From Pseudomonas sp. NY15181 (lineage in GTDB: Bacteria > Pseudomonadota > Gammaproteobacteria > Pseudomonadales > Pseudomonadaceae), in the NCBI RefSeq assembly GCF_048068055.1, contig NZ_JBLUPT010000005.1, positions 260,509 through 324,508 of the forward strand: 64,000 nucleotides of DNA. Reading direction: 5' to 3'. The position numbers and the translations under genes were made by a program. Under the pieces are notes generated by a model, which worked only from the letters and a program-made list of their open reading frames with translations, was not told the DNA's origin and did not search any database. Every line of letters begins with the position of its first letter. Within the stretch, counting starts at the first letter, position 1. This document shows positions 1 to 64,000 of this stretch, in pieces.

Positions 1-14
1 ACGTCAACAACAAG

Positions 15-2834
15 GTGCAGGCCGCGCTGGCCAAGCTGCCGCAGGAAGTGCGCCGGCAGGGCGTGAAGGTGCAGAAGAAGTCTTCGGACATCCTGCAGCT
101 GGTCATCCTGTACTCGCCGGACAACTCGGTCGATCCGGTGCAGATCAGCAACTACGCGCTGATCAACGTGATCGACGAACTCAAGCGCCTGCCCGGCGTG
201 GGTGACGTTACCCAGTTCGGCGCCAAGGACTACTCCATGCGCATCTGGCTGCGTCCGGACAAGCTGGCGCAGTACAACCTGACGCCGACCGATGTGGTCA
301 ACGCCATTCAAGAGCAGAACTCGCAGTTCGCCGCCGGCAACTTCGGCAAGGAACCGCTGAACACCCCGCAGGACTTCACCTATACGGTGAGCACCCAGGG
401 CCGCTTCTCCGATCCGAAACAGTTCGAGAGCATTATCCTGCGCACCGATAGCACCGGCGCCAGCCTGCTGCTCAAGGATGTCGCCCGGGTCGAACTGGGG
501 GCCCAGGACTACTCGATGAAGACCACCCTGAACGGCCAGCAGAACGCGGCCTTCGGGGTGTACCTGCAACCCGGCGCCAACGCCCTGGATACCGCCGAAG
601 CCGTGCGCAGCACCATGGAACGGCTGTCCAAGCGCTTCCCTCAGGGCATCGTCTACACCATCCCCTACGACACCACGGTGTTCGTGAAGGTGTCCATCGA
701 GGAGGTGGTGCACACCTTCTTCGAGGCCCTGGTGCTGGTGATGCTGGTGGTCTACCTGTTCCTGCAGAACGTGCGCGCCACCCTGATCCCGGTGCTGGCG
801 ATCCCGGTGTCGCTGGTCGGGACCTTCGCCGGCATGTACCTGCTGGGCTTCTCCATCAACCTCTTGACCCTGTTCGGCCTGGTGCTGGCGATCGGCATCG
901 TGGTCGACGACGCCATCGTGGTGCTGGAGAACGTCGAACGGGTGATGCGGACCGAGAAGCTCGGCCCTAGGGAAGCGGCGATCAAGGCGATGGAAGAGGT
1001 GACCGGACCGATCGTCGCCATCGTCCTGGTGCTCTGCGCAGTGTTCATTCCAGTGGGCTTCCTCGGTGGTCTCGCCGGGCAGATGTACCAGCAGTTCGCG
1101 ATCACCATCGCGGTGTCGGTGGTGATCTCCGGCATCGTCGCGCTCACGCTGTCGCCGGCGCTCTGCGCACTGATCCTCAAGCCCGAGCACAAGGAGCCGG
1201 CGGCACCCTTCCGCTGGTTCAACCGCATGTTCGACAAGGCCACCGAAGGCTACGGCGCGGGTGTGCAGTTCTTCCTCAAGCGCGCGTCCATCGGCCTGCT
1301 GCTGGTCGGTGGGATGATCGCGCTGATGGTGGTGCTGTTCGGCCGGGTGCCCGGCTCGCTGGTGCCAGACGAGGACCAGGGCTATGTGCTCAACGCCTAC
1401 ATCCTGCCGCCGGCTTCCTCGCTCAAACGCACCGAGGAGCTGACCGAGGCGGTCTCCGAGCAACTGCGCAAGCACCCGGCGGTCAAGGACGTGGTGACCT
1501 TCTCCGGTCTGAACATCCTGACCAACACCAACGTCACCAGTGCCGGCGTGTCCTTCGTGACGCTCAAGGACTGGAAGGAACGCGAGGAGCCGTCGCTGGA
1601 CGCGCGTAACCTGACGCGCACCTTCATGGGCTTGGGTATGCGCGAGCAGGACGGCATGACCCTGAGCTTCAACCCGCCGCCGATCACCGGCATGTCCACT
1701 ACCGGCGGCTTCGAGGCCTACATCCAGGACCGCAGCGGCGGCACTCCCGAGCAGTTGCAGGCCATCGTGCAGAAGTTCATGGCTGCGGCGGCCAAGCGCC
1801 CCGAACTGGCCGCCGTGACCACCACCTTCAACGCCGACGTGCCGCAGTACTACATCGACCTGGACCGCACCAAGGCGCGCGCGTTTGGCGTTGCGATCGA
1901 CGATGTGTTCACTGCCATGCAGTCCACCTTCGGCGCCTACTACGTCAACGACTTCAGCCTTTACGGTCGTACCTGGAAGGTGAACCTGCAGTCCGAGTCG
2001 GACTTCCGCCGCAAGCCGGATGATCTCAAACAGGTCTACGTGCGCTCCGCCACCGGCGACCTGGTGCCGCTCTCGACGCTGGTGCAGGTGCGCCGCATCC
2101 TCGGCCCGGACACCTTCTCGCGCTTCAACGTGTTCCCCGCAGCCAAGCTGCTCGGCGGTCCGGCACCGGGCTTCAGCTCCGGCCAGGCGCTGGCGGCGAT
2201 GCAGCAGGTGGCCGACCAGACCCTCGGCGAGGACTACATGCTGACCTGGATCGGTTCGGCCTACCAGGAGCTGGAAGCGCAGGGCTCAGGTGGCCAGGCA
2301 TTCATCTTCGGCCTGATCCTGGTGTTCCTCATCCTGGCGGCCCAGTACGAGCGCTGGTCGCTGCCGCTGGCGGTGGTCACCGCGGTGCCCTTCGCGGTAT
2401 TCGGCGCGATCCTCGCCATCTGGCTGCGCGGCATCGATAACGACGTGTACTTCCAGGTGGGTCTGGTGACGCTGATCGGCTTGGCGGCGAAGAACGCCAT
2501 CCTGATCATCGAGTTCGCCGTGCTCTGCCGCGAAGAGCAGGGCATGGGCCCGATGCAGGCGGCGCTGGAAGCGGCCAAGTTGCGCTTCCGCCCGATCGTC
2601 ATGACTTCGCTGGCCTTCATCCTGGGTTGCGTGCCGTTGGCGATCAGCTCCGGTGCGGGCTCGGCCAGCCGTCACTCGATCGGCACCGGGGTGATCGGCG
2701 GCATGCTCGCCGCGACCCTGCTGGCGACCTTCCTCATCCCGATGTTCTACATGCTGGTGGAGTCGCTGTCCGACAAGCTCTCCGCCCGCAAGAACAAGGG
2801 CAAGCCCGCGGAGGGCGAGGCCCACAAGGCCTGA
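15..2834 (+). CDS. RND multidrug efflux transporter permease (AcrB/MexB/MexF family), 5'-truncated at window start
   Basis: 939-aa ORF open to the window edge; 12-TM RND architecture with conserved AcrB-like motifs (e.g. '[18 protein letters not shown]', '[20 protein letters not shown]'); full-length would be ~1040 aa so ~100 aa are missing upstream. No outer-membrane factor gene follows. Confidence 0.9.
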
Positions 2835-2840
2835 AGCCAG

Positions 2841-2882
2841 GGCGGACCGGCAGCCCGCCGGTCCGCCTACCATCTTTTCGGG
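2841..2882 (+). terminator. rho-independent terminator downstream of RND gene
   Basis: GC hairpin GGCGGACCGGCAGCCCGCCGGTCCGCC followed by CATCTTTTCGGG immediately after the stop codon. Confidence 0.7.
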
Positions 2883-3022
2883 AATTGATTAGTGAGCTTG
2901 CTAATTTCCCGGCCATTGTCACAATGCAAGGCCTCGTCGCGTAGCGCTCTCGCGGCAGAACCTTGTACCCCGTCCGCCCAGGCGCCTGAGCCGCCACCGC
3001 CGGGGTGCGCCCAGGTGACTTC

Positions 3023-4198
3023 ATGAATCTGCGTATCCTGCTGATCCTTGGCGCCTTGAGCGCCTTCGGGCCGATGGCCATCGACTTCTATCTGCCCAGC
3101 TTCCCCGCGCTGGCGCATGCCTTCGACACCGACGTCGAGCATATTCAGCTGAGCCTGTCGGCGTACTTCGCCGGCCTGGCCATCGGCCAACTGCTCTACG
3201 GCCCGCTGGCGGATCGCGTTGGCCGGCGTATTCCGCTGCTGCTGGGGGTGAGCATCTTCACCCTGGCGTCGCTGGCCTGCGCCTTCGTGCCGAACCTCGA
3301 ATGGCTGATCGCTGCGCGTTTCGTCCAGGCGCTGGGTGGCTGCGCGGGCATGGTGATCTCGCGGGCGGTGGTGCGCGACCTGTGCGACCCGATCGCCGCC
3401 GCCAGGGCCTTTTCGCAACTGATGCTGGTGATGGGGCTGGCGCCGATTCTCGCGCCGCTGGGGGGCGGACTGCTGCTGAACCTGTCCGGCTGGCAGTCGA
3501 TCTTCTTCTGCCTGACGCTGTTCAGCGCGCTGGCCGGTGCGGCCATTGCCCTGTGGTTGCCCGAAACCATCCCGGCCGGTCCGCGCGCGCCCTTGCGTGG
3601 GGCGGGGCGGCAGTACCTGGCGCTGTTCTCCGATCGCTCCTTCCTCACCTATGCGCTGACCGGCGGCGTCGCCGTCGCGGGGATGTTCTCCTATATCGCC
3701 GGCTCGCCCTTCGTGTTCATCCAGCTCTATGGCGTGCCGGCCGAGCACTATGGCTGGATCTTCGGCAGCAATGCGGCGGGCTTCATCCTGATGGCGCAGG
3801 TGAACGCGCGGCTGCTGCGCTATCGCGGGCCGGGTTTCTGGTTGCGCAGGGCGGTGTGGGTGTACTTCGCCTGCGGCGCGATGCTGCTGGCGATCACCCT
3901 GGCCAGGCCGGCGCAGCTGTGGCCGCTGCTGATCCCGCTGTTTGGCGCCATCGCCTGCCTGGGCTTCCTGCTGCCCAATGCCTCGGCCTGTGCCATGGCC
4001 AGCCAGGGGCGACACGCCGGAAGCGCGTCGGCCCTGATGGGTAGCCTGCAGTTCACCGTGGCGGCGGGCGCCTCGGCGCTGGTCGGCGCCCTGCATGATG
4101 GTTCGGCGCTACCGATGGCCCTGGTGATCACCGGCTGCGGGCTGGCCGCCGCGCTACTCGGCTGGTCCAGCGGACAGATCAGTGAACGCGCCGCCTGA
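3023..4198 (+). CDS. MFS transporter, Bcr/CflA drug-resistance subfamily
   Basis: ORF track 3005..4198 begins with GTG; ATG at 3023 gives MNLRILLILGALSAFGPMAIDFYLPSFP...GRRIPLL, typical Bcr/CflA N-terminus; 12 predicted TM segments. Confidence 0.85.
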   Translation: MNLRILLILGALSAFGPMAIDFYLPSFPALAHAFDTDVEHIQLSLSAYFAGLAIGQLLYGPLADRVGRRIPLLLGVSIFTLASLACAFVPNLEWLIAARFVQALGGCAGMVISRAVVRDLCDPIAAARAFSQLMLVMGLAPILAPLGGGLLLNLSGWQSIFFCLTLFSALAGAAIALWLPETIPAGPRAPLRGAGRQYLALFSDRSFLTYALTGGVAVAGMFSYIAGSPFVFIQLYGVPAEHYGWIFGSNAAGFILMAQVNARLLRYRGPGFWLRRAVWVYFACGAMLLAITLARPAQLWPLLIPLFGAIACLGFLLPNASACAMASQGRHAGSASALMGSLQFTVAAGASALVGALHDGSALPMALVITGCGLAAALLGWSSGQISERAA

Positions 4199-4491
4199 GC
4201 GGCATCAGCCAGCAGCGTGCTGGCGCAACTCGGGCAACTGGTGCGGGGCCCGCAAGCGGGCTTCCAGGGTCTCGACGAAGGAGCGAGCTTCCCGCTCGCT
4301 GCGGAAGCCGACGGCCTGTTGATCCAGGCAGACTTCCCAAGGCTGATTCTTGTTGGCGGAGGACGGGCGAACGAGGATGTGCATGACGGGGCACCCCTGT
4401 GCGGTCGTTAGAAGGGAGTCTCAGTGTAGTCCTGTCATCGAACGGTAAGGGGTGCGACGCAAGGTCGCCGACAACCGGCCTGCCCTCTCCC

Positions 4492-5373
4492 TCATGCCCC
4501 GCCGCGGCCCTGGCTCAGGCGCCTGCGGTAGGCGCTGGGCGAGAGCCCCATGACCTTGCTGAAAAGTCTTGAAAAGTAATAGCTGTCGTCATAGCCCACG
4601 GCCTGGCTGACCTGGGCGATGCCGCAGCTGCTGCTGTCCAGCAATTGGCAGGCGTATTCGATTTTCAGGTGCAGGAAGTGCTGGATCGGCGTGCGTCCGG
4701 TGAGCGCCCGGTAGCGGTTGACGAAGTGGAACTTGGAGAGGTTGCAGAAGGCCGCCAGCTGCGGCAGTTCCAGGCGCTGGTGGAGGTTGTCGCGCATGTA
4801 GGCGTGCAGGCCGTCCAGGTCGAGCCCGGCGTCGCGCACCGGGCGCAGCAGCGGCAGTTGGCAGAGCAGGGCACGCAGGCGGCTGGCGGCGAGGAGGAAG
4901 GGTTGGAAGCGGTAGCCGCTCAGGCGCGCCTCCAGCAATTGGGCGAAACCGCTGACCAGGGTGTGCTGCAGGCCCCAGTGGCGTACCGGCGAATCTCCGT
5001 AGCCGGCGGCATGGCGCAGCCAGTCGGCGCCGTCGCCGCGCAGGTGTACCCAGTGGATAGTCCAGGGGTTGGCGGGATCGGCATGGTAGGCGTGGGGCAC
5101 GCCCGGTGGCAGCCAGATCAGGTCGCCACAGCCGACGGCCTGGGTTTGCCCGTCGACGAGGAGCTCGCCCTGGCCTTCGCTGCAGTAGATCAGCAGGTGG
5201 TCGTCGTGCTGCTCCCGGCTCATCTGGTGGTCGCGGGCGCGGCGATAGTGGCCCAGTGAGCTGGGATAGAGGTCTCGGCTGAGCGGGTGGGTGGCGAGCT
5301 TCTGCAGCAGCGTCGGCGGCAGCACCAGGCGCAGGCTGTCGGCGGGAAGGGGCCAGTCCGAGGTTCTCGACAT
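4492..5373 (-). CDS. AraC/XylS-family transcriptional regulator with N-terminal cupin-like sensing domain
   Basis: C-terminal HTH_AraC signature (IAQVSQAVGYDDSYYFSRLFSKVMGLSPSAYRRR); divergent from acyl-CoA synthetase gene. Confidence 0.85.
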   Translation of the reverse strand: MSRTSDWPLPADSLRLVLPPTLLQKLATHPLSRDLYPSSLGHYRRARDHQMSREQHDDHLLIYCSEGQGELLVDGQTQAVGCGDLIWLPPGVPHAYHADPANPWTIHWVHLRGDGADWLRHAAGYGDSPVRHWGLQHTLVSGFAQLLEARLSGYRFQPFLLAASRLRALLCQLPLLRPVRDAGLDLDGLHAYMRDNLHQRLELPQLAAFCNLSKFHFVNRYRALTGRTPIQHFLHLKIEYACQLLDSSSCGIAQVSQAVGYDDSYYFSRLFSKVMGLSPSAYRRRLSQGRGGA

Positions 5374-5604
5374 ACGGGTAGTCCGCTCAGCAATTTAATC
5401 CAGCAAGAGCACAATTTAGTCGATCATCGGCTCCCTGTGCGGGTGATAGCTTTGCCCTTGCGTGGAATGTTCCGCCGTCGCTCCCGCAATAAAAGCCGGC
5501 TGCTACCTGAGAACGGCCGGCATACGACCAAAGGTTGATGGTGGGGTGGTTAACCCCGGCCATACTCGTTGTTCGACCTCGATAACAACAAATAAGAGGC
5601 TCAG

Positions 5605-7503
5605 ATGATGAACTACCGGCAGTGCTACGACCGCTCCATCGCGGAGCCGTCCGCTTTCTGGGCCGAGCAGGCCCGCCGCGTGGCCTGGTACCGCGCCCCG
5701 CAGGATGTCCTGCAATCCCTGCCCGACGGCAGCCACCGCTGGTTCGCCGATGGCCGCCTGAACTCCAGCTACCTCGCTCTAGACCGCCAGATCGAACTCG
5801 GTCGCGGGGAGCAGACTGCACTGATCTACGATTCCCCCGTCACCCAGACCCAGCAGCGCTTCACCTACCGCGAGCTGCGCGACGAAGTCGCCCGCCTGGC
5901 CGGCGCCCTGCGCGCGCTGGGGGTGGAGCGCGGCGACGGGGTGATCATCTACATGCCGATGGTGCCGCAGGCCGCGATGGCGATGCTGGCCTGCGCGCGC
6001 ATCGGCGCCGTGCACTCGGTGGTGTTCGGTGGCTTCGCGCCCTACGAGCTGGCGCTGCGCATCGACGACGCCAAGCCCAAGCTGGTCCTCACCGCCTCCT
6101 GCGGGCTGGAGTTCGACCGGGTCATCGAATACAAGCCGCTGGTGGACAAGGCCCTGGAACTGGCGCTGCACCAGCCCGCCCATGTGCTGGTATTGCAGCG
6201 CCCGCAGGCGATGGCCGAACTGTTCGGCGGGCGCGACCTGGACTGGCGCGAAACCCTGGCCCACGCCCAGCCGACGGAGCCGGTGGAGTTGGCCAGCGGC
6301 GACCCGCTGTACATCATGTACACCTCCGGCACCACCGGGAAACCCAAGGGCATCGTGCGTGACAACGGCGGTCACGCGGTGGCGCTGCACTATGCGCTGC
6401 CGACCATCTTCGGCCTGCAGCCGGGCGATGTCTGGTGGGGCGTGTCGGACGTCGGCTGGGTGGTCGGCCATTCGCTGATCGTCTACGGCCCGCTGATGAA
6501 TGGCTGCACCACGGTGTTCTACGAGGGCAAGCCGGTGCGCACGCCGGACGCCGGCAGCTACTGGCGGGTGATCGAGGAACACAAGGTCAACAGCCTGTTC
6601 TGCGCGCCCACGGCGATTCGCGCGATACGCAAGGAAGACCCCCACGGCGAACTGCTCAAGCGCTACGACCTGAGTTCGCTGCGCCACCTGTTCCTCGCCG
6701 GCGAGAAGCTCGACAGCAGTACCCAGCACTGGCTGGAGGAACTCACCGGCAAGCCGGTGCACGACCACTGGTGGCAAACCGAGACCGGCTGGCCGGTGAC
6801 CGCGCCCTGTACCGGCCTGGACGGCCACGACCTGCGCGCCGGTTCCACCAACCGTGCGGTGCCCGGCTACCACGTGCAGGTGGTGGACGACGAAGGCCAT
6901 ATGCTGGGCCCGAACGAGCAGGGCTCCATCGTCATCGCCCTGCCGCTGCCGCCCGGCTGCGCGCAGACCCTGTGGAATGACCACCCGCGCTACCTGCAGG
7001 CCTACCTGAAGACCTATCCCGGCTACTACCACACCGGCGACGGCGGCTATGTGGACGAGGAAGGCTTCGTCTACATCATGGGCCGTACCGACGACGTGAT
7101 TAACGTCTCCGGCCACCGCCTCTCCACCGGCGAGATGGAGGAGCTGCTGGCGCTGCACGATGCGGTGGCCGAGTGTGCGGTGCTGGCCGTGGCGGACAAC
7201 CTCAAGGGCCACGTGCCGCTCGGGCTGGTGGTACTCAAGGACGACGCGCAGATCGCCGAGGACGTTCTGCAGCGCGAGCTGGTGGCGCTGGTGCGCGAAC
7301 GCATCGGCGCGCTGGCCTGCTTCCAGCGTGCGGTGGTGGTCAAGCGCCTGCCCAAGACCCGCTCCGGCAAGATCCTCCGCGCGGTGCTGCGCAAGATCGC
7401 CGATGGCGAGGAATACGCGCCACCCTCCACCATCGACGACCCGAACATCCTCGGCGAGATCGCCGAGCGCCTGGGCGCGGCCGGGCTGGCCAAGGCGAGC
7501 TGA
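5605..7503 (+). CDS. AMP-forming acyl-CoA synthetase (PrpE/propionate-CoA ligase-like)
   Basis: 632 aa; AMP-binding motif YTSGTTGKPKG, C-terminal 'PKTRSGKILR'; RBS AAGAGG 6 nt upstream of ATG. Confidence 0.85.
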   Translation: MMNYRQCYDRSIAEPSAFWAEQARRVAWYRAPQDVLQSLPDGSHRWFADGRLNSSYLALDRQIELGRGEQTALIYDSPVTQTQQRFTYRELRDEVARLAGALRALGVERGDGVIIYMPMVPQAAMAMLACARIGAVHSVVFGGFAPYELALRIDDAKPKLVLTASCGLEFDRVIEYKPLVDKALELALHQPAHVLVLQRPQAMAELFGGRDLDWRETLAHAQPTEPVELASGDPLYIMYTSGTTGKPKGIVRDNGGHAVALHYALPTIFGLQPGDVWWGVSDVGWVVGHSLIVYGPLMNGCTTVFYEGKPVRTPDAGSYWRVIEEHKVNSLFCAPTAIRAIRKEDPHGELLKRYDLSSLRHLFLAGEKLDSSTQHWLEELTGKPVHDHWWQTETGWPVTAPCTGLDGHDLRAGSTNRAVPGYHVQVVDDEGHMLGPNEQGSIVIALPLPPGCAQTLWNDHPRYLQAYLKTYPGYYHTGDGGYVDEEGFVYIMGRTDDVINVSGHRLSTGEMEELLALHDAVAECAVLAVADNLKGHVPLGLVVLKDDAQIAEDVLQRELVALVRERIGALACFQRAVVVKRLPKTRSGKILRAVLRKIADGEEYAPPSTIDDPNILGEIAERLGAAGLAKAS

Positions 7504-7509
7504 TCCCAC

Positions 7510-7560
7510 GCGCCGGCCTTGCCGGCGTCTTTCCAGGGCCGCCTTCGGGCGGCCCTTTTT
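7510..7560 (+). terminator. rho-independent terminator
   Basis: GGGCCGCCTTCGGGCGGCCC hairpin + TTTTTT after acyl-CoA synthetase stop. Confidence 0.7.
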
Positions 7561-7644
7561 TATCCACCGTTCAGGGTCAGGGCGAGGTGATGGCAAGATG
7601 CTTCTATACTGGACGGATAGGTTTCTACGGGTGGTATTGCAGTC

Positions 7645-8079
7645 ATGGTCACCCCGGACATTCTCGACGAGGAAGAACTGGCGGCATTGCGGGAAGTCAC
7701 CGCGCCGGCTCCGCGCAAACCCGTGGCGCTACTGGTTGAGGATGATCCCGAGGTGCTGGCTGGCTTGCGCGAGTTGATCGAGACTGCCGACTTCCGTTGC
7801 CTGATCGCCCACAGCGCGCCCGAAGCACTACGCCGTATTCGCCGGGACGAGTCGAACATCGACCTGCTGATCACCGACCTGCCGATGGAGCGCAAGGGGG
7901 CGGGGCTGGAGCTGATCCGCGATCTCAATGCAATCGGCACCTTCCTGCCGATCATCGTCCTTTCAGGCCGGGCCGACACCCTCGACGTGATCGAGGCGAT
8001 GGGGCTGAACGTGCTGGAAGTCATGCTCAAGCCGGTGGACCCGGATTACTTTCTGTATGTGCTGAGCCGTAGCCTGTAG
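7645..8079 (+). CDS. orphan CheY-like response regulator (receiver domain only)
   Basis: 144 aa; receiver-domain pattern (VEDDPEV...LITDLPME...LSG); no kinase or output domain adjacent. Confidence 0.6.
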   Translation: MVTPDILDEEELAALREVTAPAPRKPVALLVEDDPEVLAGLRELIETADFRCLIAHSAPEALRRIRRDESNIDLLITDLPMERKGAGLELIRDLNAIGTFLPIIVLSGRADTLDVIEAMGLNVLEVMLKPVDPDYFLYVLSRSL

Positions 8080-8097
8080 GCCTGTCGTTAGTCAGGA

Positions 8098-8231
8098 GCG
8101 TAGGGCGTATAACGTTCGACGTTATACGCCGTTTGACCTTGGCTTCCGGGCACTCCGAACTCGGCCTGGGAGCCGGCTGATGCGGCGAGGTGTATCGGCG
8201 TACAACCGCGAACGGTTGTACGCCCTACGCG
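8098..8231. repeat. pair of REP-like palindromic elements in inverted orientation between convergent genes
   Basis: Perfect palindromes GGCGTATAACGTTCGACGTTATACGCC (~8104-8130) and GGCGTACAACCGCGAACGGTTGTACGCC (~8198-8225), each flanked by GTAGGGCGTA / TACGCCCTAC. Confidence 0.65.
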
Positions 8232-8241
8232 TCATGCGGGA

Positions 8242-9141
8242 TTACAGCGTCTGCGCTTTGAACGTATCGCACTTGCCCGGCGAGCCGCTCTGGAAGCCCA
8301 GCTTGAACCAGCGCACGCGCTGCGCCGAGCTGCCATGGGTGAAGGAGTCGGGCATCACGGTGCCGCGCGCCTGGCGCTGCAGGTGGTCGTCGCCGATGGC
8401 GTTGGCGGCGTTCAGCGCTTCTTCCACGTCGCCCGGCTCCAGCCAGTTCAGGCGCTGCTGCGCATGATTGGCCCAGACCCCGGCAAAGCAGTCGGCCTGC
8501 AATTCCTGGCGCACCGACAGGCCGTCGGCGCCTTCCATGCGCGCACCGCGCTGGCGTGCGGCGTTGATCTTGGCGGAAATACCCAGCAGGTTCTGCACAT
8601 GGTGGCCGACTTCGTGGGCGATCACGTAGGCCTGGGCGAAGTCGCCAGCAGCGGAGAACTTCTGCTCCATCTCGCGGAAGAAGCCGAGGTCGAGATAGAC
8701 GCGATGGTCGCCCGGGCAATAGAAGGGCCCGACCGCCGAGGAGGCGAAGCCGCAGGCGGAATTCACCCCGCCGTTGAACAGGATCAGCTTGGGCTGCTCG
8801 TAGCGGGCGTTGCTGCGGGCGAAGATTTCGCCCCAGGTGTCTTCGGTGTCGCCGAGGATGGCGCGGACGAATTCCACCTGCGGGTCGTTCGGGTTGGTCG
8901 GCTTGCCCTGCACCGGACGGCTCGGCGCCTGTTGCGAGACGTCCATCTGGCCGAGCAGCGAGCCGAGGATGGTCATCGGGTCCTGGCCCATCAGCAGGCC
9001 GACCACCACGACGATGGCCACGCCGCCCAGGCTCAGGCCACGCCCGCCAATGCGCGGGCCGCCGCCACCGCCCATGTCGCTGCCGGTTTCATCCCGTGCG
9101 TCCACAACGTTGTCGCTGCGTCGTCCTTTGCGCCAGAGCAT
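8242..9141 (-). CDS. ypfJ: YpfJ-family neutral zinc metallopeptidase
   Basis: 299 aa; N-terminal TM, Gly-rich linker, HEVGHH zinc-binding motif. Confidence 0.8.
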   Translation of the reverse strand: MLWRKGRRSDNVVDARDETGSDMGGGGGPRIGGRGLSLGGVAIVVVVGLLMGQDPMTILGSLLGQMDVSQQAPSRPVQGKPTNPNDPQVEFVRAILGDTEDTWGEIFARSNARYEQPKLILFNGGVNSACGFASSAVGPFYCPGDHRVYLDLGFFREMEQKFSAAGDFAQAYVIAHEVGHHVQNLLGISAKINAARQRGARMEGADGLSVRQELQADCFAGVWANHAQQRLNWLEPGDVEEALNAANAIGDDHLQRQARGTVMPDSFTHGSSAQRVRWFKLGFQSGSPGKCDTFKAQTL

Positions 9142-9207
9142 GGCGGCGTCTCCTTGAATCAGATGATTCAGTGTTGTCGTGAGGGGCGTGCGCCGCCAGC
9201 CCGATCG

Positions 9208-10068
9208 TCAGGACAGGCGATGCAGCAGCTCGGCGCGGGCGAGCAGTTGCACGTCACCGCCGACGCGAACCTCGTCGTCCTGCCCGACCAGTACGTCGAG
9301 GCGGCTGGGGCGACCGACGAAACGGCCCTGGGAGAGGTGGAACGGCTCGCCACGGCGGGCCTTGCCCAGCTCCACCAGGTAGGCCGCGACGGGGCCGGCG
9401 GCGCTGCCGGTGGCAACGTCCTCGATGATGCCGGCGCCATCCCAGGTACGGCCCTCGCGGCCATCCACATCCAGCACGAAGACGAAGGCGGCGTGGAGCT
9501 TCGCCAGTTCGGCGCTCAGGTCCGTGCGCTGGCGTACGCGCCCCAGTGCCTCGCTTTTCACGGGTAGCAGCAGGTAGGGCAGGCCGGTGCTGACGACGGC
9601 GGCGGGGTAGTCGGCGAGGTCGGCGGCGGACAGCGAGAAGGCCTCGGCGAACCAGCGGCGGGTCTCGTCATCCAGCACGTTGCCGAAATCCGCTGTGCCC
9701 TGGTTCATCTCGGCGTGGAAACCGGCGCCGCGCTTGCGGGTCGCGACCTTCACGTCCTTGGCGGCCAGTTGCAGGGTCCAGAGCTCCTCCTCGCCGCGCT
9801 GGTGCAGGTGGTGCAGCAGCGCGGCGGCGCCCAGCACCGGGTGGCCGGCGAAGGGCAGTTCCTCTTCGGGGGTGAAGATGCGCGCCGAATAGGTATCCAG
9901 CGTGGCCGAAGGGAACAGGAAGATGGATTCGAACTGACGCAGTTCCTGCGTCAGCGCCAGCAGCGTCGCATCTGGCAGGCTGCGCGCATCGGGGAACACC
10001 GCCAGGCCGTTGCCGCTCAGCGGTTGCTGAGCGAAGACGTCGAGTTGCCAATACTGAAGGGGAAGCAT
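9208..10068 (-). CDS. PhzF-family isomerase-like protein
   Basis: 286 aa; N-terminal 'LDVFAQQPLSGNGLAVF' typical of PhzF/YddE superfamily. Confidence 0.75.
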   Translation of the reverse strand: MLPLQYWQLDVFAQQPLSGNGLAVFPDARSLPDATLLALTQELRQFESIFLFPSATLDTYSARIFTPEEELPFAGHPVLGAAALLHHLHQRGEEELWTLQLAAKDVKVATRKRGAGFHAEMNQGTADFGNVLDDETRRWFAEAFSLSAADLADYPAAVVSTGLPYLLLPVKSEALGRVRQRTDLSAELAKLHAAFVFVLDVDGREGRTWDGAGIIEDVATGSAAGPVAAYLVELGKARRGEPFHLSQGRFVGRPSRLDVLVGQDDEVRVGGDVQLLARAELLHRLS

Positions 10069-10241
10069 GGGGCTCCAGAGGCCGCGTTTGAGCGGCCGAT
10101 AAGAAAAACTCGACAGCCAGCCTAGCGAGCTATATGTTCGCCGACAAGAAAGCGCAGGTCACAGTGCCGTGCTTTCCAGGCCACCGCAGTGGCCGGCGTC
10201 GCTCGGACGGTTCCGGGCGCCTACGTTAACCAGAGGACACC

Positions 10242-11459
10242 ATGACTGAACCCCGTTCAGCTCGTCGCTTTGCGCGCATCGATCGCCTGCCCCCCTACGT
10301 TTTCAACATCACCGCTGAACTGAAGATGGCCGCCCGCCGCCGTGGCGAGGACATCATCGACCTGTCCATGGGCAACCCGGACGGGGCCACGCCGCCGCAC
10401 ATCGTCGAGAAACTCTGCCAGGTCGCCCAGCGCGAGGACACCCACGGCTACTCCACCTCCCGTGGCATTCCGCGCCTGCGCCGCGCCATCTCGCACTGGT
10501 ACCGCGACCGCTACGACGTACAGATCGACCCGGAATCCGAGGCCATCGTCACCATCGGTTCCAAGGAAGGCCTGGCGCACCTGATGCTGGCCACCCTGGA
10601 CCACGGCGACACCATCCTGGTGCCCAACCCCAGCTACCCGATCCACATCTACGGCGCGGTGATCGCCGGCGCCCAGGTGCGCTCGGTGCCGCTGGTACCG
10701 GGGATCGATTTCTTCAACGAGCTGGAGCGGGCGATCCGCGAATCCATTCCCAAGCCGAAGATGATGATCCTCGGCTTCCCCTCCAACCCCACTGCGCAGT
10801 GCGTGGAGCTGGACTTCTTCGAGCGCGTGGTCGACCTCGCCAAGCGCTACGACGTGCTGGTGGTGCACGACCTGGCCTACGCGGACATCACCTTCGACGG
10901 CTGGAAAGCCCCGTCGATCATGCAGGTCCCCGGCGCCAAGGACATCGCGGTGGAGTTCTTCACCCTGTCCAAGAGCTACAACATGGCCGGCTGGCGCATC
11001 GGCTTCATGGTCGGCAACCCGGAGCTGGTCTCGGCCCTGGCGCGGATCAAGAGCTACCACGACTACGGCACCTTCACCCCGCTGCAGGTGGCGGCCATTG
11101 CCGCGCTGGAAGGCGACCAGCAGTGCGTGCGCGACATCGCCGAGCAGTACCAGAAACGCCGCGACGTGCTGGTGAAAGGGCTGCACGAGGCCGGCTGGAT
11201 GGTGGAGAACCCCAAGGCGTCGATGTACATCTGGGCGAAGATTCCCGAACCCTACGCGCACCTGGGCTCCCTGGAGTTCGCCAAGAAGCTGCTCAAGGAG
11301 GCCAAGGTCTCGGTGTCGCCGGGCGTCGGCTTCGGCGACTACGGCGATGACCATGTGCGCTTCGCCCTGATCGAGAACCGCGACCGTCTGCGCCAGGCGG
11401 TACGGGGCATCAAGGCGATGTTCCGCGCCGACGGCCTGTTGCCGGCGAAGGCGGAATAA
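10242..11459 (+). CDS. PLP-dependent aminotransferase class I (AlaC/YfdZ-like)
   Basis: 405 aa; fold-type I aminotransferase motifs, [12 protein letters not shown] Lys-containing PLP site. Confidence 0.8.
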
Positions 11460-11460
11460 G

Positions 11461-11497
11461 ACGAAAGGGGCGGCCAGATGGCCGCCCCTTTCGTTGG
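11461..11497. terminator. bidirectional rho-independent terminator
   Basis: GAAAGGGGCGGCCAGATGGCCGCCCCTTTCGTTGG between convergent genes. Confidence 0.7.
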
Positions 11498-11526
11498 TAA
11501 GTCCCTTTCCCCGACAGGGAAGGTCT

Positions 11527-11961
11527 TCAGTGTGCGGGGTAGTCCGCCAGCACTTCGCGCTGGCCGGTCGTGGTCAGCCCCACCACCTGATAGGCGTCAT
11601 GACGGTCGCCCATCTCCATGCCCGGCGAGCCCACCGGCATGCCCGGCACGGCGGCGCCGGCCAGATCCGCACGCTCGCGCAGCTTGAGGACATCGGCCGC
11701 CGGCACATGGCCCTCGACGAACTTGCCATCGATCACCCCGGTGTGGCACGAGCCCATGTTGTAAGGCACGCCGAGTCTGGTCTTCACTGCACTCATGTCC
11801 GCCTCGACGTGGTCGTTGACGGTGAAGCCGTTGCTTTCCAGGTGCTTGATCCAGTCCTTGCAGCAACTGCAGTTGGCATCGCGGTGGACGTCGATGGTCA
11901 GCGGCTCGGCGGCCTGGGCGGCGCCGGCGACGAGGGCGGTGAGCAGAAGCAGGGTGCGCAT
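11527..11961 (-). CDS. DUF411-family periplasmic metal-binding protein
   Basis: Track ORF 11527..12321 is over-extended; ATG at 11961 gives 144-aa protein with signal peptide MRTLLLLTALVAGAAQA and CxCC motif (DANCSCCKDW). Confidence 0.7.
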   Translation of the reverse strand: MRTLLLLTALVAGAAQAAEPLTIDVHRDANCSCCKDWIKHLESNGFTVNDHVEADMSAVKTRLGVPYNMGSCHTGVIDGKFVEGHVPAADVLKLRERADLAGAAVPGMPVGSPGMEMGDRHDAYQVVGLTTTGQREVLADYPAH

Positions 11962-12162
11962 GGTGGAAACCTCAAGGACCAGAAGCGCCCGAGGATACTC
12001 CCGGTGACTGGACCGCCCCATCGGCCAGCTGTATCTATATATGACGGACATCCCGAACTCGCCGTGTCTTCCGGGGTCTCTAGCTGATCGGTAATGCATC
12101 CGCGGCACTGCGTCGCAGCTGTGGACGCGTTGGAAATGGCTGTTCGGCCAAGGAGAAAGCGC

Positions 12163-12627
12163 ATGCTCTTCGCCCGTCTCGTCCTGCTGGTCCAGGCCCT
12201 GGTGTGGGGTGGCCTGGGGCTGCTGTACTGGATTCGTCCCTACGAAATGGCCAATCTCAGCGGCATGCTGCTGATGGAGCCTTCCTCCGTGAGCGATGCC
12301 CGGGTGTTCTACGGCGGGCACCAGTTCGCCCTCGCGCTGTTCCTGGTGTTCGCCCTGCGCCGCCGCCTGCTGGTGCGCCCTGCGCTGATCCTGGTGATCC
12401 TGGTGCAGCTGACCCTGACCCTGTCGCGCTTGCTGATCGCCTGGACCGAAGGCGGGATGGAGGTGGATGCGCAGTTGGCCGGGGTCGTCTATCGCGGTGT
12501 GATTTCCGCGCTGGCGATCCTCGCTCTCTATTGGCTGGAGCGGCAGTCACGCAACCGGACCACTCCACCCTCGAGCAAGGGGCCTGACGAGCCGGAGGAG
12601 CATCGCGCGGACTTCGAGGGCCTGTGA
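12163..12627 (+). CDS. hypothetical inner-membrane protein
   Basis: ATG at 12163 preceded by AAGGAGA RBS; ~4 predicted TM helices. Confidence 0.55.
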   Translation: MLFARLVLLVQALVWGGLGLLYWIRPYEMANLSGMLLMEPSSVSDARVFYGGHQFALALFLVFALRRRLLVRPALILVILVQLTLTLSRLLIAWTEGGMEVDAQLAGVVYRGVISALAILALYWLERQSRNRTTPPSSKGPDEPEEHRADFEGL

Positions 12628-12750
12628 GCGGAGGGGAGCCCGTGACCGTCTCCGGATGAACGGGACGGCTCGACGCCCCCGGAATGCCGGGTTACTCCGC
12701 GTGTCGTGCTATCGTATTGATTTTGCGGAAGAACCGGTGCGGGGCCAAAG

Positions 12751-13053
12751 ATGAAGTTCGTACATCAACGTGAACACCTGAACGAAGGCGATCTGGTGGT
12801 CATCGAGTGCTCCATGACCTGCAACATCCGCCTGATGACCGATGCCAACTTCCGCAGCTTCAAGAACGGCGGCCGTCACGCTTACCACGGCGGCGCTTTC
12901 GACCGTTTCCCCGCGAAGATCAAGGTGCCCAGCACCGGTTACTGGAACGTCACCATCGATACCGTGACCCGCCGCGCCATCAGCGTCACGCGCAAGGCCG
13001 ACTTCAAGTACAGCATCAAGTTCGTCCGCAAGTCGCCGTCCAACTACAGCTGA
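12751..13053 (+). CDS. DUF1883-family small protein
   Basis: 100-aa ORF, MKFVHQREHLNEGDLVVIECS... matches the conserved DUF1883 N-terminus. Confidence 0.55.
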   Translation: MKFVHQREHLNEGDLVVIECSMTCNIRLMTDANFRSFKNGGRHAYHGGAFDRFPAKIKVPSTGYWNVTIDTVTRRAISVTRKADFKYSIKFVRKSPSNYS

Positions 13054-13056
13054 CTC

Positions 13057-13569
13057 TCAGTGTCCGGCGTGCGCGGGGAAGCCCTGAAGCAGCCGGGCGA
13101 TGGTGTCGTCGAACGCCTGCTGGGTCAGGGACGGATCGTGCAGCTGGCGCGCCACCTGGGCCTGGAACAGCACTTCACCTGACGCTTCGTCGAGAATCCG
13201 CAGGGCCAGCCGGGCCTGTTCGGAGTCGGCGATCTGCGTCTGGGTGATCACGCCCGCCTGGGTCGATACCGGCCGCTGGATCACCCCGGTCTGGTTATCC
13301 AGCCCGAGCGCGTAGATCACCCGCATGTCCCCCGCACTCTCCCGATAGCGATAACCCTTGGCTTCCAGGGCCCGGCGTACGCCGAGGTCGAAGCGGTCTT
13401 CGAGGTCTTCGCGATGGCCCTGCGCGCGCACGGCCTGGATGAAGAAGGTGCTCTGGTGGCCATCGGCGCTCGGCGAGACGCTGACGGTGGCGGGGGCGCT
13501 GGCGCAGCCGGCCAGCAGGAGGAGCAGCAGGGGCAGGATCAGGCGGGGCATGGGCGGTACTCTGGTCAT
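13057..13569 (-). CDS. lipoprotein (DUF4136-like)
   Basis: Signal peptide + lipobox LLLLLLAGC. Confidence 0.6.
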   Translation of the reverse strand: MTRVPPMPRLILPLLLLLLAGCASAPATVSVSPSADGHQSTFFIQAVRAQGHREDLEDRFDLGVRRALEAKGYRYRESAGDMRVIYALGLDNQTGVIQRPVSTQAGVITQTQIADSEQARLALRILDEASGEVLFQAQVARQLHDPSLTQQAFDDTIARLLQGFPAHAGH

Positions 13570-13648
13570 TGTCCCCCTAGCCTAGCCCCTGGCGTGGAGG
13601 GCGCCGCCCAACCCTTGGTTGGGCGGCCCGCTGTTGGGCGAAGAGTGC

Positions 13649-14749
13649 TCAGCGGCGGGTCAGCAGCACGCCGGCTTCCATGTGGTGGGTGTAGGGGAAC
13701 TGGTCGAACAGGGCACAGCGGCTGACCTGGTGGGTGTCGTGCAGCTGGGCGATGTTCTGCGCCAGGGTCTCCGGGTTGCAGGAGATGTACAGGATGTTGT
13801 CGAAGCGGCGGGTCAGCTCGCAGGTGTCCGGGTCCATGCCGGCGCGTGGCGGGTCGACGAACACGCTGCCGAAGTCATAGGACTTCAGGTCCACGTCGGC
13901 CAGGCGGCGGAACGGGCGCACGTCGTTGAGCGCCTGGGTCAGCTCCTCGGCGGAGAGGCGCACCAGGGTGACATTGTCGACGGCGTTGTCGGCCAGGTTT
14001 GCCAGGGCGGCGTTCACCGAGGTCTTGCTGATCTCGGTGGCCAGCACCTTGCGCACGCGGGTCGCCAGCGGCAGGGTGAAGTTGCCGTTGCCGCAGTACA
14101 GCTCCAGCAGGTCGTCGTCGCGCTGGCCGAGCGCTTCAAAGGCCCAGTTGAGCATCTTCTGGCAGACCTCGCCGTTGGGCTGGGTGAAGGCGCCTTCCGG
14201 CTGGCGGTAGCGGAAGGTGCGGCCGGCGACGGTCAGTTCTTCGTTCACGTAATCACGACCCACGACCAGGCGCTTGCCGCGGGAGCGGCCGACGATGCTC
14301 ACGCCCAGCTCGGCGGCCAGTTTCTCGGCGGCGGCCTGCCAGGCGGCGTCCACCGGGCGGTGGTAGCAGAGGGTGATCAGCGCATCGCCCGCCAGGGTGG
14401 TGAGGAACTCCACCTGGAACAGCTTGTGGCCCAGTGTCGGCTCGGCCCAGGCGGCCTTCAGGCGCGGCATCAGCTCGTTGATGCGCAGGCTGGCGATGGG
14501 GAACTGCTCAATCAGGATCGGGGTGTGCTTGTCGCCCTGCTCGAACATTGCGTAATGGCGCGCCTCGCCTTCACGCCACAGGCGGAACTCGGCACGCAGG
14601 CGGTAGTGTTCGCGCGGCGAGTCGAACACCTCCGGCTCCGACGCGGCGAAGGGCGCCAGCAGCTCGCGCAGGCGCGCGGCCTTGTCGGCCAGTTGGCTGT
14701 CGTATTGGGAGGGATCGAAACGCGGACTGCTCATGGGGAAACTCTTCAA
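13649..14749 (-). CDS. trmA: tRNA (uracil54-C5)-methyltransferase
   Basis: Collinear similarity to E. coli TrmA including the C-terminal motif (ISCNPETL...[15 protein letters not shown]); true start may be the second Met (~14734). Confidence 0.9.
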
Positions 14750-14927
14750 AGGGGCCGGGCTTACCCAGGCCGCTTTCTTTTTTAGGGATAACTCGCAACT
14801 ATTGGGGCTCGCGAGCTAGGTCAGACAAGGCGCCAGATCGATTCGGAAGCGGAGTTTACGTCTGTAAATGAGCATTCCGAATCGATTTGGCAACGCAGTA
14901 TGGCCGACGCGCAGCAGCCCCCTTCAC

Positions 14928-16223
14928 TCAAGCGTTGAACCAGCCCAGCTTGATCACGAAGAGCACGGACAGGATCACCAGCGCCGGGTTCAGCTCGCGG
15001 AAGCGGCCGGACAGGAGCTTGCAGGCAGTCCAGGTGATGAAGCCGAACGCGATGCCGTTGGCGATGGAGAAGGTCAGCGGCATGGCCAGCGCGGTGACCA
15101 CCACCGGCGCGGAGACGGTCAGGTCGTCCCAGTCGATCTCGGCCAGGCCCGAAGCCATCAGCACGGCGACGAAGAACAGTGCCGGCGCGGTGGCGAAGGC
15201 CGGGACGTTGCCCGCAAGCGGGGCGAAGAACAGCGCCAGCAGGAACAGCGCGGCCACCACGATGGCGGTCAGGCCGGTGCGGCCGCCGGCGGAAACGCCC
15301 GCCGCCGACTCGATGTAGCTGGTAGTGGTGGAAGTACCCAACAGCGAACCGAACATGGCGGCGGTACTGTCGGCGATCAGCGCGCGGCCCATCTTCGGCA
15401 TGTGCCCGTCCTTGCCCATCAGGCCGGCGCGCTTGGCCACGCCGATCAGGGTGCCGGAGTTGTCGAACAGGTCGACGAAGAGGAAGGCGAAGATCACGCT
15501 GGTCAGGCCGATGTCCAGGGCGCCCTTGATGTCCAGTTGCAGGAAGGTCGGCGCCAGCGACGGCGGCATCGACACCACGCCGCCGAACTTGGACACACCC
15601 AGGGCGATGGCGATGAAGGTCACCACCAGGATGCCGATCATCACCGCGCCGGTCACGCGGCGGGCTTCCAGGGCGACGATCAGGATGAAGCCGAGGATCG
15701 CCAGCAGTGGCTCGGGCTTGGCCAGGTCACCCATGCCCACCAGGGTGGCGGCGTTGGCGACGACGATGCCCGACTCCTTCAGCGCGATCAGCGCGAGGAA
15801 CAGGCCGATGCCCGCGGCGATCGCCGAGCGCAGTGCCAGCGGGATGCTGTTGATGATCCATTCGCGGATGCGGAAGATCGAAATGATGAAGAACATGCAC
15901 GCGGAGAGGAACACCGCACCGAGCGCCACCTGCCAGGTGTGGCCCATGTGCAGGACCACGGTGTAGGTGAAGAAGGCGTTCAGCCCCATGCCGGGTGCCA
16001 GGGCGATCGGGTAGTTGGCGATCAGGCCCATGATGGCCGAGCCAATGGCCGCCGCCAGGCAGGTAGCGACGAAGATCGCGCCCTTGTCCATGCCCGTCTC
16101 GCCGAGGATGCTCGGGTTGACGAAGAGGATGTAGGCCATGGTCAGGAAGGTGGTGATACCCGCCAGGATCTCGGTACGCACATTGGTGTTGTGCGCCTTG
16201 AGTTGGAACAGCTTTTCCAGCAT
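14928..16223 (-). CDS. NCS2-family purine (adenine/guanine/hypoxanthine) permease, AzgA/PurP-like
   Basis: Track ORF 14928..16442 is over-extended; ATG at 16223 gives MLEKLFQLKAHNTNVRTEILAGITTFLTMAYILFVNP..., the conserved N-terminus of AzgA-type permeases. Confidence 0.85.
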   Translation of the reverse strand: MLEKLFQLKAHNTNVRTEILAGITTFLTMAYILFVNPSILGETGMDKGAIFVATCLAAAIGSAIMGLIANYPIALAPGMGLNAFFTYTVVLHMGHTWQVALGAVFLSACMFFIISIFRIREWIINSIPLALRSAIAAGIGLFLALIALKESGIVVANAATLVGMGDLAKPEPLLAILGFILIVALEARRVTGAVMIGILVVTFIAIALGVSKFGGVVSMPPSLAPTFLQLDIKGALDIGLTSVIFAFLFVDLFDNSGTLIGVAKRAGLMGKDGHMPKMGRALIADSTAAMFGSLLGTSTTTSYIESAAGVSAGGRTGLTAIVVAALFLLALFFAPLAGNVPAFATAPALFFVAVLMASGLAEIDWDDLTVSAPVVVTALAMPLTFSIANGIAFGFITWTACKLLSGRFRELNPALVILSVLFVIKLGWFNA

Positions 16224-16500
16224 GTTTGGCTCCCCGTGGCGCTGCTCGCGCCGTTGTCGTTCTGGCCGGGAAAAGCAAAGCACAGGCGCGAAGGGCGCGC
16301 GTGCGATTCTTGTGGCCGGCAAAAAGGCGCGCATGATACCAGCTCGTCCTGCGCCGGAGAATTTCTGACCGGACCGCCAGCATCCGTTCGTCATCCAGCA
16401 TAGTCGCGGGCGCCGACCAAGGGCGTGCAACTTGTGCCACAAAGGTGGTCTGACTCTCTATGACCGCGGCCGACCGGCCGCTCTGCCTGATCCGCATTCG

Positions 16501-16992
16501 ATGAAACGCTCGATACCGCTCCTTTTCGCCGCGCTGCTGGCCGCCTGCGCCGGTGCTCCACCGACCGCCCCGCAGCACAGCTTCGACGTCCACGCCCTGG
16601 CCGAGCACCCCTCGGCCAGTACCCGCACCCTGGCCGACCCGCAGGGCAAGGCGGTACTGGTGGTGACCCAGCCGGCCCTGACCCAGCGCGATGTACAGCA
16701 GGCGCAACTGGCCAGCGTCGCCGACGGCAAGCCGGCCGTGCAGGTGCAGTTCACCCCGGACGCCAGCCAACGCCTGGCACGCCTGACCCGCGAGGAGCAG
16801 AGCAAGACCCTGGCGGTGGTGATCGATGGGCAATTGCGCCTGCTGCCGAAGGTGGACCGCCCGGTGACTGACGGCCGTGTGCTGCTCCAGGGGTTCGCCA
16901 GTCGGGCCGAGGCGGAGACCCTGGTGCGGCGGCTCAATGCGCTACGGCATGTTCCGGTTCAGCCGGAGCAGGGCGTGGGTGGGCAGCCGTAG
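16501..16992 (+). CDS. hypothetical lipoprotein
   Basis: ATG at 16501 gives MKRSIPLLFAALLAACAG lipoprotein signal; divergent from permease gene. Confidence 0.55.
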   Translation: MKRSIPLLFAALLAACAGAPPTAPQHSFDVHALAEHPSASTRTLADPQGKAVLVVTQPALTQRDVQQAQLASVADGKPAVQVQFTPDASQRLARLTREEQSKTLAVVIDGQLRLLPKVDRPVTDGRVLLQGFASRAEAETLVRRLNALRHVPVQPEQGVGGQP

Positions 16993-17126
16993 CTTCTTTA
17001 TAGAAAGGCCTACGAGAAGTGGCTTTTCGTAGCGCGAATAACCTGGAACAGGTTGTCCGCCGATGGCCCGGTGGCGGATAACGCTGGCGCGTTATGCGCC
17101 CTATGAGGCTGACTACCGCTACAAAT

Positions 17127-17156
17127 GAAAAAGCCCGGCAGATGCCGGGCTTTTTC
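17127..17156. terminator. bidirectional rho-independent terminator
   Basis: AAAAAGCCCGGCAGATGCCGGGCTTTTTCG between convergent genes. Confidence 0.8.
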
Positions 17157-17179
17157 GTATCTCGGTTCGCGGTTTGGGC

Positions 17180-18433
17180 TTAGGCGCCGTATACCGGGAA
17201 CTTGGCGCAGATGGCCTTGACCTTCTCGCGCACGCCGTCCACCACGGACTCGTCGCCCATGTTGGTCAGGATGTCGCAGATCCAGCCGGCCAGCTCGCGG
17301 CACTCGGCTTCCTTGAAGCCGCGGGTGGTAACGGCGGGGGTGCCGATGCGCAAGCCGGAAGTAACGAACGGGGAACGCGGGTCGTTCGGCACGCTGTTCT
17401 TGTTCACGGTGATGAAGGCGCGGCCCAGGGCGGCGTCGGCATCCTTACCGGTGATGTCCTGCTTGATCAGGGACAGCAGGAACAGGTGGTTCTGGGTGCC
17501 GCCGGAAACCACGTCGAAGCCGCGCTCGATGAACACGCTGGCCATGGTCTGGGCGTTCTTCAGGACCTGCTGCTGGTAGGCCTTGAACTCGGGCTGCAGG
17601 GCTTCCTTGAAGCACACGGCCTTGGCGGCGATCACATGCTCCAGCGGGCCACCCTGGGCGCCCGGGAAGACGGCGGAGTTCAGCTTCTTCTCGATCTCTT
17701 CGTTCTTGCGAGCGAGGATCAGGCCGCCGCGCGGGCCGCGCAGGGTCTTGTGGGTGGTGGTGGTGACCACGTCGGCGAACGGTACCGGGTTCGGGTAGAC
17801 GCCAGCGGCGACCAGACCGGCCACGTGGGCCATGTCGACGAACAGGTAGGCACCGACCTTGTCGGCGATGGCGCGGAAGCGGGCGAAGTCCAGCACCTGG
17901 GAGTAGGCGGAGAAGCCGGCGACGATCATCTTCGGCTTGTGCTCGACGGCCAGACGCTCGACTTCGTCGTAGTCGATCAGGCCGGCATCGGTGATGCCGT
18001 ACTGCACGGCGTTGTACAGCTTGCCGGAGGAGGAAACGCTGGCGCCGTGGGTCAGGTGACCGCCGTGGGCCAGGCTCATGCCCAGGATGGTGTCACCGGC
18101 ATTGAGCAGGGCCAGATAGACGGCGGAGTTGGCCTGGGAGCCGGCGTGCGGCTGGACGTTGGCGTAGTCGGCGCCGAACAGTTGCTTGGCGCGGTCGATG
18201 GCCAGCTGCTCGACGACGTCGACGTACTCGCAGCCACCGTAGTAGCGCTTGCCCGGGTAGCCTTCGGCGTACTTGTTGGTCAGCACCGAACCCTGGGCTT
18301 CCATCACCGCCGGGCTGGTGTAGTTCTCGGAGGCGATGAGCTCGATGTGCTCTTCCTGGCGCTGGGCTTCCTGCTCCATCGCGGCGAAGAGTTCGGCATC
18401 GTAGCGGGCGAGGGTCAAATCACGGCTGAACAT
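17180..18433 (-). CDS. glyA: serine hydroxymethyltransferase
   Basis: ATG at 18433 gives [16 protein letters not shown]... 417 aa, collinear with bacterial GlyA incl. PLP-Lys region ([14 protein letters not shown]). Confidence 0.95.
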
Positions 18434-18599
18434 GGCGGTCCTCTTAAGGATCGGGTGCTGGGGGAAAGGCGCGCATTCTAACCCAAGGCGGCTGTGCTGG
18501 CACATGAAAGGCGGTCATGTGGCGGACAAGCGGGCTTCAAGGCGTGGATGCCGGCGGAATTGGGCGCGATTTGGCGCTCATTGCGAGACCGGGTTGGCG

Positions 18600-18812
18600 G
18601 AGGAATTTCGCGGACAAGGTCCGCTCCTACAGGAGTCCCCTGCGCAGGCCAATCACCCTAACCTCTCCCAGAGGGCGAGGGGACCGTTCGGGGAAGGAGA
18701 GATGCCATGGCTTCAGCCGGCACAATCTGCCCCCTCTCCCTCCGGGAGAGGGCTGGGGTGAGGGCGGTCTACGCACCGGACTCTGCCCGTAGGAGCGGAC
18801 CTTGTCCGCGAA
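18600..18812. repeat. REP-derived composite element with 27-bp terminal inverted repeats
   Basis: TTCGCGGACAAGGTCCGCTCCTACAGG (~18607-18633) and its reverse complement CCCGTAGGAGCGGACCTTGTCCGCGAA (~18786-18812), 26/27 match, flanking ~150 bp with internal palindromes (CCTCTCCCAGAGGG / CCCTCCGGGAGAGGG). Confidence 0.7.
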
Positions 18813-18850
18813 GGCGCCGGTCGGGCGCACGAAAGTAGGGGCAGGTTGCC

Positions 18851-21800
18851 TCAGCCCAACAGGAACAACGCATTGCTGGCGAACAGCGCCGCGAACTGGG
18901 CCGCCGGCACCGGGCGGCCGAAGAGGAAGCCCTGTACCTCGTCGCAGCCGTGTTCGCGCAGGAAGTCCAGCTGCTCGTGGCTCTCCACGCCCTCGGCGAT
19001 CACCATCAGGTTCAGGCTGTGGGCCATGGCGATGATGGCGCGGGCGATCTGCGCATCCTGCTCGCCGTGGGGCAGGCCGTCGACGAAGCTGCGGTCGATC
19101 TTCAGCACGTCGATGGGGAACTGCTTCAGGTAGTTGAGCGAGGAGTAGCCGGTGCCGAAGTCGTCCACCGCGATGGCCAGGCCCAGGCGTTTCAGGCCGC
19201 GGAGAATCTGCATGGCCTGGGACACGTCGCTCATCAGGATGCTCTCGGTCAGCTCCAGCTCAAGGCACGCCGGCGGAATGCCGGTGTCCCGGAGGATGCC
19301 GGCGATGCGCTCGCCCAGCTGGCCATCGGCGAATTGCCGGGCGGAGAGGTTCACCGAGATCTTCGGTACCCGCACCTTGTCGCGGTGCCAGGACTTGAGT
19401 TGCAGGCAGGCCTGCTCCAGCAGCCAGTCGCCGACCTGGGCCACCAGACCCAGTTCTTCCAGCACCGGGACGAACTCCGTCGGCGGGATCAGCCCACGCT
19501 TGGGATGCTGCCAGCGCAGCAGCGCCTCGGCGCCGGTCAGTCGGCGGCCGTCGCCGGTGAACTGCGGCTGGTAATGAAGGATGAACTCTTCCTGCTCGAT
19601 GGCGCGGCGCAGGTCGCTTTCCAGTTCCAGGCGCTCCAGGGCGCGGGCGTTCATCTCGGCCTGGTAGAACTGGAAGTTGTTCTTGCCCATTTCCTTGGCG
19701 TGGTACATCGCCGTGTCGGCGTTCTTCATCAGTTGGCTGAGCTCGGCTCCGTCCTGCGGCGAGAGCGCCACGCCGATGCTGGCGGTGACGAAGAATTCGC
19801 GGCCTTCAAGGGTGAAGGGGCGGGCGAGGCTGGCGAGGATCTGCTCGGCCACCTGGATCGCCTGCCGCAGCGCCCGTTCCCGGTCGCCCTGTCCGGGCAG
19901 CAGCAGGGTGAACTCGTCGCCGCCCATGCGCGCCACGGTGTCGTCGTCGCTGACGCAGTGGCTCAGGCGTTCGGCCACTTCCTTGAGCATGCGGTCGCCC
20001 GCGGCGTGGCCCAGGGAGTCGTTGATCGGCTTGAAGCGGTCGAGGTCGAGGAACATCAGCACCACCCATTGCTGGTGCCGCTCGGCCTGCAGCAACGCGG
20101 TGTGCAGGCGGTCCTGGAACAGCGTGCGGTTGGGCAGGTGGGTCAGGGCGTCGTAGTAGGCCAGGCGGTGGATGCGTCGCTCGCTGGCCTTGCGTTCGCT
20201 GATGTCGCTGAAGAAGCAGACGAAGCTGACCAGGTCGCCTTCCTCGTCGTGCACGGCGGTGATGCCGACCCAGGACGGATACAGCTCGCCGTTCTTGCGC
20301 TTCTGCAGGATCTCGCCTTCCCAGCTGCCGCTGCGCAGCAGGCTGTCCAGCACGTGCTTGAGCTGGTTGGCTTCCTGGCGGTCGGCGGTGAGCATCCGCG
20401 GCAACTGGTCCAGCACTTCCTCGGCCCGGTAGCCGGTGAGGCGGGAGAAGGAGTCGTTGATCTGCACGATGTAGCCGACCGGGTCGGTGACCATGATCGC
20501 CGCCGTGGAGTGCTCGAATACCGTGGCGGCCATGCGCATTTCGCGCTCGGCGCGGCGTTGCTGGCTGATGTCGCGGGCGACGCCGAGCAGGCCCTCGAAG
20601 CCGCCGTGGTCGTCCCACATCAGGGCGATGCGCAGTTCCACCGGGATCTTGTGGCCGTCGGCGTGTATGCAGTCGAGGGTGAACAGTTGCGGTGCGGTGC
20701 TTTCGCGCAGCTCGGCGAGGCGCGTGGGCTCGCCGATGGCATCGTGCAGCCGGTCCAGCAGCGCGGTGAGGCGTTCCAGCTGCGCCGGGTTGGCGGCCAC
20801 CTGCTGGAATCCGTTCTGCAGCATCCAGTCGGCGCTGTAGCCGAACACCTGCTGGATCGACGGGCTGACGTAGTTGAGCTTGACCTGGGCGTCGGTGGAA
20901 ACGATTACGTCGCTGATGCTCTCGGCCAGCATGCGGTAGCGGCGGCCGCTCTCGCGCAGGGAGTTGTGCGCCTCGACCGTGGCGGTGATGTCCTTGGCCA
21001 CGCCGATCAGCCGGGCCACGCGGCCGGCGGCGTCACGGGTGAAGGCCTGTTCGCGGATGTCGAACCAGTGCCAGCTGCCGTCGCGGTGACGCCAGCGCAA
21101 CTGGCTGTCGAGCAGCAGGCCATCGCCCACCACCTGCTGCAGGTTGCGCACGCGCCAGTAGTATTCGACGTCGTCCGGGTGCAGGACCTTTTCCCAGAAG
21201 CGCTCGCCCATGGCGCGCAGTTCGTCGGCGCTGTAGCCGAGCTGGTAGCCGAGGTTGTGGTTGCTGAAGATCACCCGGCGCGCGGCGATGTCGTGGATAT
21301 AGAGGGTGTCGGGTACAGCGCGTACCGCATCGGACCAGAACTTCTCGCGCTCGACCAGCGACAACTCGACCTGCTTGCGCGAGGTGATGTCGGAGAGGCT
21401 GAGGGTGACCGCGTGGAAGTCCTGAATCATTTCCGGCACCCGCAGTTGCAGCCAGAGGTGGCGCTGTTCGCCCTGGCGCGTCTGGATGCAGGCTTCCAGC
21501 TCGACCATGCCGTGGCCGGCCAGCACCGCCTCGAGCACCTTGCTGCGCACGCCGTCCGGTCGCATGCCGGCACTGCCGATCAGAATCTGCCAGGCCTGCT
21601 CGGTGGTGCTGACGCCCATCAGGCGCTTGGCGACGTTGTTGATCTCGGTGATGCGCACCTGGCGCAACAGCCCCGGCAGGCGCTCGGGTTGCGAGGCGAT
21701 CCATTCCTGCAGGTCGTTCTGCCGACGCAGGTTGAGGTCCACCAGGTTCTGCCGCAGCGCCGACAGGTCGAGCACGCAGAGGGCAACGCCGACGCCGTCG

Positions 21801-23383
21801 AAGATGTCCTGGTAGCGCCGCCGCGTCTCTTCGAGGATGTGCAGCGCCTGCTGCTCCTCGGTGACGTCGCGCAGCACCCAGACCTGGCCGCCATGAGGCA
21901 GGTTGCCGCGCAGCAGCCACGGCAGCTCCGGGGCGAGGGGATTGTCGTCCAGCGGGCGGCGGCTGACCGCGAACAGGCGCGCCTGCCCGGTGTGGTTGAC
22001 GCGGACCAGTTCGGTGCTGCCGCTGTCCGGCAGGGCGATGTCACCGTTGAGCTGTGCGCCCAGCCCCGGCAGGAGTTCCAGCAGGTGATGATTGGCGGCT
22101 TGCTCGGCCTGGATGCCGAACAGTTGCTCCGCCTGCGGGTTGAGGTAGGCCAGGCGGCCGTCGGCGCGGGTCACCAGCACCCGCTCGTCGATGGCACCCA
22201 GCGCCTGCGCGGCCTGGCGCAGGCGTTGCTGGGAGTCGGCGGTGAGCGCGCGCAGGTTCTGCTGTTCGCGCTGCAGGCGCAGCAGGGCGCCGCCGGTGAC
22301 GCCGGCGAGCAACAGCAGCAATGCCAGCTCCCCGACCAGTCGTGGCAGCAGCGCGGCGCGCACGTGCTGGACGTCGAACAGCGGGCGCAGTTGCCAGTCG
22401 GTGTTCTGGATCGGCAGTCCTGGGAGGCTCTGCGCCTGTTCCAGTGGCGAGGCGGCGGTGAGCGGGCCGGGCCGGGAACCGCTGGAGCGGCCGAGAACCT
22501 TGTGCCGCACCTGGTCTTCGAGAATCCACGGCGGCGCTTCCGGCCGGATCTGTGCGACCCAGCCACGACGGGCGAGTCGCTCGTCGAGGCGGATGATGCT
22601 GTCCCCTTCGCCGGCCGCGGTGGCCCGCAGCCAGACGTAGAACACGCCGCCGTTCTCTTCGCTGAAGGCGTAGTGATAGTCCTGGCGGCCGCCGCGCTCG
22701 CGCAGGGCGACGATGAAGGCCGCGTCCTTGAAGCCGATGGCGGAGTCGCGCAGTGGCACGCCGTTGCCATCCAGGCGCACCAGGCTGTGGAAGGAGGGAT
22801 AGATGCGGCGCAGCCCGTTGAGCAGGGCGGGTTCGCCGTCGACGTCGCCGCGGTCGTCGCGCTGCCGGAGCAGGGCCTGGGCGGCCATTGCCTTGAGCTC
22901 CAGGGTCAGCGAGATGCGCTGGGCCAGCTGCTCGCTGTGCAGCACCACCCGCTCGCGCTCGAAGCGCTCCTGGTTGCGGAACTCCTGGTGCAGTTGCCAG
23001 GCCAGCAGGCCGAGCATCAGCAGCACCAGCAGCAACAGGGCGGTACGGCTCGCCACGCGGCCAGGTCTGGTCAGGGTGTCCGTGGATGAGCGGGGTGTTG
23101 TAGACAAGGACCTGTTACCTGGGGGCGATACGGCGGAATTCGGCAGGGTTAGGATGCCCGGAAGTACGGCGATGTGCCAGCACGGCCGACGAGCGTCGTT
23201 TGCCCTTCCTGGCCCATTCCGGTAGCTTTGCCGCACGCGCGCGGGTGAAATGTCCGCGCCACGACTCGCGCGAAGGCCCTGAACCGGCCGTTCGCGCCCA
23301 CCGGTGGGGCGCTCCACCGTATCCGGCCAGCAGCGCCGGCGATCCGGAACCTGCCGCAGTCCGTTCCGGCCCATTCCGATCAC
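18851..23383 (-). CDS. morA: MorA-like membrane-anchored PAS/PAC-GGDEF-EAL c-di-GMP signalling protein
   Basis: Up to 1510 aa; N-terminal TM ([16 protein letters not shown]), multiple PAS/PAC repeats, intact GGDEF ([10 protein letters not shown]) and EAL (ELELTES...[10 protein letters not shown]). First ~110 codons are Arg-rich low complexity, so true start is probably an internal GTG/TTG near 23056. Confidence 0.85.
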
Positions 23384-23408
23384 TATTCATCCCAGAAGTC
23401 AGGTATCC

Positions 23409-27000
<3,592 letters not shown>

Positions 27001-27014
27001 TCATCCCGGCAGCA

Positions 27015-27045
27015 TGAAAAACGGGCCCGATGGGCCCGTTTTTCA
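27015..27045. terminator. bidirectional rho-independent terminator (gdhA / ccpR)
   Basis: GAAAAACGGGCCCGATGGGCCCGTTTTTC. Confidence 0.8.
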
Positions 27046-27085
27046 TTTCAGCCGGTGCAGTGTGTGCCCAGCGGTGTTGATTCGA

Positions 27086-28117
27086 TCAATCCACCGGCCG
27101 CGGCGTGGTCGCGGTGCTCGGCGGCAGAATCGGGTACTCCACCTGCGGCTGCTTGCCGGTGAGGGTCTTGAGGAAGGCGACGATATCCCCGACTTCCTCC
27201 GTGGAGAGCTGTTTCCCCAGTTGCGCAGTGCCCATGATCGCCACCGCTTCCTCCAGGCTCCAGACCTGTCCGCTGTGGAAATACGGTGCGGTCAGCGCCA
27301 CGTTGCGCAGTGGCGCGGCGCGGAACACGTACTGGTCGTTCGGCGTCTTGGTCACCTCGAAGCGGCCCTTGTCGCCACTGGGCAGAACCTTGTCGTCCGG
27401 TTTCTTCACCAGGCCGAACGGGAAGTAGGCCTGGCCGCCCAGGTTCACGCCGTTGTGGCAGCTGATGCAGCCGGAGCTCATGAAGGTCTGCAGGCCCTTC
27501 TTCTCCCTGGCGTCGAGGGCGTTGTCGTCACCCTTGAGGTAGAGGTCGAAGCGCGAGTCGGGGGTGATCAGGGTCGATTCGAAGGCCTGCAGGGCGCGAG
27601 CCATGTTGTCGAAGCTGACCGGCTGATTGTCGCCGGGGAAGGCCTTGCCGAATGCCGCGACGTACTCGGGCATGCTCCTCAGCGTGGCCTCGACGTTCTT
27701 CGGCGTGTTGTGCATCTCCACCGGGTTCTGCACCGGGCCCTTGGCCTGTTCCTCCAGGTCCTTGGCGCGGCCATCCCAGAACTGCGCGACGTTGAACACC
27801 GCGTTGAACACCGTGGGCGAGTTGCGTGCGCCTTTCTGCCAGGCATGGCCGCTGGAGGTCGGCACGTTGTCGGCGCCGCCGGTGCCGATGTTGTGGCAGG
27901 TGTTGCAGCTGATCACGTGGCTGGCGGACAGGCGGGGCTCGAAGAACAGCTGCCGGCCCAGCTCGATCTGGCCGGGGTCGAGCGTGTCGCTGGCCTGCTC
28001 CGGGATGGGCTTGAAGAGGCTGTTGGCGTGGTCGCGCAGGGCATCGGCATTCGCGCAGGTGGCGGCGCTGCTCAGCGCCAGCAACAGGGCGGTCAGGGAC
28101 AGTTTGAAGGGCTGCAT
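27086..28117 (-). CDS. ccpR: di-haem cytochrome c551 peroxidase
   Basis: 343 aa; signal peptide; two CxxCH haem motifs (CNTCHN, CISCHN); collinear with bacterial CcpA/CcpR. Confidence 0.9.
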
Positions 28118-28188
28118 CGGGCGTCTCCACTCTCGGGCTATTGGGGCTTGTCCGAGTTCAAGGAGAGGGCAGGGTCGATCCGGCTGGA

Positions 28189-28202
28189 TTGACGGAAATC
28201 AA
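28189..28202. promoter_or_regulatory. ANR/FNR-type box upstream of ccpR
   Basis: TTGACGGAAATCAA (consensus TTGAT-N4-ATCAA, one mismatch) centred ~78 bp upstream of the ccpR ATG. Confidence 0.55.
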
Positions 28203-28240
28203 ATGGGTGGGCGTGTTCGCCTCGAAGTGTTGCGGCAGTC

Positions 28241-28600
28241 TCAGTTCCCGTGCAGGGGGCGGGTCAGTGCGCGGTCCTTCTCCCGCTCCCAGTCGCGGTC
28301 GCGATCACTGTTGCGCTGCGACTCATAGCGTTGGCGTTCCTGGCTCAGGTACTGGCCCTGGCACTGCTGGAAGCCATCGCTCCAGCCGAGGGCATACGGC
28401 TTGTCGGCGAGATAACGCGACACGTTCTTGCGGAACTCGCCGGTGATGGCGCCCGCTGCCTGGCGGCCACTGCCGCAGCCATCGTCGAAGCCGTCGGCGT
28501 AGGCGGGCGGATAGCCTTGGGCGATGAGCGTCTGGTGGGTTGTCTCGCAACCGGCCAGCGGCGCGAGTAGAAGCAGGATGAAGATGGCGCGGGGCGCCAT
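28241..28600 (-). CDS. hypothetical lipoprotein
   Basis: ATG at 28600 gives MAPRAIFILLLLAPLAGC lipobox. Confidence 0.55.
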   Translation of the reverse strand: MAPRAIFILLLLAPLAGCETTHQTLIAQGYPPAYADGFDDGCGSGRQAAGAITGEFRKNVSRYLADKPYALGWSDGFQQCQGQYLSQERQRYESQRNSDRDRDWEREKDRALTRPLHGN

Positions 28601-28702
28601 GGAAACTCCCGTGTGCCACTGGGCGGGCGCACGCGCCGGATGGAGAGGCACGCCCCGGCAGGGGCATGGCGGCAATCTATCCAGCGAGCTGTGAGGAAAG
28701 CG

Positions 28703-29728
28703 TCAAGCCGGCGTGATCGCGATGTGCTGCCCGTCTGCCGTCGTCGGCTGGCAGTGGATGCGTACCGGCAGAAAGGCCTCGATGACCGCGCGGTTGCACC
28801 GCAGGTGATCGCTCAGCAGCGGTGTGGTGAAGCTGCCGCCGCCGGCCAGGGCCATCGGCAGCAACAACTGGTCCGCCAGGTGCTCGTCCACGGCGGTACC
28901 GCTGCCGCGCCACGCATCGGCCTGCCGCAGCGCCTGGTCGGCGACCCGCTCGGCGCTGATGCCCGGCTGGCCGAAGGCGCAGAACACCAGTGTCAGGTGT
29001 TCGCACTCGATATCCAGCAGCAGGGCGTTACCCGGTCCCTGGTCTTCGGGCAGGCGTACCACCTTGGTGCTGGCAGTGCTCCATCCCTTGTGGCGGCGGA
29101 CTCGCTCCATCTCGCGCTCGGCGACGTGGCCGGGCACGCCCGTCAGCAGGACGCGGGCTGAACGCGAGCGCTCGGGCCCCACCTCCATCAGATGCAACGG
29201 CTGCAGTTCGCCGGGCTGCACGCGCACTGCCAGCTCGCCGCCACCGGCCGGCATGAAGCCGTGGCGCAGCAGCTCGAAATCCACGTGCGCACCCATGCGC
29301 CGCAGCAGCGGCAGCCAACTGCGCTCGATGAAGTCCGCCGGCGGCGCCAGCGGGTTGTGGGTGCCGCCGCTGATCGCAAGGCGGCTCGGTGCATCGGCGA
29401 ACAGCAGCGCTGGCAGCAGGGTTTGCAGCACCAGCACGGCGCTGCCCGCGCTGCCGATGGTGAAGCGGTAGTCGCCGCCGTGGATCGCACCGGGGCGGAA
29501 GGTCAGGCTGCGCGAACCCAGCTCCGCACCATCCACCGCCGCCCCGCTGATTTCCGCTGCCGCCCGCACCGCCGTCAGGTGCTGACGCAACAGCCCCGGC
29601 CGTGAGCGCCGGCCACGGATATTGACGATGCGCAGCGCCTTGCCGGTGATCATCGACAGGCTCAGCGCGCTGCGCAGGATCTGCCCGCCGCCTTCGGCGC
29701 CATCGAGTTCGATCAGGTCCTTGTTCAT
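28703..29728 (-). CDS. rtcA: RNA 3'-terminal phosphate cyclase
   Basis: 341 aa; N-terminal LDGAEGGGQILRSALSLSMITGKALRIVNIRGRR characteristic of RtcA; conserved His-containing region ...RFTIGSAGS. Confidence 0.9.
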   Translation of the reverse strand: MNKDLIELDGAEGGGQILRSALSLSMITGKALRIVNIRGRRSRPGLLRQHLTAVRAAAEISGAAVDGAELGSRSLTFRPGAIHGGDYRFTIGSAGSAVLVLQTLLPALLFADAPSRLAISGGTHNPLAPPADFIERSWLPLLRRMGAHVDFELLRHGFMPAGGGELAVRVQPGELQPLHLMEVGPERSRSARVLLTGVPGHVAEREMERVRRHKGWSTASTKVVRLPEDQGPGNALLLDIECEHLTLVFCAFGQPGISAERVADQALRQADAWRGSGTAVDEHLADQLLLPMALAGGGSFTTPLLSDHLRCNRAVIEAFLPVRIHCQPTTADGQHIAITPA

Positions 29729-29780
29729 CGTTCGATTCCTTGTCTTGCAGTCGACGCGAGCTGTCTCAGCCCGCGCCGCT

Positions 29781-31001
29781 CTATCCCTTCACGCACACCA
29801 CCTGACGCAGGGTATGCAGCACTTCCACCAGCTCGCGCTGGGCGTTCATCACCGCGTCGATGTCCTTGTAGGCCATGGGGATCTCGTCGATCACATCCTT
29901 GTCCTTTCGGCATTCGACGTGGGCGGTGGCGCGCACCTGGTCTTCCACGGTGAACAGCTTCTTGGCGCGGGTTCGGCTCATGGTCCGGCCGGCGCCGTGG
30001 CTGCACGAGCAGAAGGCCTCCTCGTTACCCAGCCCGCGGACGATGAAGCTCTTGGCACCCATCGAGCCGGGGATGATCCCGAGTTCGCCCTTCTGCGCGG
30101 ACACCGCGCCCTTGCGGGTCACCAGGATCTCTTCGCCAAAGTGGCGTTCCTTCTGCACGTAGTTGTGGTGGCAGTTCACCGCTTCCAGGCTGGCCTCGAA
30201 CGGCTTGCGGATCACTTGCCGAGCGGCGGCGATCACCGCGCGCATCATCAGCTCGCGGTTCTGCCGGGCGAAGTCCTGGGCCCAGCCCACGGCTTCCACA
30301 TAGTCGTCGAAGTGCCGGCTGCCTTCCTCGAAGTAGGCCAGGTCGCGGTCCGGCAGGTTGGCGATGTGCTGGCGCATATCGGCCTGGGCCAGTTCGATGA
30401 ACAGGTTGCCGATGGCATTGCCCACGCCGCGCGACCCGCTGTGCAGCATGAACCACACGCGGTCGGCCTCGTCGAGGCAGACCTCGATGAAGTGGTTGCC
30501 GGTCCCGAGGGTTCCCAGGTGGTGGCGGTTGTTGGTCTTCTCCAGCTTCGGGTACTTGCCGGTGATCGCCTTGAAGCGGCCGGCCAGTGCCTTCCAGGCG
30601 TCATCGGCGTGCTCCGGTACGTTCTCCCAGGCGCCCTGGTCGCGGCGGCCGAAGGTCTTGCCGTGGGGCACGGCCTTCTCGATGGCGCTGCGCAGGCCGT
30701 GCAGGTTGTCCGGCAGGTCGGCCGCCATCAGCGAGGTGCGTGCGGCGATCATGCCGCAGCCGATATCCACGCCGACCGCAGCCGGGATGATCGCGCCCCG
30801 GGTGGGGATCACGCTGCCGATGGTCGAGCCTTTGCCCAGGTGCACGTCCGGCATCACGGCCAGGTGCTTGAAGATGAACGGCATCTTCGCGGTGTTCATC
30901 AGTTGCTGGCGGGCGTCCTCCTCCACCGGCACGCCCTGGGTCCAGAGCTTGATCGGCTTGCCGTTGGCGACTTCCAGCAGTTGGAACGTGGTGTTTTTCA
31001 T
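29781..31001 (-). CDS. rtcB: RNA-splicing ligase RtcB
   Basis: Track ORF extends to 31142; ATG at 31001 gives MKNTTFQLLEVANGKPIKLWTQGVPVEE..., 406 aa; conserved motifs HLGKGSTIGSV, PGSMG, CSCSHGAGR, HNYV. Confidence 0.9.
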   Translation of the reverse strand: MKNTTFQLLEVANGKPIKLWTQGVPVEEDARQQLMNTAKMPFIFKHLAVMPDVHLGKGSTIGSVIPTRGAIIPAAVGVDIGCGMIAARTSLMAADLPDNLHGLRSAIEKAVPHGKTFGRRDQGAWENVPEHADDAWKALAGRFKAITGKYPKLEKTNNRHHLGTLGTGNHFIEVCLDEADRVWFMLHSGSRGVGNAIGNLFIELAQADMRQHIANLPDRDLAYFEEGSRHFDDYVEAVGWAQDFARQNRELMMRAVIAAARQVIRKPFEASLEAVNCHHNYVQKERHFGEEILVTRKGAVSAQKGELGIIPGSMGAKSFIVRGLGNEEAFCSCSHGAGRTMSRTRAKKLFTVEDQVRATAHVECRKDKDVIDEIPMAYKDIDAVMNAQRELVEVLHTLRQVVCVKG

Positions 31002-31396
31002 GCGCTGAATCTCTTTGGTTCGGGGGCGAGCTGACCGGGAGCGGGTTGCGCCCGGCCGTCGCGAATTCGTTTGTTCAATCGGCACGCTCGGCAGCGTATG
31101 GCCGTGGAATAGACCTGCCCTTTGCAGTCCTCGTACCACCACTTCTGCTGTGCGGCGGTCCAGGTTTCCCGGGCTCCGCAGTCCTGGCAGGTAAAGGTCT
31201 TATCCTCGTACCAACCGCGCCGGACAAAAAGTGGATCGCCATAGCTGTTGTAAGGCGCCAGGTTGGAGCGGCTGACCGGGAAGGTGCCCACGGGGCCGGC
31301 TGGGGCCATGGGCTGTTCAATGGGCCGAGTCTTCCTCGCCTTGCGACGTTCTCGCGCCAGGCGAATTTCCCGCCGGCGTTGCTTGTTGCTTTTCAC
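30998..31396 (-). CDS. small basic zinc-ribbon protein encoded in the rtc operon
   Basis: 132 aa, GTG start behind AAGGAGAAGG RBS; Arg/Lys-rich N-terminus (KQRRREIRLARERRKARKTR) and two CxxC pairs (CQDCG ... CRAC); stop overlaps rtcB start (ATGA). Confidence 0.6.
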   Translation of the reverse strand: MKSNKQRRREIRLARERRKARKTRPIEQPMAPAGPVGTFPVSRSNLAPYNSYGDPLFVRRGWYEDKTFTCQDCGARETWTAAQQKWWYEDCKGQVYSTAIRCRACRLNKRIRDGRAQPAPGQLAPEPKRFSA

Positions 31397-31427
31397 GGCA
31401 CCTTCTCCTTCGCCGGGCAGGCCCTGT

Positions 31428-32573
31428 TCAGGCCTGCTTCAGCGTTACCAGTCCATTCAACACCTGATCCAGGCCGCCGAATACCGAGATGCGGTCGATC
31501 CGCTCGGCCACCCGTTCCAGGGTTTCCAGTTCCTTCAGGCGCAGGGCGGTGGGGTTTTCTTCCATCACCTTGGCCGTGTTCAGCAGCGAGCGGGTCGCCG
31601 AGGTTTCCTCGCGGCGGCGGATCACGTTGGCCTGCGCGGCCTTCTCCGCTTCCACCACCTGGGCCAGCAGCGCCTTCATCTCGCCCGGCAGGATGATGTC
31701 GCGCACGCCCAGTCCGCTGACCTCGATGCCGGTGCCGGACAGCCGTTCCTTGAGGTGGGCGCCGACCGACTCGTCGATGAGCTGCTTGTTCTCCAGCAGT
31801 TCATCCAGCGAGCGGGTGCCCACCGCCGCCCGCAGGCCGAACTGCAGCTCGCGGTACAGGTGCTCCAGCGGCTTGGACAGGCGCGAGTACGCCATCAGTA
31901 CGTCGCTGTAGTGCCAGTTGGCGGCCAGGTTCAGGCGCAGGCTCACCTTGTCGCGGGTGAGGATTTCCTGGCCGCTGACTTCCAGCGCCTGGATACGGGT
32001 GTCGATCAGCTCCACGCTCACCTGGCGGTTGTAGCGCCAGAAGCCGTACTGGCCCGCCGGCAGCAGTTCGACGACCGCGCCGTCGACCTTCAGTACGCCG
32101 ACCTGGTAGGCCGGCACTTGCGCCATCAGTACCGCGTCCAGGCCGGCGAGGCTGCGGCCGCGCAGGTTAGGCTGGCTCAGTTGGGCCAGCAGCGGGGCGG
32201 CCAGCCGGTAGTCCTGGCTCAGGTCGATGCGCTCCAGGCGCTGTTCGGTCTGGCCCTTCCAGTACAGCCGGCGGCTGCCCGGCGGCAGGATTTCCGCCAG
32301 CACGCCGTCTTCGAAGCGCAGGCCTGCTTCGTTCTCGGTCAGGTCCATGCGGGTGAAGTAGCGTTCGACCAGTGCAGGTTCGGACTGGCGCAGGTAACCG
32401 GCCAGGCGGTGCTCGAACAGCGGGGTGTTCAGGCTGAAGGTTTCCACGCTCAGGCGGTTGTACAGGTCCAGATGGCGGTGGATGCCCGGCTCGAGGAGGG
32501 CCAGGAAATCGCCTTCGGAGTACAGCAGGCCGCGTTCGTTCTTTTTCACGGTAAAGCGCTTCAGCAGTTTCAT
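31428..32573 (-). CDS. SPFH/band-7 (slipin/HflK-C-like) domain protein encoded in the rtc operon
   Basis: Track ORF 31428..32825 over-extended; ATG at 32573 with AGGAAGAGAG RBS gives MKLLKRFTVKKNERGLLYSEGDF..., 381 aa, PHB/band-7 core followed by C-terminal coiled-coil (VEAEKAAQANVIRRREETSA). Confidence 0.7.
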   Translation of the reverse strand: MKLLKRFTVKKNERGLLYSEGDFLALLEPGIHRHLDLYNRLSVETFSLNTPLFEHRLAGYLRQSEPALVERYFTRMDLTENEAGLRFEDGVLAEILPPGSRRLYWKGQTEQRLERIDLSQDYRLAAPLLAQLSQPNLRGRSLAGLDAVLMAQVPAYQVGVLKVDGAVVELLPAGQYGFWRYNRQVSVELIDTRIQALEVSGQEILTRDKVSLRLNLAANWHYSDVLMAYSRLSKPLEHLYRELQFGLRAAVGTRSLDELLENKQLIDESVGAHLKERLSGTGIEVSGLGVRDIILPGEMKALLAQVVEAEKAAQANVIRRREETSATRSLLNTAKVMEENPTALRLKELETLERVAERIDRISVFGGLDQVLNGLVTLKQA

Positions 32574-32854
32574 TTCTCTCTTCCTTCTTTTCTCTTGTCC
32601 TGGTGCCGGTGCTTGCCGGCCCGCCGGGTGGCGCGGATGGAGCCTGCGAGAGGCGGGCGCTGCGGACGTCCTGTCCAGGCGGCCGATTCCTTCGGCCAGC
32701 GTCTGCCTTGTCGCAAGCCCGGTCCGCGTACCGGGCGGGCCGGCGGTGGCTGCGGGTCCTTGGCGTATCCGGCCGTCCTGGCCTCGTTTTGCCTGTCCCG
32801 TCGCCGCACCGGCGGGGTGTTGCATTCATGCGTAACTGCCGTGGGAGGGCAGTG

Positions 32855-32926
32855 TTCGAGCGGGAGTCGAACCCGCGACAGGCCATTTCGTGGATGGCTG
32901 CTCTAACCGGACTGAGCTATCGAACT
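32855..32926 (-). ncRNA. tRNA-Arg(ACG)-like module (non-canonical: C33, A1-A72 mismatch, no CCA)
   Basis: Minus-strand reading AGTTCGA-TA-GCTC-AGTCCGGTTA-GAGC-A-GCCAT-CCACGAA-ATGGC-CTGTC-GCGGG-TTCGACT-CCCGC-TCGAACA folds as a complete cloverleaf with perfect D-, anticodon- and T-arms; canonical T-loop TTCGA. Confidence 0.6.
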
Positions 32927-32997
32927 GCGCGGGCAGGATTCGAACCTGCGACCTCTCCCTCGAAGGGGGGGGCTCTACCGGGCTGAGCTACCGCGCA
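32927..32997 (-). ncRNA. tRNA-Arg-like module (anticodon region UCG; anticodon arm defective)
   Basis: Minus-strand TGCGCGG-TA-GCTC-AGCCCGGTA-GAGC-C-CCCCC-CTTCGA(G)-GGAGA-GGTC-GCAGG-TTCGAAT-CCTGC-CCGCGCA: perfect 7-bp acceptor, D- and T-arms. Scaffold (AGGTC variable loop, CAGGTTCGAATCCTG T-arm) matches the P. aeruginosa tRNA-Arg(CCG) sequence as recalled from memory, but the anticodon stem/loop has a mismatch and an apparent 1-nt loss; abuts module A with zero spacer. Confidence 0.55.
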
Positions 32998-33116
32998 ATC
33001 GACCGTGACTGCTGCAGCGGCATGCACGAAGCCGACACCAGGGGTGGGCTCGGGCACCGGCGGGAATTGGAGTCCCTGCCCGTGGGCTGCATCAGCGATG
33101 CGGTCGAGAGGGATAT

Positions 33117-33134
33117 AGCGAGGGGCGTGCCAGG
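33117..33134 (-). promoter_or_regulatory. sigma54 (-24/-12) promoter reading toward the tRNA-like modules and rtc operon
   Basis: Minus-strand TGGCACGCCCCTCGCT (consensus TGGCAC-N5-TTGCW: perfect -24, GC at -12, correct spacing) in the rtcR-divergent intergenic region; RtcR is a sigma54 enhancer-binding protein. Confidence 0.6.
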
Positions 33135-33139
33135 TTTGT

Positions 33140-33279
33140 TTCGGTTGGCTGAATTGTTTTATCAAGTAATTGATAAATAACGATTTAATTATTTTTCATA
33201 ACAACCTTGATGTCTCTTGGGTTTGGCGGATTTTCTGATTTATGGATATCTTTGGATCGGTATTTATCTTTTTGGATAA
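33140..33279. promoter_or_regulatory. AT-rich upstream region with palindrome TTATCAAGTAATTGATAA and TTTGGAT direct repeats (candidate IHF/RtcR UAS and rtcR promoter)
   Basis: ~140 bp that by eye is strongly AT-rich, between sigma54 promoter and rtcR start; perfect 18-bp palindrome ~33159-33176; repeats ...TCTTTGGATCGGTATTTATCTTTTTGGATAAATG. Confidence 0.4.
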
Positions 33280-34884
<1,605 letters not shown>

Positions 34885-34897
34885 GGCGCAGTGCGCC

Positions 34898-36763
34898 TCA
34901 GTAGTGGTACCAGCGCAGCTCCAGCATCACTTCGTTGACCGGGGTGGCCAACTGGCTGAACTCGCGCTGGGCCGACAGGCGCAGGCCGAGGTTGCGGCCC
35001 AGTTCCACCTGCTGGCCGAAGCTCAGGTTGCGGCGCACTTCGCCGTTGTGGAAGTAGTCGCCCTTGGCTTCCAGGGTCAGGTTGCCCAGCGGGTTGCTCC
35101 ACAGCAGGCCGGTGTCGAAGCCCAGGGCCGGGGCGATGGTCGCCGCGAAGTCCTGGTTGTTCTCGATCCGCGCGGTACCCAGGGCGTAGGCCTGCAGCTC
35201 GTCGCTGAGTTTCCAGCTGCCGCCGGCGCCGCCGTTGAGATGGCCGACCAGGGTGTCGTGGTCGTCGTCGCTGTGCTTGCCGAGTACCCGCTCCCAACCG
35301 CCGGAAACCTGCCAGGAGAGCGGTTGCAACAGTTCATTGCGTGGCGTCATCGAGCGGATGGTGACCAGGTCCAGTTGCTGCAGTTGCCAGCGGTTGCCCT
35401 CGTACTGGCGCAGCTTCAGCTGGCCGAGTTCGATCTGCGCGCCGAGGGGGAAGCCGTACTGGTTGTCGGCGAGGTCGTGGTAGGCCATGCGCAGGCCGTA
35501 TTGGGCGAAGGCCTCGCCATCGCGGCTGCCGGCGCCGAGCTGCCAGGTGCGCGACTCATGGCCGTCTTCCGGTTGGCCGGGACGCTCCACCGCCAGGGCC
35601 GGCGGCGGGTTCTGGTTGATCGCCTTGAGCAGGTTGTAGCTGCGCGACGCCGTGGCGGCGTCGCGTTCCTGGCCGGTGGCGCGGTAGCGTACCAGGCGGA
35701 AGGCGGTGTCCTGCACCAGCGCCTGGCGGTCGGCGGGCAAGGCCTTGAATTCGGGGCTGTCGAGCAGCCGGTCATCGTCCGCCAGCTGGCGCGCCAGGAC
35801 CTTTTCGTCGTGGCTCAGCGGTGCGCCGCGGGCGAGCAGCTCGCGCTCCCGGGAGGGGCGGTAGTCGATGCGGTCGATCATCCCGGCATTCTTCACCGCG
35901 CGCACCGTGTCGGTGGGGATGGCGGTGAGCGGGAACTGGTCCGTGAGTTCGGTGCCGGGCCGGGCGATCTCCAGCAGCTCCAGCAGGCGGAACGAGCAGT
36001 TCTCGTCGAAGAAGTAGTACTTGAAGCGGACCTGCTTGAGCTCCCAGACGTGCTCGACCATCCGCCCGGTTTCTTCAGGCGTGAGGTTGAGGCGGTACTC
36101 CCAGAGGTCGCGGTTTTCCAGCCGGCTGTACTCGGAGAGCTTCTCGCGGTACGGCACCAGGGCGAACAGGCCGGGGTAGCCGCCCATCAGGCCCTTCCAG
36201 GCGTAGAGGATGCTGTTGTCCATGCCCTCGATGTAGGCGCCGAAGTTCAGCGCGTAGCTCAGCAGGGCAGTGTTGTCGGAGTCGACGTCGGCCTGGTCGA
36301 TGCGCAGCAGGGTGTGGCCGAACATCGAGGACGGGCTGTTCAGGTAGGCCGCCGGGAACACCAGCACCGCGCTGTGCGGGTTGATGTCGCTGTACCAGGT
36401 CTTGTACTCCTGGCAGGCCACGGGCGGCAGGTCGTCGAGTTGCAGTTGCTGGCGCAGCCAGCGGGTGCGCGCCGGATAGACGCACTGGGCGTGTTTGTCG
36501 CCGAGCTCGGCGGGTGCGTAGAGCGCCTTCACGGTGGCGGCCAGTTCGGCGTCAGGGTGCTGCTCGCCGTCGGCGGCGAGGAAGAACTTCGGGTCGTCGA
36601 CGAAGCTGCGCCAGCCGCCCAGCTTGGCGTGTTCGTAGTGCCCCAGGGCCAGCCAGTAGGGGGCGCTGGCCAGTGCCTGCAGGCGCTCTGGGGCGATCTG
36701 TGGTGCGGCGAACAGTGGGGTGCAGGCGCACAGCGCCATCCAGGGCAACAGGCGTTTGGGCAT
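34898..36763 (-). CDS. DUF4105-family secreted protein with C-terminal beta-barrel-like domain
   Basis: 621 aa; signal peptide MPKRLLPWMALCACTPLFAAPQ; C-terminus ends ...LELRWYHY (aromatic-terminal OMP-like signature). Confidence 0.6.
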   Translation of the reverse strand: MPKRLLPWMALCACTPLFAAPQIAPERLQALASAPYWLALGHYEHAKLGGWRSFVDDPKFFLAADGEQHPDAELAATVKALYAPAELGDKHAQCVYPARTRWLRQQLQLDDLPPVACQEYKTWYSDINPHSAVLVFPAAYLNSPSSMFGHTLLRIDQADVDSDNTALLSYALNFGAYIEGMDNSILYAWKGLMGGYPGLFALVPYREKLSEYSRLENRDLWEYRLNLTPEETGRMVEHVWELKQVRFKYYFFDENCSFRLLELLEIARPGTELTDQFPLTAIPTDTVRAVKNAGMIDRIDYRPSRERELLARGAPLSHDEKVLARQLADDDRLLDSPEFKALPADRQALVQDTAFRLVRYRATGQERDAATASRSYNLLKAINQNPPPALAVERPGQPEDGHESRTWQLGAGSRDGEAFAQYGLRMAYHDLADNQYGFPLGAQIELGQLKLRQYEGNRWQLQQLDLVTIRSMTPRNELLQPLSWQVSGGWERVLGKHSDDDHDTLVGHLNGGAGGSWKLSDELQAYALGTARIENNQDFAATIAPALGFDTGLLWSNPLGNLTLEAKGDYFHNGEVRRNLSFGQQVELGRNLGLRLSAQREFSQLATPVNEVMLELRWYHY

Positions 36764-36824
36764 GGAGGGGACTACTGGAAAAGGAGGGGTGAGCCCACCG
36801 TGGCGGTGGGCTCGCGAGCGGCCG

Positions 36825-37313
36825 TCAGGCCTGTTCGGCGTACTTGGCCAGTTGGGCGTCCTGTTTCAGGACAGCCTGGGTGTTGGCATAGACGTCTTCG
36901 GCGGTGACGTTGGACTTGTCGAAGATCTGGGCGAAGTGCTGGTGGGTCACCTCGGCGAAGTGGGCGCGGTCCTGCGGCGCTACACCCAGGACTACGGCGT
37001 AGGTGGTCAGGGCTTCGCCGTTACCCTTGGCCATGTCTTCGGACAGCTCGTCCATCATGCTGCTGAGCACGATCATCGGCTTGCCGCCGTAGGTCAGGGC
37101 GCCGTTGGTGTGGCAGCCGTTGGTGCCGGTGGTCATGCCGAAGGTGTTGTTGCCGCTGGTGCCGTTCGTGGTGGCCGCCAGGACGTGGGTGGCGGTGCCG
37201 CGCTGGCCCTTGAAGAGCATGTTGCCCCAGCCGCAACCGTCGCTACCGGGAGCGTCGGCCAGGGCACTGAGGGAGGCGGTGGCGAGGAGGGTACCGATCA
37301 GAATCCTTTTCAT
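36825..37313 (-). CDS. DUF3015-family periplasmic protein
   Basis: Track ORF over-extended; ATG at 37313 gives MKRILIGTLLATASLSALA signal peptide, 162 aa. Confidence 0.6.
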   Translation of the reverse strand: MKRILIGTLLATASLSALADAPGSDGCGWGNMLFKGQRGTATHVLAATTNGTSGNNTFGMTTGTNGCHTNGALTYGGKPMIVLSSMMDELSEDMAKGNGEALTTYAVVLGVAPQDRAHFAEVTHQHFAQIFDKSNVTAEDVYANTQAVLKQDAQLAKYAEQA

Positions 37314-37533
37314 CGTTTTTCTCTCTTTCTTAAGTTCGGGCAGGTGTCGCTGACAGCAAACAGCGCCGCCTGAAGCTTTTAGGAATGAACTCGGGGTGTC
37401 AAGGAAACCGGTGCGCTCCTGTGCGGCGCGTTCAGGCTTCCTGCCGCCTGCCTGCAGGTTATTGATCGGCATCAGCGGCGGTTGCCTTGGAACGGGCCAC
37501 ACTTGAAGGAGTTCCCCTTGCAAGGAGGTCGCC

Positions 37534-37857
37534 ATGGCCGATTTCGATCCGCGTCCGACCCTGGATCAACTGGCGGCGGAGTATTCCCGGCGCGCCGAGG
37601 CGATCCGTCGCGATCTCGGCCGGACCCATTCGCCGGACTTCGCCGAACAGGCCCAGCAGCGGCAGAACGACGACGTCCTGCGTGCGCTGCTGGCGGAAGC
37701 GGAGGCGGGCATGCGGTTGGTCGGGCTGGCGCGCCTGCGCCTGGCGGACGGCACCTACGGCTTCTGCGTGCGCTGCGGAGAGCCGATCGAAGCGCGCCGG
37801 CTACAGGCGCTGCCGGCGGCGGAGCACTGCCTGCGCTGCGCTGATGCGGTGGACTGA
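37534..37857 (+). CDS. DksA/TraR-family C4-type zinc-finger protein
   Basis: 107 aa; C-terminal CVRCGEPI...CLRCAD four-Cys zinc finger; 96 bp upstream of Lon-like protease gene. Confidence 0.7.
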   Translation: MADFDPRPTLDQLAAEYSRRAEAIRRDLGRTHSPDFAEQAQQRQNDDVLRALLAEAEAGMRLVGLARLRLADGTYGFCVRCGEPIEARRLQALPAAEHCLRCADAVD

Positions 37858-37953
37858 AACTGTCACCAATACTGCCTTGCCAGTGGCGCGCGGGCGGCGC
37901 GAGAATGCGGACAACTCTCCGCGGCCTCGTGCCGCCCGAAGCAAGGATTTCCG

Positions 37954-40431
37954 ATGCCCGATTCCGTTGCTGCAGGCCTGCGCCTGGCGCCCGATGAACT
38001 GACCCGTCCCTTCTTCCCCGAACAATTCCCCTTCACTACCACCGACGAACTGGAGCCCTTCCTTGGCGTACTCGGCCAGGAGCGCGCGGTGGAGGCATTG
38101 CAGTTCGGCGTGGCGATGCCGCGTCCGGGGTACAACGTGTTCGTCATGGGCGAGCCGGGCACCGGTCGCTTCTCGTTCGTGCAGCGCTACCTGAAGGCAG
38201 AAGGCAAACGCCTGCCGACCCCGGCGGACTGGGTCTACGTCAACAATTTCGATGAATCCCGCGAGCCGCGTGCCATCGAACTGCCGCCGGGCAGTGCGGC
38301 GGACTTCGGCGCCGACTTCGATCACCTGATCGACAACCTGCTTGCCACCTTCCCTTCGGTGTTCGAGAGCCCGGCCTACCAGCAGAAGAAGAGCGCCATC
38401 GACCGCGCCTTCAATCAGCGCTACGACAAGGCCCTGGACACCGTCGAGCGCCTGGCGCTGGAGAAGGACGTCGCGCTATACCGCGACAGCGCCAACATCG
38501 CCTTCACCCCGATGAGCGAGGGCAAGGCGCTGGACGAAGCGGAATTTGCCCAGCTCCCCGAGGCCGAGCGCGAGCGCTTCCATGCCGACATCGCCACGCT
38601 GGAGGAGCACCTCAACGAGGAACTGGCCAGCCTGCCGCAATGGAAGCGCGAATCCAGCAACCAGCTGCGCCAGCTCAACGAGGAAACCATTACCCTGGCG
38701 CTGCAGCCGCTGCTGGCGCCGCTGGTGGAGAAGTACAACAACAACTCCGGCGTCAGCGCCTATCTGCAGGCCATGCAGCTCAACCTGCTGAAGACCGTGG
38801 TCGACCAACTGGTGGACGCCGAGCGCACCGACCCGCAGCGCAAGCAGAGCCTGGAAGAGCAATACGCGCCCAACCAGGTGATCGGCCACCATTCCACCAG
38901 TGGCGCGCCGGTGATCTTCGAGTCGCACCCGACCTACGACAACCTGTTCGGCCGCATCGAGTACGCCTCCGACCAGGGCGCGCTGTACACCAGCTACCGC
39001 CAGCTGCGCCCGGGCGCACTGCACCGCGCCAATGGCGGCTTCCTGGTGCTGGAAGCGGAGAAGCTGCTCAGCGAGCCGTTCGTCTGGGATGCGCTCAAGC
39101 GCGCGCTGCATTCGCGACAGCTGAAGATGGAGTCGCCGCTGGCCGAGCTGGGCCGCCTGGCGGCCATGAGCCTGACGCCGCAGGTGATCCCGCTGAACAT
39201 CAAGGTGATCATCATCGGTTCGCGGCAGATCTATTACACGCTGCAGGACCTGGACCCGGACTTCCAGGAGATGTTCCGCGTCCTGGTGGACTTCGACGAG
39301 GACATCCCGCTGGGCGAGGACAGCCTCGAACAGTTCGCCCAACTGCTGAAAACGCGCACCTCGGAAGAGGGGCTGGCGCCGCTGACCAGTGCCGCCGTCG
39401 CCCGCCTGGCGACCTACAGCGCGCGCCTGGCCGAGCACCAGGGACGCCTGTCAGCGCGCATCAGCGACCTGTTCCAGCTGGTCAGCGAGGCAGACTTCAT
39501 CCGTCAGCTGGCGAACGAAGAGGTGACTGACCTCGGCCACATCGAGCGTGCCCTGAAGGCCAAGGAAACCCGCACCGGGCGGGTGTCCGGGCGCATCCTC
39601 GACGACATGCTGGCCGGCATCATCCTGATCGATACCGAAGGCGCCGCCGTCGGCAAGTGCAACGGCCTGACGGTGCTGGAAGTCGGTGATTCGGCCTTCG
39701 GTGTGCCAGCGCGAATTTCCGCCACCGTCTATCCCGGCGGCAGCGGCATCGTCGATATCGAGCGCGAAGTGAGCCTCGGCCAGCCGATCCACTCCAAGGG
39801 TGTGATGATCCTCACCGGCTACCTCGGCAGCCGCTATGCGCAGGAATTCCCGCTGGAGATTTCGGCGAGCATCGCCCTGGAGCAGTCCTACGGCTACGTG
39901 GACGGCGACAGTGCCTCGCTGGGCGAGGTCTGCACGCTGATCTCCGCGCTGTCGCGCACGCCGCTGCGGCAGTGCTTCGCCATCACCGGCTCGATCAACC
40001 AGTTCGGCGAGGTGCAGGCGGTCGGTGGGGTCAACGAGAAGATCGAGGGCTTCTTCCGTCTTTGCGAGGCCCGCGGCCTGACCGGCGAGCAGGGGGTGAT
40101 CATCCCGCGCTCCAACGTCAGCACCCTGATGCTGGATGAGCGTGTGCTGCAGGCGGTGCGCAGCGGCCAGTTCCATATCTACGCGGTTCGCCAGGCCGAC
40201 GAGGCCTTGAGCCTGCTGGTTGGCCAGCCGGCCGGTGCACCGGACGCCAAGGGCAACTTTCCGAAGGACAGCGTGAACGCCCGTGTCGTCGAGCGCCTGA
40301 AGGAAATCTCCGAGATCGGCATGGAGGAAGACGAGAAGGAAAAGCCGGTCAAGGAAACCGTGGCCAAGGCCAAGGCGGCGAAGGCTCCGGTGGAGAAGGA
40401 GCGGGCGCGCAAGAAGAAGGACGCTGACTGA
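37954..40431 (+). CDS. Lon-like ATP-dependent protease homologue (YcbZ/LonC-type: AAA+ N-domain + S16 peptidase)
   Basis: 825 aa; Walker A GEPGTGRFSF; C-terminal Lon proteolytic domain with serine motif VDGDSASLGE and KGVMILTGYLGSRY. Confidence 0.8.
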   Translation: MPDSVAAGLRLAPDELTRPFFPEQFPFTTTDELEPFLGVLGQERAVEALQFGVAMPRPGYNVFVMGEPGTGRFSFVQRYLKAEGKRLPTPADWVYVNNFDESREPRAIELPPGSAADFGADFDHLIDNLLATFPSVFESPAYQQKKSAIDRAFNQRYDKALDTVERLALEKDVALYRDSANIAFTPMSEGKALDEAEFAQLPEAERERFHADIATLEEHLNEELASLPQWKRESSNQLRQLNEETITLALQPLLAPLVEKYNNNSGVSAYLQAMQLNLLKTVVDQLVDAERTDPQRKQSLEEQYAPNQVIGHHSTSGAPVIFESHPTYDNLFGRIEYASDQGALYTSYRQLRPGALHRANGGFLVLEAEKLLSEPFVWDALKRALHSRQLKMESPLAELGRLAAMSLTPQVIPLNIKVIIIGSRQIYYTLQDLDPDFQEMFRVLVDFDEDIPLGEDSLEQFAQLLKTRTSEEGLAPLTSAAVARLATYSARLAEHQGRLSARISDLFQLVSEADFIRQLANEEVTDLGHIERALKAKETRTGRVSGRILDDMLAGIILIDTEGAAVGKCNGLTVLEVGDSAFGVPARISATVYPGGSGIVDIEREVSLGQPIHSKGVMILTGYLGSRYAQEFPLEISASIALEQSYGYVDGDSASLGEVCTLISALSRTPLRQCFAITGSINQFGEVQAVGGVNEKIEGFFRLCEARGLTGEQGVIIPRSNVSTLMLDERVLQAVRSGQFHIYAVRQADEALSLLVGQPAGAPDAKGNFPKDSVNARVVERLKEISEIGMEEDEKEKPVKETVAKAKAAKAPVEKERARKKKDAD

Positions 40432-40506
40432 GCAGAACCTGACCAGCCCGCTCCGCGCCACGCGGGGCGGTGCTCTGGCGCTCCTGCCCCCGCGCAGTTC
40501 ACATGC

Positions 40507-40529
40507 TTATCCACAGCCTGCGTGGATAA
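40507..40529. promoter_or_regulatory. inverted pair of DnaA-box-like 9-mers
   Basis: TTATCCACA (perfect DnaA box) and CGTGGATAA (rc TTATCCACG) separated by 6 bp; another TTGTCCACA ~41011. Confidence 0.3.
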
Positions 40530-40596
40530 AACGGCGCTTTCGCGTGTCGGAACCTGGGTGTAGTCTCGAACTCAGGACAGCCGCGAGGGTGCCGCC

Positions 40597-40938
40597 ATGC
40601 CGCGTAACCTCTGCCTTATCCGCCCCTGTCTGGGGCTGACCACGCGAATCGAATGCGCGATCAGGCCGCTGGCCGGAGAGAATGGACTCTGGACCTTGTT
40701 GTGTGCGGCCGGCATGGCCGGCGCACAACCCACCGCCATCAAGGCGCAAGGCCCGTTCTTCGGGCCCTTCGTCGCCGAGGGTGTGCTCGAAGCGATTTCC
40801 GACTGCCTGGCCCAGCAGGGCTACGTCGAGGCTTGCGATCCGCCGATCTGGCAACTGCACCTGCAAGCCGAGTTGCGCCGCCTGAACGGTGAGCGTTGCC
40901 GCAATCTCGGGAATTATCAGTTCCGCCCCGAATCCTGA
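40597..40938 (+). CDS. hypothetical protein
   Basis: 113-aa ORF with normal amino-acid composition; competing antisense ORF 40507..41010 is Arg/Gly-rich. Confidence 0.4.
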
Positions 40939-41089
40939 CGCCGGACGTCGCCCAAGCAACGGATGCTCGTGGCGCCTGGCTTTCGCCTGCCGATCGCGGG
41001 CGGCTGACATATTTGTCCACAGAATTGCGCGGCAGCCCGGAAATTGCCTTCGCTATACTTCGAAACTTCCGAACAGCCCCGCGAGATCC

Positions 41090-41584
41090 ATGGAACGCTT
41101 CGTCGAAAACTCTCTGTACGCCGCCCGCTGGCTGCTGGCGCCGATCTACATCGGCCTGTCGCTGGCGTTGTTGGCGCTGACCATCAAGTTCTTCCAGGAA
41201 ATCTTCCACATCCTGCCGAGCATCTTCAGCATCGCCGAGGCGGACCTGATCCTGGTGCTGCTGTCGCTGATCGACATGGCGCTGGTCGGCGGCCTGCTGG
41301 TGATGGTGATGTTCTCGGGCTACGAGAACTTCGTCTCTCAATTGGATATCGACGAGAGCAAGGAGAAGCTCAGCTGGCTGGGCAAGATGGACGCCAGTTC
41401 GCTGAAGAATAAGGTGGCCGCCTCCATCGTGGCGATTTCCTCGATCCACCTGCTGCGCATCTTCATGGACGCCAAGAACATCCCGGACAACAAGCTGATG
41501 TGGTACGTGATTATCCACCTCACCTTCGTCCTCTCCGCGTTCGCCATGGGTTACCTGGACAAGACCACGCGCCACGACCACTGA
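41090..41584 (+). CDS. UPF0114/YqhA-family inner-membrane protein
   Basis: ATG at 41090 gives [28 protein letters not shown]..., 164 aa, 4 TM. Confidence 0.7.
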
Positions 41585-41707
41585 TCCCTACTGGTGTCTC
41601 TCCAGCCGCCCGGCCGTTGTGAAACGGACGGGCGGCTGTGTTTCCTCCTTGCGGTGACGGGTGGCTGTACAAGACTTTTGCATGTAGCCACGTGCAGGAG
41701 GTGTCCC

Positions 41708-42004
41708 ATGACCCTCGAGGAACTGACCAACCGCTCCCTCGCCGGGGATATCGACGAGATCAACCTGGTGTCGCTGGAAGGCGATATCTATGTTCTGGAA
41801 GCGCGGATGGGGGGCCGTTTCTATCCGATCCAGGACGTGATGGGGCATGTGCTCAGCGTGCGCTCCGTCGCCCATGCCCGCGAGGTGCTGCATGCGGTGC
41901 CGACGGTACCGTTCCGGTTGGTGCACGCCGTGGTGCATGACGAGATGGTCGGGATGCAGGACGAACTCGATATCGGCGACGGCGTGCTCATCCCGCTGCA
42001 CTAG
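41708..42004 (+). CDS. small hypothetical protein
   Basis: ATG at 41708 behind GCAGGAGG RBS; 98 aa. Confidence 0.5.
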   Translation: MTLEELTNRSLAGDIDEINLVSLEGDIYVLEARMGGRFYPIQDVMGHVLSVRSVAHAREVLHAVPTVPFRLVHAVVHDEMVGMQDELDIGDGVLIPLH

Positions 42005-42080
42005 GCCCGCGGCGGTGGGGGCGGCGAAGCATCTGTGCTAGGCTGGCGGCCCTTTTTTGAACCCCCAGCGGAGCGCCGCC

Positions 42081-42698
42081 ATGAGCGAACTCAATCTTTC
42101 CACCGACGAAGCCCGCGTCAGCTACGGCATTGGCCGTCAGCTCGGCGACCAGCTGCGCGAGAACCCGGTTCCGGGCATGACCCTCGACGCCATCCTGGCC
42201 GGCCTGTCCGACGCCTATGCCAACGTGGAAAGCCGCGTGCCGGGCGAAGCCCTGTCCGCCAGCTTCCAGGTGATCCGCGAGCGCATGCAGGCCGAGGCCC
42301 AGGCGAAAGCCGAAGCCGCCGCTGCCGTTGGTCGCGAGTACCTGGTGGAGAACGCCAAGCGTGAAGGCGTGACCGTCCTGCCGTCCGGCCTGCAGTTCGA
42401 AGTGCTGGTGGCAGGCGAGGGCGCCAAGCCGTCCCGCGAAGACACCGTGCGTACCCACTACCACGGCACCCTGGTCGACGGCACCGTGTTCGACAGCTCC
42501 TACGATCGCGGCCAGCCGGCCGAATTCCCGGTGGGCGGCGTGATCGCCGGCTGGGTCGAGGCCCTGCAGCTGATGAACGCCGGCAGCAAGTGGCGCCTGC
42601 ACGTACCGAGCGAGCTGGCCTATGGTGGCCAGGCCGTCGGCAGCATCCCGCCGCACAGCGTGCTGGTGTTCGACGTCGAGCTGCTGGAAATCCTCTGA
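42081..42698 (+). CDS. fklB: FKBP-type peptidyl-prolyl cis-trans isomerase
   Basis: ATG at 42081 gives MSELNLSTDEARVSYGIG...; C-terminal FKBP domain (YHGTLVDGTVFDSSYDRGQPAEFPVGGVIAGW). Confidence 0.85.
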   Translation: MSELNLSTDEARVSYGIGRQLGDQLRENPVPGMTLDAILAGLSDAYANVESRVPGEALSASFQVIRERMQAEAQAKAEAAAAVGREYLVENAKREGVTVLPSGLQFEVLVAGEGAKPSREDTVRTHYHGTLVDGTVFDSSYDRGQPAEFPVGGVIAGWVEALQLMNAGSKWRLHVPSELAYGGQAVGSIPPHSVLVFDVELLEIL

Positions 42699-42744
42699 TT
42701 CCCGAAGGTTCGCTGCGGAGCGCCATCCTTGGCGACTCCGCAGG

Positions 42745-42772
42745 AAAAGGGGCGCTTCGGCGTCCCTTTGTG
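42745..42772 (+). terminator. rho-independent terminator after fklB
   Basis: AAAAGGGGCGCTTCGGCGTCCCTTTGTG. Confidence 0.7.
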
Positions 42773-42857
42773 CATCCGCCTCCCGGGCGGCGGAGCACCG
42801 ACGACGCGTCCTGCGCCGTCGTAAACGCTTAATTGCACCCGCTTTTCTAGGCACCGT

Positions 42858-43082
42858 CTAGCGCAGCGCGCGGGCGTAACAGAACAGGAACAGGTTGCGC
42901 ACCAGCTCCTTGAGCACACCCGGCTCGCTGGTGGATAGCTCCGACAACTCCAGTCCGCCCTGTTCGCGCAGTTCGTCCAGCGCGTCTTCCTCCAGCACCG
43001 CGCAGACTTCCCCGGTATCCCGGTGCAGGATGCGCAGGTAGGGGTGTGGGCGATCCAGCCAGGCATCGATCATGTAGGTCAT
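42858..43082 (-). CDS. small hypothetical protein behind a Fur-box-like operator
   Basis: 74 aa MTYMIDAWLDRPHPYLRILHRDTGEVCAVLEED...; palindrome TTGAGAATAATTCTTATTATCTCAA 27-51 bp upstream of the ATG. Confidence 0.55.
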   Translation of the reverse strand: MTYMIDAWLDRPHPYLRILHRDTGEVCAVLEEDALDELREQGGLELSELSTSEPGVLKELVRNLFLFCYARALR

Positions 43083-43108
43083 GGCAGTTCCTCCGTGCGA
43101 ATCGTTTG

Positions 43109-43133
43109 TTGAGAATAATTCTTATTATCTCAA
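43109..43133. promoter_or_regulatory. Fur-box-like 25-bp palindrome
   Basis: TTGAGAATAATTCTTATTATCTCAA: AT-rich, near-perfect dyad built from ATAAT-like hexamers (cf. Fur consensus GATAATGATAATCATTATC). Confidence 0.5.
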
Positions 43134-43202
43134 TAGCAAGTCCCAATCGAAGATTTTCCTGCACAGGCGATGATCCGTTGCCCCGGGTCAACGGACGGGC
43201 AA

Positions 43203-43240
43203 TAAAAAGCCCGCCGCGGCGGACCGGGGCGGGCTTTGCG
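43203..43240 (-). terminator. rho-independent terminator after ispB
   Basis: Minus-strand GCCCGCCCCGGTCCGCCGCGGCGGGC hairpin + TTTTTATT. Confidence 0.7.
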
Positions 43241-43252
43241 AACAGCGCTGGA

Positions 43253-44221
43253 TCAGTGCGTGCGGGCGACGGCGAACTCGGCCAGCTCGATCAGCGCGGC
43301 GCGGTATTCGTTGTCCGGTAGCGCCTTCAGGCAGTCGATGGCGCGTGCGGCGTACTCGCGGGCCAGGTTGGCGGTGTAGTCCAGGGCGCCGGCGGCTTCC
43401 ACGGCGGCACGGATGCCTTCCAGGTCCTGGCTGCCGCCCTGCTGGATGGCTTTGCGTACCAGCGCGGCCTGTTCCGGGGTGCCGTCGCGCATGGCGGCGA
43501 TCAGCGGCAGGGTGGGTTTGCCTTCGGCGAGGTCGTCGCCGACGTTCTTGCCCAGGCTGGCGGCGTCACCGCGGTAGTCGAGCAGGTCGTCCACCAGCTG
43601 GAAGGCGATGCCCAGGGCATCGCCGAACAGGCGCAGCGCCTCGGCCTGCTCGGCCGGAGCATTGGCCAGCGCGGCGGCGCTGTGGGTGGAGGCTTCGAAG
43701 AGCATCGCGGTCTTGCCGCGGATGACTTCCATGTAGGTTTCTTCGGTGGTGCTGGCGTCGCGGACCTTGGACAGCTGCAGCACTTCGCCTTCAGCGATCA
43801 CGCGGGTGGCCTGGGAAATGATGCGCATGACCGGCATGGAGCCCAGTTCGACCATCATTTCGAAGGAGCGCGCATACAGGAAGTCGCCCACCAGCACGCT
43901 GGGTGCGTTGCCCCACTGGGCATTGGCGGTGGCGCGGCCACGGCGCAGGCCGGAGGCGTCGACCACATCGTCGTGCAGCAGGGTGGAGGTGTGCAGGAAC
44001 TCGATGGTGGCGGCCAGCAGCTTCAGGTCATCGCCCGAATAGCCCAGGGCCTTGCCGGAGAGGAGCACCAGCAGCGGACGCAGGCGCTTGCCGCCGGCGG
44101 AGATGATGTAGTCGCCGATCTTTTCCACCAGGGGAACGCGGGAAGTGAGTTGGCGGCGGATGATGCCGTCGACGGCGGTGAAGTCGTCCGCCACCACGCG
44201 ATAGAAAGCCTGGGGTTGCAT
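43253..44221 (-). CDS. ispB: octaprenyl-diphosphate synthase
   Basis: ATG at 44221 gives MQPQAFYRVVADDF..., 322 aa; both aspartate-rich motifs (LLHDDVVD, FQLVDDLLD). Confidence 0.9.
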   Translation of the reverse strand: MQPQAFYRVVADDFTAVDGIIRRQLTSRVPLVEKIGDYIISAGGKRLRPLLVLLSGKALGYSGDDLKLLAATIEFLHTSTLLHDDVVDASGLRRGRATANAQWGNAPSVLVGDFLYARSFEMMVELGSMPVMRIISQATRVIAEGEVLQLSKVRDASTTEETYMEVIRGKTAMLFEASTHSAAALANAPAEQAEALRLFGDALGIAFQLVDDLLDYRGDAASLGKNVGDDLAEGKPTLPLIAAMRDGTPEQAALVRKAIQQGGSQDLEGIRAAVEAAGALDYTANLAREYAARAIDCLKALPDNEYRAALIELAEFAVARTH

Positions 44222-44463
44222 TAAAGACAGCGCTCCTCGTAGATTGCGCGGCATGCTAGGTGCCGGGGGGAAGGCCTGTCAAGGCAAGGCCCCGGGAGGC
44301 TTGATCCGGGTGAACGCTTTGCGTACAATCGCGGCCCCGAACTTCCCTGGCATATCCTGCCTTACGCAATTGCACGGGCGTCCTTTCCGGCCCCATGCAG
44401 CCATGCCGACCGATTCCTCTTTTTATAAAGCGTCGGGTGAGCAGGTCTAACGGAGACATCCAG

Positions 44464-44775
44464 ATGTACGCAGTAATTGTTACTGGTGGCAAGCAATACA
44501 AAGTCACCGAAGGCGAATTCCTCAAGGTCGAGAAACTCGACGTCGCCACCGGCGAAGCGATCAACCTGGATCGCATTCTGCTGGTCGCCAACGGCGATGA
44601 CGTCAAGATCGGCCTGCCGGTGGTAGAAGGCGCGAAAGTGACCGCAGAAGTGGTTTCCCACGGTCGTCACGACAAAGTGCGCATCATCAAGTTCCGCCGC
44701 CGCAAGCACCACATGAAGCGTCAGGGCCACCGCCAGTGGTTCACTGAAATCAAGATCACCGGCATCCAGGCCTAA
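44464..44775 (+). CDS. rplU: 50S ribosomal protein L21
   Basis: [26 protein letters not shown]..., 103 aa. Confidence 0.95.
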
Positions 44776-44816
44776 TTCCTTTTTTAGGGCTGCTTCCTGT
44801 TTAGGAGATATGACTC

Positions 44817-45074
44817 ATGGCACACAAAAAAGCTGGCGGTAGTACCCGCAACGGCCGCGATTCCGAAAGTAAACGCCTTGGCGTGAAGCTGTTCGGTAGC
44901 CAGGCTGTTAAAGCAGGCAACATCATCGTGCGTCAGCGCGGCACCCAGTTCCACGCTGGCTACGGCGTTGGCATGGGCAAGGATCACACCCTGTTCGCTA
45001 AAGTCGACGGCGTGATCAAGTTCGAAGTGAAAGGCGCCTTTGGCCGTCGCTACGTAAGCGTCGTCGCTGCCTAA
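44817..45074 (+). CDS. rpmA: 50S ribosomal protein L27
   Basis: [24 protein letters not shown]..., 85 aa. Confidence 0.95.
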
Positions 45075-45089
45075 GCGAGCCCTCACTGA

Positions 45090-46454
<1,365 letters not shown>

Positions 46455-46515
46455 TCGGAGCGGCGTTCGCCGGTCCGGATTAAACGTGTGAAGCCTGACT
46501 TCTAAGGTTGAGGGT

Positions 46516-47634
46516 ATGCGTGAGAAGGTCACCGGCGCCAAGCGCTGGGTAGTCAAGATTGGGAGTGCGTTGCTGACCGCTGATGGTCGCGGTCTGGATC
46601 GCGACGCCATGGCAGTTTGGGTCGAGCAGATGGTTGCGCTGCACTGCGCGGGCGTCGAGCTGGTGCTGGTGTCCTCCGGTGCGGTGGCGGCGGGCATGAG
46701 CCGCCTGGGTTGGGTTTCCCGACCTAGCGACATGCACGAGCTGCAGGCGGCCGCCGCCGTGGGGCAGATGGGTCTGGTGCAGGCCTGGGAGTCCAGCTTC
46801 GGCGTGCATGGCCTGCAGACTGCCCAGGTATTGCTGACCCACGACGACCTGTCCGATCGCAAGCGCTACCTGAACGGGCGCAATACCCTGCGCACGCTGG
46901 TCGACCTCGGCGTGATCCCTGTGATCAACGAGAATGACACCGTGGTGACCGACGAAATCCGCTTCGGTGACAACGACACCCTGGCGGCGCTGGTGGCGAA
47001 TCTGGTCGAGGCCGACCTGCTGGTCATCCTTACCGATCGCGACGGCATGTTCGATGCTGACCCGCGCAACAATCCCGATGCCCAGCTGATTTTCGAAGCG
47101 CGTGCCGATGATCCGGCCCTGGATGCAGTGGCTGGCGGCACGGGCGGCGCGCTGGGGCGTGGTGGCATGCAGACCAAGCTGCGTGCAGCGCGTCTGGCGG
47201 CGCGTTCCGGTGCGCACACCGTCATCGTGGGTGGGCGTATCGAGCGCGTGCTGGATCGCCTGCGTGCCGGCGAGCGCCTGGGTACCCTGCTGACTCCCGA
47301 GCAGAGCCGCAAGGCGGCGCGCAAGCAGTGGCTGGCTGGCCATCTGCAGATGCGCGGGACGCTGGTGCTGGATGATGGTGCGGTCAAGGCTGTTGCTCAT
47401 GATCACAAGAGCCTGCTGCCGGTAGGCGTGAAAACCGTGCAGGGCAGTTTCCGTCGCGGCGAGATGGTGGTTTGCGTGGATCAGCAGGGGCGTGAAATCG
47501 CCCGTGGTCTGGCCAACTACAGCGCTCTCGAGGCGCAGAAGATCATCGGCCAGCCGACCGACGCCATCGAGAGTCTGCTCGGTTATGTGGATGGGCCGGA
47601 GCTGGTCCATCGCGACAACCTGGTGCTCGTCTGA
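46516..47634 (+). CDS. proB: glutamate 5-kinase
   Basis: 372 aa; kinase domain + C-terminal PUA domain; collinear with ProB. Confidence 0.9.
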
Positions 47635-47646
47635 GGGGGGGGATTC

Positions 47647-48105
47647 ATGCGCAAGGGATTGATGGCGGCGCTGATGCTGCTGCCGATGCTGGCGGGTGCC
47701 GAAGAGATCGGCGAAGTGTCCACGGTCTTCAAGTGGGTCGGCCCCAACGACAAGATCCTGGTGGAGGCTTTTGACGATCCCAAGGTGGAAGGTGTCAGTT
47801 GCTACCTGTCCCGCGCCAAGACTGGCGGTGTGAAGGGTGGTCTGGGTCTGGCGGAGGATCGCGCCGAGGCGTCGATCTCCTGTCGTCAGGTCGGGCCGAT
47901 CCGTTTCGTTGGCGAGCTCAAGGATGGCGAGGAGGTGTTCAAGCAGCGCACCTCGCTGGTGTTCAAGAGCATGCAGGTGGTGCGTTTCTTTGATAAGAAG
48001 CGCAACGCGCTGGTCTATCTGGTCTACAGCGACCGGGTGATCGAGGGCAGTCCGCAGAATGCGGTGACGGCGATTCCGATCATGCCGTGGCCGGCGGCGA
48101 AGTAA
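47647..48105 (+). CDS. CreA-family periplasmic protein
   Basis: 152 aa with signal peptide [18 protein letters not shown]; conserved CreA core ([15 protein letters not shown]). Confidence 0.75.
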
Positions 48106-48107
48106 GT

Positions 48108-48140
48108 GAGAAGGGCGGGTGACCGCCCTTTCTTTTTGTC
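48108..48140 (+). terminator. rho-independent terminator
   Basis: GAAGGGCGGGTGACCGCCCTTTCTTTTTGT. Confidence 0.75.
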
Positions 48141-48192
48141 TGCAGGAAAGCTTTGCCTGTGGATAACTCGTTTGAGAGATAAATCGCAGGCA

Positions 48193-48230
48193 ATAAAAAA
48201 CCGGCCCTGGGGCCGGTTTTTCAAGAACGG
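48193..48230 (-). terminator. rho-independent terminator after rpsT
   Basis: AAAAACCGGCCCCAGGGCCGGTTTTTTATT on minus strand. Confidence 0.75.
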
Positions 48231-48235
48231 AACGC

Positions 48236-48505
48236 TTACGCGGTGGCCAGGGCCTTCACGTGGGCGTTCAGGCGGCTCTTGTGACGAGCGGCCTTGTTCT
48301 TGTGGATGATGCCTTTGTCGGCCATGCGGTCGATGACCGGTACGGCGGCAACCAGAGCGGCCTGGGCCTTCGGCAGGTCCTTGGCGTCGACTGCTTTGAC
48401 TACGTTCTTGATGTAGGTACGAACCATGGAACGCAGGCTGGCGTTGTGGCTGCGACGCTTCTCAGCCTGTTTGGCGCGTTTTTTGGCGGAAGGTGTGTTG
48501 GCCAC
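48236..48505 (-). CDS. rpsT: 30S ribosomal protein S20
   Basis: [26 protein letters not shown]..., 89 aa. Confidence 0.95.
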
Positions 48506-48758
48506 CGTCGAGCTCCTCGAAAAAAACTTGGGATGTTGCGAATAAATTAAGGCCGCGAATAATGCCGTTGCATCAGGGCCTTGTCAAGGGTATGCGCGGC
48601 CGCCGACGAGTGGTGCGACGGGCGCACGCTGGCCGCCGGATGGGGTGATTTATTCGCCCCGCGGCCCTACACTGCTGCGCTTCGCCTGGCAGCTGAGCTT
48701 TCGCTCAAGGCCAGTGCCGCGCCCGGCAGGGTCGGCCATTCTACCAGTTCTGGACGCT

Positions 48759-50297
48759 ATGAACCTACTCAAGTCGCTGGCCGCGGTCAGCTCGATGACC
48801 ATGATCTCGCGGGTGCTCGGTTTCGTGCGCGACACCATAGTCGCGCGCATGTTCGGCGCCGGCATGGCCACCGATGCCTTCTTCGTCGCCTTCAAGCTGC
48901 CCAACCTGCTGCGCCGCATCTTCGCCGAAGGCGCGTTCTCCCAGGCCTTCGTGCCGATCCTGGCTGAATACAAGACCCAGCAGGGCGAGGAGGCGACCCG
49001 CACCTTCATCGCCTATGTATCCGGCCTGCTGACGCTGATCCTGGCGCTCGTCACCGTCCTCGGCATCCTGGCCGCGCCCTGGGTGATCTGGGTGACGGCG
49101 CCCGGCTTCGTCGATTCGACCGAGAAGTTCGAGCTCACCAGTTCCCTGCTGCGGGTGACCTTTCCTTATATCCTGCTGATCTCGCTGGCGTCCCTGGCGG
49201 GAGCGATCCTCAATACCTGGAACCGCTTCTCGGTGCCGGCCTTCGTGCCGACACTGCTGAACGTCAGCATGATCCTGTTCTCGCTGTTCCTCACGCCGTA
49301 CTTCGACCCGCCGATCATGGCGCTGGGCTGGGCAGTGCTGGCCGGCGGCCTGGCGCAGCTGCTTTACCAACTGCCGCACCTGAAGAAGATCGGCATGCTG
49401 GTGCTGCCGCGCATCAATCTGCGTGATTCCGGCGTGTGGCGCGTGCTCAAGCAGATGGGGCCGGCGATCCTCGGCGTCTCGGTCAGCCAGATTTCGCTGA
49501 TCATCAACACCATATTCGCCTCTTTCCTGGTCGCCGGTTCCGTGTCCTGGATGTACTACGCGGACCGCCTGATGGAGCTGCCGTCCGGTGTGCTGGGCGT
49601 GGCTCTGGGCACCATCCTGCTGCCGTCCCTGGCCAAGACCTACGCCAGCGATGATCGCCACGAGTATTCGCGCCTGATGGACTGGGGCCTGCGCCTGTGC
49701 TTCCTGCTGGTGCTGCCGTGCTCCCTGGCCCTGGCGGTGATCGCCGAGCCGTTGACCGTCGCGCTGTTCCAGTACGGCAAGTTCAGCGCCCACGACGCCC
49801 TGATGACCCAGCGCGCGCTGATCGCCTATGCGGTCGGCCTGCTCGGGATCATCCTGGTGAAAGTGCTGGCTCCGGGCTTCTACGCGCGGCAGAACATCAA
49901 GACGCCGGTGAAGATTGCACTGTTCACCCTGGTTTCCACCCAGTTGATGAACCTGGTATTCATCGGTCCGCTCAAACATGCCGGCCTTGCCCTGGCGATC
50001 AGCCTGGCGGCCTGCCTGAACGCCGGGCTGCTGTTCTGGCAGTTGCGCAAGCACCAGTTGTTCGAGCCGCAGCCAGGCTGGGGCAAGTTCATCGCGAAAT
50101 TGGTGATATCTGTACTGGTGATGTGCGCCGTCCTGGTCGGCATGATGTACGTCATGCCGGCCTGGGACGAGGGCGGGATGACGATTCGCCTGGTGCGTCT
50201 GGGCGCGCTGGTGGTGGCCGGCGTGGTCGCCTATTTCGGTATGCTGGCGCTGCTGGGCTTCCGTCTGCGGGACTTCTCCCGCCGCGCGGTGCTGTAA
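48759..50297 (+). CDS. murJ: lipid II flippase MurJ (MviN)
   Basis: ATG at 48759 gives [35 protein letters not shown]..., 512 aa, 14 TM. Confidence 0.95.
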
Positions 50298-50403
50298 CCT
50301 TCGCCGGGCAAAGCATTGCATCCGCTTTCGGCGACGGCATTTTGCCTGTCGCACGGCGGCGGGTGTGGGTATAATCGACCACTTTCTGAGCAATACGCGC
50401 GCT

Positions 50404-51342
50404 ATGCAGCTGCTTCGAGGCCTTCACAACCTGCGGCCCCTGTCCGGGGGCTGTGTCGCCACCATCGGTAATTTCGACGGCGTCCATCTCGGCCACCAGG
50501 CGATCCTGGGGCGTCTGCGCGAGCGTTCGCTGGAGCTGGGCGTGCCCAGCTGTGTGGTGATCTTCGAGCCGCAGCCGCGCGAGTACTTTGCGCCGGATGC
50601 CGCGCCGGTACGCCTGACTCGCCTGCGTGAGAAGCTCGAACTGCTGCGCCAGTATGGCGTCGATTTCGTTCTCTGCCTGGCGTTCAATCGCCGCCTGCGC
50701 GAGCTGTCGGCCGCCGAGTTCGTCCGCCAGGTGCTGGTGGAGGGCCTGCGGGTCCGCCATCTGGAAGTGGGCGACGATTTCCGCTTCGGCTGCGACCGTT
50801 CCGGCGACTTCGCCTTCCTGGTCAAGGCCAGCGCGGAGCAGGGCTTCACCGTCGAAGCCGCCACCACCGTAGAAGTCGACGGTATGCGCGTGAGCAGCTC
50901 GCGCATCCGCAAGGACCTGGCCGACGGCGACCTGCACATGGTCGAGCGCCTGCTGGGTCGTCCGTATCGCCTGAGCGGCCGTGTGCTGCACGGGCAGAAG
51001 CTGGGCCGCACGCTGGGTTCGCCCACCGCGAACATCCAGCTCAAACGCCGCAAGGCGCCGCTCAATGGGGTTTACCTGGTCAGCACCCTGGTGGCTGGCC
51101 AGCGCTGCAACGGGGTTGCCAACATCGGCACCCGACCGTCTGTGAATGGCGACGGCCGGCCCCACCTGGAAGTGCATCTGCTGGATTTCGCTGGCGACCT
51201 TTACGGCCAGCATCTGGACATCACTTTCCACCAGAAGCTGCGTGATGAGCAGCGTTTTGCCTCGCTGGAGGCACTCAAGGCGGCCATCCTCGCCGACATC
51301 GCCGCCGCCCGGGCCTATTGGCTGGGCCAACCGCTTGATTGA
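50404..51342 (+). CDS. ribF: bifunctional riboflavin kinase / FMN adenylyltransferase
   Basis: ATG at 50404 gives MQLLRGLHNLRPLSGGCVATIGNFDGVHLGHQ, collinear with E. coli RibF (312 aa). Confidence 0.95.
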   Translation: MQLLRGLHNLRPLSGGCVATIGNFDGVHLGHQAILGRLRERSLELGVPSCVVIFEPQPREYFAPDAAPVRLTRLREKLELLRQYGVDFVLCLAFNRRLRELSAAEFVRQVLVEGLRVRHLEVGDDFRFGCDRSGDFAFLVKASAEQGFTVEAATTVEVDGMRVSSSRIRKDLADGDLHMVERLLGRPYRLSGRVLHGQKLGRTLGSPTANIQLKRRKAPLNGVYLVSTLVAGQRCNGVANIGTRPSVNGDGRPHLEVHLLDFAGDLYGQHLDITFHQKLRDEQRFASLEALKAAILADIAAARAYWLGQPLD

Positions 51343-51363
51343 AGATCCTGAACAGGCCCTGAG

Positions 51364-54198
51364 ATGACCGATTACAAAGCCACTCTGAACCTTCCCGAAA
51401 CCGACTTCCCGATGAAAGCCGGCCTGCCGCAGCGCGAGCCGCAGACCCTCAAGCTCTGGAACGACATTGGCCTGTACCAGAAGCTGCGGAAGATTGGCGA
51501 AGGTCGCCCGAAATTCATCCTGCACGATGGCCCGCCCTACGCCAACGGCAGCATCCACATCGGTCACGCGGTCAACAAGATCCTCAAGGACATCATCGTC
51601 CGCTCCAAGACCCTGGCCGGCTACGACGCCCCCTACGTGCCGGGCTGGGACTGCCACGGCCTGCCGATCGAGCACAAGGTCGAGACCACCCACGGCAAGA
51701 ACCTGCCGGCGGACAAGACCCGCGAGCTGTGCCGCGAATACGCCGCCGAGCAGATCGAAGGGCAGAAGGCCGACTTCATCCGCCTGGGCGTGCTGGGCGA
51801 GTGGGACAACCCCTACAAGACCATGGCGTTCGCCAACGAGGCCGGTGAAATCCGCGCGCTGGCCGAGATGGTCAAGCAGGGCTTCGTGTTCAAGGGCCTG
51901 AAGCCGGTGAACTGGTGCTTCGACTGCGGTTCGGCCCTGGCCGAGGCGGAAGTCGAGTACGCCGACAAGAAGTCCGACGCCATCGACGTCGCCTTCCCGG
52001 TGGAAGACGCAGACAAGCTGGCCGCCGCCTTTGGCCTGGCGAGCCTGTCCAAGCCGGCCGCCATCGTCATCTGGACCACCACCCCCTGGACCATCCCGGC
52101 CAACCAGGCGCTGAACGTCCACCCCGAATTCACCTACGCGCTGGTCGATACCGGTGAGCGCCTGCTGGTGCTGGCCGAAGAGCTGGTCGAGTCCTGCCTG
52201 CAGCGTTATGGCCTGGAAGGCCAGGTCATCGCCACCGCACAAGGTGAAGCGCTGGACCTGATCCGCTTCCGCCACCCGTTCTACGAGCGCTTCTCGCCGG
52301 TCTACCTGGCCGAGTACGTCGAGCTGGGCGCCGGCACCGGCGTGGTTCACTCCGCCCCGGCCTACGGCGAGGACGACTTCCGTACCTGCAAGCAGTACGG
52401 CATGGTCAACGACGACATCCTCAGCCCCGTGCAGAGCAACGGCGTGTACGTGGCCGACCTGCCGTTCTTCGGCGGCCAGTTCATCTGGAAGGCCAACCCG
52501 GCCATCGTCGCCAAGCTGGACGAAGTGGGCGCGCTGCTCAAGCACGCCAGCATCAGCCACAGCTACATGCACTGCTGGCGCCACAAGACCCCGCTGATCT
52601 ACCGCGCCACCGCGCAGTGGTTCGTCGGCATGGACAAGCAGCCGGAAGCCGGCGCCACCCTGCGTGAGCGCGCGCTGCAGGCCATCACCGAAACCGATTT
52701 CGTGCCCAACTGGGGCCAGGCGCGCCTGCACGGCATGATCGCCGGCCGTCCGGACTGGTGCATCTCGCGCCAGCGCAACTGGGGCGTGCCGATTCCGTTC
52801 TTCCTGCACAAGGCCACCGGCGAGCTGCACCCGCGTACCGTCGAGCTGATGGAAGCGGTTGCCCAGCGCGTCGAGCAGTCGGGCATCGAGGCCTGGTTCA
52901 AGCTCGACGCCGCCGAACTGCTGGGCGATGAAGCCGCGCAGTACGACAAGATCAACGACACCCTGGACGTCTGGTTCGACTCCGGCACCACCCACTGGCA
53001 CGTGCTGCGCGGCTCCCACGCCGAGCTGGGCCATGCCAGCGGTCCGGCCGCCGACCTCTACCTGGAAGGCTCCGACCAGCATCGCGGCTGGTTCCACTCG
53101 TCCTTGCTGACCGGCTGCGCCATCGACGGCCACGCGCCGTACCGCCAGTTGCTGACCCACGGCTTCACCGTGGACGAGTCGGGCCGCAAGATGTCCAAGT
53201 CGCTGGGTAACGTGATCGCCCCGCAGCAGGTTACCGACACGCTGGGCGCCGACATCCTGCGCCTGTGGGTTTCCGCCACCGACTACTCGGGCGAGATGGC
53301 GGTTTCCCAGACGATCCTGCAGCGCAGCGCCGATGCCTATCGCCGCATCCGCAACACCGCGCGCTTCCTGCTTTCCAACCTGTCCGGCTTCGACCCGGCC
53401 AAGGACCTGCTGCCCAACGACGAGCTGCTGGCCCTGGACCGCTGGGCCATCGACCGAGCGCTGCAGCTGCAGCGCGAGCTGGAAGAGGCCTACCGCGACT
53501 ACCGCTTCTGGAACGTCTACTCCAAGGTGCACAACTTCTGCGTGCAGGAGCTGGGCGGCTTCTACCTGGACATCATCAAGGACCGCCAGTACACCACCCA
53601 GGAAAACAGCGTCGCCCGCCGTTCCTGCCAGACCGCGCTGTTCCACATCGCCGAGGCCCTGGTGCGCTGGATCGCCCCGATCCTGGCGTTCACCGCCGAG
53701 GAAATCTGGAGCTTCCTGCCGGGCGAGCGCGCCGAGTCGGTGATGCTGACCACCTGGTATGACGGCCTGTCCGAGCTGCCGGCCGACGCCGAACTGGACC
53801 GCGCCTACTGGGACGAAGTCATGGCCGCCAAGGCTGCCGTGAACAAGGAACTGGAGAACCAGCGCAGCGCCAAGACCATCGGCGGCAACCTGCAGGCCGA
53901 GATCACCCTCTACGCCGAAGATTCCCTGGCCAAGCGCCTGGAGAAACTGGGCAACGAGCTGCGCTTCGTGCTGATCACCTCCGCCGCCACCGTCGCGCCG
54001 CTGGCCGACGCGCCGGCCGACGCGGTGGAGAGCGAACTGCCGGGCCTGAAGCTGAAGGTGGCCAAGTCCGCCCACGCCAAGTGCGGCCGTTGCTGGCACT
54101 TCCGCGCCGACGTCGGCAGCTATGCCGCGCACCCGGAACTGTGCGGCCGCTGCGTTGAGAACATCGATGGCGCCGGCGAGGTCCGCCACTATGCCTGA
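51364..54198 (+). CDS. ileS: isoleucyl-tRNA synthetase
   Basis: 944 aa; HIGH ([11 protein letters not shown]) and KMSKS motifs; C-terminal zinc-binding CGRCWH. Confidence 0.97.
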
Positions 54199-54694
54199 TC
54201 GTTTCGGCCGCCTTGGCTGGCTGTGGATCACCGTGCTGGTGTTCGTGCTGGACCAGGTGAGCAAGGCCTTCTTCCAGGCTGAGCTGACCATGTACCAGCA
54301 GATCGTGGTCATCCCCGATCTGTTCAGCTGGACCCTGGCCTACAACACTGGCGCGGCCTTCAGCTTCCTGGCCGATGGCTCGGGCTGGCAGCGCTGGCTG
54401 TTCGCCCTGATCGCCATCGTGGTGAGCGCCGTGCTGGTGGTCTGGCTCAAGCGCCTGAAGCGCGGCGAGACCTGGCTGGCCATCGCCCTGGCCCTGGTGC
54501 TGGGCGGTGCGCTGGGCAACCTGTACGACCGCATCGTGCTCGGTCACGTGGTCGACTTCATCCTGGTGCACTGGCAGAACCGCTGGTATTTCCCGGCGTT
54601 CAACCTGGCCGACAGCGCCATCACCGTCGGCGCCATCATGCTGGCGCTGGATATGTTCAAATCGAAGAAGTCCGGAGAAACCGCCCATGGCTGA
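54191..54694 (+). CDS. lspA: lipoprotein signal peptidase II
   Basis: ATG at 54191 (8-nt overlap with ileS) gives [25 protein letters not shown]..., 167 aa; conserved LGNLYDR and FNLADSAI motifs. Confidence 0.95.
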
Positions 54695-55139
54695 GTCTTC
54701 TGCAACCATTCAGCGTATCGGTGCGGATACCCAGGTCACCCTGCATTTCGCCCTCAAGCTGGAAGACGGCAATGTCGTCGACAGCACCTTCGACAAGCAG
54801 CCGGCCACCTTCAAGGTCGGCGACGGCAACCTCCTGCCGGGCTTCGAGCAGGCGCTGTTCGGCCTCAAGGCCGGCGACAAGCGCACCCTGAACATCCAGC
54901 CGGAGCAGGGCTTCGGCCAGCCGAACCCGGCCAACGTGCAGGTGATGCCGCGCGACCAGTTCCAGGACATGGAGCTGGCCGAGGGCCTGCTGGTGATCTT
55001 CAACGACGCCGCCAAGACCGAGCTGCCGGGCATCGTCAAAGCTTTCGATGACCAGCACGTCACCATCGATTTCAACCATCCGCTGGCCGGCAAAACGCTG
55101 GCCTTCGATGTCGATATCATTGACGTCAAACTTGCCTGA
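54687..55139 (+). CDS. fkpB: FKBP-type peptidyl-prolyl isomerase FkpB (SlpA-like)
   Basis: ATG at 54687 gives [55 protein letters not shown]..., 150 aa. Confidence 0.9.
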   Translation: MAESSATIQRIGADTQVTLHFALKLEDGNVVDSTFDKQPATFKVGDGNLLPGFEQALFGLKAGDKRTLNIQPEQGFGQPNPANVQVMPRDQFQDMELAEGLLVIFNDAAKTELPGIVKAFDDQHVTIDFNHPLAGKTLAFDVDIIDVKLA

Positions 55140-55235
55140 ATGAGCGGGCGGCCCGTGTAAGCGGGCCGTTACGCATGCGGCGAAGAACTCCTACCGGCCC
55201 CTTGTGGGCCGGCTTGCTTAGCACCCGAGGCCACC

Positions 55236-56180
55236 ATGCAAATCAAACTCGCCAATCCCCGCGGCTTCTGCGCCGGCGTCGACCGGGCGATCGAGATCGT
55301 CAACCGCGCCCTCGACGTGTTCGGCCCACCGATCTATGTGCGCCATGAAGTGGTGCACAACAAGTTCGTGGTGGAAAATCTGCGCAATCGCGGTGCCGTG
55401 TTCGTCGAGGAACTCGACCAGGTGCCGGACGACACCATCGTCATCTTCAGCGCCCACGGCGTTTCCCAGGCCGTGCGCAAGGAGGCCGAGAATCGCGGCC
55501 TGAAGGTCTTCGATGCGACCTGCCCGCTGGTGACCAAGGTGCATATGGAAGTGGTGCGCTACAGCCGCGACGGCCACGAATGCATCCTGATCGGCCACGA
55601 GGGCCACCCGGAAGTGGAAGGCACCATGGGCCAGTACGATGCGTCGAGTGGCGGCGCCATCTACCTGGTGGAAGACGAGGAGGATGTGGCTGCGCTGGAG
55701 GTTCGCAACGCCGAGGCGCTGCACTTCGTGACCCAGACCACCCTGTCGATGGATGACACCTCCAAGGTGATCGACGCCCTGCGCGCCAAGTTCCCGCACA
55801 TCCAGGGCCCGCGCAAGAACGACATCTGCTACGCCACCCAGAACCGCCAGGACGCGGTGAAGGAACTGGCCGACCAGTGCGATGTGGTGCTCGTAGTCGG
55901 CAGTCCTAACAGCTCCAACTCTAACCGCCTGCGCGAGCTGGCCGAGCGCATGGGCACCCCCGGCTATCTGATCGACGGCGCCGAGGACCTGAAGAAAGAG
56001 TGGTTCGATGGTGTGCAGCGCGTCGGCATCACCGCCGGCGCCTCGGCCCCGGAAGTCCTGGTGCGCGGTGTGATCCAGCAACTGCGTGACTGGGGCGCGG
56101 AGCCCGAGGTGGAACTGGATGGCCGGGAGGAGAACATTACCTTCTCGATGCCCAAGGAACTGCGGGTGAAGGCTGTCTGA
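55236..56180 (+). CDS. ispH: 4-hydroxy-3-methylbut-2-enyl diphosphate reductase
   Basis: [19 protein letters not shown]..., 314 aa, three conserved Cys for the 4Fe-4S cluster. Confidence 0.95.
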
Positions 56181-56185
56181 GCCGA

Positions 56186-56226
56186 GTCCGGAAACAAAAA
56201 AGCCCGATCCTGTGATCGGGCTTTTT
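56186..56226. terminator. bidirectional rho-independent terminator (ispH / pilE)
   Basis: AAAAAAGCCCGATCCTGTGATCGGGCTTTTTCATGG. Confidence 0.8.
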
Positions 56227-56242
56227 CATGGGTGGCTATCCG

Positions 56243-56710
56243 CTAGCGGCGCCAGCACTGGCCCAGGGTGGCGCCACTACCTTGGCCTTTCACGCCGGCG
56301 TTGTTCAATGTCAGCGTTCCGCAGCTGTCACCGGACATCGCCCCCTTGGGTGTTGCACTCAATACATAGGTGGTTGACGTCGGGTTTCCGGAGAAGGCCA
56401 GGGTGTAGTACTTGCTCGCCCCATCCTTGGGGGCCTCGCTGAAGGGGAGGGTGACCGCGGCATTGGCGCTGGTGGTATAGCGGCCGTTGGCGGTGTAGTA
56501 GCGCTCCATGAACTGGGACAGCTCCATGAGCGACGCCTGGGCATCGGCGCGGCGCGCCTTCCTCACATACTCCTGGTAGGACGGATAGGCCACGGCGGAG
56601 ATGATGGCGACGATCGCCACCACCACCATCAGCTCGATCAGCGTAAAACCGTGGTTGCGCTGGCAGCTTCCGAGCCTGGGTACAGCTGGGGACATCGTTT
56701 CTTTCTCCAT
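56243..56710 (-). CDS. pilE: type IV minor pilin PilE
   Basis: Track ORF 56243..57148 is over-extended. Start taken at MEKET (155 aa): this ATG overlaps the pilY1 stop as TAATG; a second in-frame Met lies 5 codons downstream. Class III signal with GFTLIELMVVVAIVAIISAVAYPSYQEY and C-terminal Cys pair (...DSCGTL...GQCWRR); leader is unusually long (15-20 aa). Confidence 0.8.
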   Translation of the reverse strand: MEKETMSPAVPRLGSCQRNHGFTLIELMVVVAIVAIISAVAYPSYQEYVRKARRADAQASLMELSQFMERYYTANGRYTTSANAAVTLPFSEAPKDGASKYYTLAFSGNPTSTTYVLSATPKGAMSGDSCGTLTLNNAGVKGQGSGATLGQCWRR

Positions 56711-59700
56711 TATCGATTCACTTCGCGCCAGGACAATCTTCCCGAGGCTCGATTCCCGGGCGGCACGGGGGCGCACTGCGGCTCCCCTCCCTTGGAACCG
56801 ACGTAGCAGATCAGGTCGTCGCCATCGTCCTTGCTGAAGAAGCTCGGGGTCTTGATGACGCCGTTGGTCGAGTCGCTGATGCCTGAGTAAGGGATCTTGT
56901 TGCCTTGTTCGTCGGTGTAGTAGTCGTTGTCGTCGATCACGCCGTCGCCGTTGGCATCGAAGTAGTTGTACGACAGCCGACCATTGCCCAGGGCATCCAG
57001 TGCTATGAGCGAACTGATACCTCCACCGGTGCAGGGGTCGTCGGAAGGCGTCAGCGAAGTGAAGGTCACAGCGCCCCCGCGCAATATGGGGCGGGAGACC
57101 ATACGCTCGCCGGTAATGGTATTGGTGCCGCCTTCGGCCTGTTTCCATTGCAGGTCCAGGTACCAGCCGCTCTTAGCGGTGGTCATGGCCTGGTTACTCA
57201 CCACCGTCCGCCGGTCGCCACCGACGGTTTGCCGGTGGAGGATCTTCTGTTCCAGTAAGGTGTCGCGGCTGATTGTCGTACCGGAGTCGATGATGCCGTA
57301 GAAGGATTCAACTCGCTGGTTCTGCTGCAGGTCGGCATCGGTGGTCTGGTAGAAACTTCCTGTGCCGAACAGCACCATCATCTTGCCATCCCTGTTCAGG
57401 GCGACGGCCAGCGGAGCTGTGATCGGCTGTGCTCGATTGGAACTATCGCGAGCCTGGAACAGTGAGTTGCCGTTCAGCGAGCCGGGCGCGCCCCAGTTGC
57501 TCGGATTGGTACCGTTGATATCCAGCCGCCACAGGTTGCCCGAGGTATCGCCGACATAGATGCGATCGGCTACCCGGTCGTTGTTAACATCGACAGGTGC
57601 CGGGTCGGCCAGGCCGCCTGTGGTAGTGATGGTGAATTGCTTGATTACCGATCCATCTGCGGCATCGAGAATCCACACCTTGCCGCTGCTGACTGCGCTG
57701 TTGATGAATCCGCTGGTGACAATCACGCCAAACTTGCCGTTCGCCAGGGGGGCGATCGCAGGGCGATGCATCGGATTGCCCATTTCCGGCGCGGTGAACT
57801 CCCATAGCACCTTGCTGGCGTTCATGTTGCTCGGGTCGCTGACATCCAGCGCGAACACGCTTTTGCCGCCAGCGCCGGTGGTGCCAACGACGATGGTCTT
57901 CCAGCTCGAGTCGATATAGACGTCGGAGTAGTTGGGAGATCCATCGACGTAGTAGCGGTGACTGTAAGTGGGGGACGTGAGTTGATAGAGGTCGTCGACG
58001 ACAGTGCGAGGCACATAGGCGAAGAGTTCGCTGCCACCATTGCTTAGCGTGCCGTCGAAACCGTGGATCATTCCGTCGTTCGCCCCCAGGACCACCAGCG
58101 GCTTCTTGCTCTTGTAGCTGCTGCTGGCGCGATAGGTGAGGTAGGCCGGGCCGGCGTTGCCCCATTGGCTGCCGGCCAGCAGGTTGTAGCCGAAGTCCTG
58201 GTTGGCGATGTATTGCGGGTCGGAATTGACGATGTCGCCCAGCCGGCTGCCGCGCTCGCGGTAAGGGTTGGCCGGATTGCTGGTGCTGACTTCCCGGCTC
58301 CTGTCTCCGCGCAGGAAGGCCAGGCGGTTCTGTGCTTCCGCTTCGGTGACGGAGACCGTGGCGTCGGCGGTGCGCCTGAGCGCTACTTTGGTGTCGGCAT
58401 CCAGGGAGCCCCAGGTGAAGTCGACACCGGTGGTGCTGGTGAAATAGGTGTTCCCAGCCTGGCCCGCGAGCGAATTGACGGTGAAGATCTTGCGCGCCGA
58501 AAGGTCAGTGAGAGCATCCAGTCGGGTGGCGGCGCTCCAGCTGGGAGTCGTCGCTACCACGCCATTGCCGTTGACGCTCTTGGCCTGCAGGTCGCCGCTC
58601 CAGTGTTCGCTGTTGTACTGCGACTGGTAGATCGCGCTGCCGGTATCCAGCTGCGTGGAGTTGGTCGCCAGCGAGGTGGTCGAACTGCGCACTTCCTGGA
58701 CGATCTTGGCGAAGGCGGTCTTCAGGCTGCTGACCATTTTTTCCGCGTCGCTGGCGACGAAGAAGTTGTCCGGGCGCTTGTCGCCGGTCGACAGCGTTTC
58801 CCCGTTGGTCCACCAGAGGTCATCGGTCAGGCTGGCGGTCGAGCTGTAGGGGTCGAAATTGGTGGGGACCTTGAAGCCGCCGTATTTCGCGGCGAGCCAG
58901 TACTGATTCTTGGCGCGGGCCTCCAGTTTCTGAGCTTCCCGAACATCCACCCAGTAGGTGGAGACGGTCTGCTTGCCGCTCATCTGCGGGCGTATGTCCT
59001 TGGTGTGCGAGTCATAGGCCAGGCCCGCGATATAGGCGGAGTTATTGCGCCCGGTGTAGTTGTCGGAGCTCTGGTTGAGACTGACACCTTCGAGACTACC
59101 CACCTTGCCGGTGGCCTTGACCGCGTCGACGGTAGTGTCGTTCCTGACTTCTTCAGGCTTGGTCGGCTCCCGGTAGGCAGAGGTAGTTCCGGGCAGGTTC
59201 TTGTCGACGTGGGTGTTCACGTCACCGATCCCGAGAATGACGTTCTTCTGGCAGGCATAGGTGATCGGATCACTCCACGTGGTGACGACGGGGAATCCAT
59301 CGGCCATCGTGTAGACGTTGGAGCTGATGTCGCTGTACTCGGGCACGTTGCCCTGATTTTTGAAGTAGCGGATCGCTGTGTAGTAGAGCTCGCTGACCGG
59401 GTCGAGGCTCTTGTGTGCCTGGTCGGTCATCGAACCGAATTTGTTGATGTAGTTGATGACGCCGCTACGGCTGACGCTGCCCCCGGTGGCCGTGGCATCG
59501 GCAGGGTTGGGGTTGTCGGCGAAGACGCCGGTCGTGGGGTCCCACTCCCTCTGTGTGTTGCTGTCCCCACCTTCGCCCAGGGTCGGGCCGATGTACTTCT
59601 GATTGGCACGCAGGACGCCACCATCGCGAAGTTCGTTGGAGTCATTCAGGTAGCTGAAGGCGCTGTAGCGGAGGGTGTTGGAATACTGTTGCAGCAGCCC

Positions 59701-60615
59701 TTCGGGCTTGTAGTTGCTGCCATAGCGCTTGCAGTTGCTTTCCGGCATGGCGCTGTCGCATACCTTGACCTGCACACGCACGCGGAAAATGCTCTTGGTC
59801 TTCTTGCTGACGGTATAGGACGTCACCAGCCCGCCGGTCCCCCATTGGGCGGCAGTCCCTTCGTCATAGTCCACCCAGCGCCCGGTGTTCTCGGTGCCGC
59901 CGTCGGAACCTCCGAGCCCGTCGGAGGCATTGGCGAACATCATGTCGTAGTTGAGGCCCTGCATGCGGACGTAGAACGCTCCCCAGGCGCTGGAGGCGGG
60001 GGTCGCGCCGGTGATTTCCGATTTGGGCAGCATTCCTTGCCCGCTGGTCATCCGGTTGCCGGCACTGCTCTGGCCGGAGTGCCGGGCTTTCTGCAGGACG
60101 GTGAGGCTGGCGGTGTCCTGTATCCGGTTACCCCCGGTCAAGGCGCTGCGGAAGGGGTCGATGGTCGGGGTCCCCGCCCAGTTCAGGAAGTTGCCGCTCC
60201 ATTCCTTCTTGGCGGCGCCGATGTTGCACTTGCGGGCATTGGCCGTTCCGACCGGATAGAAATAGGTGCCGACGATTTTCTGGGCATCGACGTTTTTCAG
60301 CGCGCTGTCCGCGCTGTAGTCGTAGAGATTTTTGCTCGAGTCGTAGGTGTAGCGATAGCACTTTTCCGGATCGAAATAGCCGATGTACTTGCTGCTCGAG
60401 CTGTAGGCGCCCAGGTTTGCGATGGACAGGATGGTGGGCCATTCTACCGACGGTGTCAGCGCCAGGCTGCCCGGTACGTTGGAGCTGCCCAGCAGCATGG
60501 GAGTCTGGGATACCGCGGCCTGAACCTCGATCGCCTGCAGGAAGATCACGCTGAAGCTGAGGAACGACGAGCACCAGACGCTCAGGGTCTTCGGGGTTAC
60601 TAGTTTCTTGAGCAT
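56710..60615 (-). CDS. pilY1: PilY1-family type IV pilus tip adhesin / biogenesis factor
   Basis: 1301 aa; signal peptide; N-terminal vWA-like region; C-terminal PilY1 beta-propeller with EF-hand-like Ca loop DANGDGVIDDND; RGD tripeptide (FLRGDRS). Confidence 0.85.
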   Translation of the reverse strand: MLKKLVTPKTLSVWCSSFLSFSVIFLQAIEVQAAVSQTPMLLGSSNVPGSLALTPSVEWPTILSIANLGAYSSSSKYIGYFDPEKCYRYTYDSSKNLYDYSADSALKNVDAQKIVGTYFYPVGTANARKCNIGAAKKEWSGNFLNWAGTPTIDPFRSALTGGNRIQDTASLTVLQKARHSGQSSAGNRMTSGQGMLPKSEITGATPASSAWGAFYVRMQGLNYDMMFANASDGLGGSDGGTENTGRWVDYDEGTAAQWGTGGLVTSYTVSKKTKSIFRVRVQVKVCDSAMPESNCKRYGSNYKPEGLLQQYSNTLRYSAFSYLNDSNELRDGGVLRANQKYIGPTLGEGGDSNTQREWDPTTGVFADNPNPADATATGGSVSRSGVINYINKFGSMTDQAHKSLDPVSELYYTAIRYFKNQGNVPEYSDISSNVYTMADGFPVVTTWSDPITYACQKNVILGIGDVNTHVDKNLPGTTSAYREPTKPEEVRNDTTVDAVKATGKVGSLEGVSLNQSSDNYTGRNNSAYIAGLAYDSHTKDIRPQMSGKQTVSTYWVDVREAQKLEARAKNQYWLAAKYGGFKVPTNFDPYSSTASLTDDLWWTNGETLSTGDKRPDNFFVASDAEKMVSSLKTAFAKIVQEVRSSTTSLATNSTQLDTGSAIYQSQYNSEHWSGDLQAKSVNGNGVVATTPSWSAATRLDALTDLSARKIFTVNSLAGQAGNTYFTSTTGVDFTWGSLDADTKVALRRTADATVSVTEAEAQNRLAFLRGDRSREVSTSNPANPYRERGSRLGDIVNSDPQYIANQDFGYNLLAGSQWGNAGPAYLTYRASSSYKSKKPLVVLGANDGMIHGFDGTLSNGGSELFAYVPRTVVDDLYQLTSPTYSHRYYVDGSPNYSDVYIDSSWKTIVVGTTGAGGKSVFALDVSDPSNMNASKVLWEFTAPEMGNPMHRPAIAPLANGKFGVIVTSGFINSAVSSGKVWILDAADGSVIKQFTITTTGGLADPAPVDVNNDRVADRIYVGDTSGNLWRLDINGTNPSNWGAPGSLNGNSLFQARDSSNRAQPITAPLAVALNRDGKMMVLFGTGSFYQTTDADLQQNQRVESFYGIIDSGTTISRDTLLEQKILHRQTVGGDRRTVVSNQAMTTAKSGWYLDLQWKQAEGGTNTITGERMVSRPILRGGAVTFTSLTPSDDPCTGGGISSLIALDALGNGRLSYNYFDANGDGVIDDNDYYTDEQGNKIPYSGISDSTNGVIKTPSFFSKDDGDDLICYVGSKGGEPQCAPVPPGNRASGRLSWREVNR

Positions 60616-60637
60616 GTAGGAGTTCTCGAAAGTCCTG

Positions 60638-61108
60638 TCAGCGCTTGATGTACATCGACTTCAGTTGGTAGGTGGAGGCGGTGCTGCTGTCGGCGTTCTG
60701 CACGGCGCCAAATCCCTGTGCTTCCACTCTTATGACAGTCGTGGTGATAGGGGTGCCGGCTTCCGTTGATTCTCCCGATCTCCTGTAGACAACTCCCGGC
60801 AGGGTGGTCAGCCGGTACTTGGGAGTGGCCAGCCCCGAGATGTCGCTGGCGTCGTCCCAGGAGCTGCTGGAGACATAGTTCTGCCAATGGGTCACCGACT
60901 GGCCCTTGACGACGGCTTCGCCCTGCCGAATCGCCGCTTCCGCGGCCTGTAGAGCATGACTTTCGTCGCGAAGATTGCCGGCCATGCGTTCCTGCAGGGT
61001 GGTGCTGCGCATGCTGCTGATGCCGATGATAGTGAGGAGCAGGAGCATGATCAGTGCGACGACCAGTACAGCACCCTGTTGCGCCCGAGGCGCCCTGTTG
61101 ATGTTCAT
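60638..61108 (-). CDS. pilX: type IV minor pilin PilX
   Basis: 156 aa; prepilin-like N-terminus ...AQQGAVLVVALIMLLLLTIIGISSMRSTTLQERMAGN. Confidence 0.75.
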   Translation of the reverse strand: MNINRAPRAQQGAVLVVALIMLLLLTIIGISSMRSTTLQERMAGNLRDESHALQAAEAAIRQGEAVVKGQSVTHWQNYVSSSSWDDASDISGLATPKYRLTTLPGVVYRRSGESTEAGTPITTTVIRVEAQGFGAVQNADSSTASTYQLKSMYIKR

Positions 61109-62001
61109 GGCAGGCGGTTCCTGAGGCCGATGGTCGAGGTGAATGTGCGGGTCATGGGGTTGGCGTTATCCGTGCTGACGGCCGTGAGTGTGATCTGGGC
61201 CGACACCACCGTTGACCAGTCGGAGATGCTCGAGGCATCCACGTAGTCCCCGGAAACAGCACCATTGACGTTGCCGACGGCGTATTTGATCTGCAGGTCC
61301 TGGATGCCCTCGGCAACTTCCTCGGCGGATGCGCCGCTGTTGTAGCGAATTCGGTAGAGCGAGGGGCTGCCCGCCGAGTTGTTATTGACGAAGTAGAGGG
61401 TGCTTTCGAACTTGAGGATGTCCGAGGTGCTCGGGTAGATATGCCCGAAGGACGCTCCGTTCACCGATACGGCGGAGTTGCTGGCTGCCGAATTGTTGCG
61501 GAACAGGTCGCATCCTATGGGATCGGACAGGACCAGAAGGGTCCCCTGGGCGATTCCGGTCGCAGCTGTCGTACTGATGCTGTCGGTGGAGGAGGCTGCC
61601 GAGGGAGTCGCCCCGCTGGCTGCGGCCGCGTGCTTTACCAGGATGGCATCCGTCCCGCTGCGGCGAGTCCCGGAGAACCAGTTCGGGATGCTCTGGCCGC
61701 TCTCCCAGCCCTGAAGGGCCATGTCCAGGGTGTAGCGTGCATCCGTGAGGCCGGTGAGATTGTTTAGCTCGCTGACACATTCGCCCTTGTAACCAGCATT
61801 GCGCAGGTCATAGGTGAGGAACGTCATGGCAAAGCGGCCATTTTCCTGCACGCGGGAGAGGGCGGTGTTGGAGCTGAACGTCTGCTTGCTGGAGAGGAAA
61901 ACCTGCAATACGCCGCCGATCAGCAGCAGCCCCAACAGCATGGCGATCATCAGTTCGACCAGGGACAGGCCGGACTGTGATGAGTGGCTAGCGAGCTTCA
62001 T
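61105..62001 (-). CDS. pilW: type IV minor pilin PilW
   Basis: 298 aa; class III leader ...SQSGLSLVELMIAMLLGLLLIGGVLQVFLSSKQ; 4-nt overlaps with pilX and pilV. Confidence 0.8.
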   Translation of the reverse strand: MKLASHSSQSGLSLVELMIAMLLGLLLIGGVLQVFLSSKQTFSSNTALSRVQENGRFAMTFLTYDLRNAGYKGECVSELNNLTGLTDARYTLDMALQGWESGQSIPNWFSGTRRSGTDAILVKHAAAASGATPSAASSTDSISTTAATGIAQGTLLVLSDPIGCDLFRNNSAASNSAVSVNGASFGHIYPSTSDILKFESTLYFVNNNSAGSPSLYRIRYNSGASAEEVAEGIQDLQIKYAVGNVNGAVSGDYVDASSISDWSTVVSAQITLTAVSTDNANPMTRTFTSTIGLRNRLP

Positions 62002-62456
62002 AGGCGAGTCCGGTACTCGAAGGTTTCCGAGGGGGTGTTGGTGTCGCTGGTTGCCTTGATGCGAGCCCGGTTGTCATTCCAGCGGATGGAAATGGTGAAA
62101 ATGTTGGCGTTCAAGGCGATCTTGCCGGTGCCATCGGGCAGCGACTCCGCCAGGCGATTGAGCCACTCGGCCTTGTCTTTGGCCGCACGGCTGCCGCTCA
62201 CGCCGTTGCTGGTGGAGGAGGCCGGGAAGTCGCTCATGCTGTAGTCGCCCGCCAGCGCCTTGTCGCGGTTGGCGCGCATACGATCGGCCATGTCATTGGC
62301 GAGGATGCTGGCTTGGGAGCGGTAGTAGGCGCCCTGATTGGTCTGAACGCTGGTGGCCTGCAGGCCCGCCATGCCAAGCAGGCCCACGGCGAGAATCACC
62401 ACGGCGATCAGAACTTCGAGCAGGGTTGCACCCTGCTGTGTGCGCAGGCTCATCAC
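61998..62456 (-). CDS. pilV: type IV minor pilin PilV
   Basis: 152 aa; ...TQQGATLLEVLIAVVILAVGLLGMAGLQATSVQTNQ. Confidence 0.8.
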   Translation of the reverse strand: MMSLRTQQGATLLEVLIAVVILAVGLLGMAGLQATSVQTNQGAYYRSQASILANDMADRMRANRDKALAGDYSMSDFPASSTSNGVSGSRAAKDKAEWLNRLAESLPDGTGKIALNANIFTISIRWNDNRARIKATSDTNTPSETFEYRTRL

Positions 62457-62941
62457 TCGCAGTCCGCCTTCTCGATCTTGCTCAGTCCGCTCAGCGCCAC
62501 GGACAGCGTGCGCTTCTGGTTACCGCTGCAGCTCGGTTGTGTGACCGAGAGGCTGGTGGCGGTACTGACCATACCGTTGCTCTGATAGATGACCCCGGCG
62601 TTAGGGCCGGTGATCGCAACGTCGGAGGGCGCTTGCCAAACCTTGATGATGTCGCCGCCGCTCTGCCGGATCAGCCAGCCAGCGCTCCAGTCGGTGCCGT
62701 TCTCGCAGTTGTCGCCCGCTGCGTTCCGACGGCAGAGGGTCACCCGGTTGTGCCGCATCACGGCTTCCGAACGCGCCAGTTGCAGGGCGGACTGCAGCTC
62801 GGTGCTGGTCGTGGTGAGCTTGCTGTCACGGATGGTGCTGGTGAAGGACGGTGCGGCGACGCTGATGAGGATGGCCAGGACGACGATGGTCACCATCAAC
62901 TCGATCAGCGTGAATCCTGCCGAATGCATCGGGCGCGACAT
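62453..62941 (-). CDS. fimU: type IV minor pilin FimU (GspH-like)
   Basis: 162 aa; MSRPMHSAGFTLIELMVTIVVLAILISVAAPSF. Confidence 0.8.
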   Translation of the reverse strand: MSRPMHSAGFTLIELMVTIVVLAILISVAAPSFTSTIRDSKLTTTSTELQSALQLARSEAVMRHNRVTLCRRNAAGDNCENGTDWSAGWLIRQSGGDIIKVWQAPSDVAITGPNAGVIYQSNGMVSTATSLSVTQPSCSGNQKRTLSVALSGLSKIEKADCE

Positions 62942-63091
62942 GGCGCATTCCTCGCGTTTTAAGTCGCGGCAATGCTGCCGTCTGTCGTAGGAAAAGTCCT
63001 AACTAGACAGATGACCGTTCGTTATAGCGCGATGTTCGGTCATGCGATTGGTGCATATGTGACAGGTGTCGCGACACGAGTGTGACGCGGG

Positions 63092-63604
63092 TCAGCGAGG
63101 GCAAAGTGGGTCCGTTTCGCTGGATTCCCGGCGAATCCTTCCGGCCCTGTTGATCATGATCCGGGAAGCGGATTGTGTACGGGCGCAGAGCACGAAATGC
63201 CCGGAGTGGAAGGCCCCGCTGGGCTGGATGCTGTAGCCGCCGGGGGTGTAGTGGACGTAGCGGCGGGACGTGCTGTCCGGGATGACGGTGATGTGGGGAA
63301 GAGCCGCGTGAGTCGCCAGCAGTTGTTCGGCGGGGGCGCGAACACCGTTGTTGTTGCTGTCGACGAATAGCACCCAGCCCTGGGCCCAGTTGCCGCCGAG
63401 CGCGGCGATGCTGATCGGTTGCCCGCTCAGCACGGCCGTCGTCCGCGCCTGGTTCAGGGCGCCCTGCAGCTCCTGCGTGGCGACCTGCAACCGATGCTCT
63501 TCGAGCAGTCGGCCGAAGCCCGGTGCGGCAAGGGAGAGGGCGATGGCGAGGATCGCCAGCGCTACCAGCAGTTCGATGAGGCTGAAACCCTTGTGTTTGA
63601 GCAT
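63092..63604 (-). CDS. fimT: type IV minor pilin FimT (GspH-like)
   Basis: 170 aa; MLKHKGFSLIELLVALAILAIALSLAAPGFGRLLEE; separated from fimU by ~150 bp. Confidence 0.8.
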   Translation of the reverse strand: MLKHKGFSLIELLVALAILAIALSLAAPGFGRLLEEHRLQVATQELQGALNQARTTAVLSGQPISIAALGGNWAQGWVLFVDSNNNGVRAPAEQLLATHAALPHITVIPDSTSRRYVHYTPGGYSIQPSGAFHSGHFVLCARTQSASRIMINRAGRIRRESSETDPLCPR

Positions 63605-63734
63605 GTCCGTGCCTGATTCTGGATTCTCCTCAGGGATTATTGGCGTTGCCTGTTTTGTGGCGTCTGATGCCGTTGTAGGGCGCTTCCGGGGTGGTTGTAG
63701 TTGTCGCCCGTCATGTGGACGCTCTCATTGCGCG

Positions 63735-64000
63735 GTATACCGCGTGCTTCCTGCTATCCAACCTATCCGTCCTGAACCCGGCTAAGGACCTGCTGCCCAA
63801 CAATCAGCTGCTGGCTCTAGACCGCTGGGCCATTGACCTGGCCTTGGTGTTGGGTGGTGCGCTGAGCAACCTGTACGACCGCATAGTGCTTGGTCACGTG
63901 TCGACTTCTTCCTGGTGCACTGGCAAACCGCTGGTATTTCCCAGCATTCAACCTGGCCGACAGCGCCATCACCGTCGGCGCCATCATGCTGGCGCTGGAT
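63735..64000 (+). pseudogene. degraded partial duplicate of the ileS-lspA locus (ileS internal fragment fused to lspA 3' half; runs off window end)
   Basis: ~63743-63840 aligns to ileS nt ~53361-53458 (~86% id) and 63841-64000 aligns to lspA nt ~54486-54652 (last ~75 nt ~97% id). The ~1 kb between them is missing, with the junction at shared GGCCATCG(A/C)CC. The copy is in the same orientation as the intact genes. Single-base deletions in the lspA-like part break the frame. Confidence 0.8.

Follow-up and report, generated by a model that had tools for sequence, protein, structure and literature searches.

The stretch of DNA analyzed here (the window, 64,000 nucleotides of Pseudomonas sp. NY15181) carries an Rtc RNA-repair operon on its minus strand. 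Pfam searches identified on this strand, in downstream order, a Band-7/SPFH ('slipin') gene (31428-32573, 381 aa), a gene for a small basic Zn-ribbon protein (zf_Tbcl, treble clef; 30998-31396), the RNA ligase gene rtcB (29781-31001; Pfam RtcB, E = 8.9e-130) and the RNA 3'-phosphate cyclase gene rtcA (28703-29728; Pfam RTC and RTC_insert), while rtcR, which encodes a sigma54 activator with a CARF-type RtcR domain, is divergent (33280-34884, plus strand; Pfam RtcR 1e-85, Sigma54_activat 6e-49). The Band-7 gene starts at the ATG at 32573, which is preceded by the ribosome-binding site aaggaag, and homologues are 376-382 aa long. A longer open reading frame of 465 aa (31428-32825) extends into the leader and was rejected as an artefact of the ORF finder. 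The translation points to the ATG at 31001 as the likely start of rtcB, which would overlap the Zn-ribbon gene's stop codon. The proteins encoded within 4 kb are RtcR, an Lnb_N/DUF7840 protein, Band-7, the Zn-ribbon protein, RtcB and RtcA; no TROVE/Ro60 (Rsr) domain was found among them by Pfam, as the preliminary description of this DNA had stated.

Upstream of the Band-7 gene, a pattern match located a sigma54-type promoter with the -24/-12 element TGGCACGCCCCTCGC (33118-33132, minus strand), from which transcription is predicted to start near 33107. Between this promoter and the Band-7 gene, ARAGORN reported two tRNA-like genes on the minus strand, at 32852-32926 (module A, anticodon ACG) and 32924-32998 (module B, anticodon TCG), with 3 nt in common; no further tRNA was found in the window. 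Module B lies about 109 nt downstream of the predicted start, and the Band-7 gene begins 279 nt downstream of the tRNA-like unit. Neither a terminator nor a known processing site was found on the minus strand between the structured RNA and the Band-7 coding sequence. The position that the preliminary description had assigned to the two units, between a sigma54 promoter and the SPFH, Zn-ribbon, rtcB and rtcA genes of the same strand, was thus confirmed.

Against the Rfam tRNA model RF00005 (gathering score 29), module B (32925-32997, minus strand) scored 52.4 bits (E = 2.2e-8 for the whole window) and module A (32852-32926, minus strand) scored 48.8 bits when searched alone, because in whole-window scans it is masked by the overlapping module B. 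Both are above the Rfam threshold and show a cloverleaf with D- and T-arms and the conserved elbow nucleotides, so the claim of two abutting cloverleaves on this strand was recovered by two programs. In both modules the D- and T-stems pair perfectly. The loop of module A is CCACGAA, with C at position 33, and the acceptor stem of this module has 6 bp and, at 1:72, an A-A mismatch, against 7 bp in a canonical tRNA; C33, the A-A clash and the perfect stems had all been described correctly. Module B has a 7-bp acceptor with G32925 at the discriminator position, and an anticodon arm of 16 nt with a UUCG-type cap and two C-A mismatches. A 3' CCA was searched for after both modules and is absent in both, and nucleotide 32926 is at once position 72 of module B and position 1 of module A, in agreement with the earlier reading. 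Overall the modules overlap by 1-3 nt, and nucleotides 72-73 of module A belong to the next helix, P1. Because of the shared nucleotides, both units cannot mature intact.

The two modules are part of a leader of about 500 nt that begins at the RtcR/sigma54 promoter and stops about 30 nt short of the Band-7 start codon. In the window it comprises two 5' hairpins, module B, module A, an anticodon-arm-like hairpin (P1) and a 3' domain, all on the minus strand; the general order among related loci is a 5' domain, a D-armless mini-tRNA, the tRNA-like unit, the anticodon-arm-like hairpin and the 3' domain. Hairpin S1 (33059-33080, GGC.GGGA / UCCC.GCC) was found by RNAalifold, with compensatory changes at 5/7 pairs and 96.6% of cells paired, and the long hairpin S2 (33019-33058, GGUGC... 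with ...GCAUGCC) has 12/17 compensatory pairs and 93.3% of cells paired. P1 (32835-32853, 6 bp, loop CUCCCAC) starts with nucleotides 72-73 of module A, so that the acceptor of B, the acceptor of A and P1 abut without spacers. The 3' domain (32605-32813) is closed by long-range helices (32807-32813/32605-32611, 32728-32745/32614-32632 and 32707-32720/32640-32652), and its two long helices have compensatory changes at 15/16 and 9/11 pairs; a separate test of this domain on 26 loci gave the same covariation outcome. For the whole leader, the RNAalifold consensus contains 12 conserved helices and 84 pairs, 57 of them compensatory, with 95.1% of cells paired (34-47% when the partners were slid) and a covariation score of 0.50 (at most 0.10 when slid). 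The leader of the window folds with z = -3.5, and its minimum-energy fold matches most of the consensus helices. That the leader is a structured RNA is therefore well supported by covariation in the aligned sequences. None of the conserved helices includes the ribosome-binding site, which lies in an unpaired, A/G-rich stretch. Outside the tRNA-like modules, no Rfam family matched the leader, even at E values up to 10. The triplets of the variable loops of module A and P1, compared by eye for kissing in the window and in loci L001-L003, are non-complementary. Some leaders are of a 'type II', in which GGUC-GAAA-GACC is followed by ACCCGCCGAACG.

Conservation was assessed in a comparison set of 80 Band-7 loci (of about 600 or more). 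The element was found at the same place in 70 of the 80, in beta- and gamma-proteobacteria, and in most of these 70 the family model R1, to which module A scores 79.7 bits, located the unit at a distance of 225-360 nt upstream of the Band-7 gene. In essentially all rtcR-linked loci the tRNA-like unit has its 3' end 255-288 nt downstream of the promoter element. In the cloverleaf, 90% of cells were paired (33-43% with partners slid), all five anticodon-stem pairs (5/5) show compensatory changes, and no variation is seen in the D-stem, G18-G19 or the T-loop UUC.A. The acceptor stem mostly has just 4-5 bp, its outer three pairs being formed in only 29-53% of members. A T-arm hairpin occurs within 75 nt upstream of module A in 63/70 loci, which indicates that the two-module design is ancestral. 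In the window's Pseudomonas clade module B is a full cloverleaf; orthologues of this form were present only in loci L001-L007, and in most other taxa its slot is occupied by a mini-tRNA without a D-arm. A hairpin at the place of P1 is present in nearly all loci; 29 of these hairpins have seven-nucleotide loops, which start with CU in 26/29 and have A at loop position 6 in 27/29, and 28 other loci have tetraloops.

RtcB is encoded downstream of Band-7 in most related loci, and the Zn-ribbon gene was found in only a subset of them. The preliminary description had raised the co-occurrence of the RNA with rtcR and rtcB. The part concerning rtcB usually held, but the RNA and Band-7, usually together with RtcB, are also kept in at least 13 loci in which no rtcR lies within 6 kb upstream, and the proposed link of the RNA to sensing by RtcR is not supported. 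The tRNA-like modules are absent from the Band-7 Rtc operons of enterobacteria and of P. entomophila/P. soli, and no YrlA or other RNA was found in these module-less operons of enterics and P. entomophila. Module B is also missing from P. aeruginosa. The modules are therefore dispensable for Band-7/RtcB in some lineages. A search for leader homologues on phages and plasmids returned only orthologous Burkholderia replicons and generic tRNA similarity.

The apparent anticodons show a diverse pattern. Among 65 proximal units, 29 have seven-nucleotide loops, in which no fewer than 13 different 'anticodons' occur, and 21 have tetraloops (8 UUCG and 10 GNRA, the latter 5 GCAA and 5 GAAA). A uniform amino-acid identity for the family was rejected in view of the 13 different triplets and the many tetraloops. 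The NNU triplets GAU and CAU are the commonest among the seven-nucleotide loops, and we read their prevalence as ancestry rather than function. About half of the proximal units, and likewise of the P1 hairpins, retain an anticodon-loop signature (U33, A37), and UUCG or GNRA tetraloops cap roughly one third of the proximal units and about 40% of the P1 hairpins. Relatives whose Band-7 proteins are 91-92% identical have CGAAGGA, CCAGAAG or UUCG at the same position, so the 'tRNA-Arg-like' identity given to the units at first does not hold; with an unconserved 'anticodon' that is often a UUCG or GNRA tetraloop, 'Arg' is accidental and the units are not decoding tRNAs. In several species of the window's own clade both arms are capped by tetraloops. 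The mismatches in the anticodon arm of module B are present, but the reading of this arm as 'damaged' is not supported, a 6-bp stem with a tetraloop being the normal design of the clade.

Units of this kind are already known. Burroughs & Aravind (2016) predicted a tRNA associated with band 7 (b7a-tRNA), which, as summarized in a later account (bioRxiv 10.1101/312249), strongly resembles real tRNA, adjoins Band-7 and RtcB genes, was proposed as a counterpart of YrlA and was unvalidated as of 2018. Module A, a tRNA-like RNA beside a Band-7/SPFH gene with rtcB in the same operon, corresponds to this description, and the tRNA-like units as such are b7a-tRNA of Band-7-type RtcB operons. The novelty claimed in the preliminary description is not supported. 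The published summary of b7a-tRNA mentions only a tRNA-like RNA; a second module upstream, the short acceptor stem, tetraloops in place of the loop, P1 and a leader of about 500 nt are further features seen here. No Rfam family for b7a-tRNA was found. The second known relative is PA4581.1 ('tRNA-Arg4') of P. aeruginosa PAO1, located between rtcR and the rtc cluster, which lacks CCA, in contrast to the five remaining tRNA-Arg genes of P. aeruginosa, and was discussed in 2026 as an odd tRNA-Arg that is detectable by qRT-PCR and whose level does not rise upon induction of the Rtc proteins (PMC13637947). In the P. aeruginosa locus of our set (L081), positions 2656-2729 share 89.3% identity with module A, have its CCACGAA loop and lack CCA, in the orthologous position between rtcR and Band-7, and the leaders align over 420/570 columns. 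The P. aeruginosa locus differs in having module A only, with a simple hairpin in place of module B, and an operon with RlaP instead of the Zn-ribbon gene. Module A is very probably the orthologue of PA4581.1, and both units are very probably b7a-tRNA-type modules, neither of them decoding.

The YrlA RNAs of other Rtc operons invite comparison, as the preliminary description had suggested. The Rfam YrlA model (RF02553, gathering score 69 bits) gave a partial match at 32900-32953 of 27.6 bits (E = 0.0011, model positions 27-81 of 114), which spans the T-arm of module B into the D-arm of module A. Chen et al. (2014) required an Rsr/Ro60 (TROVE) gene within about 4 kb of a YrlA candidate and explicitly filtered dimeric-tRNA false positives out of their searches; the match across the B/A junction is such a false positive. 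The acceptor-closing hairpin that YrlA forms between its T- and D-arms was looked for, and the junction segment between B and A does not pair. With the low score, the partial cover of the model and no Rsr gene within 4 kb, membership in the YrlA/Y RNA family is highly improbable. The likeness is one of concept: both are non-decoding tRNA-shaped RNAs with a conserved D-loop/T-loop elbow inside an RtcR-controlled repair operon, and to this extent the idea of tRNA mimics in the operon leader, analogous to YrlA, stands. YrlA differs in topology, with one permuted tRNA-like domain carried by a Ro-binding stem rather than modules A and B, and its partner gene is Rsr rather than Band-7.

An AlphaFold model of the Band-7 protein (pLDDT 82, pTM 0.60, built from 13 sequences) contains no membrane segment. 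It aligned with stomatin (E = 1.5e-14) and, over 410-437 columns, with major vault protein (E = 2.6e-11), and on this single model the protein resembles major vault protein. The alignment with the latter covers the whole length (N-terminal beta repeats, the SPFH 'shoulder' and the long helix), and the Band-7 gene adjoins a small structured RNA; the parallel with the eukaryotic vault particle and its small vault RNAs is an analogy only. Band-7 has 381 aa against about 800-900 aa in major vault protein, and vault RNAs are not tRNA-like.

The leader RNA is best explained, in our tentative view, as a b7a-type protein-binding scaffold for the Band-7/RtcB module. It would be made with the operon, may or may not be cut from the transcript, and would fold into a tRNA-shaped scaffold or cofactor. 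Band-7 would be a soluble, vault-protein-like oligomer, and Band-7 and/or RtcB would bind the RNA, probably at its invariant D-loop/T-loop elbow. Band-7 and its leader RNA would then correspond to the particle of Rsr (Ro60) and YrlA in Salmonella-type Rtc operons. We infer the transcription as one RNA, the binding of protein and the role in repair, and the scaffold or cofactor mechanism taken by itself is slightly more tentative than the account as a whole. The persistence of the RNA beside Band-7, and usually RtcB, in the rtcR-less loci favours the scaffold account. The lineages without the modules tell against it. That PA4581.1 does not rise with Rtc induction fits poorly with simple sigma54 co-transcription, although qRT-PCR of tRNA-like RNAs is imprecise. 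It is conceivable, but unlikely, that the multi-domain RNA of about 500 nt, which may be new to the literature, and the soluble, major-vault-protein-like Band-7 form a vault-like ribonucleoprotein working with RtcB.

The same anatomy is equally compatible with a purely cis-acting role, as no terminator or processing site precedes Band-7. The leader would then be a 5' UTR that controls its own operon mRNA with no function in trans, as a stabilising 5' structure, as an RNase P or RNase E signal setting the 5' end of the mRNA, or as a sensor linking Band-7 translation to some factor. The RNA is invariably found between the promoter and the Band-7 start codon, the distances being fixed, its last helix is about 30 nt before that codon beside the ribosome-binding site, and the structured region is followed on the same strand by no terminator. 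tRNA-like units are natural RNase P substrates, which would suit a processing signal. For the YrlA of M. smegmatis, cleavage by RNase P has been shown (PMC4201824). However, the ribosome-binding site is outside the conserved helices with no obvious on/off switch visible, about 500 nt with 12 helices and an invariant tRNA elbow exceed the needs of a stabiliser or a cleavage site, and YrlA and YrlB of Salmonella are also encoded inside their operon yet bind Rsr in trans (PMC4201824; bioRxiv 10.1101/312249). We regard a purely cis-acting leader as an unlikely but serious alternative. Less probable still is a mimic of repair substrates, whether a decoy for anticodon nucleases, a built-in substrate of RtcB/RtcA or, an idea from the preliminary description, a source of cyclic-phosphate tRNA fragments that activate the CARF domain of RtcR. 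In Salmonella, tRNA fragments with a 2',3'-cyclic phosphate end activate RtcR, and a competitive-inhibitor role has been proposed for YrlA, but YrlA is not cleaved by the Salmonella nuclease (PMC7790460). The U33/A37 signature kept in about half of the proximal units and P1 hairpins would suit such a mimic. The UUCG or GNRA tetraloops of roughly one third of the units and about 40% of the hairpins cannot imitate an anticodon loop, and the RNA persists in the rtcR-less loci.

The remaining readings, on which the units would be ordinary or decayed tRNA genes, are much less probable. Annotation pipelines take such units for genuine tRNA-Arg genes (ACG and UCG isoacceptors), both modules pass ARAGORN and the Rfam threshold, and the P. 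aeruginosa orthologue is annotated as tRNA-Arg and detectable (PMC13637947). Against decoding stand the missing CCA, present in the other five tRNA-Arg genes of P. aeruginosa (PMC13637947), the overlap of the two units, the C33 and 6-bp acceptor of module A, the mismatched 16-nt arm of module B, and orthologues whose anticodons are unconserved or replaced by tetraloops; decoding is thus scarcely credible. Functionless pseudogenes, kept by chance beside the rtc operon, are suggested by the anticodon-arm mismatches of B and the A-A pair of A when these are seen in isolation. Decay is contradicted by the covariation, since the units lie at the same place in 70/80 loci with many compensatory changes and an invariant elbow, and A72-C73 of module A is used by the conserved helix P1, which leaves this reading very little probability.

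Annotation pipelines label these units as tRNA-Arg, as tRNAs for other amino acids or as 'undetermined', which inflates tRNA counts, and the 'arginine link' discussed for PA4581.1 in 2026 (PMC13637947) is an example of how such a label misleads. The covariation-backed leader could become an RNA family model. Pseudomonas is genetically tractable, and a two-module RNA beside a small vault-protein-like gene offers a concrete system for the study of tRNA-shaped RNAs in repair.

Across the 64-kb window, ARAGORN called only two tRNAs, both on the minus strand in the leader of the rtc operon (the stretch from the promoter to the Band-7 start): the downstream unit, module A (32852–32926, "Arg" ACG), and the upstream unit, module B (32924–32998, "Arg" TCG), which overlap by 3 nt. 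With the Rfam tRNA model (gathering score 29), module B (32925–32997) scored 52.4 bits and module A (32852–32926), when searched alone, 48.8 bits; in the initial Rfam scans, module A was masked solely by its overlap with module B. The element is real and had been correctly described. Perfect D- and T-stems are visible in both modules, position 1 of module A is also position 72 of module B, CCA is absent from both, and module A carries the loop CCACGAA (C33) and an A-A clash at 1:72. The clash arises because A72 pairs in the next helix, P1, a hairpin 3' of module A.

The preliminary description had recognized both modules as Arg-like and module B as damaged in the anticodon arm by a mismatch and the apparent loss of one nucleotide. 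In same-clade species with Band-7 proteins 91–92% identical to that of the window, the module A loop is CGAAGGA, CCAGAAG or CCACGAA, and module B has a 6-bp stem with a UUCG-type cap. Because of these variable loops and UUCG-type caps, the "Arg" identity proved to be a coincidence, the anticodon varying among close relatives, and the 16-nt arm of module B represents a normal 6+4+6 design; the supposed nucleotide loss is thus dismissed, while two C-A mismatches were indeed seen and are the sole feature peculiar to the window genome. The window also encodes the ordinary known sRNA RsmW (Rfam RF02809, 100.1 bits, 42705–42825, minus strand). Since RsmW is present and Band-7 proteins of P. nitroreducens-group strains are 98% identical to that of the window, the window belongs to the P. 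aeruginosa/nitroreducens lineage.

With a profile of 13 Band-7 homologues, 80 loci were retrieved from beta- and gamma-proteobacterial genomes, and tRNA-like units were detected by combining ARAGORN with a regular expression and with a covariance model (R1) built from 73 units. A unit was present upstream of Band-7 on the same strand in 70 of the 80 loci, typically at a distance of 225–360 nt. Cloverleaf pair cells held standard pairs in 90% of cases (33–43% when the 3' partners were slid), and compensatory changes were found in the anticodon stem at all five pairs and in the T-stem at three, showing that selection acts on the cloverleaf. No variation was seen across units in the D-stem, G18-G19 or the T-loop; therefore, the tRNA elbow is the most constrained part. 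The family differs from tRNAs in its acceptor stem (inner four pairs formed in 89–99% of members, outer three in 29–53%), its unconserved "anticodon" and its loop type. A 7-nt loop occurs in 29 of 65 Band-7-proximal units (23 with U33, 22 with A37, 13 different triplets), and a tetraloop on a longer stem in 21 (8 UUCG and 10 GNRA, namely 5 GCAA and 5 GAAA). ARAGORN identities range over Ser, Leu, Arg, Met, Ile, Thr, Val, Asn, Phe, Cys, Lys, Trp, stop and undetermined, and CCA was not found in the family. These tRNA-like units are non-decoding.

Among the compared loci, the full two-cloverleaf tandem is confined to seven Pseudomonas relatives (L001–L007) and one Casimicrobiaceae genome. The two-module plan is nevertheless general, as 63 of the 70 loci have a T-arm hairpin (NNNNG-UUCGANU-CNNNN) in the 75 nt preceding module A; thus, module B of the window is the full-cloverleaf form of a conserved slot. 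Many of these upstream segments fold as a mini-tRNA without D-arm, in which a 5–7-bp acceptor-like stem encloses one hairpin (often GNRA-capped) and the T-arm, ending 2–13 nt short of module A. By eye, the acceptor-like stem covaries (GGCGU/ACGCC, GGCGA/UCGCC, GGUGA/UCACC, GUGCAA/UUGCAC and GUGUAA/UUACAC). Weak matches to the tRNA-like model, mostly of the T-arm only, were also detected downstream of Band-7 (L010 7588–7604, L029 7347–7363, L063 7362–7382, L015 5649–5702, L070 7376–7430, L058 11868–11932 and 12026–12091); in the loci checked for this (L010, L015 and L058), they immediately precede rtcB, which hints at more tRNA-derived hairpins within the operon.

In the alignments, sequence conservation extends into both flanks of the modules. 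An RNAalifold consensus of 21 leaders, from predicted start to ATG, contained 84 pairs, 57 of them compensatory. Standard pairs made up 95.1% (34–47% for slid partners), the covariation score was 0.50 (against at most 0.10), and none of 500 column shuffles reached the observed values; the 3' domain, tested independently in 26 loci, gave the same result. On the minus strand of the window, the consensus places two 5'-domain hairpins, S1 (33059–33080) and S2 (33019–33058), before modules B and A, followed by P1 (32835–32853) and a 3' domain (32605–32813) closed by three long-range helices (32807–13 with 32605–11, 32728–45 with 32614–32, and 32707–20 with 32640–52). The window leader folded alone (−250.9 kcal/mol, z = −3.5) reproduced most consensus helices. 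Because P1 starts at nt 72–73 of module A, the acceptor stems of B and A and P1 are contiguous without spacer. Across loci, P1 is a 5–6-bp stem with an anticodon-type 7-nt loop or a GNRA-capped stem (28 loci); the 7-nt loops start with CU in 26 of 29 cases and have A at position 6 in 27 of 29, with a variable middle triplet. In a second leader type (Comamonadaceae and relatives), the 5' domain and modules are shared but the 3' part differs, consisting of GGUC-GAAA-GACC followed by ACCCGCCGAACG. Apart from the tRNA model, no Rfam family matched any part of the leader.

The proposed sigma54 promoter was located upstream as a −24/−12 element, TGGCACGCCCCTCGC, at 33132–33118 (minus strand), with module B about 109 nt downstream of the predicted transcription start (near 33107). 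Downstream genes on the same strand were also as described (Band_7/SPFH, zf_Tbcl Zn-ribbon, rtcB and rtcA), with rtcR divergent. Band-7 starts at the ATG at 32573, which is preceded by a good ribosome-binding site and lies 279 nt from module A; the longest ORF (31428–32825, minus strand), starting at 32825, extends into the structured leader by 252 nt and was rejected. The distance between the sigma54 promoter and the module A 3' end is nearly constant in rtcR-linked loci, at 255–288 nt. Farther upstream than the sigma54 element, an AT-rich stretch holds a sigma70-like match (GAGACA-17-AATAAT, 9/12, 33216–33188, minus strand), which could drive RtcR-independent basal transcription of the leader or may be due to chance.

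The usual gene order is rtcR (divergent), leader, Band-7, an optional Zn-ribbon gene, RtcB, other genes and RtcA. Of the loci whose upstream sequence is complete (6 kb), at least 13 lack rtcR, and these retain the 5' domain, both modules, Band-7 and usually RtcB. Conversely, neither a tRNA-like module nor YrlA, the tRNA-mimicking Y RNA of Rsr-containing Rtc operons, was found in six enterobacterial loci (L056, L069, L072, L073, L077 and L079) or in P. entomophila (L008) and P. soli (L065), where rtcR and Band-7 are present and rtcB is detectable within range in about half or more; in L008 and L065 the leader is reduced to the 5' domain. It follows that the RNA goes with Band-7/RtcB and not with RtcR, and that it is not indispensable. 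Common to rtcR-less loci is the motif TGGCCGCGCGCCTGC (GG-N10-GC spacing), which precedes the 3' end of the tRNA-like unit by 292–315 nt (L028 2984, L034 267, L035 5454, L038 5463, L040 1110, L043 5441, L054 5462 and L066 5439); this motif may represent another type of sigma54 promoter or a piece of the RNA. Additionally, many rtcR-less Burkholderiales genomes have, immediately before the leader and in its orientation, 2–15 ordinary-looking tRNA genes (L019, L024, L027, L028, L035, L037, L039, L040, L052, L054, L071, L074 and L066, whose 15 tRNAs at 1686–4714 are interspersed with a PcfJ-like gene at 2704–4155 and an HNH endonuclease gene at 4673–5476). Together with the leader, Band-7 and usually RtcB, these arrays have the appearance of a mobile island combining 'spare tRNAs' with tRNA repair.

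The element had been considered the most likely novel system of the window, a claim that fails, as it is a known, named prediction (b7a-tRNA, the Band-7-associated tRNA-like RNA of RtcB operons; Burroughs & Aravind, 2016) and an annotated gene in P. aeruginosa. According to bioRxiv 10.1101/312249 (discussion), b7a-tRNA had been put forward as functionally redundant with YrlA and had not received experimental validation. The P. aeruginosa orthologue of module A is annotated as tRNA-Arg4 (PA4581.1), with rtcR on one side and the rtc cluster on the other; it has no CCA and an unusual D-loop, its level by qRT-PCR is about half that of ordinary tRNAs, and this level is unchanged upon strong induction of Rtc proteins (PMC13637947, 2026). 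Such constancy poorly fits simple co-transcription, and high stability or an extra promoter may account for it. The P. aeruginosa locus (L081, 2342–3003) has a single unit at 2656–2729, 89% identical to module A of the window and with the same CCACGAA loop, whereas a plain hairpin, cggtcattcgcgaatgacg, stands in place of module B, which has been lost there. Its operon comprises Band-7, RtcB, RlaP (PF10127) and RtcA and, unlike that of the window, lacks the Zn-ribbon gene.

The Band-7 protein of the window (31428–32573, minus strand; 381 aa) was modelled by AlphaFold (pLDDT 82, pTM 0.60) with beta-strand domains at the N-terminus, an SPFH domain and a long helix, and the model shows no hydrophobic N-terminal anchor of the kind usual in SPFH proteins. 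Foldseek against PDB matched stomatin over about 228 columns (E = 1.5e-14) and major vault protein over the whole length (410–437 columns, E = 2.6e-11). The titles of the matched PDB entries describe SPFH proteins and vault protein as assembling into large rings or cages. A soluble putative cage-former encoded beside a structured RNA calls to mind the vault, an analogy that is purely inferential. Several database homologues (P0030, P0043, P0048, P0053 and others) measure 509–591 aa against about 380, reflecting either a real N-terminal extension (in L049, L065 and L067 the match begins near residue 150) or mis-called starts.

A conserved structured RNA with two tRNA-shaped modules thus lies between the sigma54 promoter and Band-7 and is linked to Band-7/RtcB. 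We tentatively favor a role as scaffold or cofactor, in which Band-7 and/or RtcB would bind the leader RNA via the invariant elbow, as a counterpart of Rsr–YrlA. The main rival, a purely cis-acting leader for processing, stability or translation of the mRNA, agrees with the absence of a terminator and the fixed geometry, and is held to be rather unlikely. That the RNA acts as decoy, substrate or RtcR signal is improbable, since both the tetraloop variants and the loci without rtcR detract from this role. The extent and architecture of the RNA, as well as the vault-protein likeness of its partner, may be new. The leader and its neighbors form a tractable system.

What the first reader, a model, noticed from the sequence alone, without database searches (positions are those of the whole stretch)
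63735..64000. Diverged, internally deleted second copy of ileS-lspA immediately beyond fimT, bracketing the minor-pilin cluster
The last ~260 bp of the window reproduce an internal ~98-nt piece of ileS (cf. 53361-53458, ~86% identity) fused directly to the 3' half of lspA (cf. 54486-54660). The fusion point is an 11-bp microhomology GGCCATCG(A/C)CC, implying a ~1-kb deletion between short repeats in a once-complete duplicate. Single-base deletions show it is a pseudogene.

Divergence is mosaic: ~85-90% identity for most of it, but the final ~75 nt are ~97% identical to lspA, which hints at gene conversion with the intact copy.

The intact ileS-lspA-fkpB-ispH genes and this direct-orientation remnant therefore flank a ~9-kb segment containing the pilE-pilY1-pilXWV-fimU-fimT cluster. 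This is consistent with the minor-pilin locus having been acquired or rearranged via a duplication/recombination event at this housekeeping operon.
Basis: seen in the sequence. Interest (0 to 1): 0.7.

Follow-up and report, generated by a model that had tools for sequence, protein, structure and literature searches.

The report
Decayed ileS-lspA fragment beside fimT
The last 262 bases of the window are a dead, internally deleted copy of parts of two housekeeping genes, most likely a scar from the event that placed a second, foreign-looking set of pilus-tip genes next to the resident set; it is real but an ordinary kind of relic.

Summary
Window 63739-63838 matches ileS 53356-53455 (86/100, no gaps). 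Window 63828-64000 matches lspA 54478-54652 (162/175, two 1-nt deletions). The two pieces meet at the microhomology GGCCATCG(A/C)CC, which implies a 1,033-nt deletion. The fragment is a pseudogene: truncated at its 5' end, frameshifted, 60% GC against 66-69% in the parent segments, and 18 of 23 substitutions are G/C to A/T.

The window is Pseudomonas sp. NY15181. Relatives without the remnant carry the same minor-pilin cluster in the same place, with fimT about 190 bp from thiO ("DAO"). So the bracketed cluster is ancestral, not an insert.

GenBank accession order places six more proteins between FimT and ThiO, just beyond base 64000. Three were identified as members of a second, divergent minor-pilin/PilY1 cluster. 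Fully sequenced relatives (L024, L018) show this layout: fimT, then a housekeeping-operon fragment (ispH'), then the second cluster, then a decayed fimT', then thiO.

The remnant is therefore the decaying left flank of that second module. The two alleles of the ispH-fimT slot were probably joined in tandem by illegitimate recombination, then eroded by microhomology deletions. No tRNA or integrase is involved. The gene-conversion hint is unresolved. Interest is modest.

The parts
63739..63838 (+). ileS' fragment. It corresponds to ileS codons 665-697 (window 53356-53455), is truncated at the 5' end and has no start codon.
   Evidence: 86/100 identical, ungapped. In 12 of the 14 differences the resident base matches all 8 orthologs, so the change is on the remnant branch; 10 of the 14 are G/C>A/T.
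63828..63838 (+). Deletion joint. The microhomology GGCCATTGACC is shared by ileS (GGCCATCGACC, from 53445) and lspA (GGCCATCGCCC, from 54478). It implies loss of 1,033 nt and is in codon phase in both genes.
   Evidence: Three-way alignment and overlapping BLAST hits.
63839..64000 (+). lspA' 3' fragment, corresponding to lspA 54489-54652. It has 1-nt deletions at 63899/63900 and 63925/63926 and is cut by the window end.
   Evidence: 162/175 identical with two gaps over 63828-64000. Substitutions are almost all G/C>A/T. The frame is broken.
63605..63738 (.). The fimT-proximal part of the fimT-thiO intergenic region. Homology to the same region in relatives stops at about 63738. That point is the left, illegitimate joint to ileS', with at most 1-2 nt of microhomology.
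   Evidence: 80% identity to SCB32 L001 9865-9998. Alignments A2 and A3.
63092..63604 (-). fimT, GspH/FimT-family minor pilin, 170 aa. It is 100% identical to MFV3306622.1 of Pseudomonas sp. NY15181.
   Evidence: Pfam GspH + N_methyl. Exact match P0001.
56243..62941 (-). Canonical minor-pilin operon: pilE (56243-56695), pilY1 (56710-60615), pilX (60638-61108), pilW (61105-62001), pilV (61998-62456), fimU (62453-62941).
   Evidence: NCBIfam and Pfam matches. Same order in relatives.
51364..56180 (+). Intact parent operon: ileS (51364-54198), lspA (54191-54694), fkpB (54687-55139), ispH (55236-56180). The parent segments of the remnant are 53356-53455 and 54478-54652.
   Evidence: NCBIfam equivalog matches. 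Exact NY15181 proteins. lspA start checked.

Best explanation
The 262-nt stretch is a non-functional relic. It is what remains of the left flank ('ileS-lspA-fkpB-ispH) of a second minor-pilin/PilY1 module that sits between fimT and thiO in this genome, just beyond the window end.

Inferred history:
1. The slot between ispH and fimT exists in different alleles. One is the canonical pilE-pilY1-pilXWV-fimU set. The other is an alternative set with the order pilE-like, GspH-like, pilV, pilW, pilX-like, pilY1 on the opposite strand and a lower GC content.
2. A DNA segment carrying the alternative allele with its own flanks, starting inside ileS at codon 665 and ending in fimT/thiO, was joined in tandem to the resident allele. 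The most likely route is homology-facilitated illegitimate recombination of incoming DNA: a homologous crossover on the fimT/thiO side and an illegitimate joint (63738|53356) in the fimT upstream region.
3. The duplicated housekeeping genes and the second fimT were redundant and decayed. Decay ran through microhomology-mediated deletions (GGCCATCG here; TCCCG in relatives) and point mutations, mostly G/C to A/T.

Shown directly: the remnant and its lesions, its absence from canonical relatives, and the full architecture in L024 and L018. Inferred from accession order and the matching L024 layout: the second cluster in NY15181 lying between fimT and thiO. Also inferred: the order of events and the recombination mechanism.
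For: - The remnant and its lesions are in the sequence.
- It decays towards AT. In 19 of 23 substitutions the resident base equals the ortholog majority, and 18 of 23 are G/C>A/T. GC is 60% against 66-69% in the parent segments.
- The resident segments are 90-98% identical to their orthologs. The remnant is only 82-90% identical to those orthologs and 86-93% to the resident.
- The canonical arrangement without a remnant is seen in L001, L002/3, L006, L020, L022 and L023.
- The window is NY15181, and protein accessions rise along the + strand: IleS ..612, FkpB ..614, IspH ..615, PilX ..618, PilW ..619, FimU ..621, FimT ..622.
- Beyond FimT come alt GspH ..624, alt PilW ..626, alt PilX ..627 and ThiO ..629 on the same 348,999-nt contig. 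That leaves exactly six proteins between FimT and ThiO, the same number as the six alt genes of L024.
- None of these alt proteins is encoded in the window; the best matches there are 25-42% identical, to canonical genes.
- L024 and L018 show fimT | upstream region | ispH' fragment | alt cluster | fimT' remnant + upstream region | thiO.
- The ispH' fragments of L018, L024 and L026 share derived substitutions, which points to one origin for the module.
- The joint in L018/L024 lies about 12 nt from the window's joint in the same intergenic region. This fits a later deletion of a window-like structure.
- The alt cluster has GC3 of 66-75%, against 76-86% for the canonical cluster and 85-92% for the housekeeping genes.
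- There is no tRNA or integrase in the module at this site.
- Homology-facilitated illegitimate recombination is established in transformable Pseudomonas stutzeri and Acinetobacter, as cited in PMC5361080.
Against: - The sequence beyond 64000 could not be retrieved. Adjacency of the second cluster in NY15181 rests on accession order and on analogy with L024 and L018.
- It is not known whether fkpB' or ispH' pieces follow.
- No genome with the alternative cluster alone directly downstream of an intact ispH was found, so the postulated donor allele is hypothetical.
- The AT-ward differences and the mild excess of synonymous changes (14 of 22 observed, 9.7 expected, P=0.028) do not separate decay in place from origin in a lower-GC donor.
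- Which of the two clusters arrived second cannot be decided from these data.
- The joints in the window and in L018/L024 are not identical, so independent events at neighbouring sites are not excluded.
Confidence: 0.72

Rival explanations
1. The canonical pilE-fimT cluster, together with the intact 3' ileS-lspA-fkpB-ispH, is the incoming DNA. It was inserted with a homologous crossover upstream in ileS and an illegitimate joint at 63738|53356. The remnant is then the recipient's original ileS-lspA, left stranded next to an older resident alternative cluster.
For: The architecture is symmetrical. Both clusters are flanked by an ileS..ispH copy on the left and a fimT copy on the right, so either unit could be the newcomer. 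At 53422 the remnant keeps the base found in all 8 orthologs, while the resident copy has a unique change. The canonical cluster exists in at least two exchangeable alleles: SCB32/NY15181 type and ATCC 13867/L024 type.
Against: Every relative sampled without the double arrangement has the canonical cluster alone at this site. None has the alternative cluster alone. The alternative cluster, not the canonical one, is compositionally atypical. In 30_B the alternative cluster sits at a different locus while the canonical locus is undisturbed.
Confidence: 0.13
2. The event was purely intragenomic. The 10.4-kb segment 53356-63738 was duplicated in tandem by illegitimate recombination within one chromosome. 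The second copy's cluster was later replaced by the alternative cassette, or most of the second copy was deleted. No foreign flank was ever involved.
For: The joint links the fimT upstream region to an internal ileS position in direct orientation. That is the signature of a tandem-duplication joint. The remnant shares a resident-specific T at its last base, where all 16 orthologs have C. Most differences are changes private to the remnant.
Against: The second unit carries a cluster with a different gene order and strand and only 25-42% protein identity, so a further replacement event is needed. An identical 10-kb tandem repeat is unstable (general knowledge). The synonymous excess (P=0.028) and the lower GC of the module fit a flank that arrived already diverged.
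Confidence: 0.13
3. The stretch is functional. It might encode a truncated LspA-like peptide or a regulatory RNA, or serve as a promoter element for fimT or the downstream cluster.
For: It lies in a divergent promoter region about 135 nt upstream of fimT. A 16-nt near-palindrome, GCGCGGTATACCGCGT, spans the left joint.
Against: There is no start codon, the frame is broken twice, and it lacks the N-terminal half of LspA. There is no Rfam match. It is absent from all canonical relatives, and the corresponding flank is mostly deleted in L018 and L024 without loss of either cluster.
Confidence: 0.02

Closest known systems
Homology-facilitated illegitimate recombination (HFIR) in naturally transformable bacteria (de Vries & Wackernagel 2002, Acinetobacter; Meier & Wackernagel 2003, Pseudomonas stutzeri; both cited in PMC5361080)
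   Same: One side is homologous (fimT/thiO). The other side is an illegitimate joint with little or no microhomology (63738|53356). The result adds DNA instead of replacing it. No integrase or tRNA is involved.
   Different: The mechanism is inferred from a decayed natural product and was not observed. The donor is unknown. The added DNA includes a duplicate of the recipient's own housekeeping flank, so an intragenomic tandem duplication gives the same joint.
Sequential displacement arrays at T6SS effector-immunity and Rhs loci, with orphan genes and stranded 3' gene ends (Kirchberger et al. 2017, PMC5361080)
   Same: A variable cassette sits between conserved flanks. New alleles are stacked next to old ones, leaving truncated duplicates of flank genes as fossils of each event.
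   Different: Here the cassette is a minor-pilin/PilY1 set and the stranded pieces are essential housekeeping genes (ileS, lspA, ispH). Only one stacking event is seen.
Bacteria with several minor-pilin/PilY1 sets, for example the three clusters of Myxococcus xanthus (PMC7541494, PMC8833165)
   Same: There is a second complete set of four minor pilins plus PilY1 besides the canonical one.
   Different: In this Pseudomonas clade the two sets are adjacent. The way the second set was joined is still legible from decayed flanks. Function of the second set was not tested.
Group-specific minor-pilin alleles and the pilin island of P. aeruginosa (Giltner et al. 2011, Environ Microbiol; recalled from memory, not read here)
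   Same: The fimU-pilVWXY1E region exists as divergent alleles exchanged between strains at a fixed chromosomal position.
   Different: Those are replacements at one slot. Tandem co-residence with housekeeping-gene remnants is, as far as I recall, not described there.

Membership tests
Duplicate-derived pseudogene fragment | Significant nucleotide homology to an intact parent gene in the same genome | tested here: met
   E=5e-29 for the ileS part and 1e-68 for the lspA part. The parent genes are intact and match the NCBIfam equivalogs.
Duplicate-derived pseudogene fragment | Disabling lesions: truncation, internal deletion, frameshifts | tested here: met
   It starts at ileS codon 665, has a 1,033-nt internal deletion and two 1-nt deletions.
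Duplicate-derived pseudogene fragment | Substitution pattern of relaxed selection | tested here: inconclusive
   18 of 23 changes are G/C>A/T and 19 of 23 lie on the remnant branch. However, synonymous changes are mildly over-represented: 14 of 22 against 9.7 expected, P=0.028.
Integrase-mediated genomic island flanked by direct repeats | tRNA or other attachment target at the boundary | tested here: not met
   No tRNA in window 45000-64000 or in L018 and L024.
Integrase-mediated genomic island flanked by direct repeats | Integrase or recombinase gene within the bracketed segment | tested here: not met
   Only pilin and PilY1 genes lie between ispH and thiO in the window and in L024.
Integrase-mediated genomic island flanked by direct repeats | The bracketed segment is absent from related genomes (empty site) | tested here: not met
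   Relatives without the repeat still carry the canonical cluster at the same place.
Simple tandem duplication | A novel joint links the distal end of the unit to its proximal start in direct orientation | tested here: met
   The fimT upstream region (63738) is joined to ileS 53356 on the same strand.
Simple tandem duplication | The second unit has the same gene content as the first | tested here: not met
   In L024 and L018 the second unit carries a different cluster (25-42% aa identity, other order and strand). NY15181 has close homologues of that cluster after FimT.
HFIR product | Illegitimate joint with 0 to a few nt of microhomology at one end | tested here: met
   At the left joint ...GGTATA|CCGCG... 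at most 1-2 nt are shared between the intergenic and ileS sequences.
HFIR product | Homologous anchor at the other end and a foreign donor | not testable with these tools
   The right end lies beyond the window. L024 and L018 show a fimT' remnant plus upstream region next to thiO. The alt cluster is compositionally atypical. No donor was identified.
Functional signal peptidase II (LspA, Peptidase_A8) | Complete, uninterrupted reading frame of about 167 aa | tested here: not met
   Only the region corresponding to the last third of lspA is present, and it has two frameshifts.

The most novel reading that the evidence does not exclude
The ispH-fimT interval may be a cassette-exchange slot for whole minor-pilin/PilY1 sets in the P. 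nitroreducens-related clade. On this reading, the NY15181 remnant preserves the original illegitimate joint of the event that stacked a foreign, lower-GC set beside the resident one. The module kept an ispH' tag and later moved to a tRNA-Leu/queA locus in strain 30_B. Gene conversion from the resident lspA still homogenises the 3' end of the dead copy. This would be a rare, datable step-by-step record of how bacteria gain a second pilus-tip complex without mobile-element machinery.
Probability: 0.35. Interest if true: 0.5.

Novelty: new member of a known kind. Interest (0 to 1): 0.33.

Why it matters
The fragment has no function by itself. Its value is as a fossil. It marks the exact joint and the original extent of the DNA that brought a second minor-pilin/PilY1 set next to the canonical one in a group of environmental Pseudomonas.

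Minor pilins and PilY1 determine pilus priming, adhesion, surface sensing and phage susceptibility. How strains gain or swap whole sets is therefore of some interest. The remnants show it happened here without integrases, by recombination at housekeeping flanks followed by microhomology deletions.

For annotation, it warns that the short lspA/ileS hits beside fimT are pseudogene pieces and not paralogues.

Tried and rejected
**Retrieving the sequence beyond 64000 (failed)**
- Exact-protein contig look-ups for FimT, IspH, FkpB and P0001 found nothing on record.
- The one genome-contig scan, with a FimT alignment, did not return NY15181.
- Two metagenome scans, one with a pattern for the deletion joint and one for the left joint, gave 0 hits.

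**Testing a foreign origin of the ileS' piece (uninformative)**
- The same peptide padded to 41 aa found no candidates.

**Readings rejected**
- Chance similarity: E-values of 1e-68 and 5e-29.
- Assembly artefact: the copy is diverged and carries indels, and analogous structures occur in independent assemblies.
- tRNA or integrase island.
- Known RNA family.
- An equivalent remnant in relatives with the canonical arrangement: none found.

**Considered and left open**
- Using codon-position and synonymous/non-synonymous counts to separate decay in place from a donor origin. The result is borderline (P=0.028).
- Identity on either side of 53356 cannot separate the rivals. Only about 300 nt upstream of 53356 is available in the relatives, and a crossover could lie anywhere further upstream.

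Full report
**1.

BLASTN of window 63600-64000 against the rest of the window gives two strong direct-orientation hits.
- Window 63739-63838 matches 53356-53455: 86/100 identical, no gaps, E=5e-29.
- Window 63828-64000 matches 54478-54652: 162/175 identical, two 1-nt gaps, E=1e-68.

A self-comparison of the whole window finds no other comparable repeat. Family searches confirm the surrounding genes.
- On the + strand: murJ, ribF, ileS (51364-54198), lspA (54191-54694), fkpB (54687-55139), ispH (55236-56180).
- On the - strand: pilE, pilY1, pilX, pilW, pilV, fimU, fimT (63092-63604).

The two hits overlap in an 11-nt microhomology. The remnant reads GGCCATTGACC, ileS reads GGCCATCGACC and lspA reads GGCCATCGCCC. 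This implies a 1,033-nt deletion. The deletion happens to keep the codon phase of both genes, since GCC ATC is a codon pair in each.

The copy starts at ileS codon 665 without a start codon. It has two single-base deletions and needs three frames to be read. It is a pseudogene fragment. No Rfam family matches.

**2. How it has changed**

Orthologous segments from 8 (ileS) and 16 (lspA) related loci were aligned to it.
- The resident segments are 90-98% identical to their orthologs.
- The remnant is only 82-90% identical to those orthologs and 86-93% identical to the resident.
- Of 23 substitutions outside the joint, the resident base equals the ortholog majority in 19.
- 18 of the 23 are G/C>A/T and one is A/T>G/C.
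- GC falls to 60%, from 66-69% in the parent segments.

Two sites are informative about history. At 53422 the remnant keeps the base of all orthologs while the resident is uniquely derived. At the last base (54652/64000) the remnant and the resident share a T where all 16 orthologs have C.

Given the observed mutation spectrum, 9.7 +/- 2.0 synonymous changes are expected and 14 of 22 are seen (P=0.028). Part of the divergence may therefore have arisen under purifying selection, either in a donor or while the copy was still intact. The evidence for this is weak.

The last 54 nt are identical to the resident. Under uniform placement of the differences this has a nominal P of about 0.002-0.01. 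It is compatible with gene conversion, but the test is post hoc and the sequence stops at 64000.

**3. Identity of the genome and what lies beyond the window**

FimT is 100% identical to a protein of Pseudomonas sp. NY15181. IleS, FkpB, IspH, PilX, PilW and FimU are exact NY15181 proteins as well.

Their GenBank accessions rise along the + strand: IleS MFV3306612, FkpB ..614, IspH ..615, PilX ..618, PilW ..619, FimU ..621, FimT ..622. The DNA beyond 64000 could not be fetched.

Cluster look-ups place four further NY15181 proteins on the same 348,999-nt contig:
- ..624, a GspH/FimT-family pseudopilin (P0189);
- ..626, a second PilW (P0156, 318 aa);
- ..627, a PilX-like protein (P0193);
- ..629, glycine oxidase ThiO (P0211), the "DAO" neighbour of fimT in relatives.

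So exactly six proteins lie between FimT and ThiO. None of these proteins is encoded in the window. If accession order follows gene order, which is usual for such submissions, a second minor-pilin/PilY1 cluster starts just after the remnant. It also follows that no intact lspA, fkpB, ispH or fimT duplicate is annotated there.

**4. Comparative anatomy**

The canonical arrangement is fimT about 190 bp from a divergently transcribed thiO, followed by pilR and pilS, with no ileS/lspA-like DNA in between. It is seen in these sources:
- Pseudomonas sp. SCB32 (L001);
- ATCC 13867 (L002/3);
- strain 30_B (L006);
- a JGI contig (L020);
- two Logan contigs (L022, L023).

Homology of the window to that intergenic region runs from fimT to about 63738 and stops exactly where the ileS-like piece begins. 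At most 1-2 nt of microhomology is present there. The same synteny holds in P. aeruginosa PAO1 (PA4546-PA4562; from memory). The canonical cluster is therefore in its ancestral place.

Contig L024 (Logan SRR17222326) shows the double arrangement completely, in this order:
- ispH;
- canonical pilE...fimU-fimT;
- the fimT upstream region;
- a 73-nt ispH' fragment;
- six genes on the other strand: pilE-like (129 aa), GspH-like (180), PilV (191), PilW (317), PilX-like (181), PilY1 (1049);
- a fimT' remnant and a second copy of the upstream region;
- thiO.

L018 (GCA_050789225.1), L019 and L025 agree with this layout. L018 has a longer ispH' and a frameshifted fimT'. The accessions of Pseudomonas sp. 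LA21 (IleS ..805, alt PilW ..818, alt PilX ..819, ThiO ..821) indicate the same tandem layout.

The alternative proteins are only 25-42% identical to the canonical ones. Their genes have GC3 of 66-75%, against 76-86% for the canonical cluster and 85-92% for ileS-ispH.

In 30_B the alternative cluster sits at another locus, between an EAL-domain gene and tRNA-Leu/queA. It is again preceded by an ispH' fragment, there inverted. The ispH' fragments of L018, L024 and L026 share derived substitutions that functional ispH genes lack, so the module and its ispH' tag have one origin.

The L018/L024 joint reads ...GGTCGCTCC(CG)|TTCCCGCA..., with the microhomology TCCCG. It lies about 12 nt nearer to fimT than the window's joint. 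That is what a later deletion of a window-like structure would leave.

**5. Best explanation**

Both clusters are flanked on the left by an ileS..ispH copy and on the right by a fimT copy with its upstream region. Next to the canonical cluster these flanks are intact. Next to the alternative cluster they are decayed. This is the structure expected if two alleles of one slot were joined in tandem by a joint between the fimT upstream region of one and an internal ileS position of the other.

The most economical route has three parts:
- DNA carrying the alternative allele with its flanks was integrated;
- on the fimT/thiO side this was by homologous recombination, and at 63738|53356 by an illegitimate joint;
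- the redundant ileS', lspA', fkpB', ispH' and fimT' copies then decayed.

This is homology-facilitated illegitimate recombination, known from transformable Pseudomonas stutzeri and Acinetobacter (cited in PMC5361080). NY15181 keeps the longest surviving piece of the left flank. L018 and L024 have lost everything up to the 3' part of ispH.

No tRNA or integrase is involved at this site.

Steps shown: the remnant, its lesions, the comparative architectures and the shared ispH' mutations. Steps inferred: adjacency in NY15181, the direction of transfer and the mechanism.

**6. Rivals**

(a) The canonical cluster is the newcomer and the remnant is the recipient's original gene. The symmetry of the structure allows this. 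However, all single-cluster relatives carry the canonical set, and the alternative set is the compositionally odd one.

(b) An intragenomic tandem duplication of 53356-63738 was followed by cassette replacement. The joint fits, but an extra event is needed and the copy looks pre-diverged.

(c) The stretch has a function. Nothing supports this.

**7. Comparison with what is known, and verdict**

Stacked cassettes with stranded flank fragments are known from T6SS effector-immunity and Rhs arrays (PMC5361080). Multiple minor-pilin/PilY1 sets are known from Myxococcus and many other bacteria (PMC7541494, PMC8833165). Exchangeable minor-pilin alleles are known in P. aeruginosa (Giltner et al. 2011, from memory).

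This case is a new example of known processes. The finding is real, but it is a pseudogene scar. Interest is modest, and lies in the unusually legible record of how a second pilus-tip gene set was gained.

Noticed in passing
L024 8510-14660; L018 3123-9513; beyond window base 64000 in NY15181: A second, divergent minor-pilin/PilY1 cluster lies between fimT and thiO in several related genomes. Its order is pilE-like, GspH-like, pilV, pilW, pilX-like, pilY1. It is 25-42% identical in protein to the canonical set and has GC3 of 66-75%. From accession order it is also present in NY15181.
   Followed up: yes
L026 7989-14852 (Pseudomonas sp. 30_B): The same alternative cluster sits at a different locus, between an EAL-domain gene and tRNA-Leu(caa)/queA-tgt-yajC-secDF. 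An inverted ispH' fragment precedes it and shares derived mutations with the fragments at the fimT site. This suggests the module relocated together with its housekeeping tag.
   Followed up: partly
L024 8360-8375; L018 9648-9663; L026 8354-8369: A perfect TGTGA-N6-TCACA palindrome (CRP/Vfr-type consensus) is conserved in the AT-rich leader about 135-150 nt upstream of the alternative pilE-like gene in all three contexts. The motif does not occur anywhere in the 64-kb window.
   Followed up: no
L018 2396-2917 and 10003-10630: The two fimT copies of L018 are reciprocally mosaic relative to the window's fimT. In the thiO-proximal pseudogene the 5' part is 91% identical and the 3' part 76%. In the intact copy the upstream region and 5' part are 80% identical and the rest is much closer: 92% over the whole 1.6-kb match, which also covers fimU and the start of pilV. 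This suggests recombination between the copies.
   Followed up: partly
window 56243-62941 compared with L002, L020, L023, L024: The canonical pilV-pilW-pilX-pilY1 genes come in at least two non-alignable alleles. NY15181, SCB32 and L022 have proteins of 152/298/156/~1301 aa. ATCC 13867, L020, L023 and L024 have 186/281/208/~1240 aa. The flanks (ispH, fimU, fimT) are 81-94% identical, which indicates cassette-like exchange.
   Followed up: partly
window 63730-63745: A 16-nt near-palindrome, GCGCGGTATACCGCGT, straddles the joint between the fimT upstream region and ileS'. Half of it comes from each side.
   Followed up: no
window 18607-18812; 11461-11494; 23502-23560 and 24453-24511: The self-comparison found other repeats: a roughly 200-nt imperfect palindrome (72%), a 34-nt palindrome (94%), and a 59-nt direct repeat about 950 nt apart (83%).
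   Followed up: no
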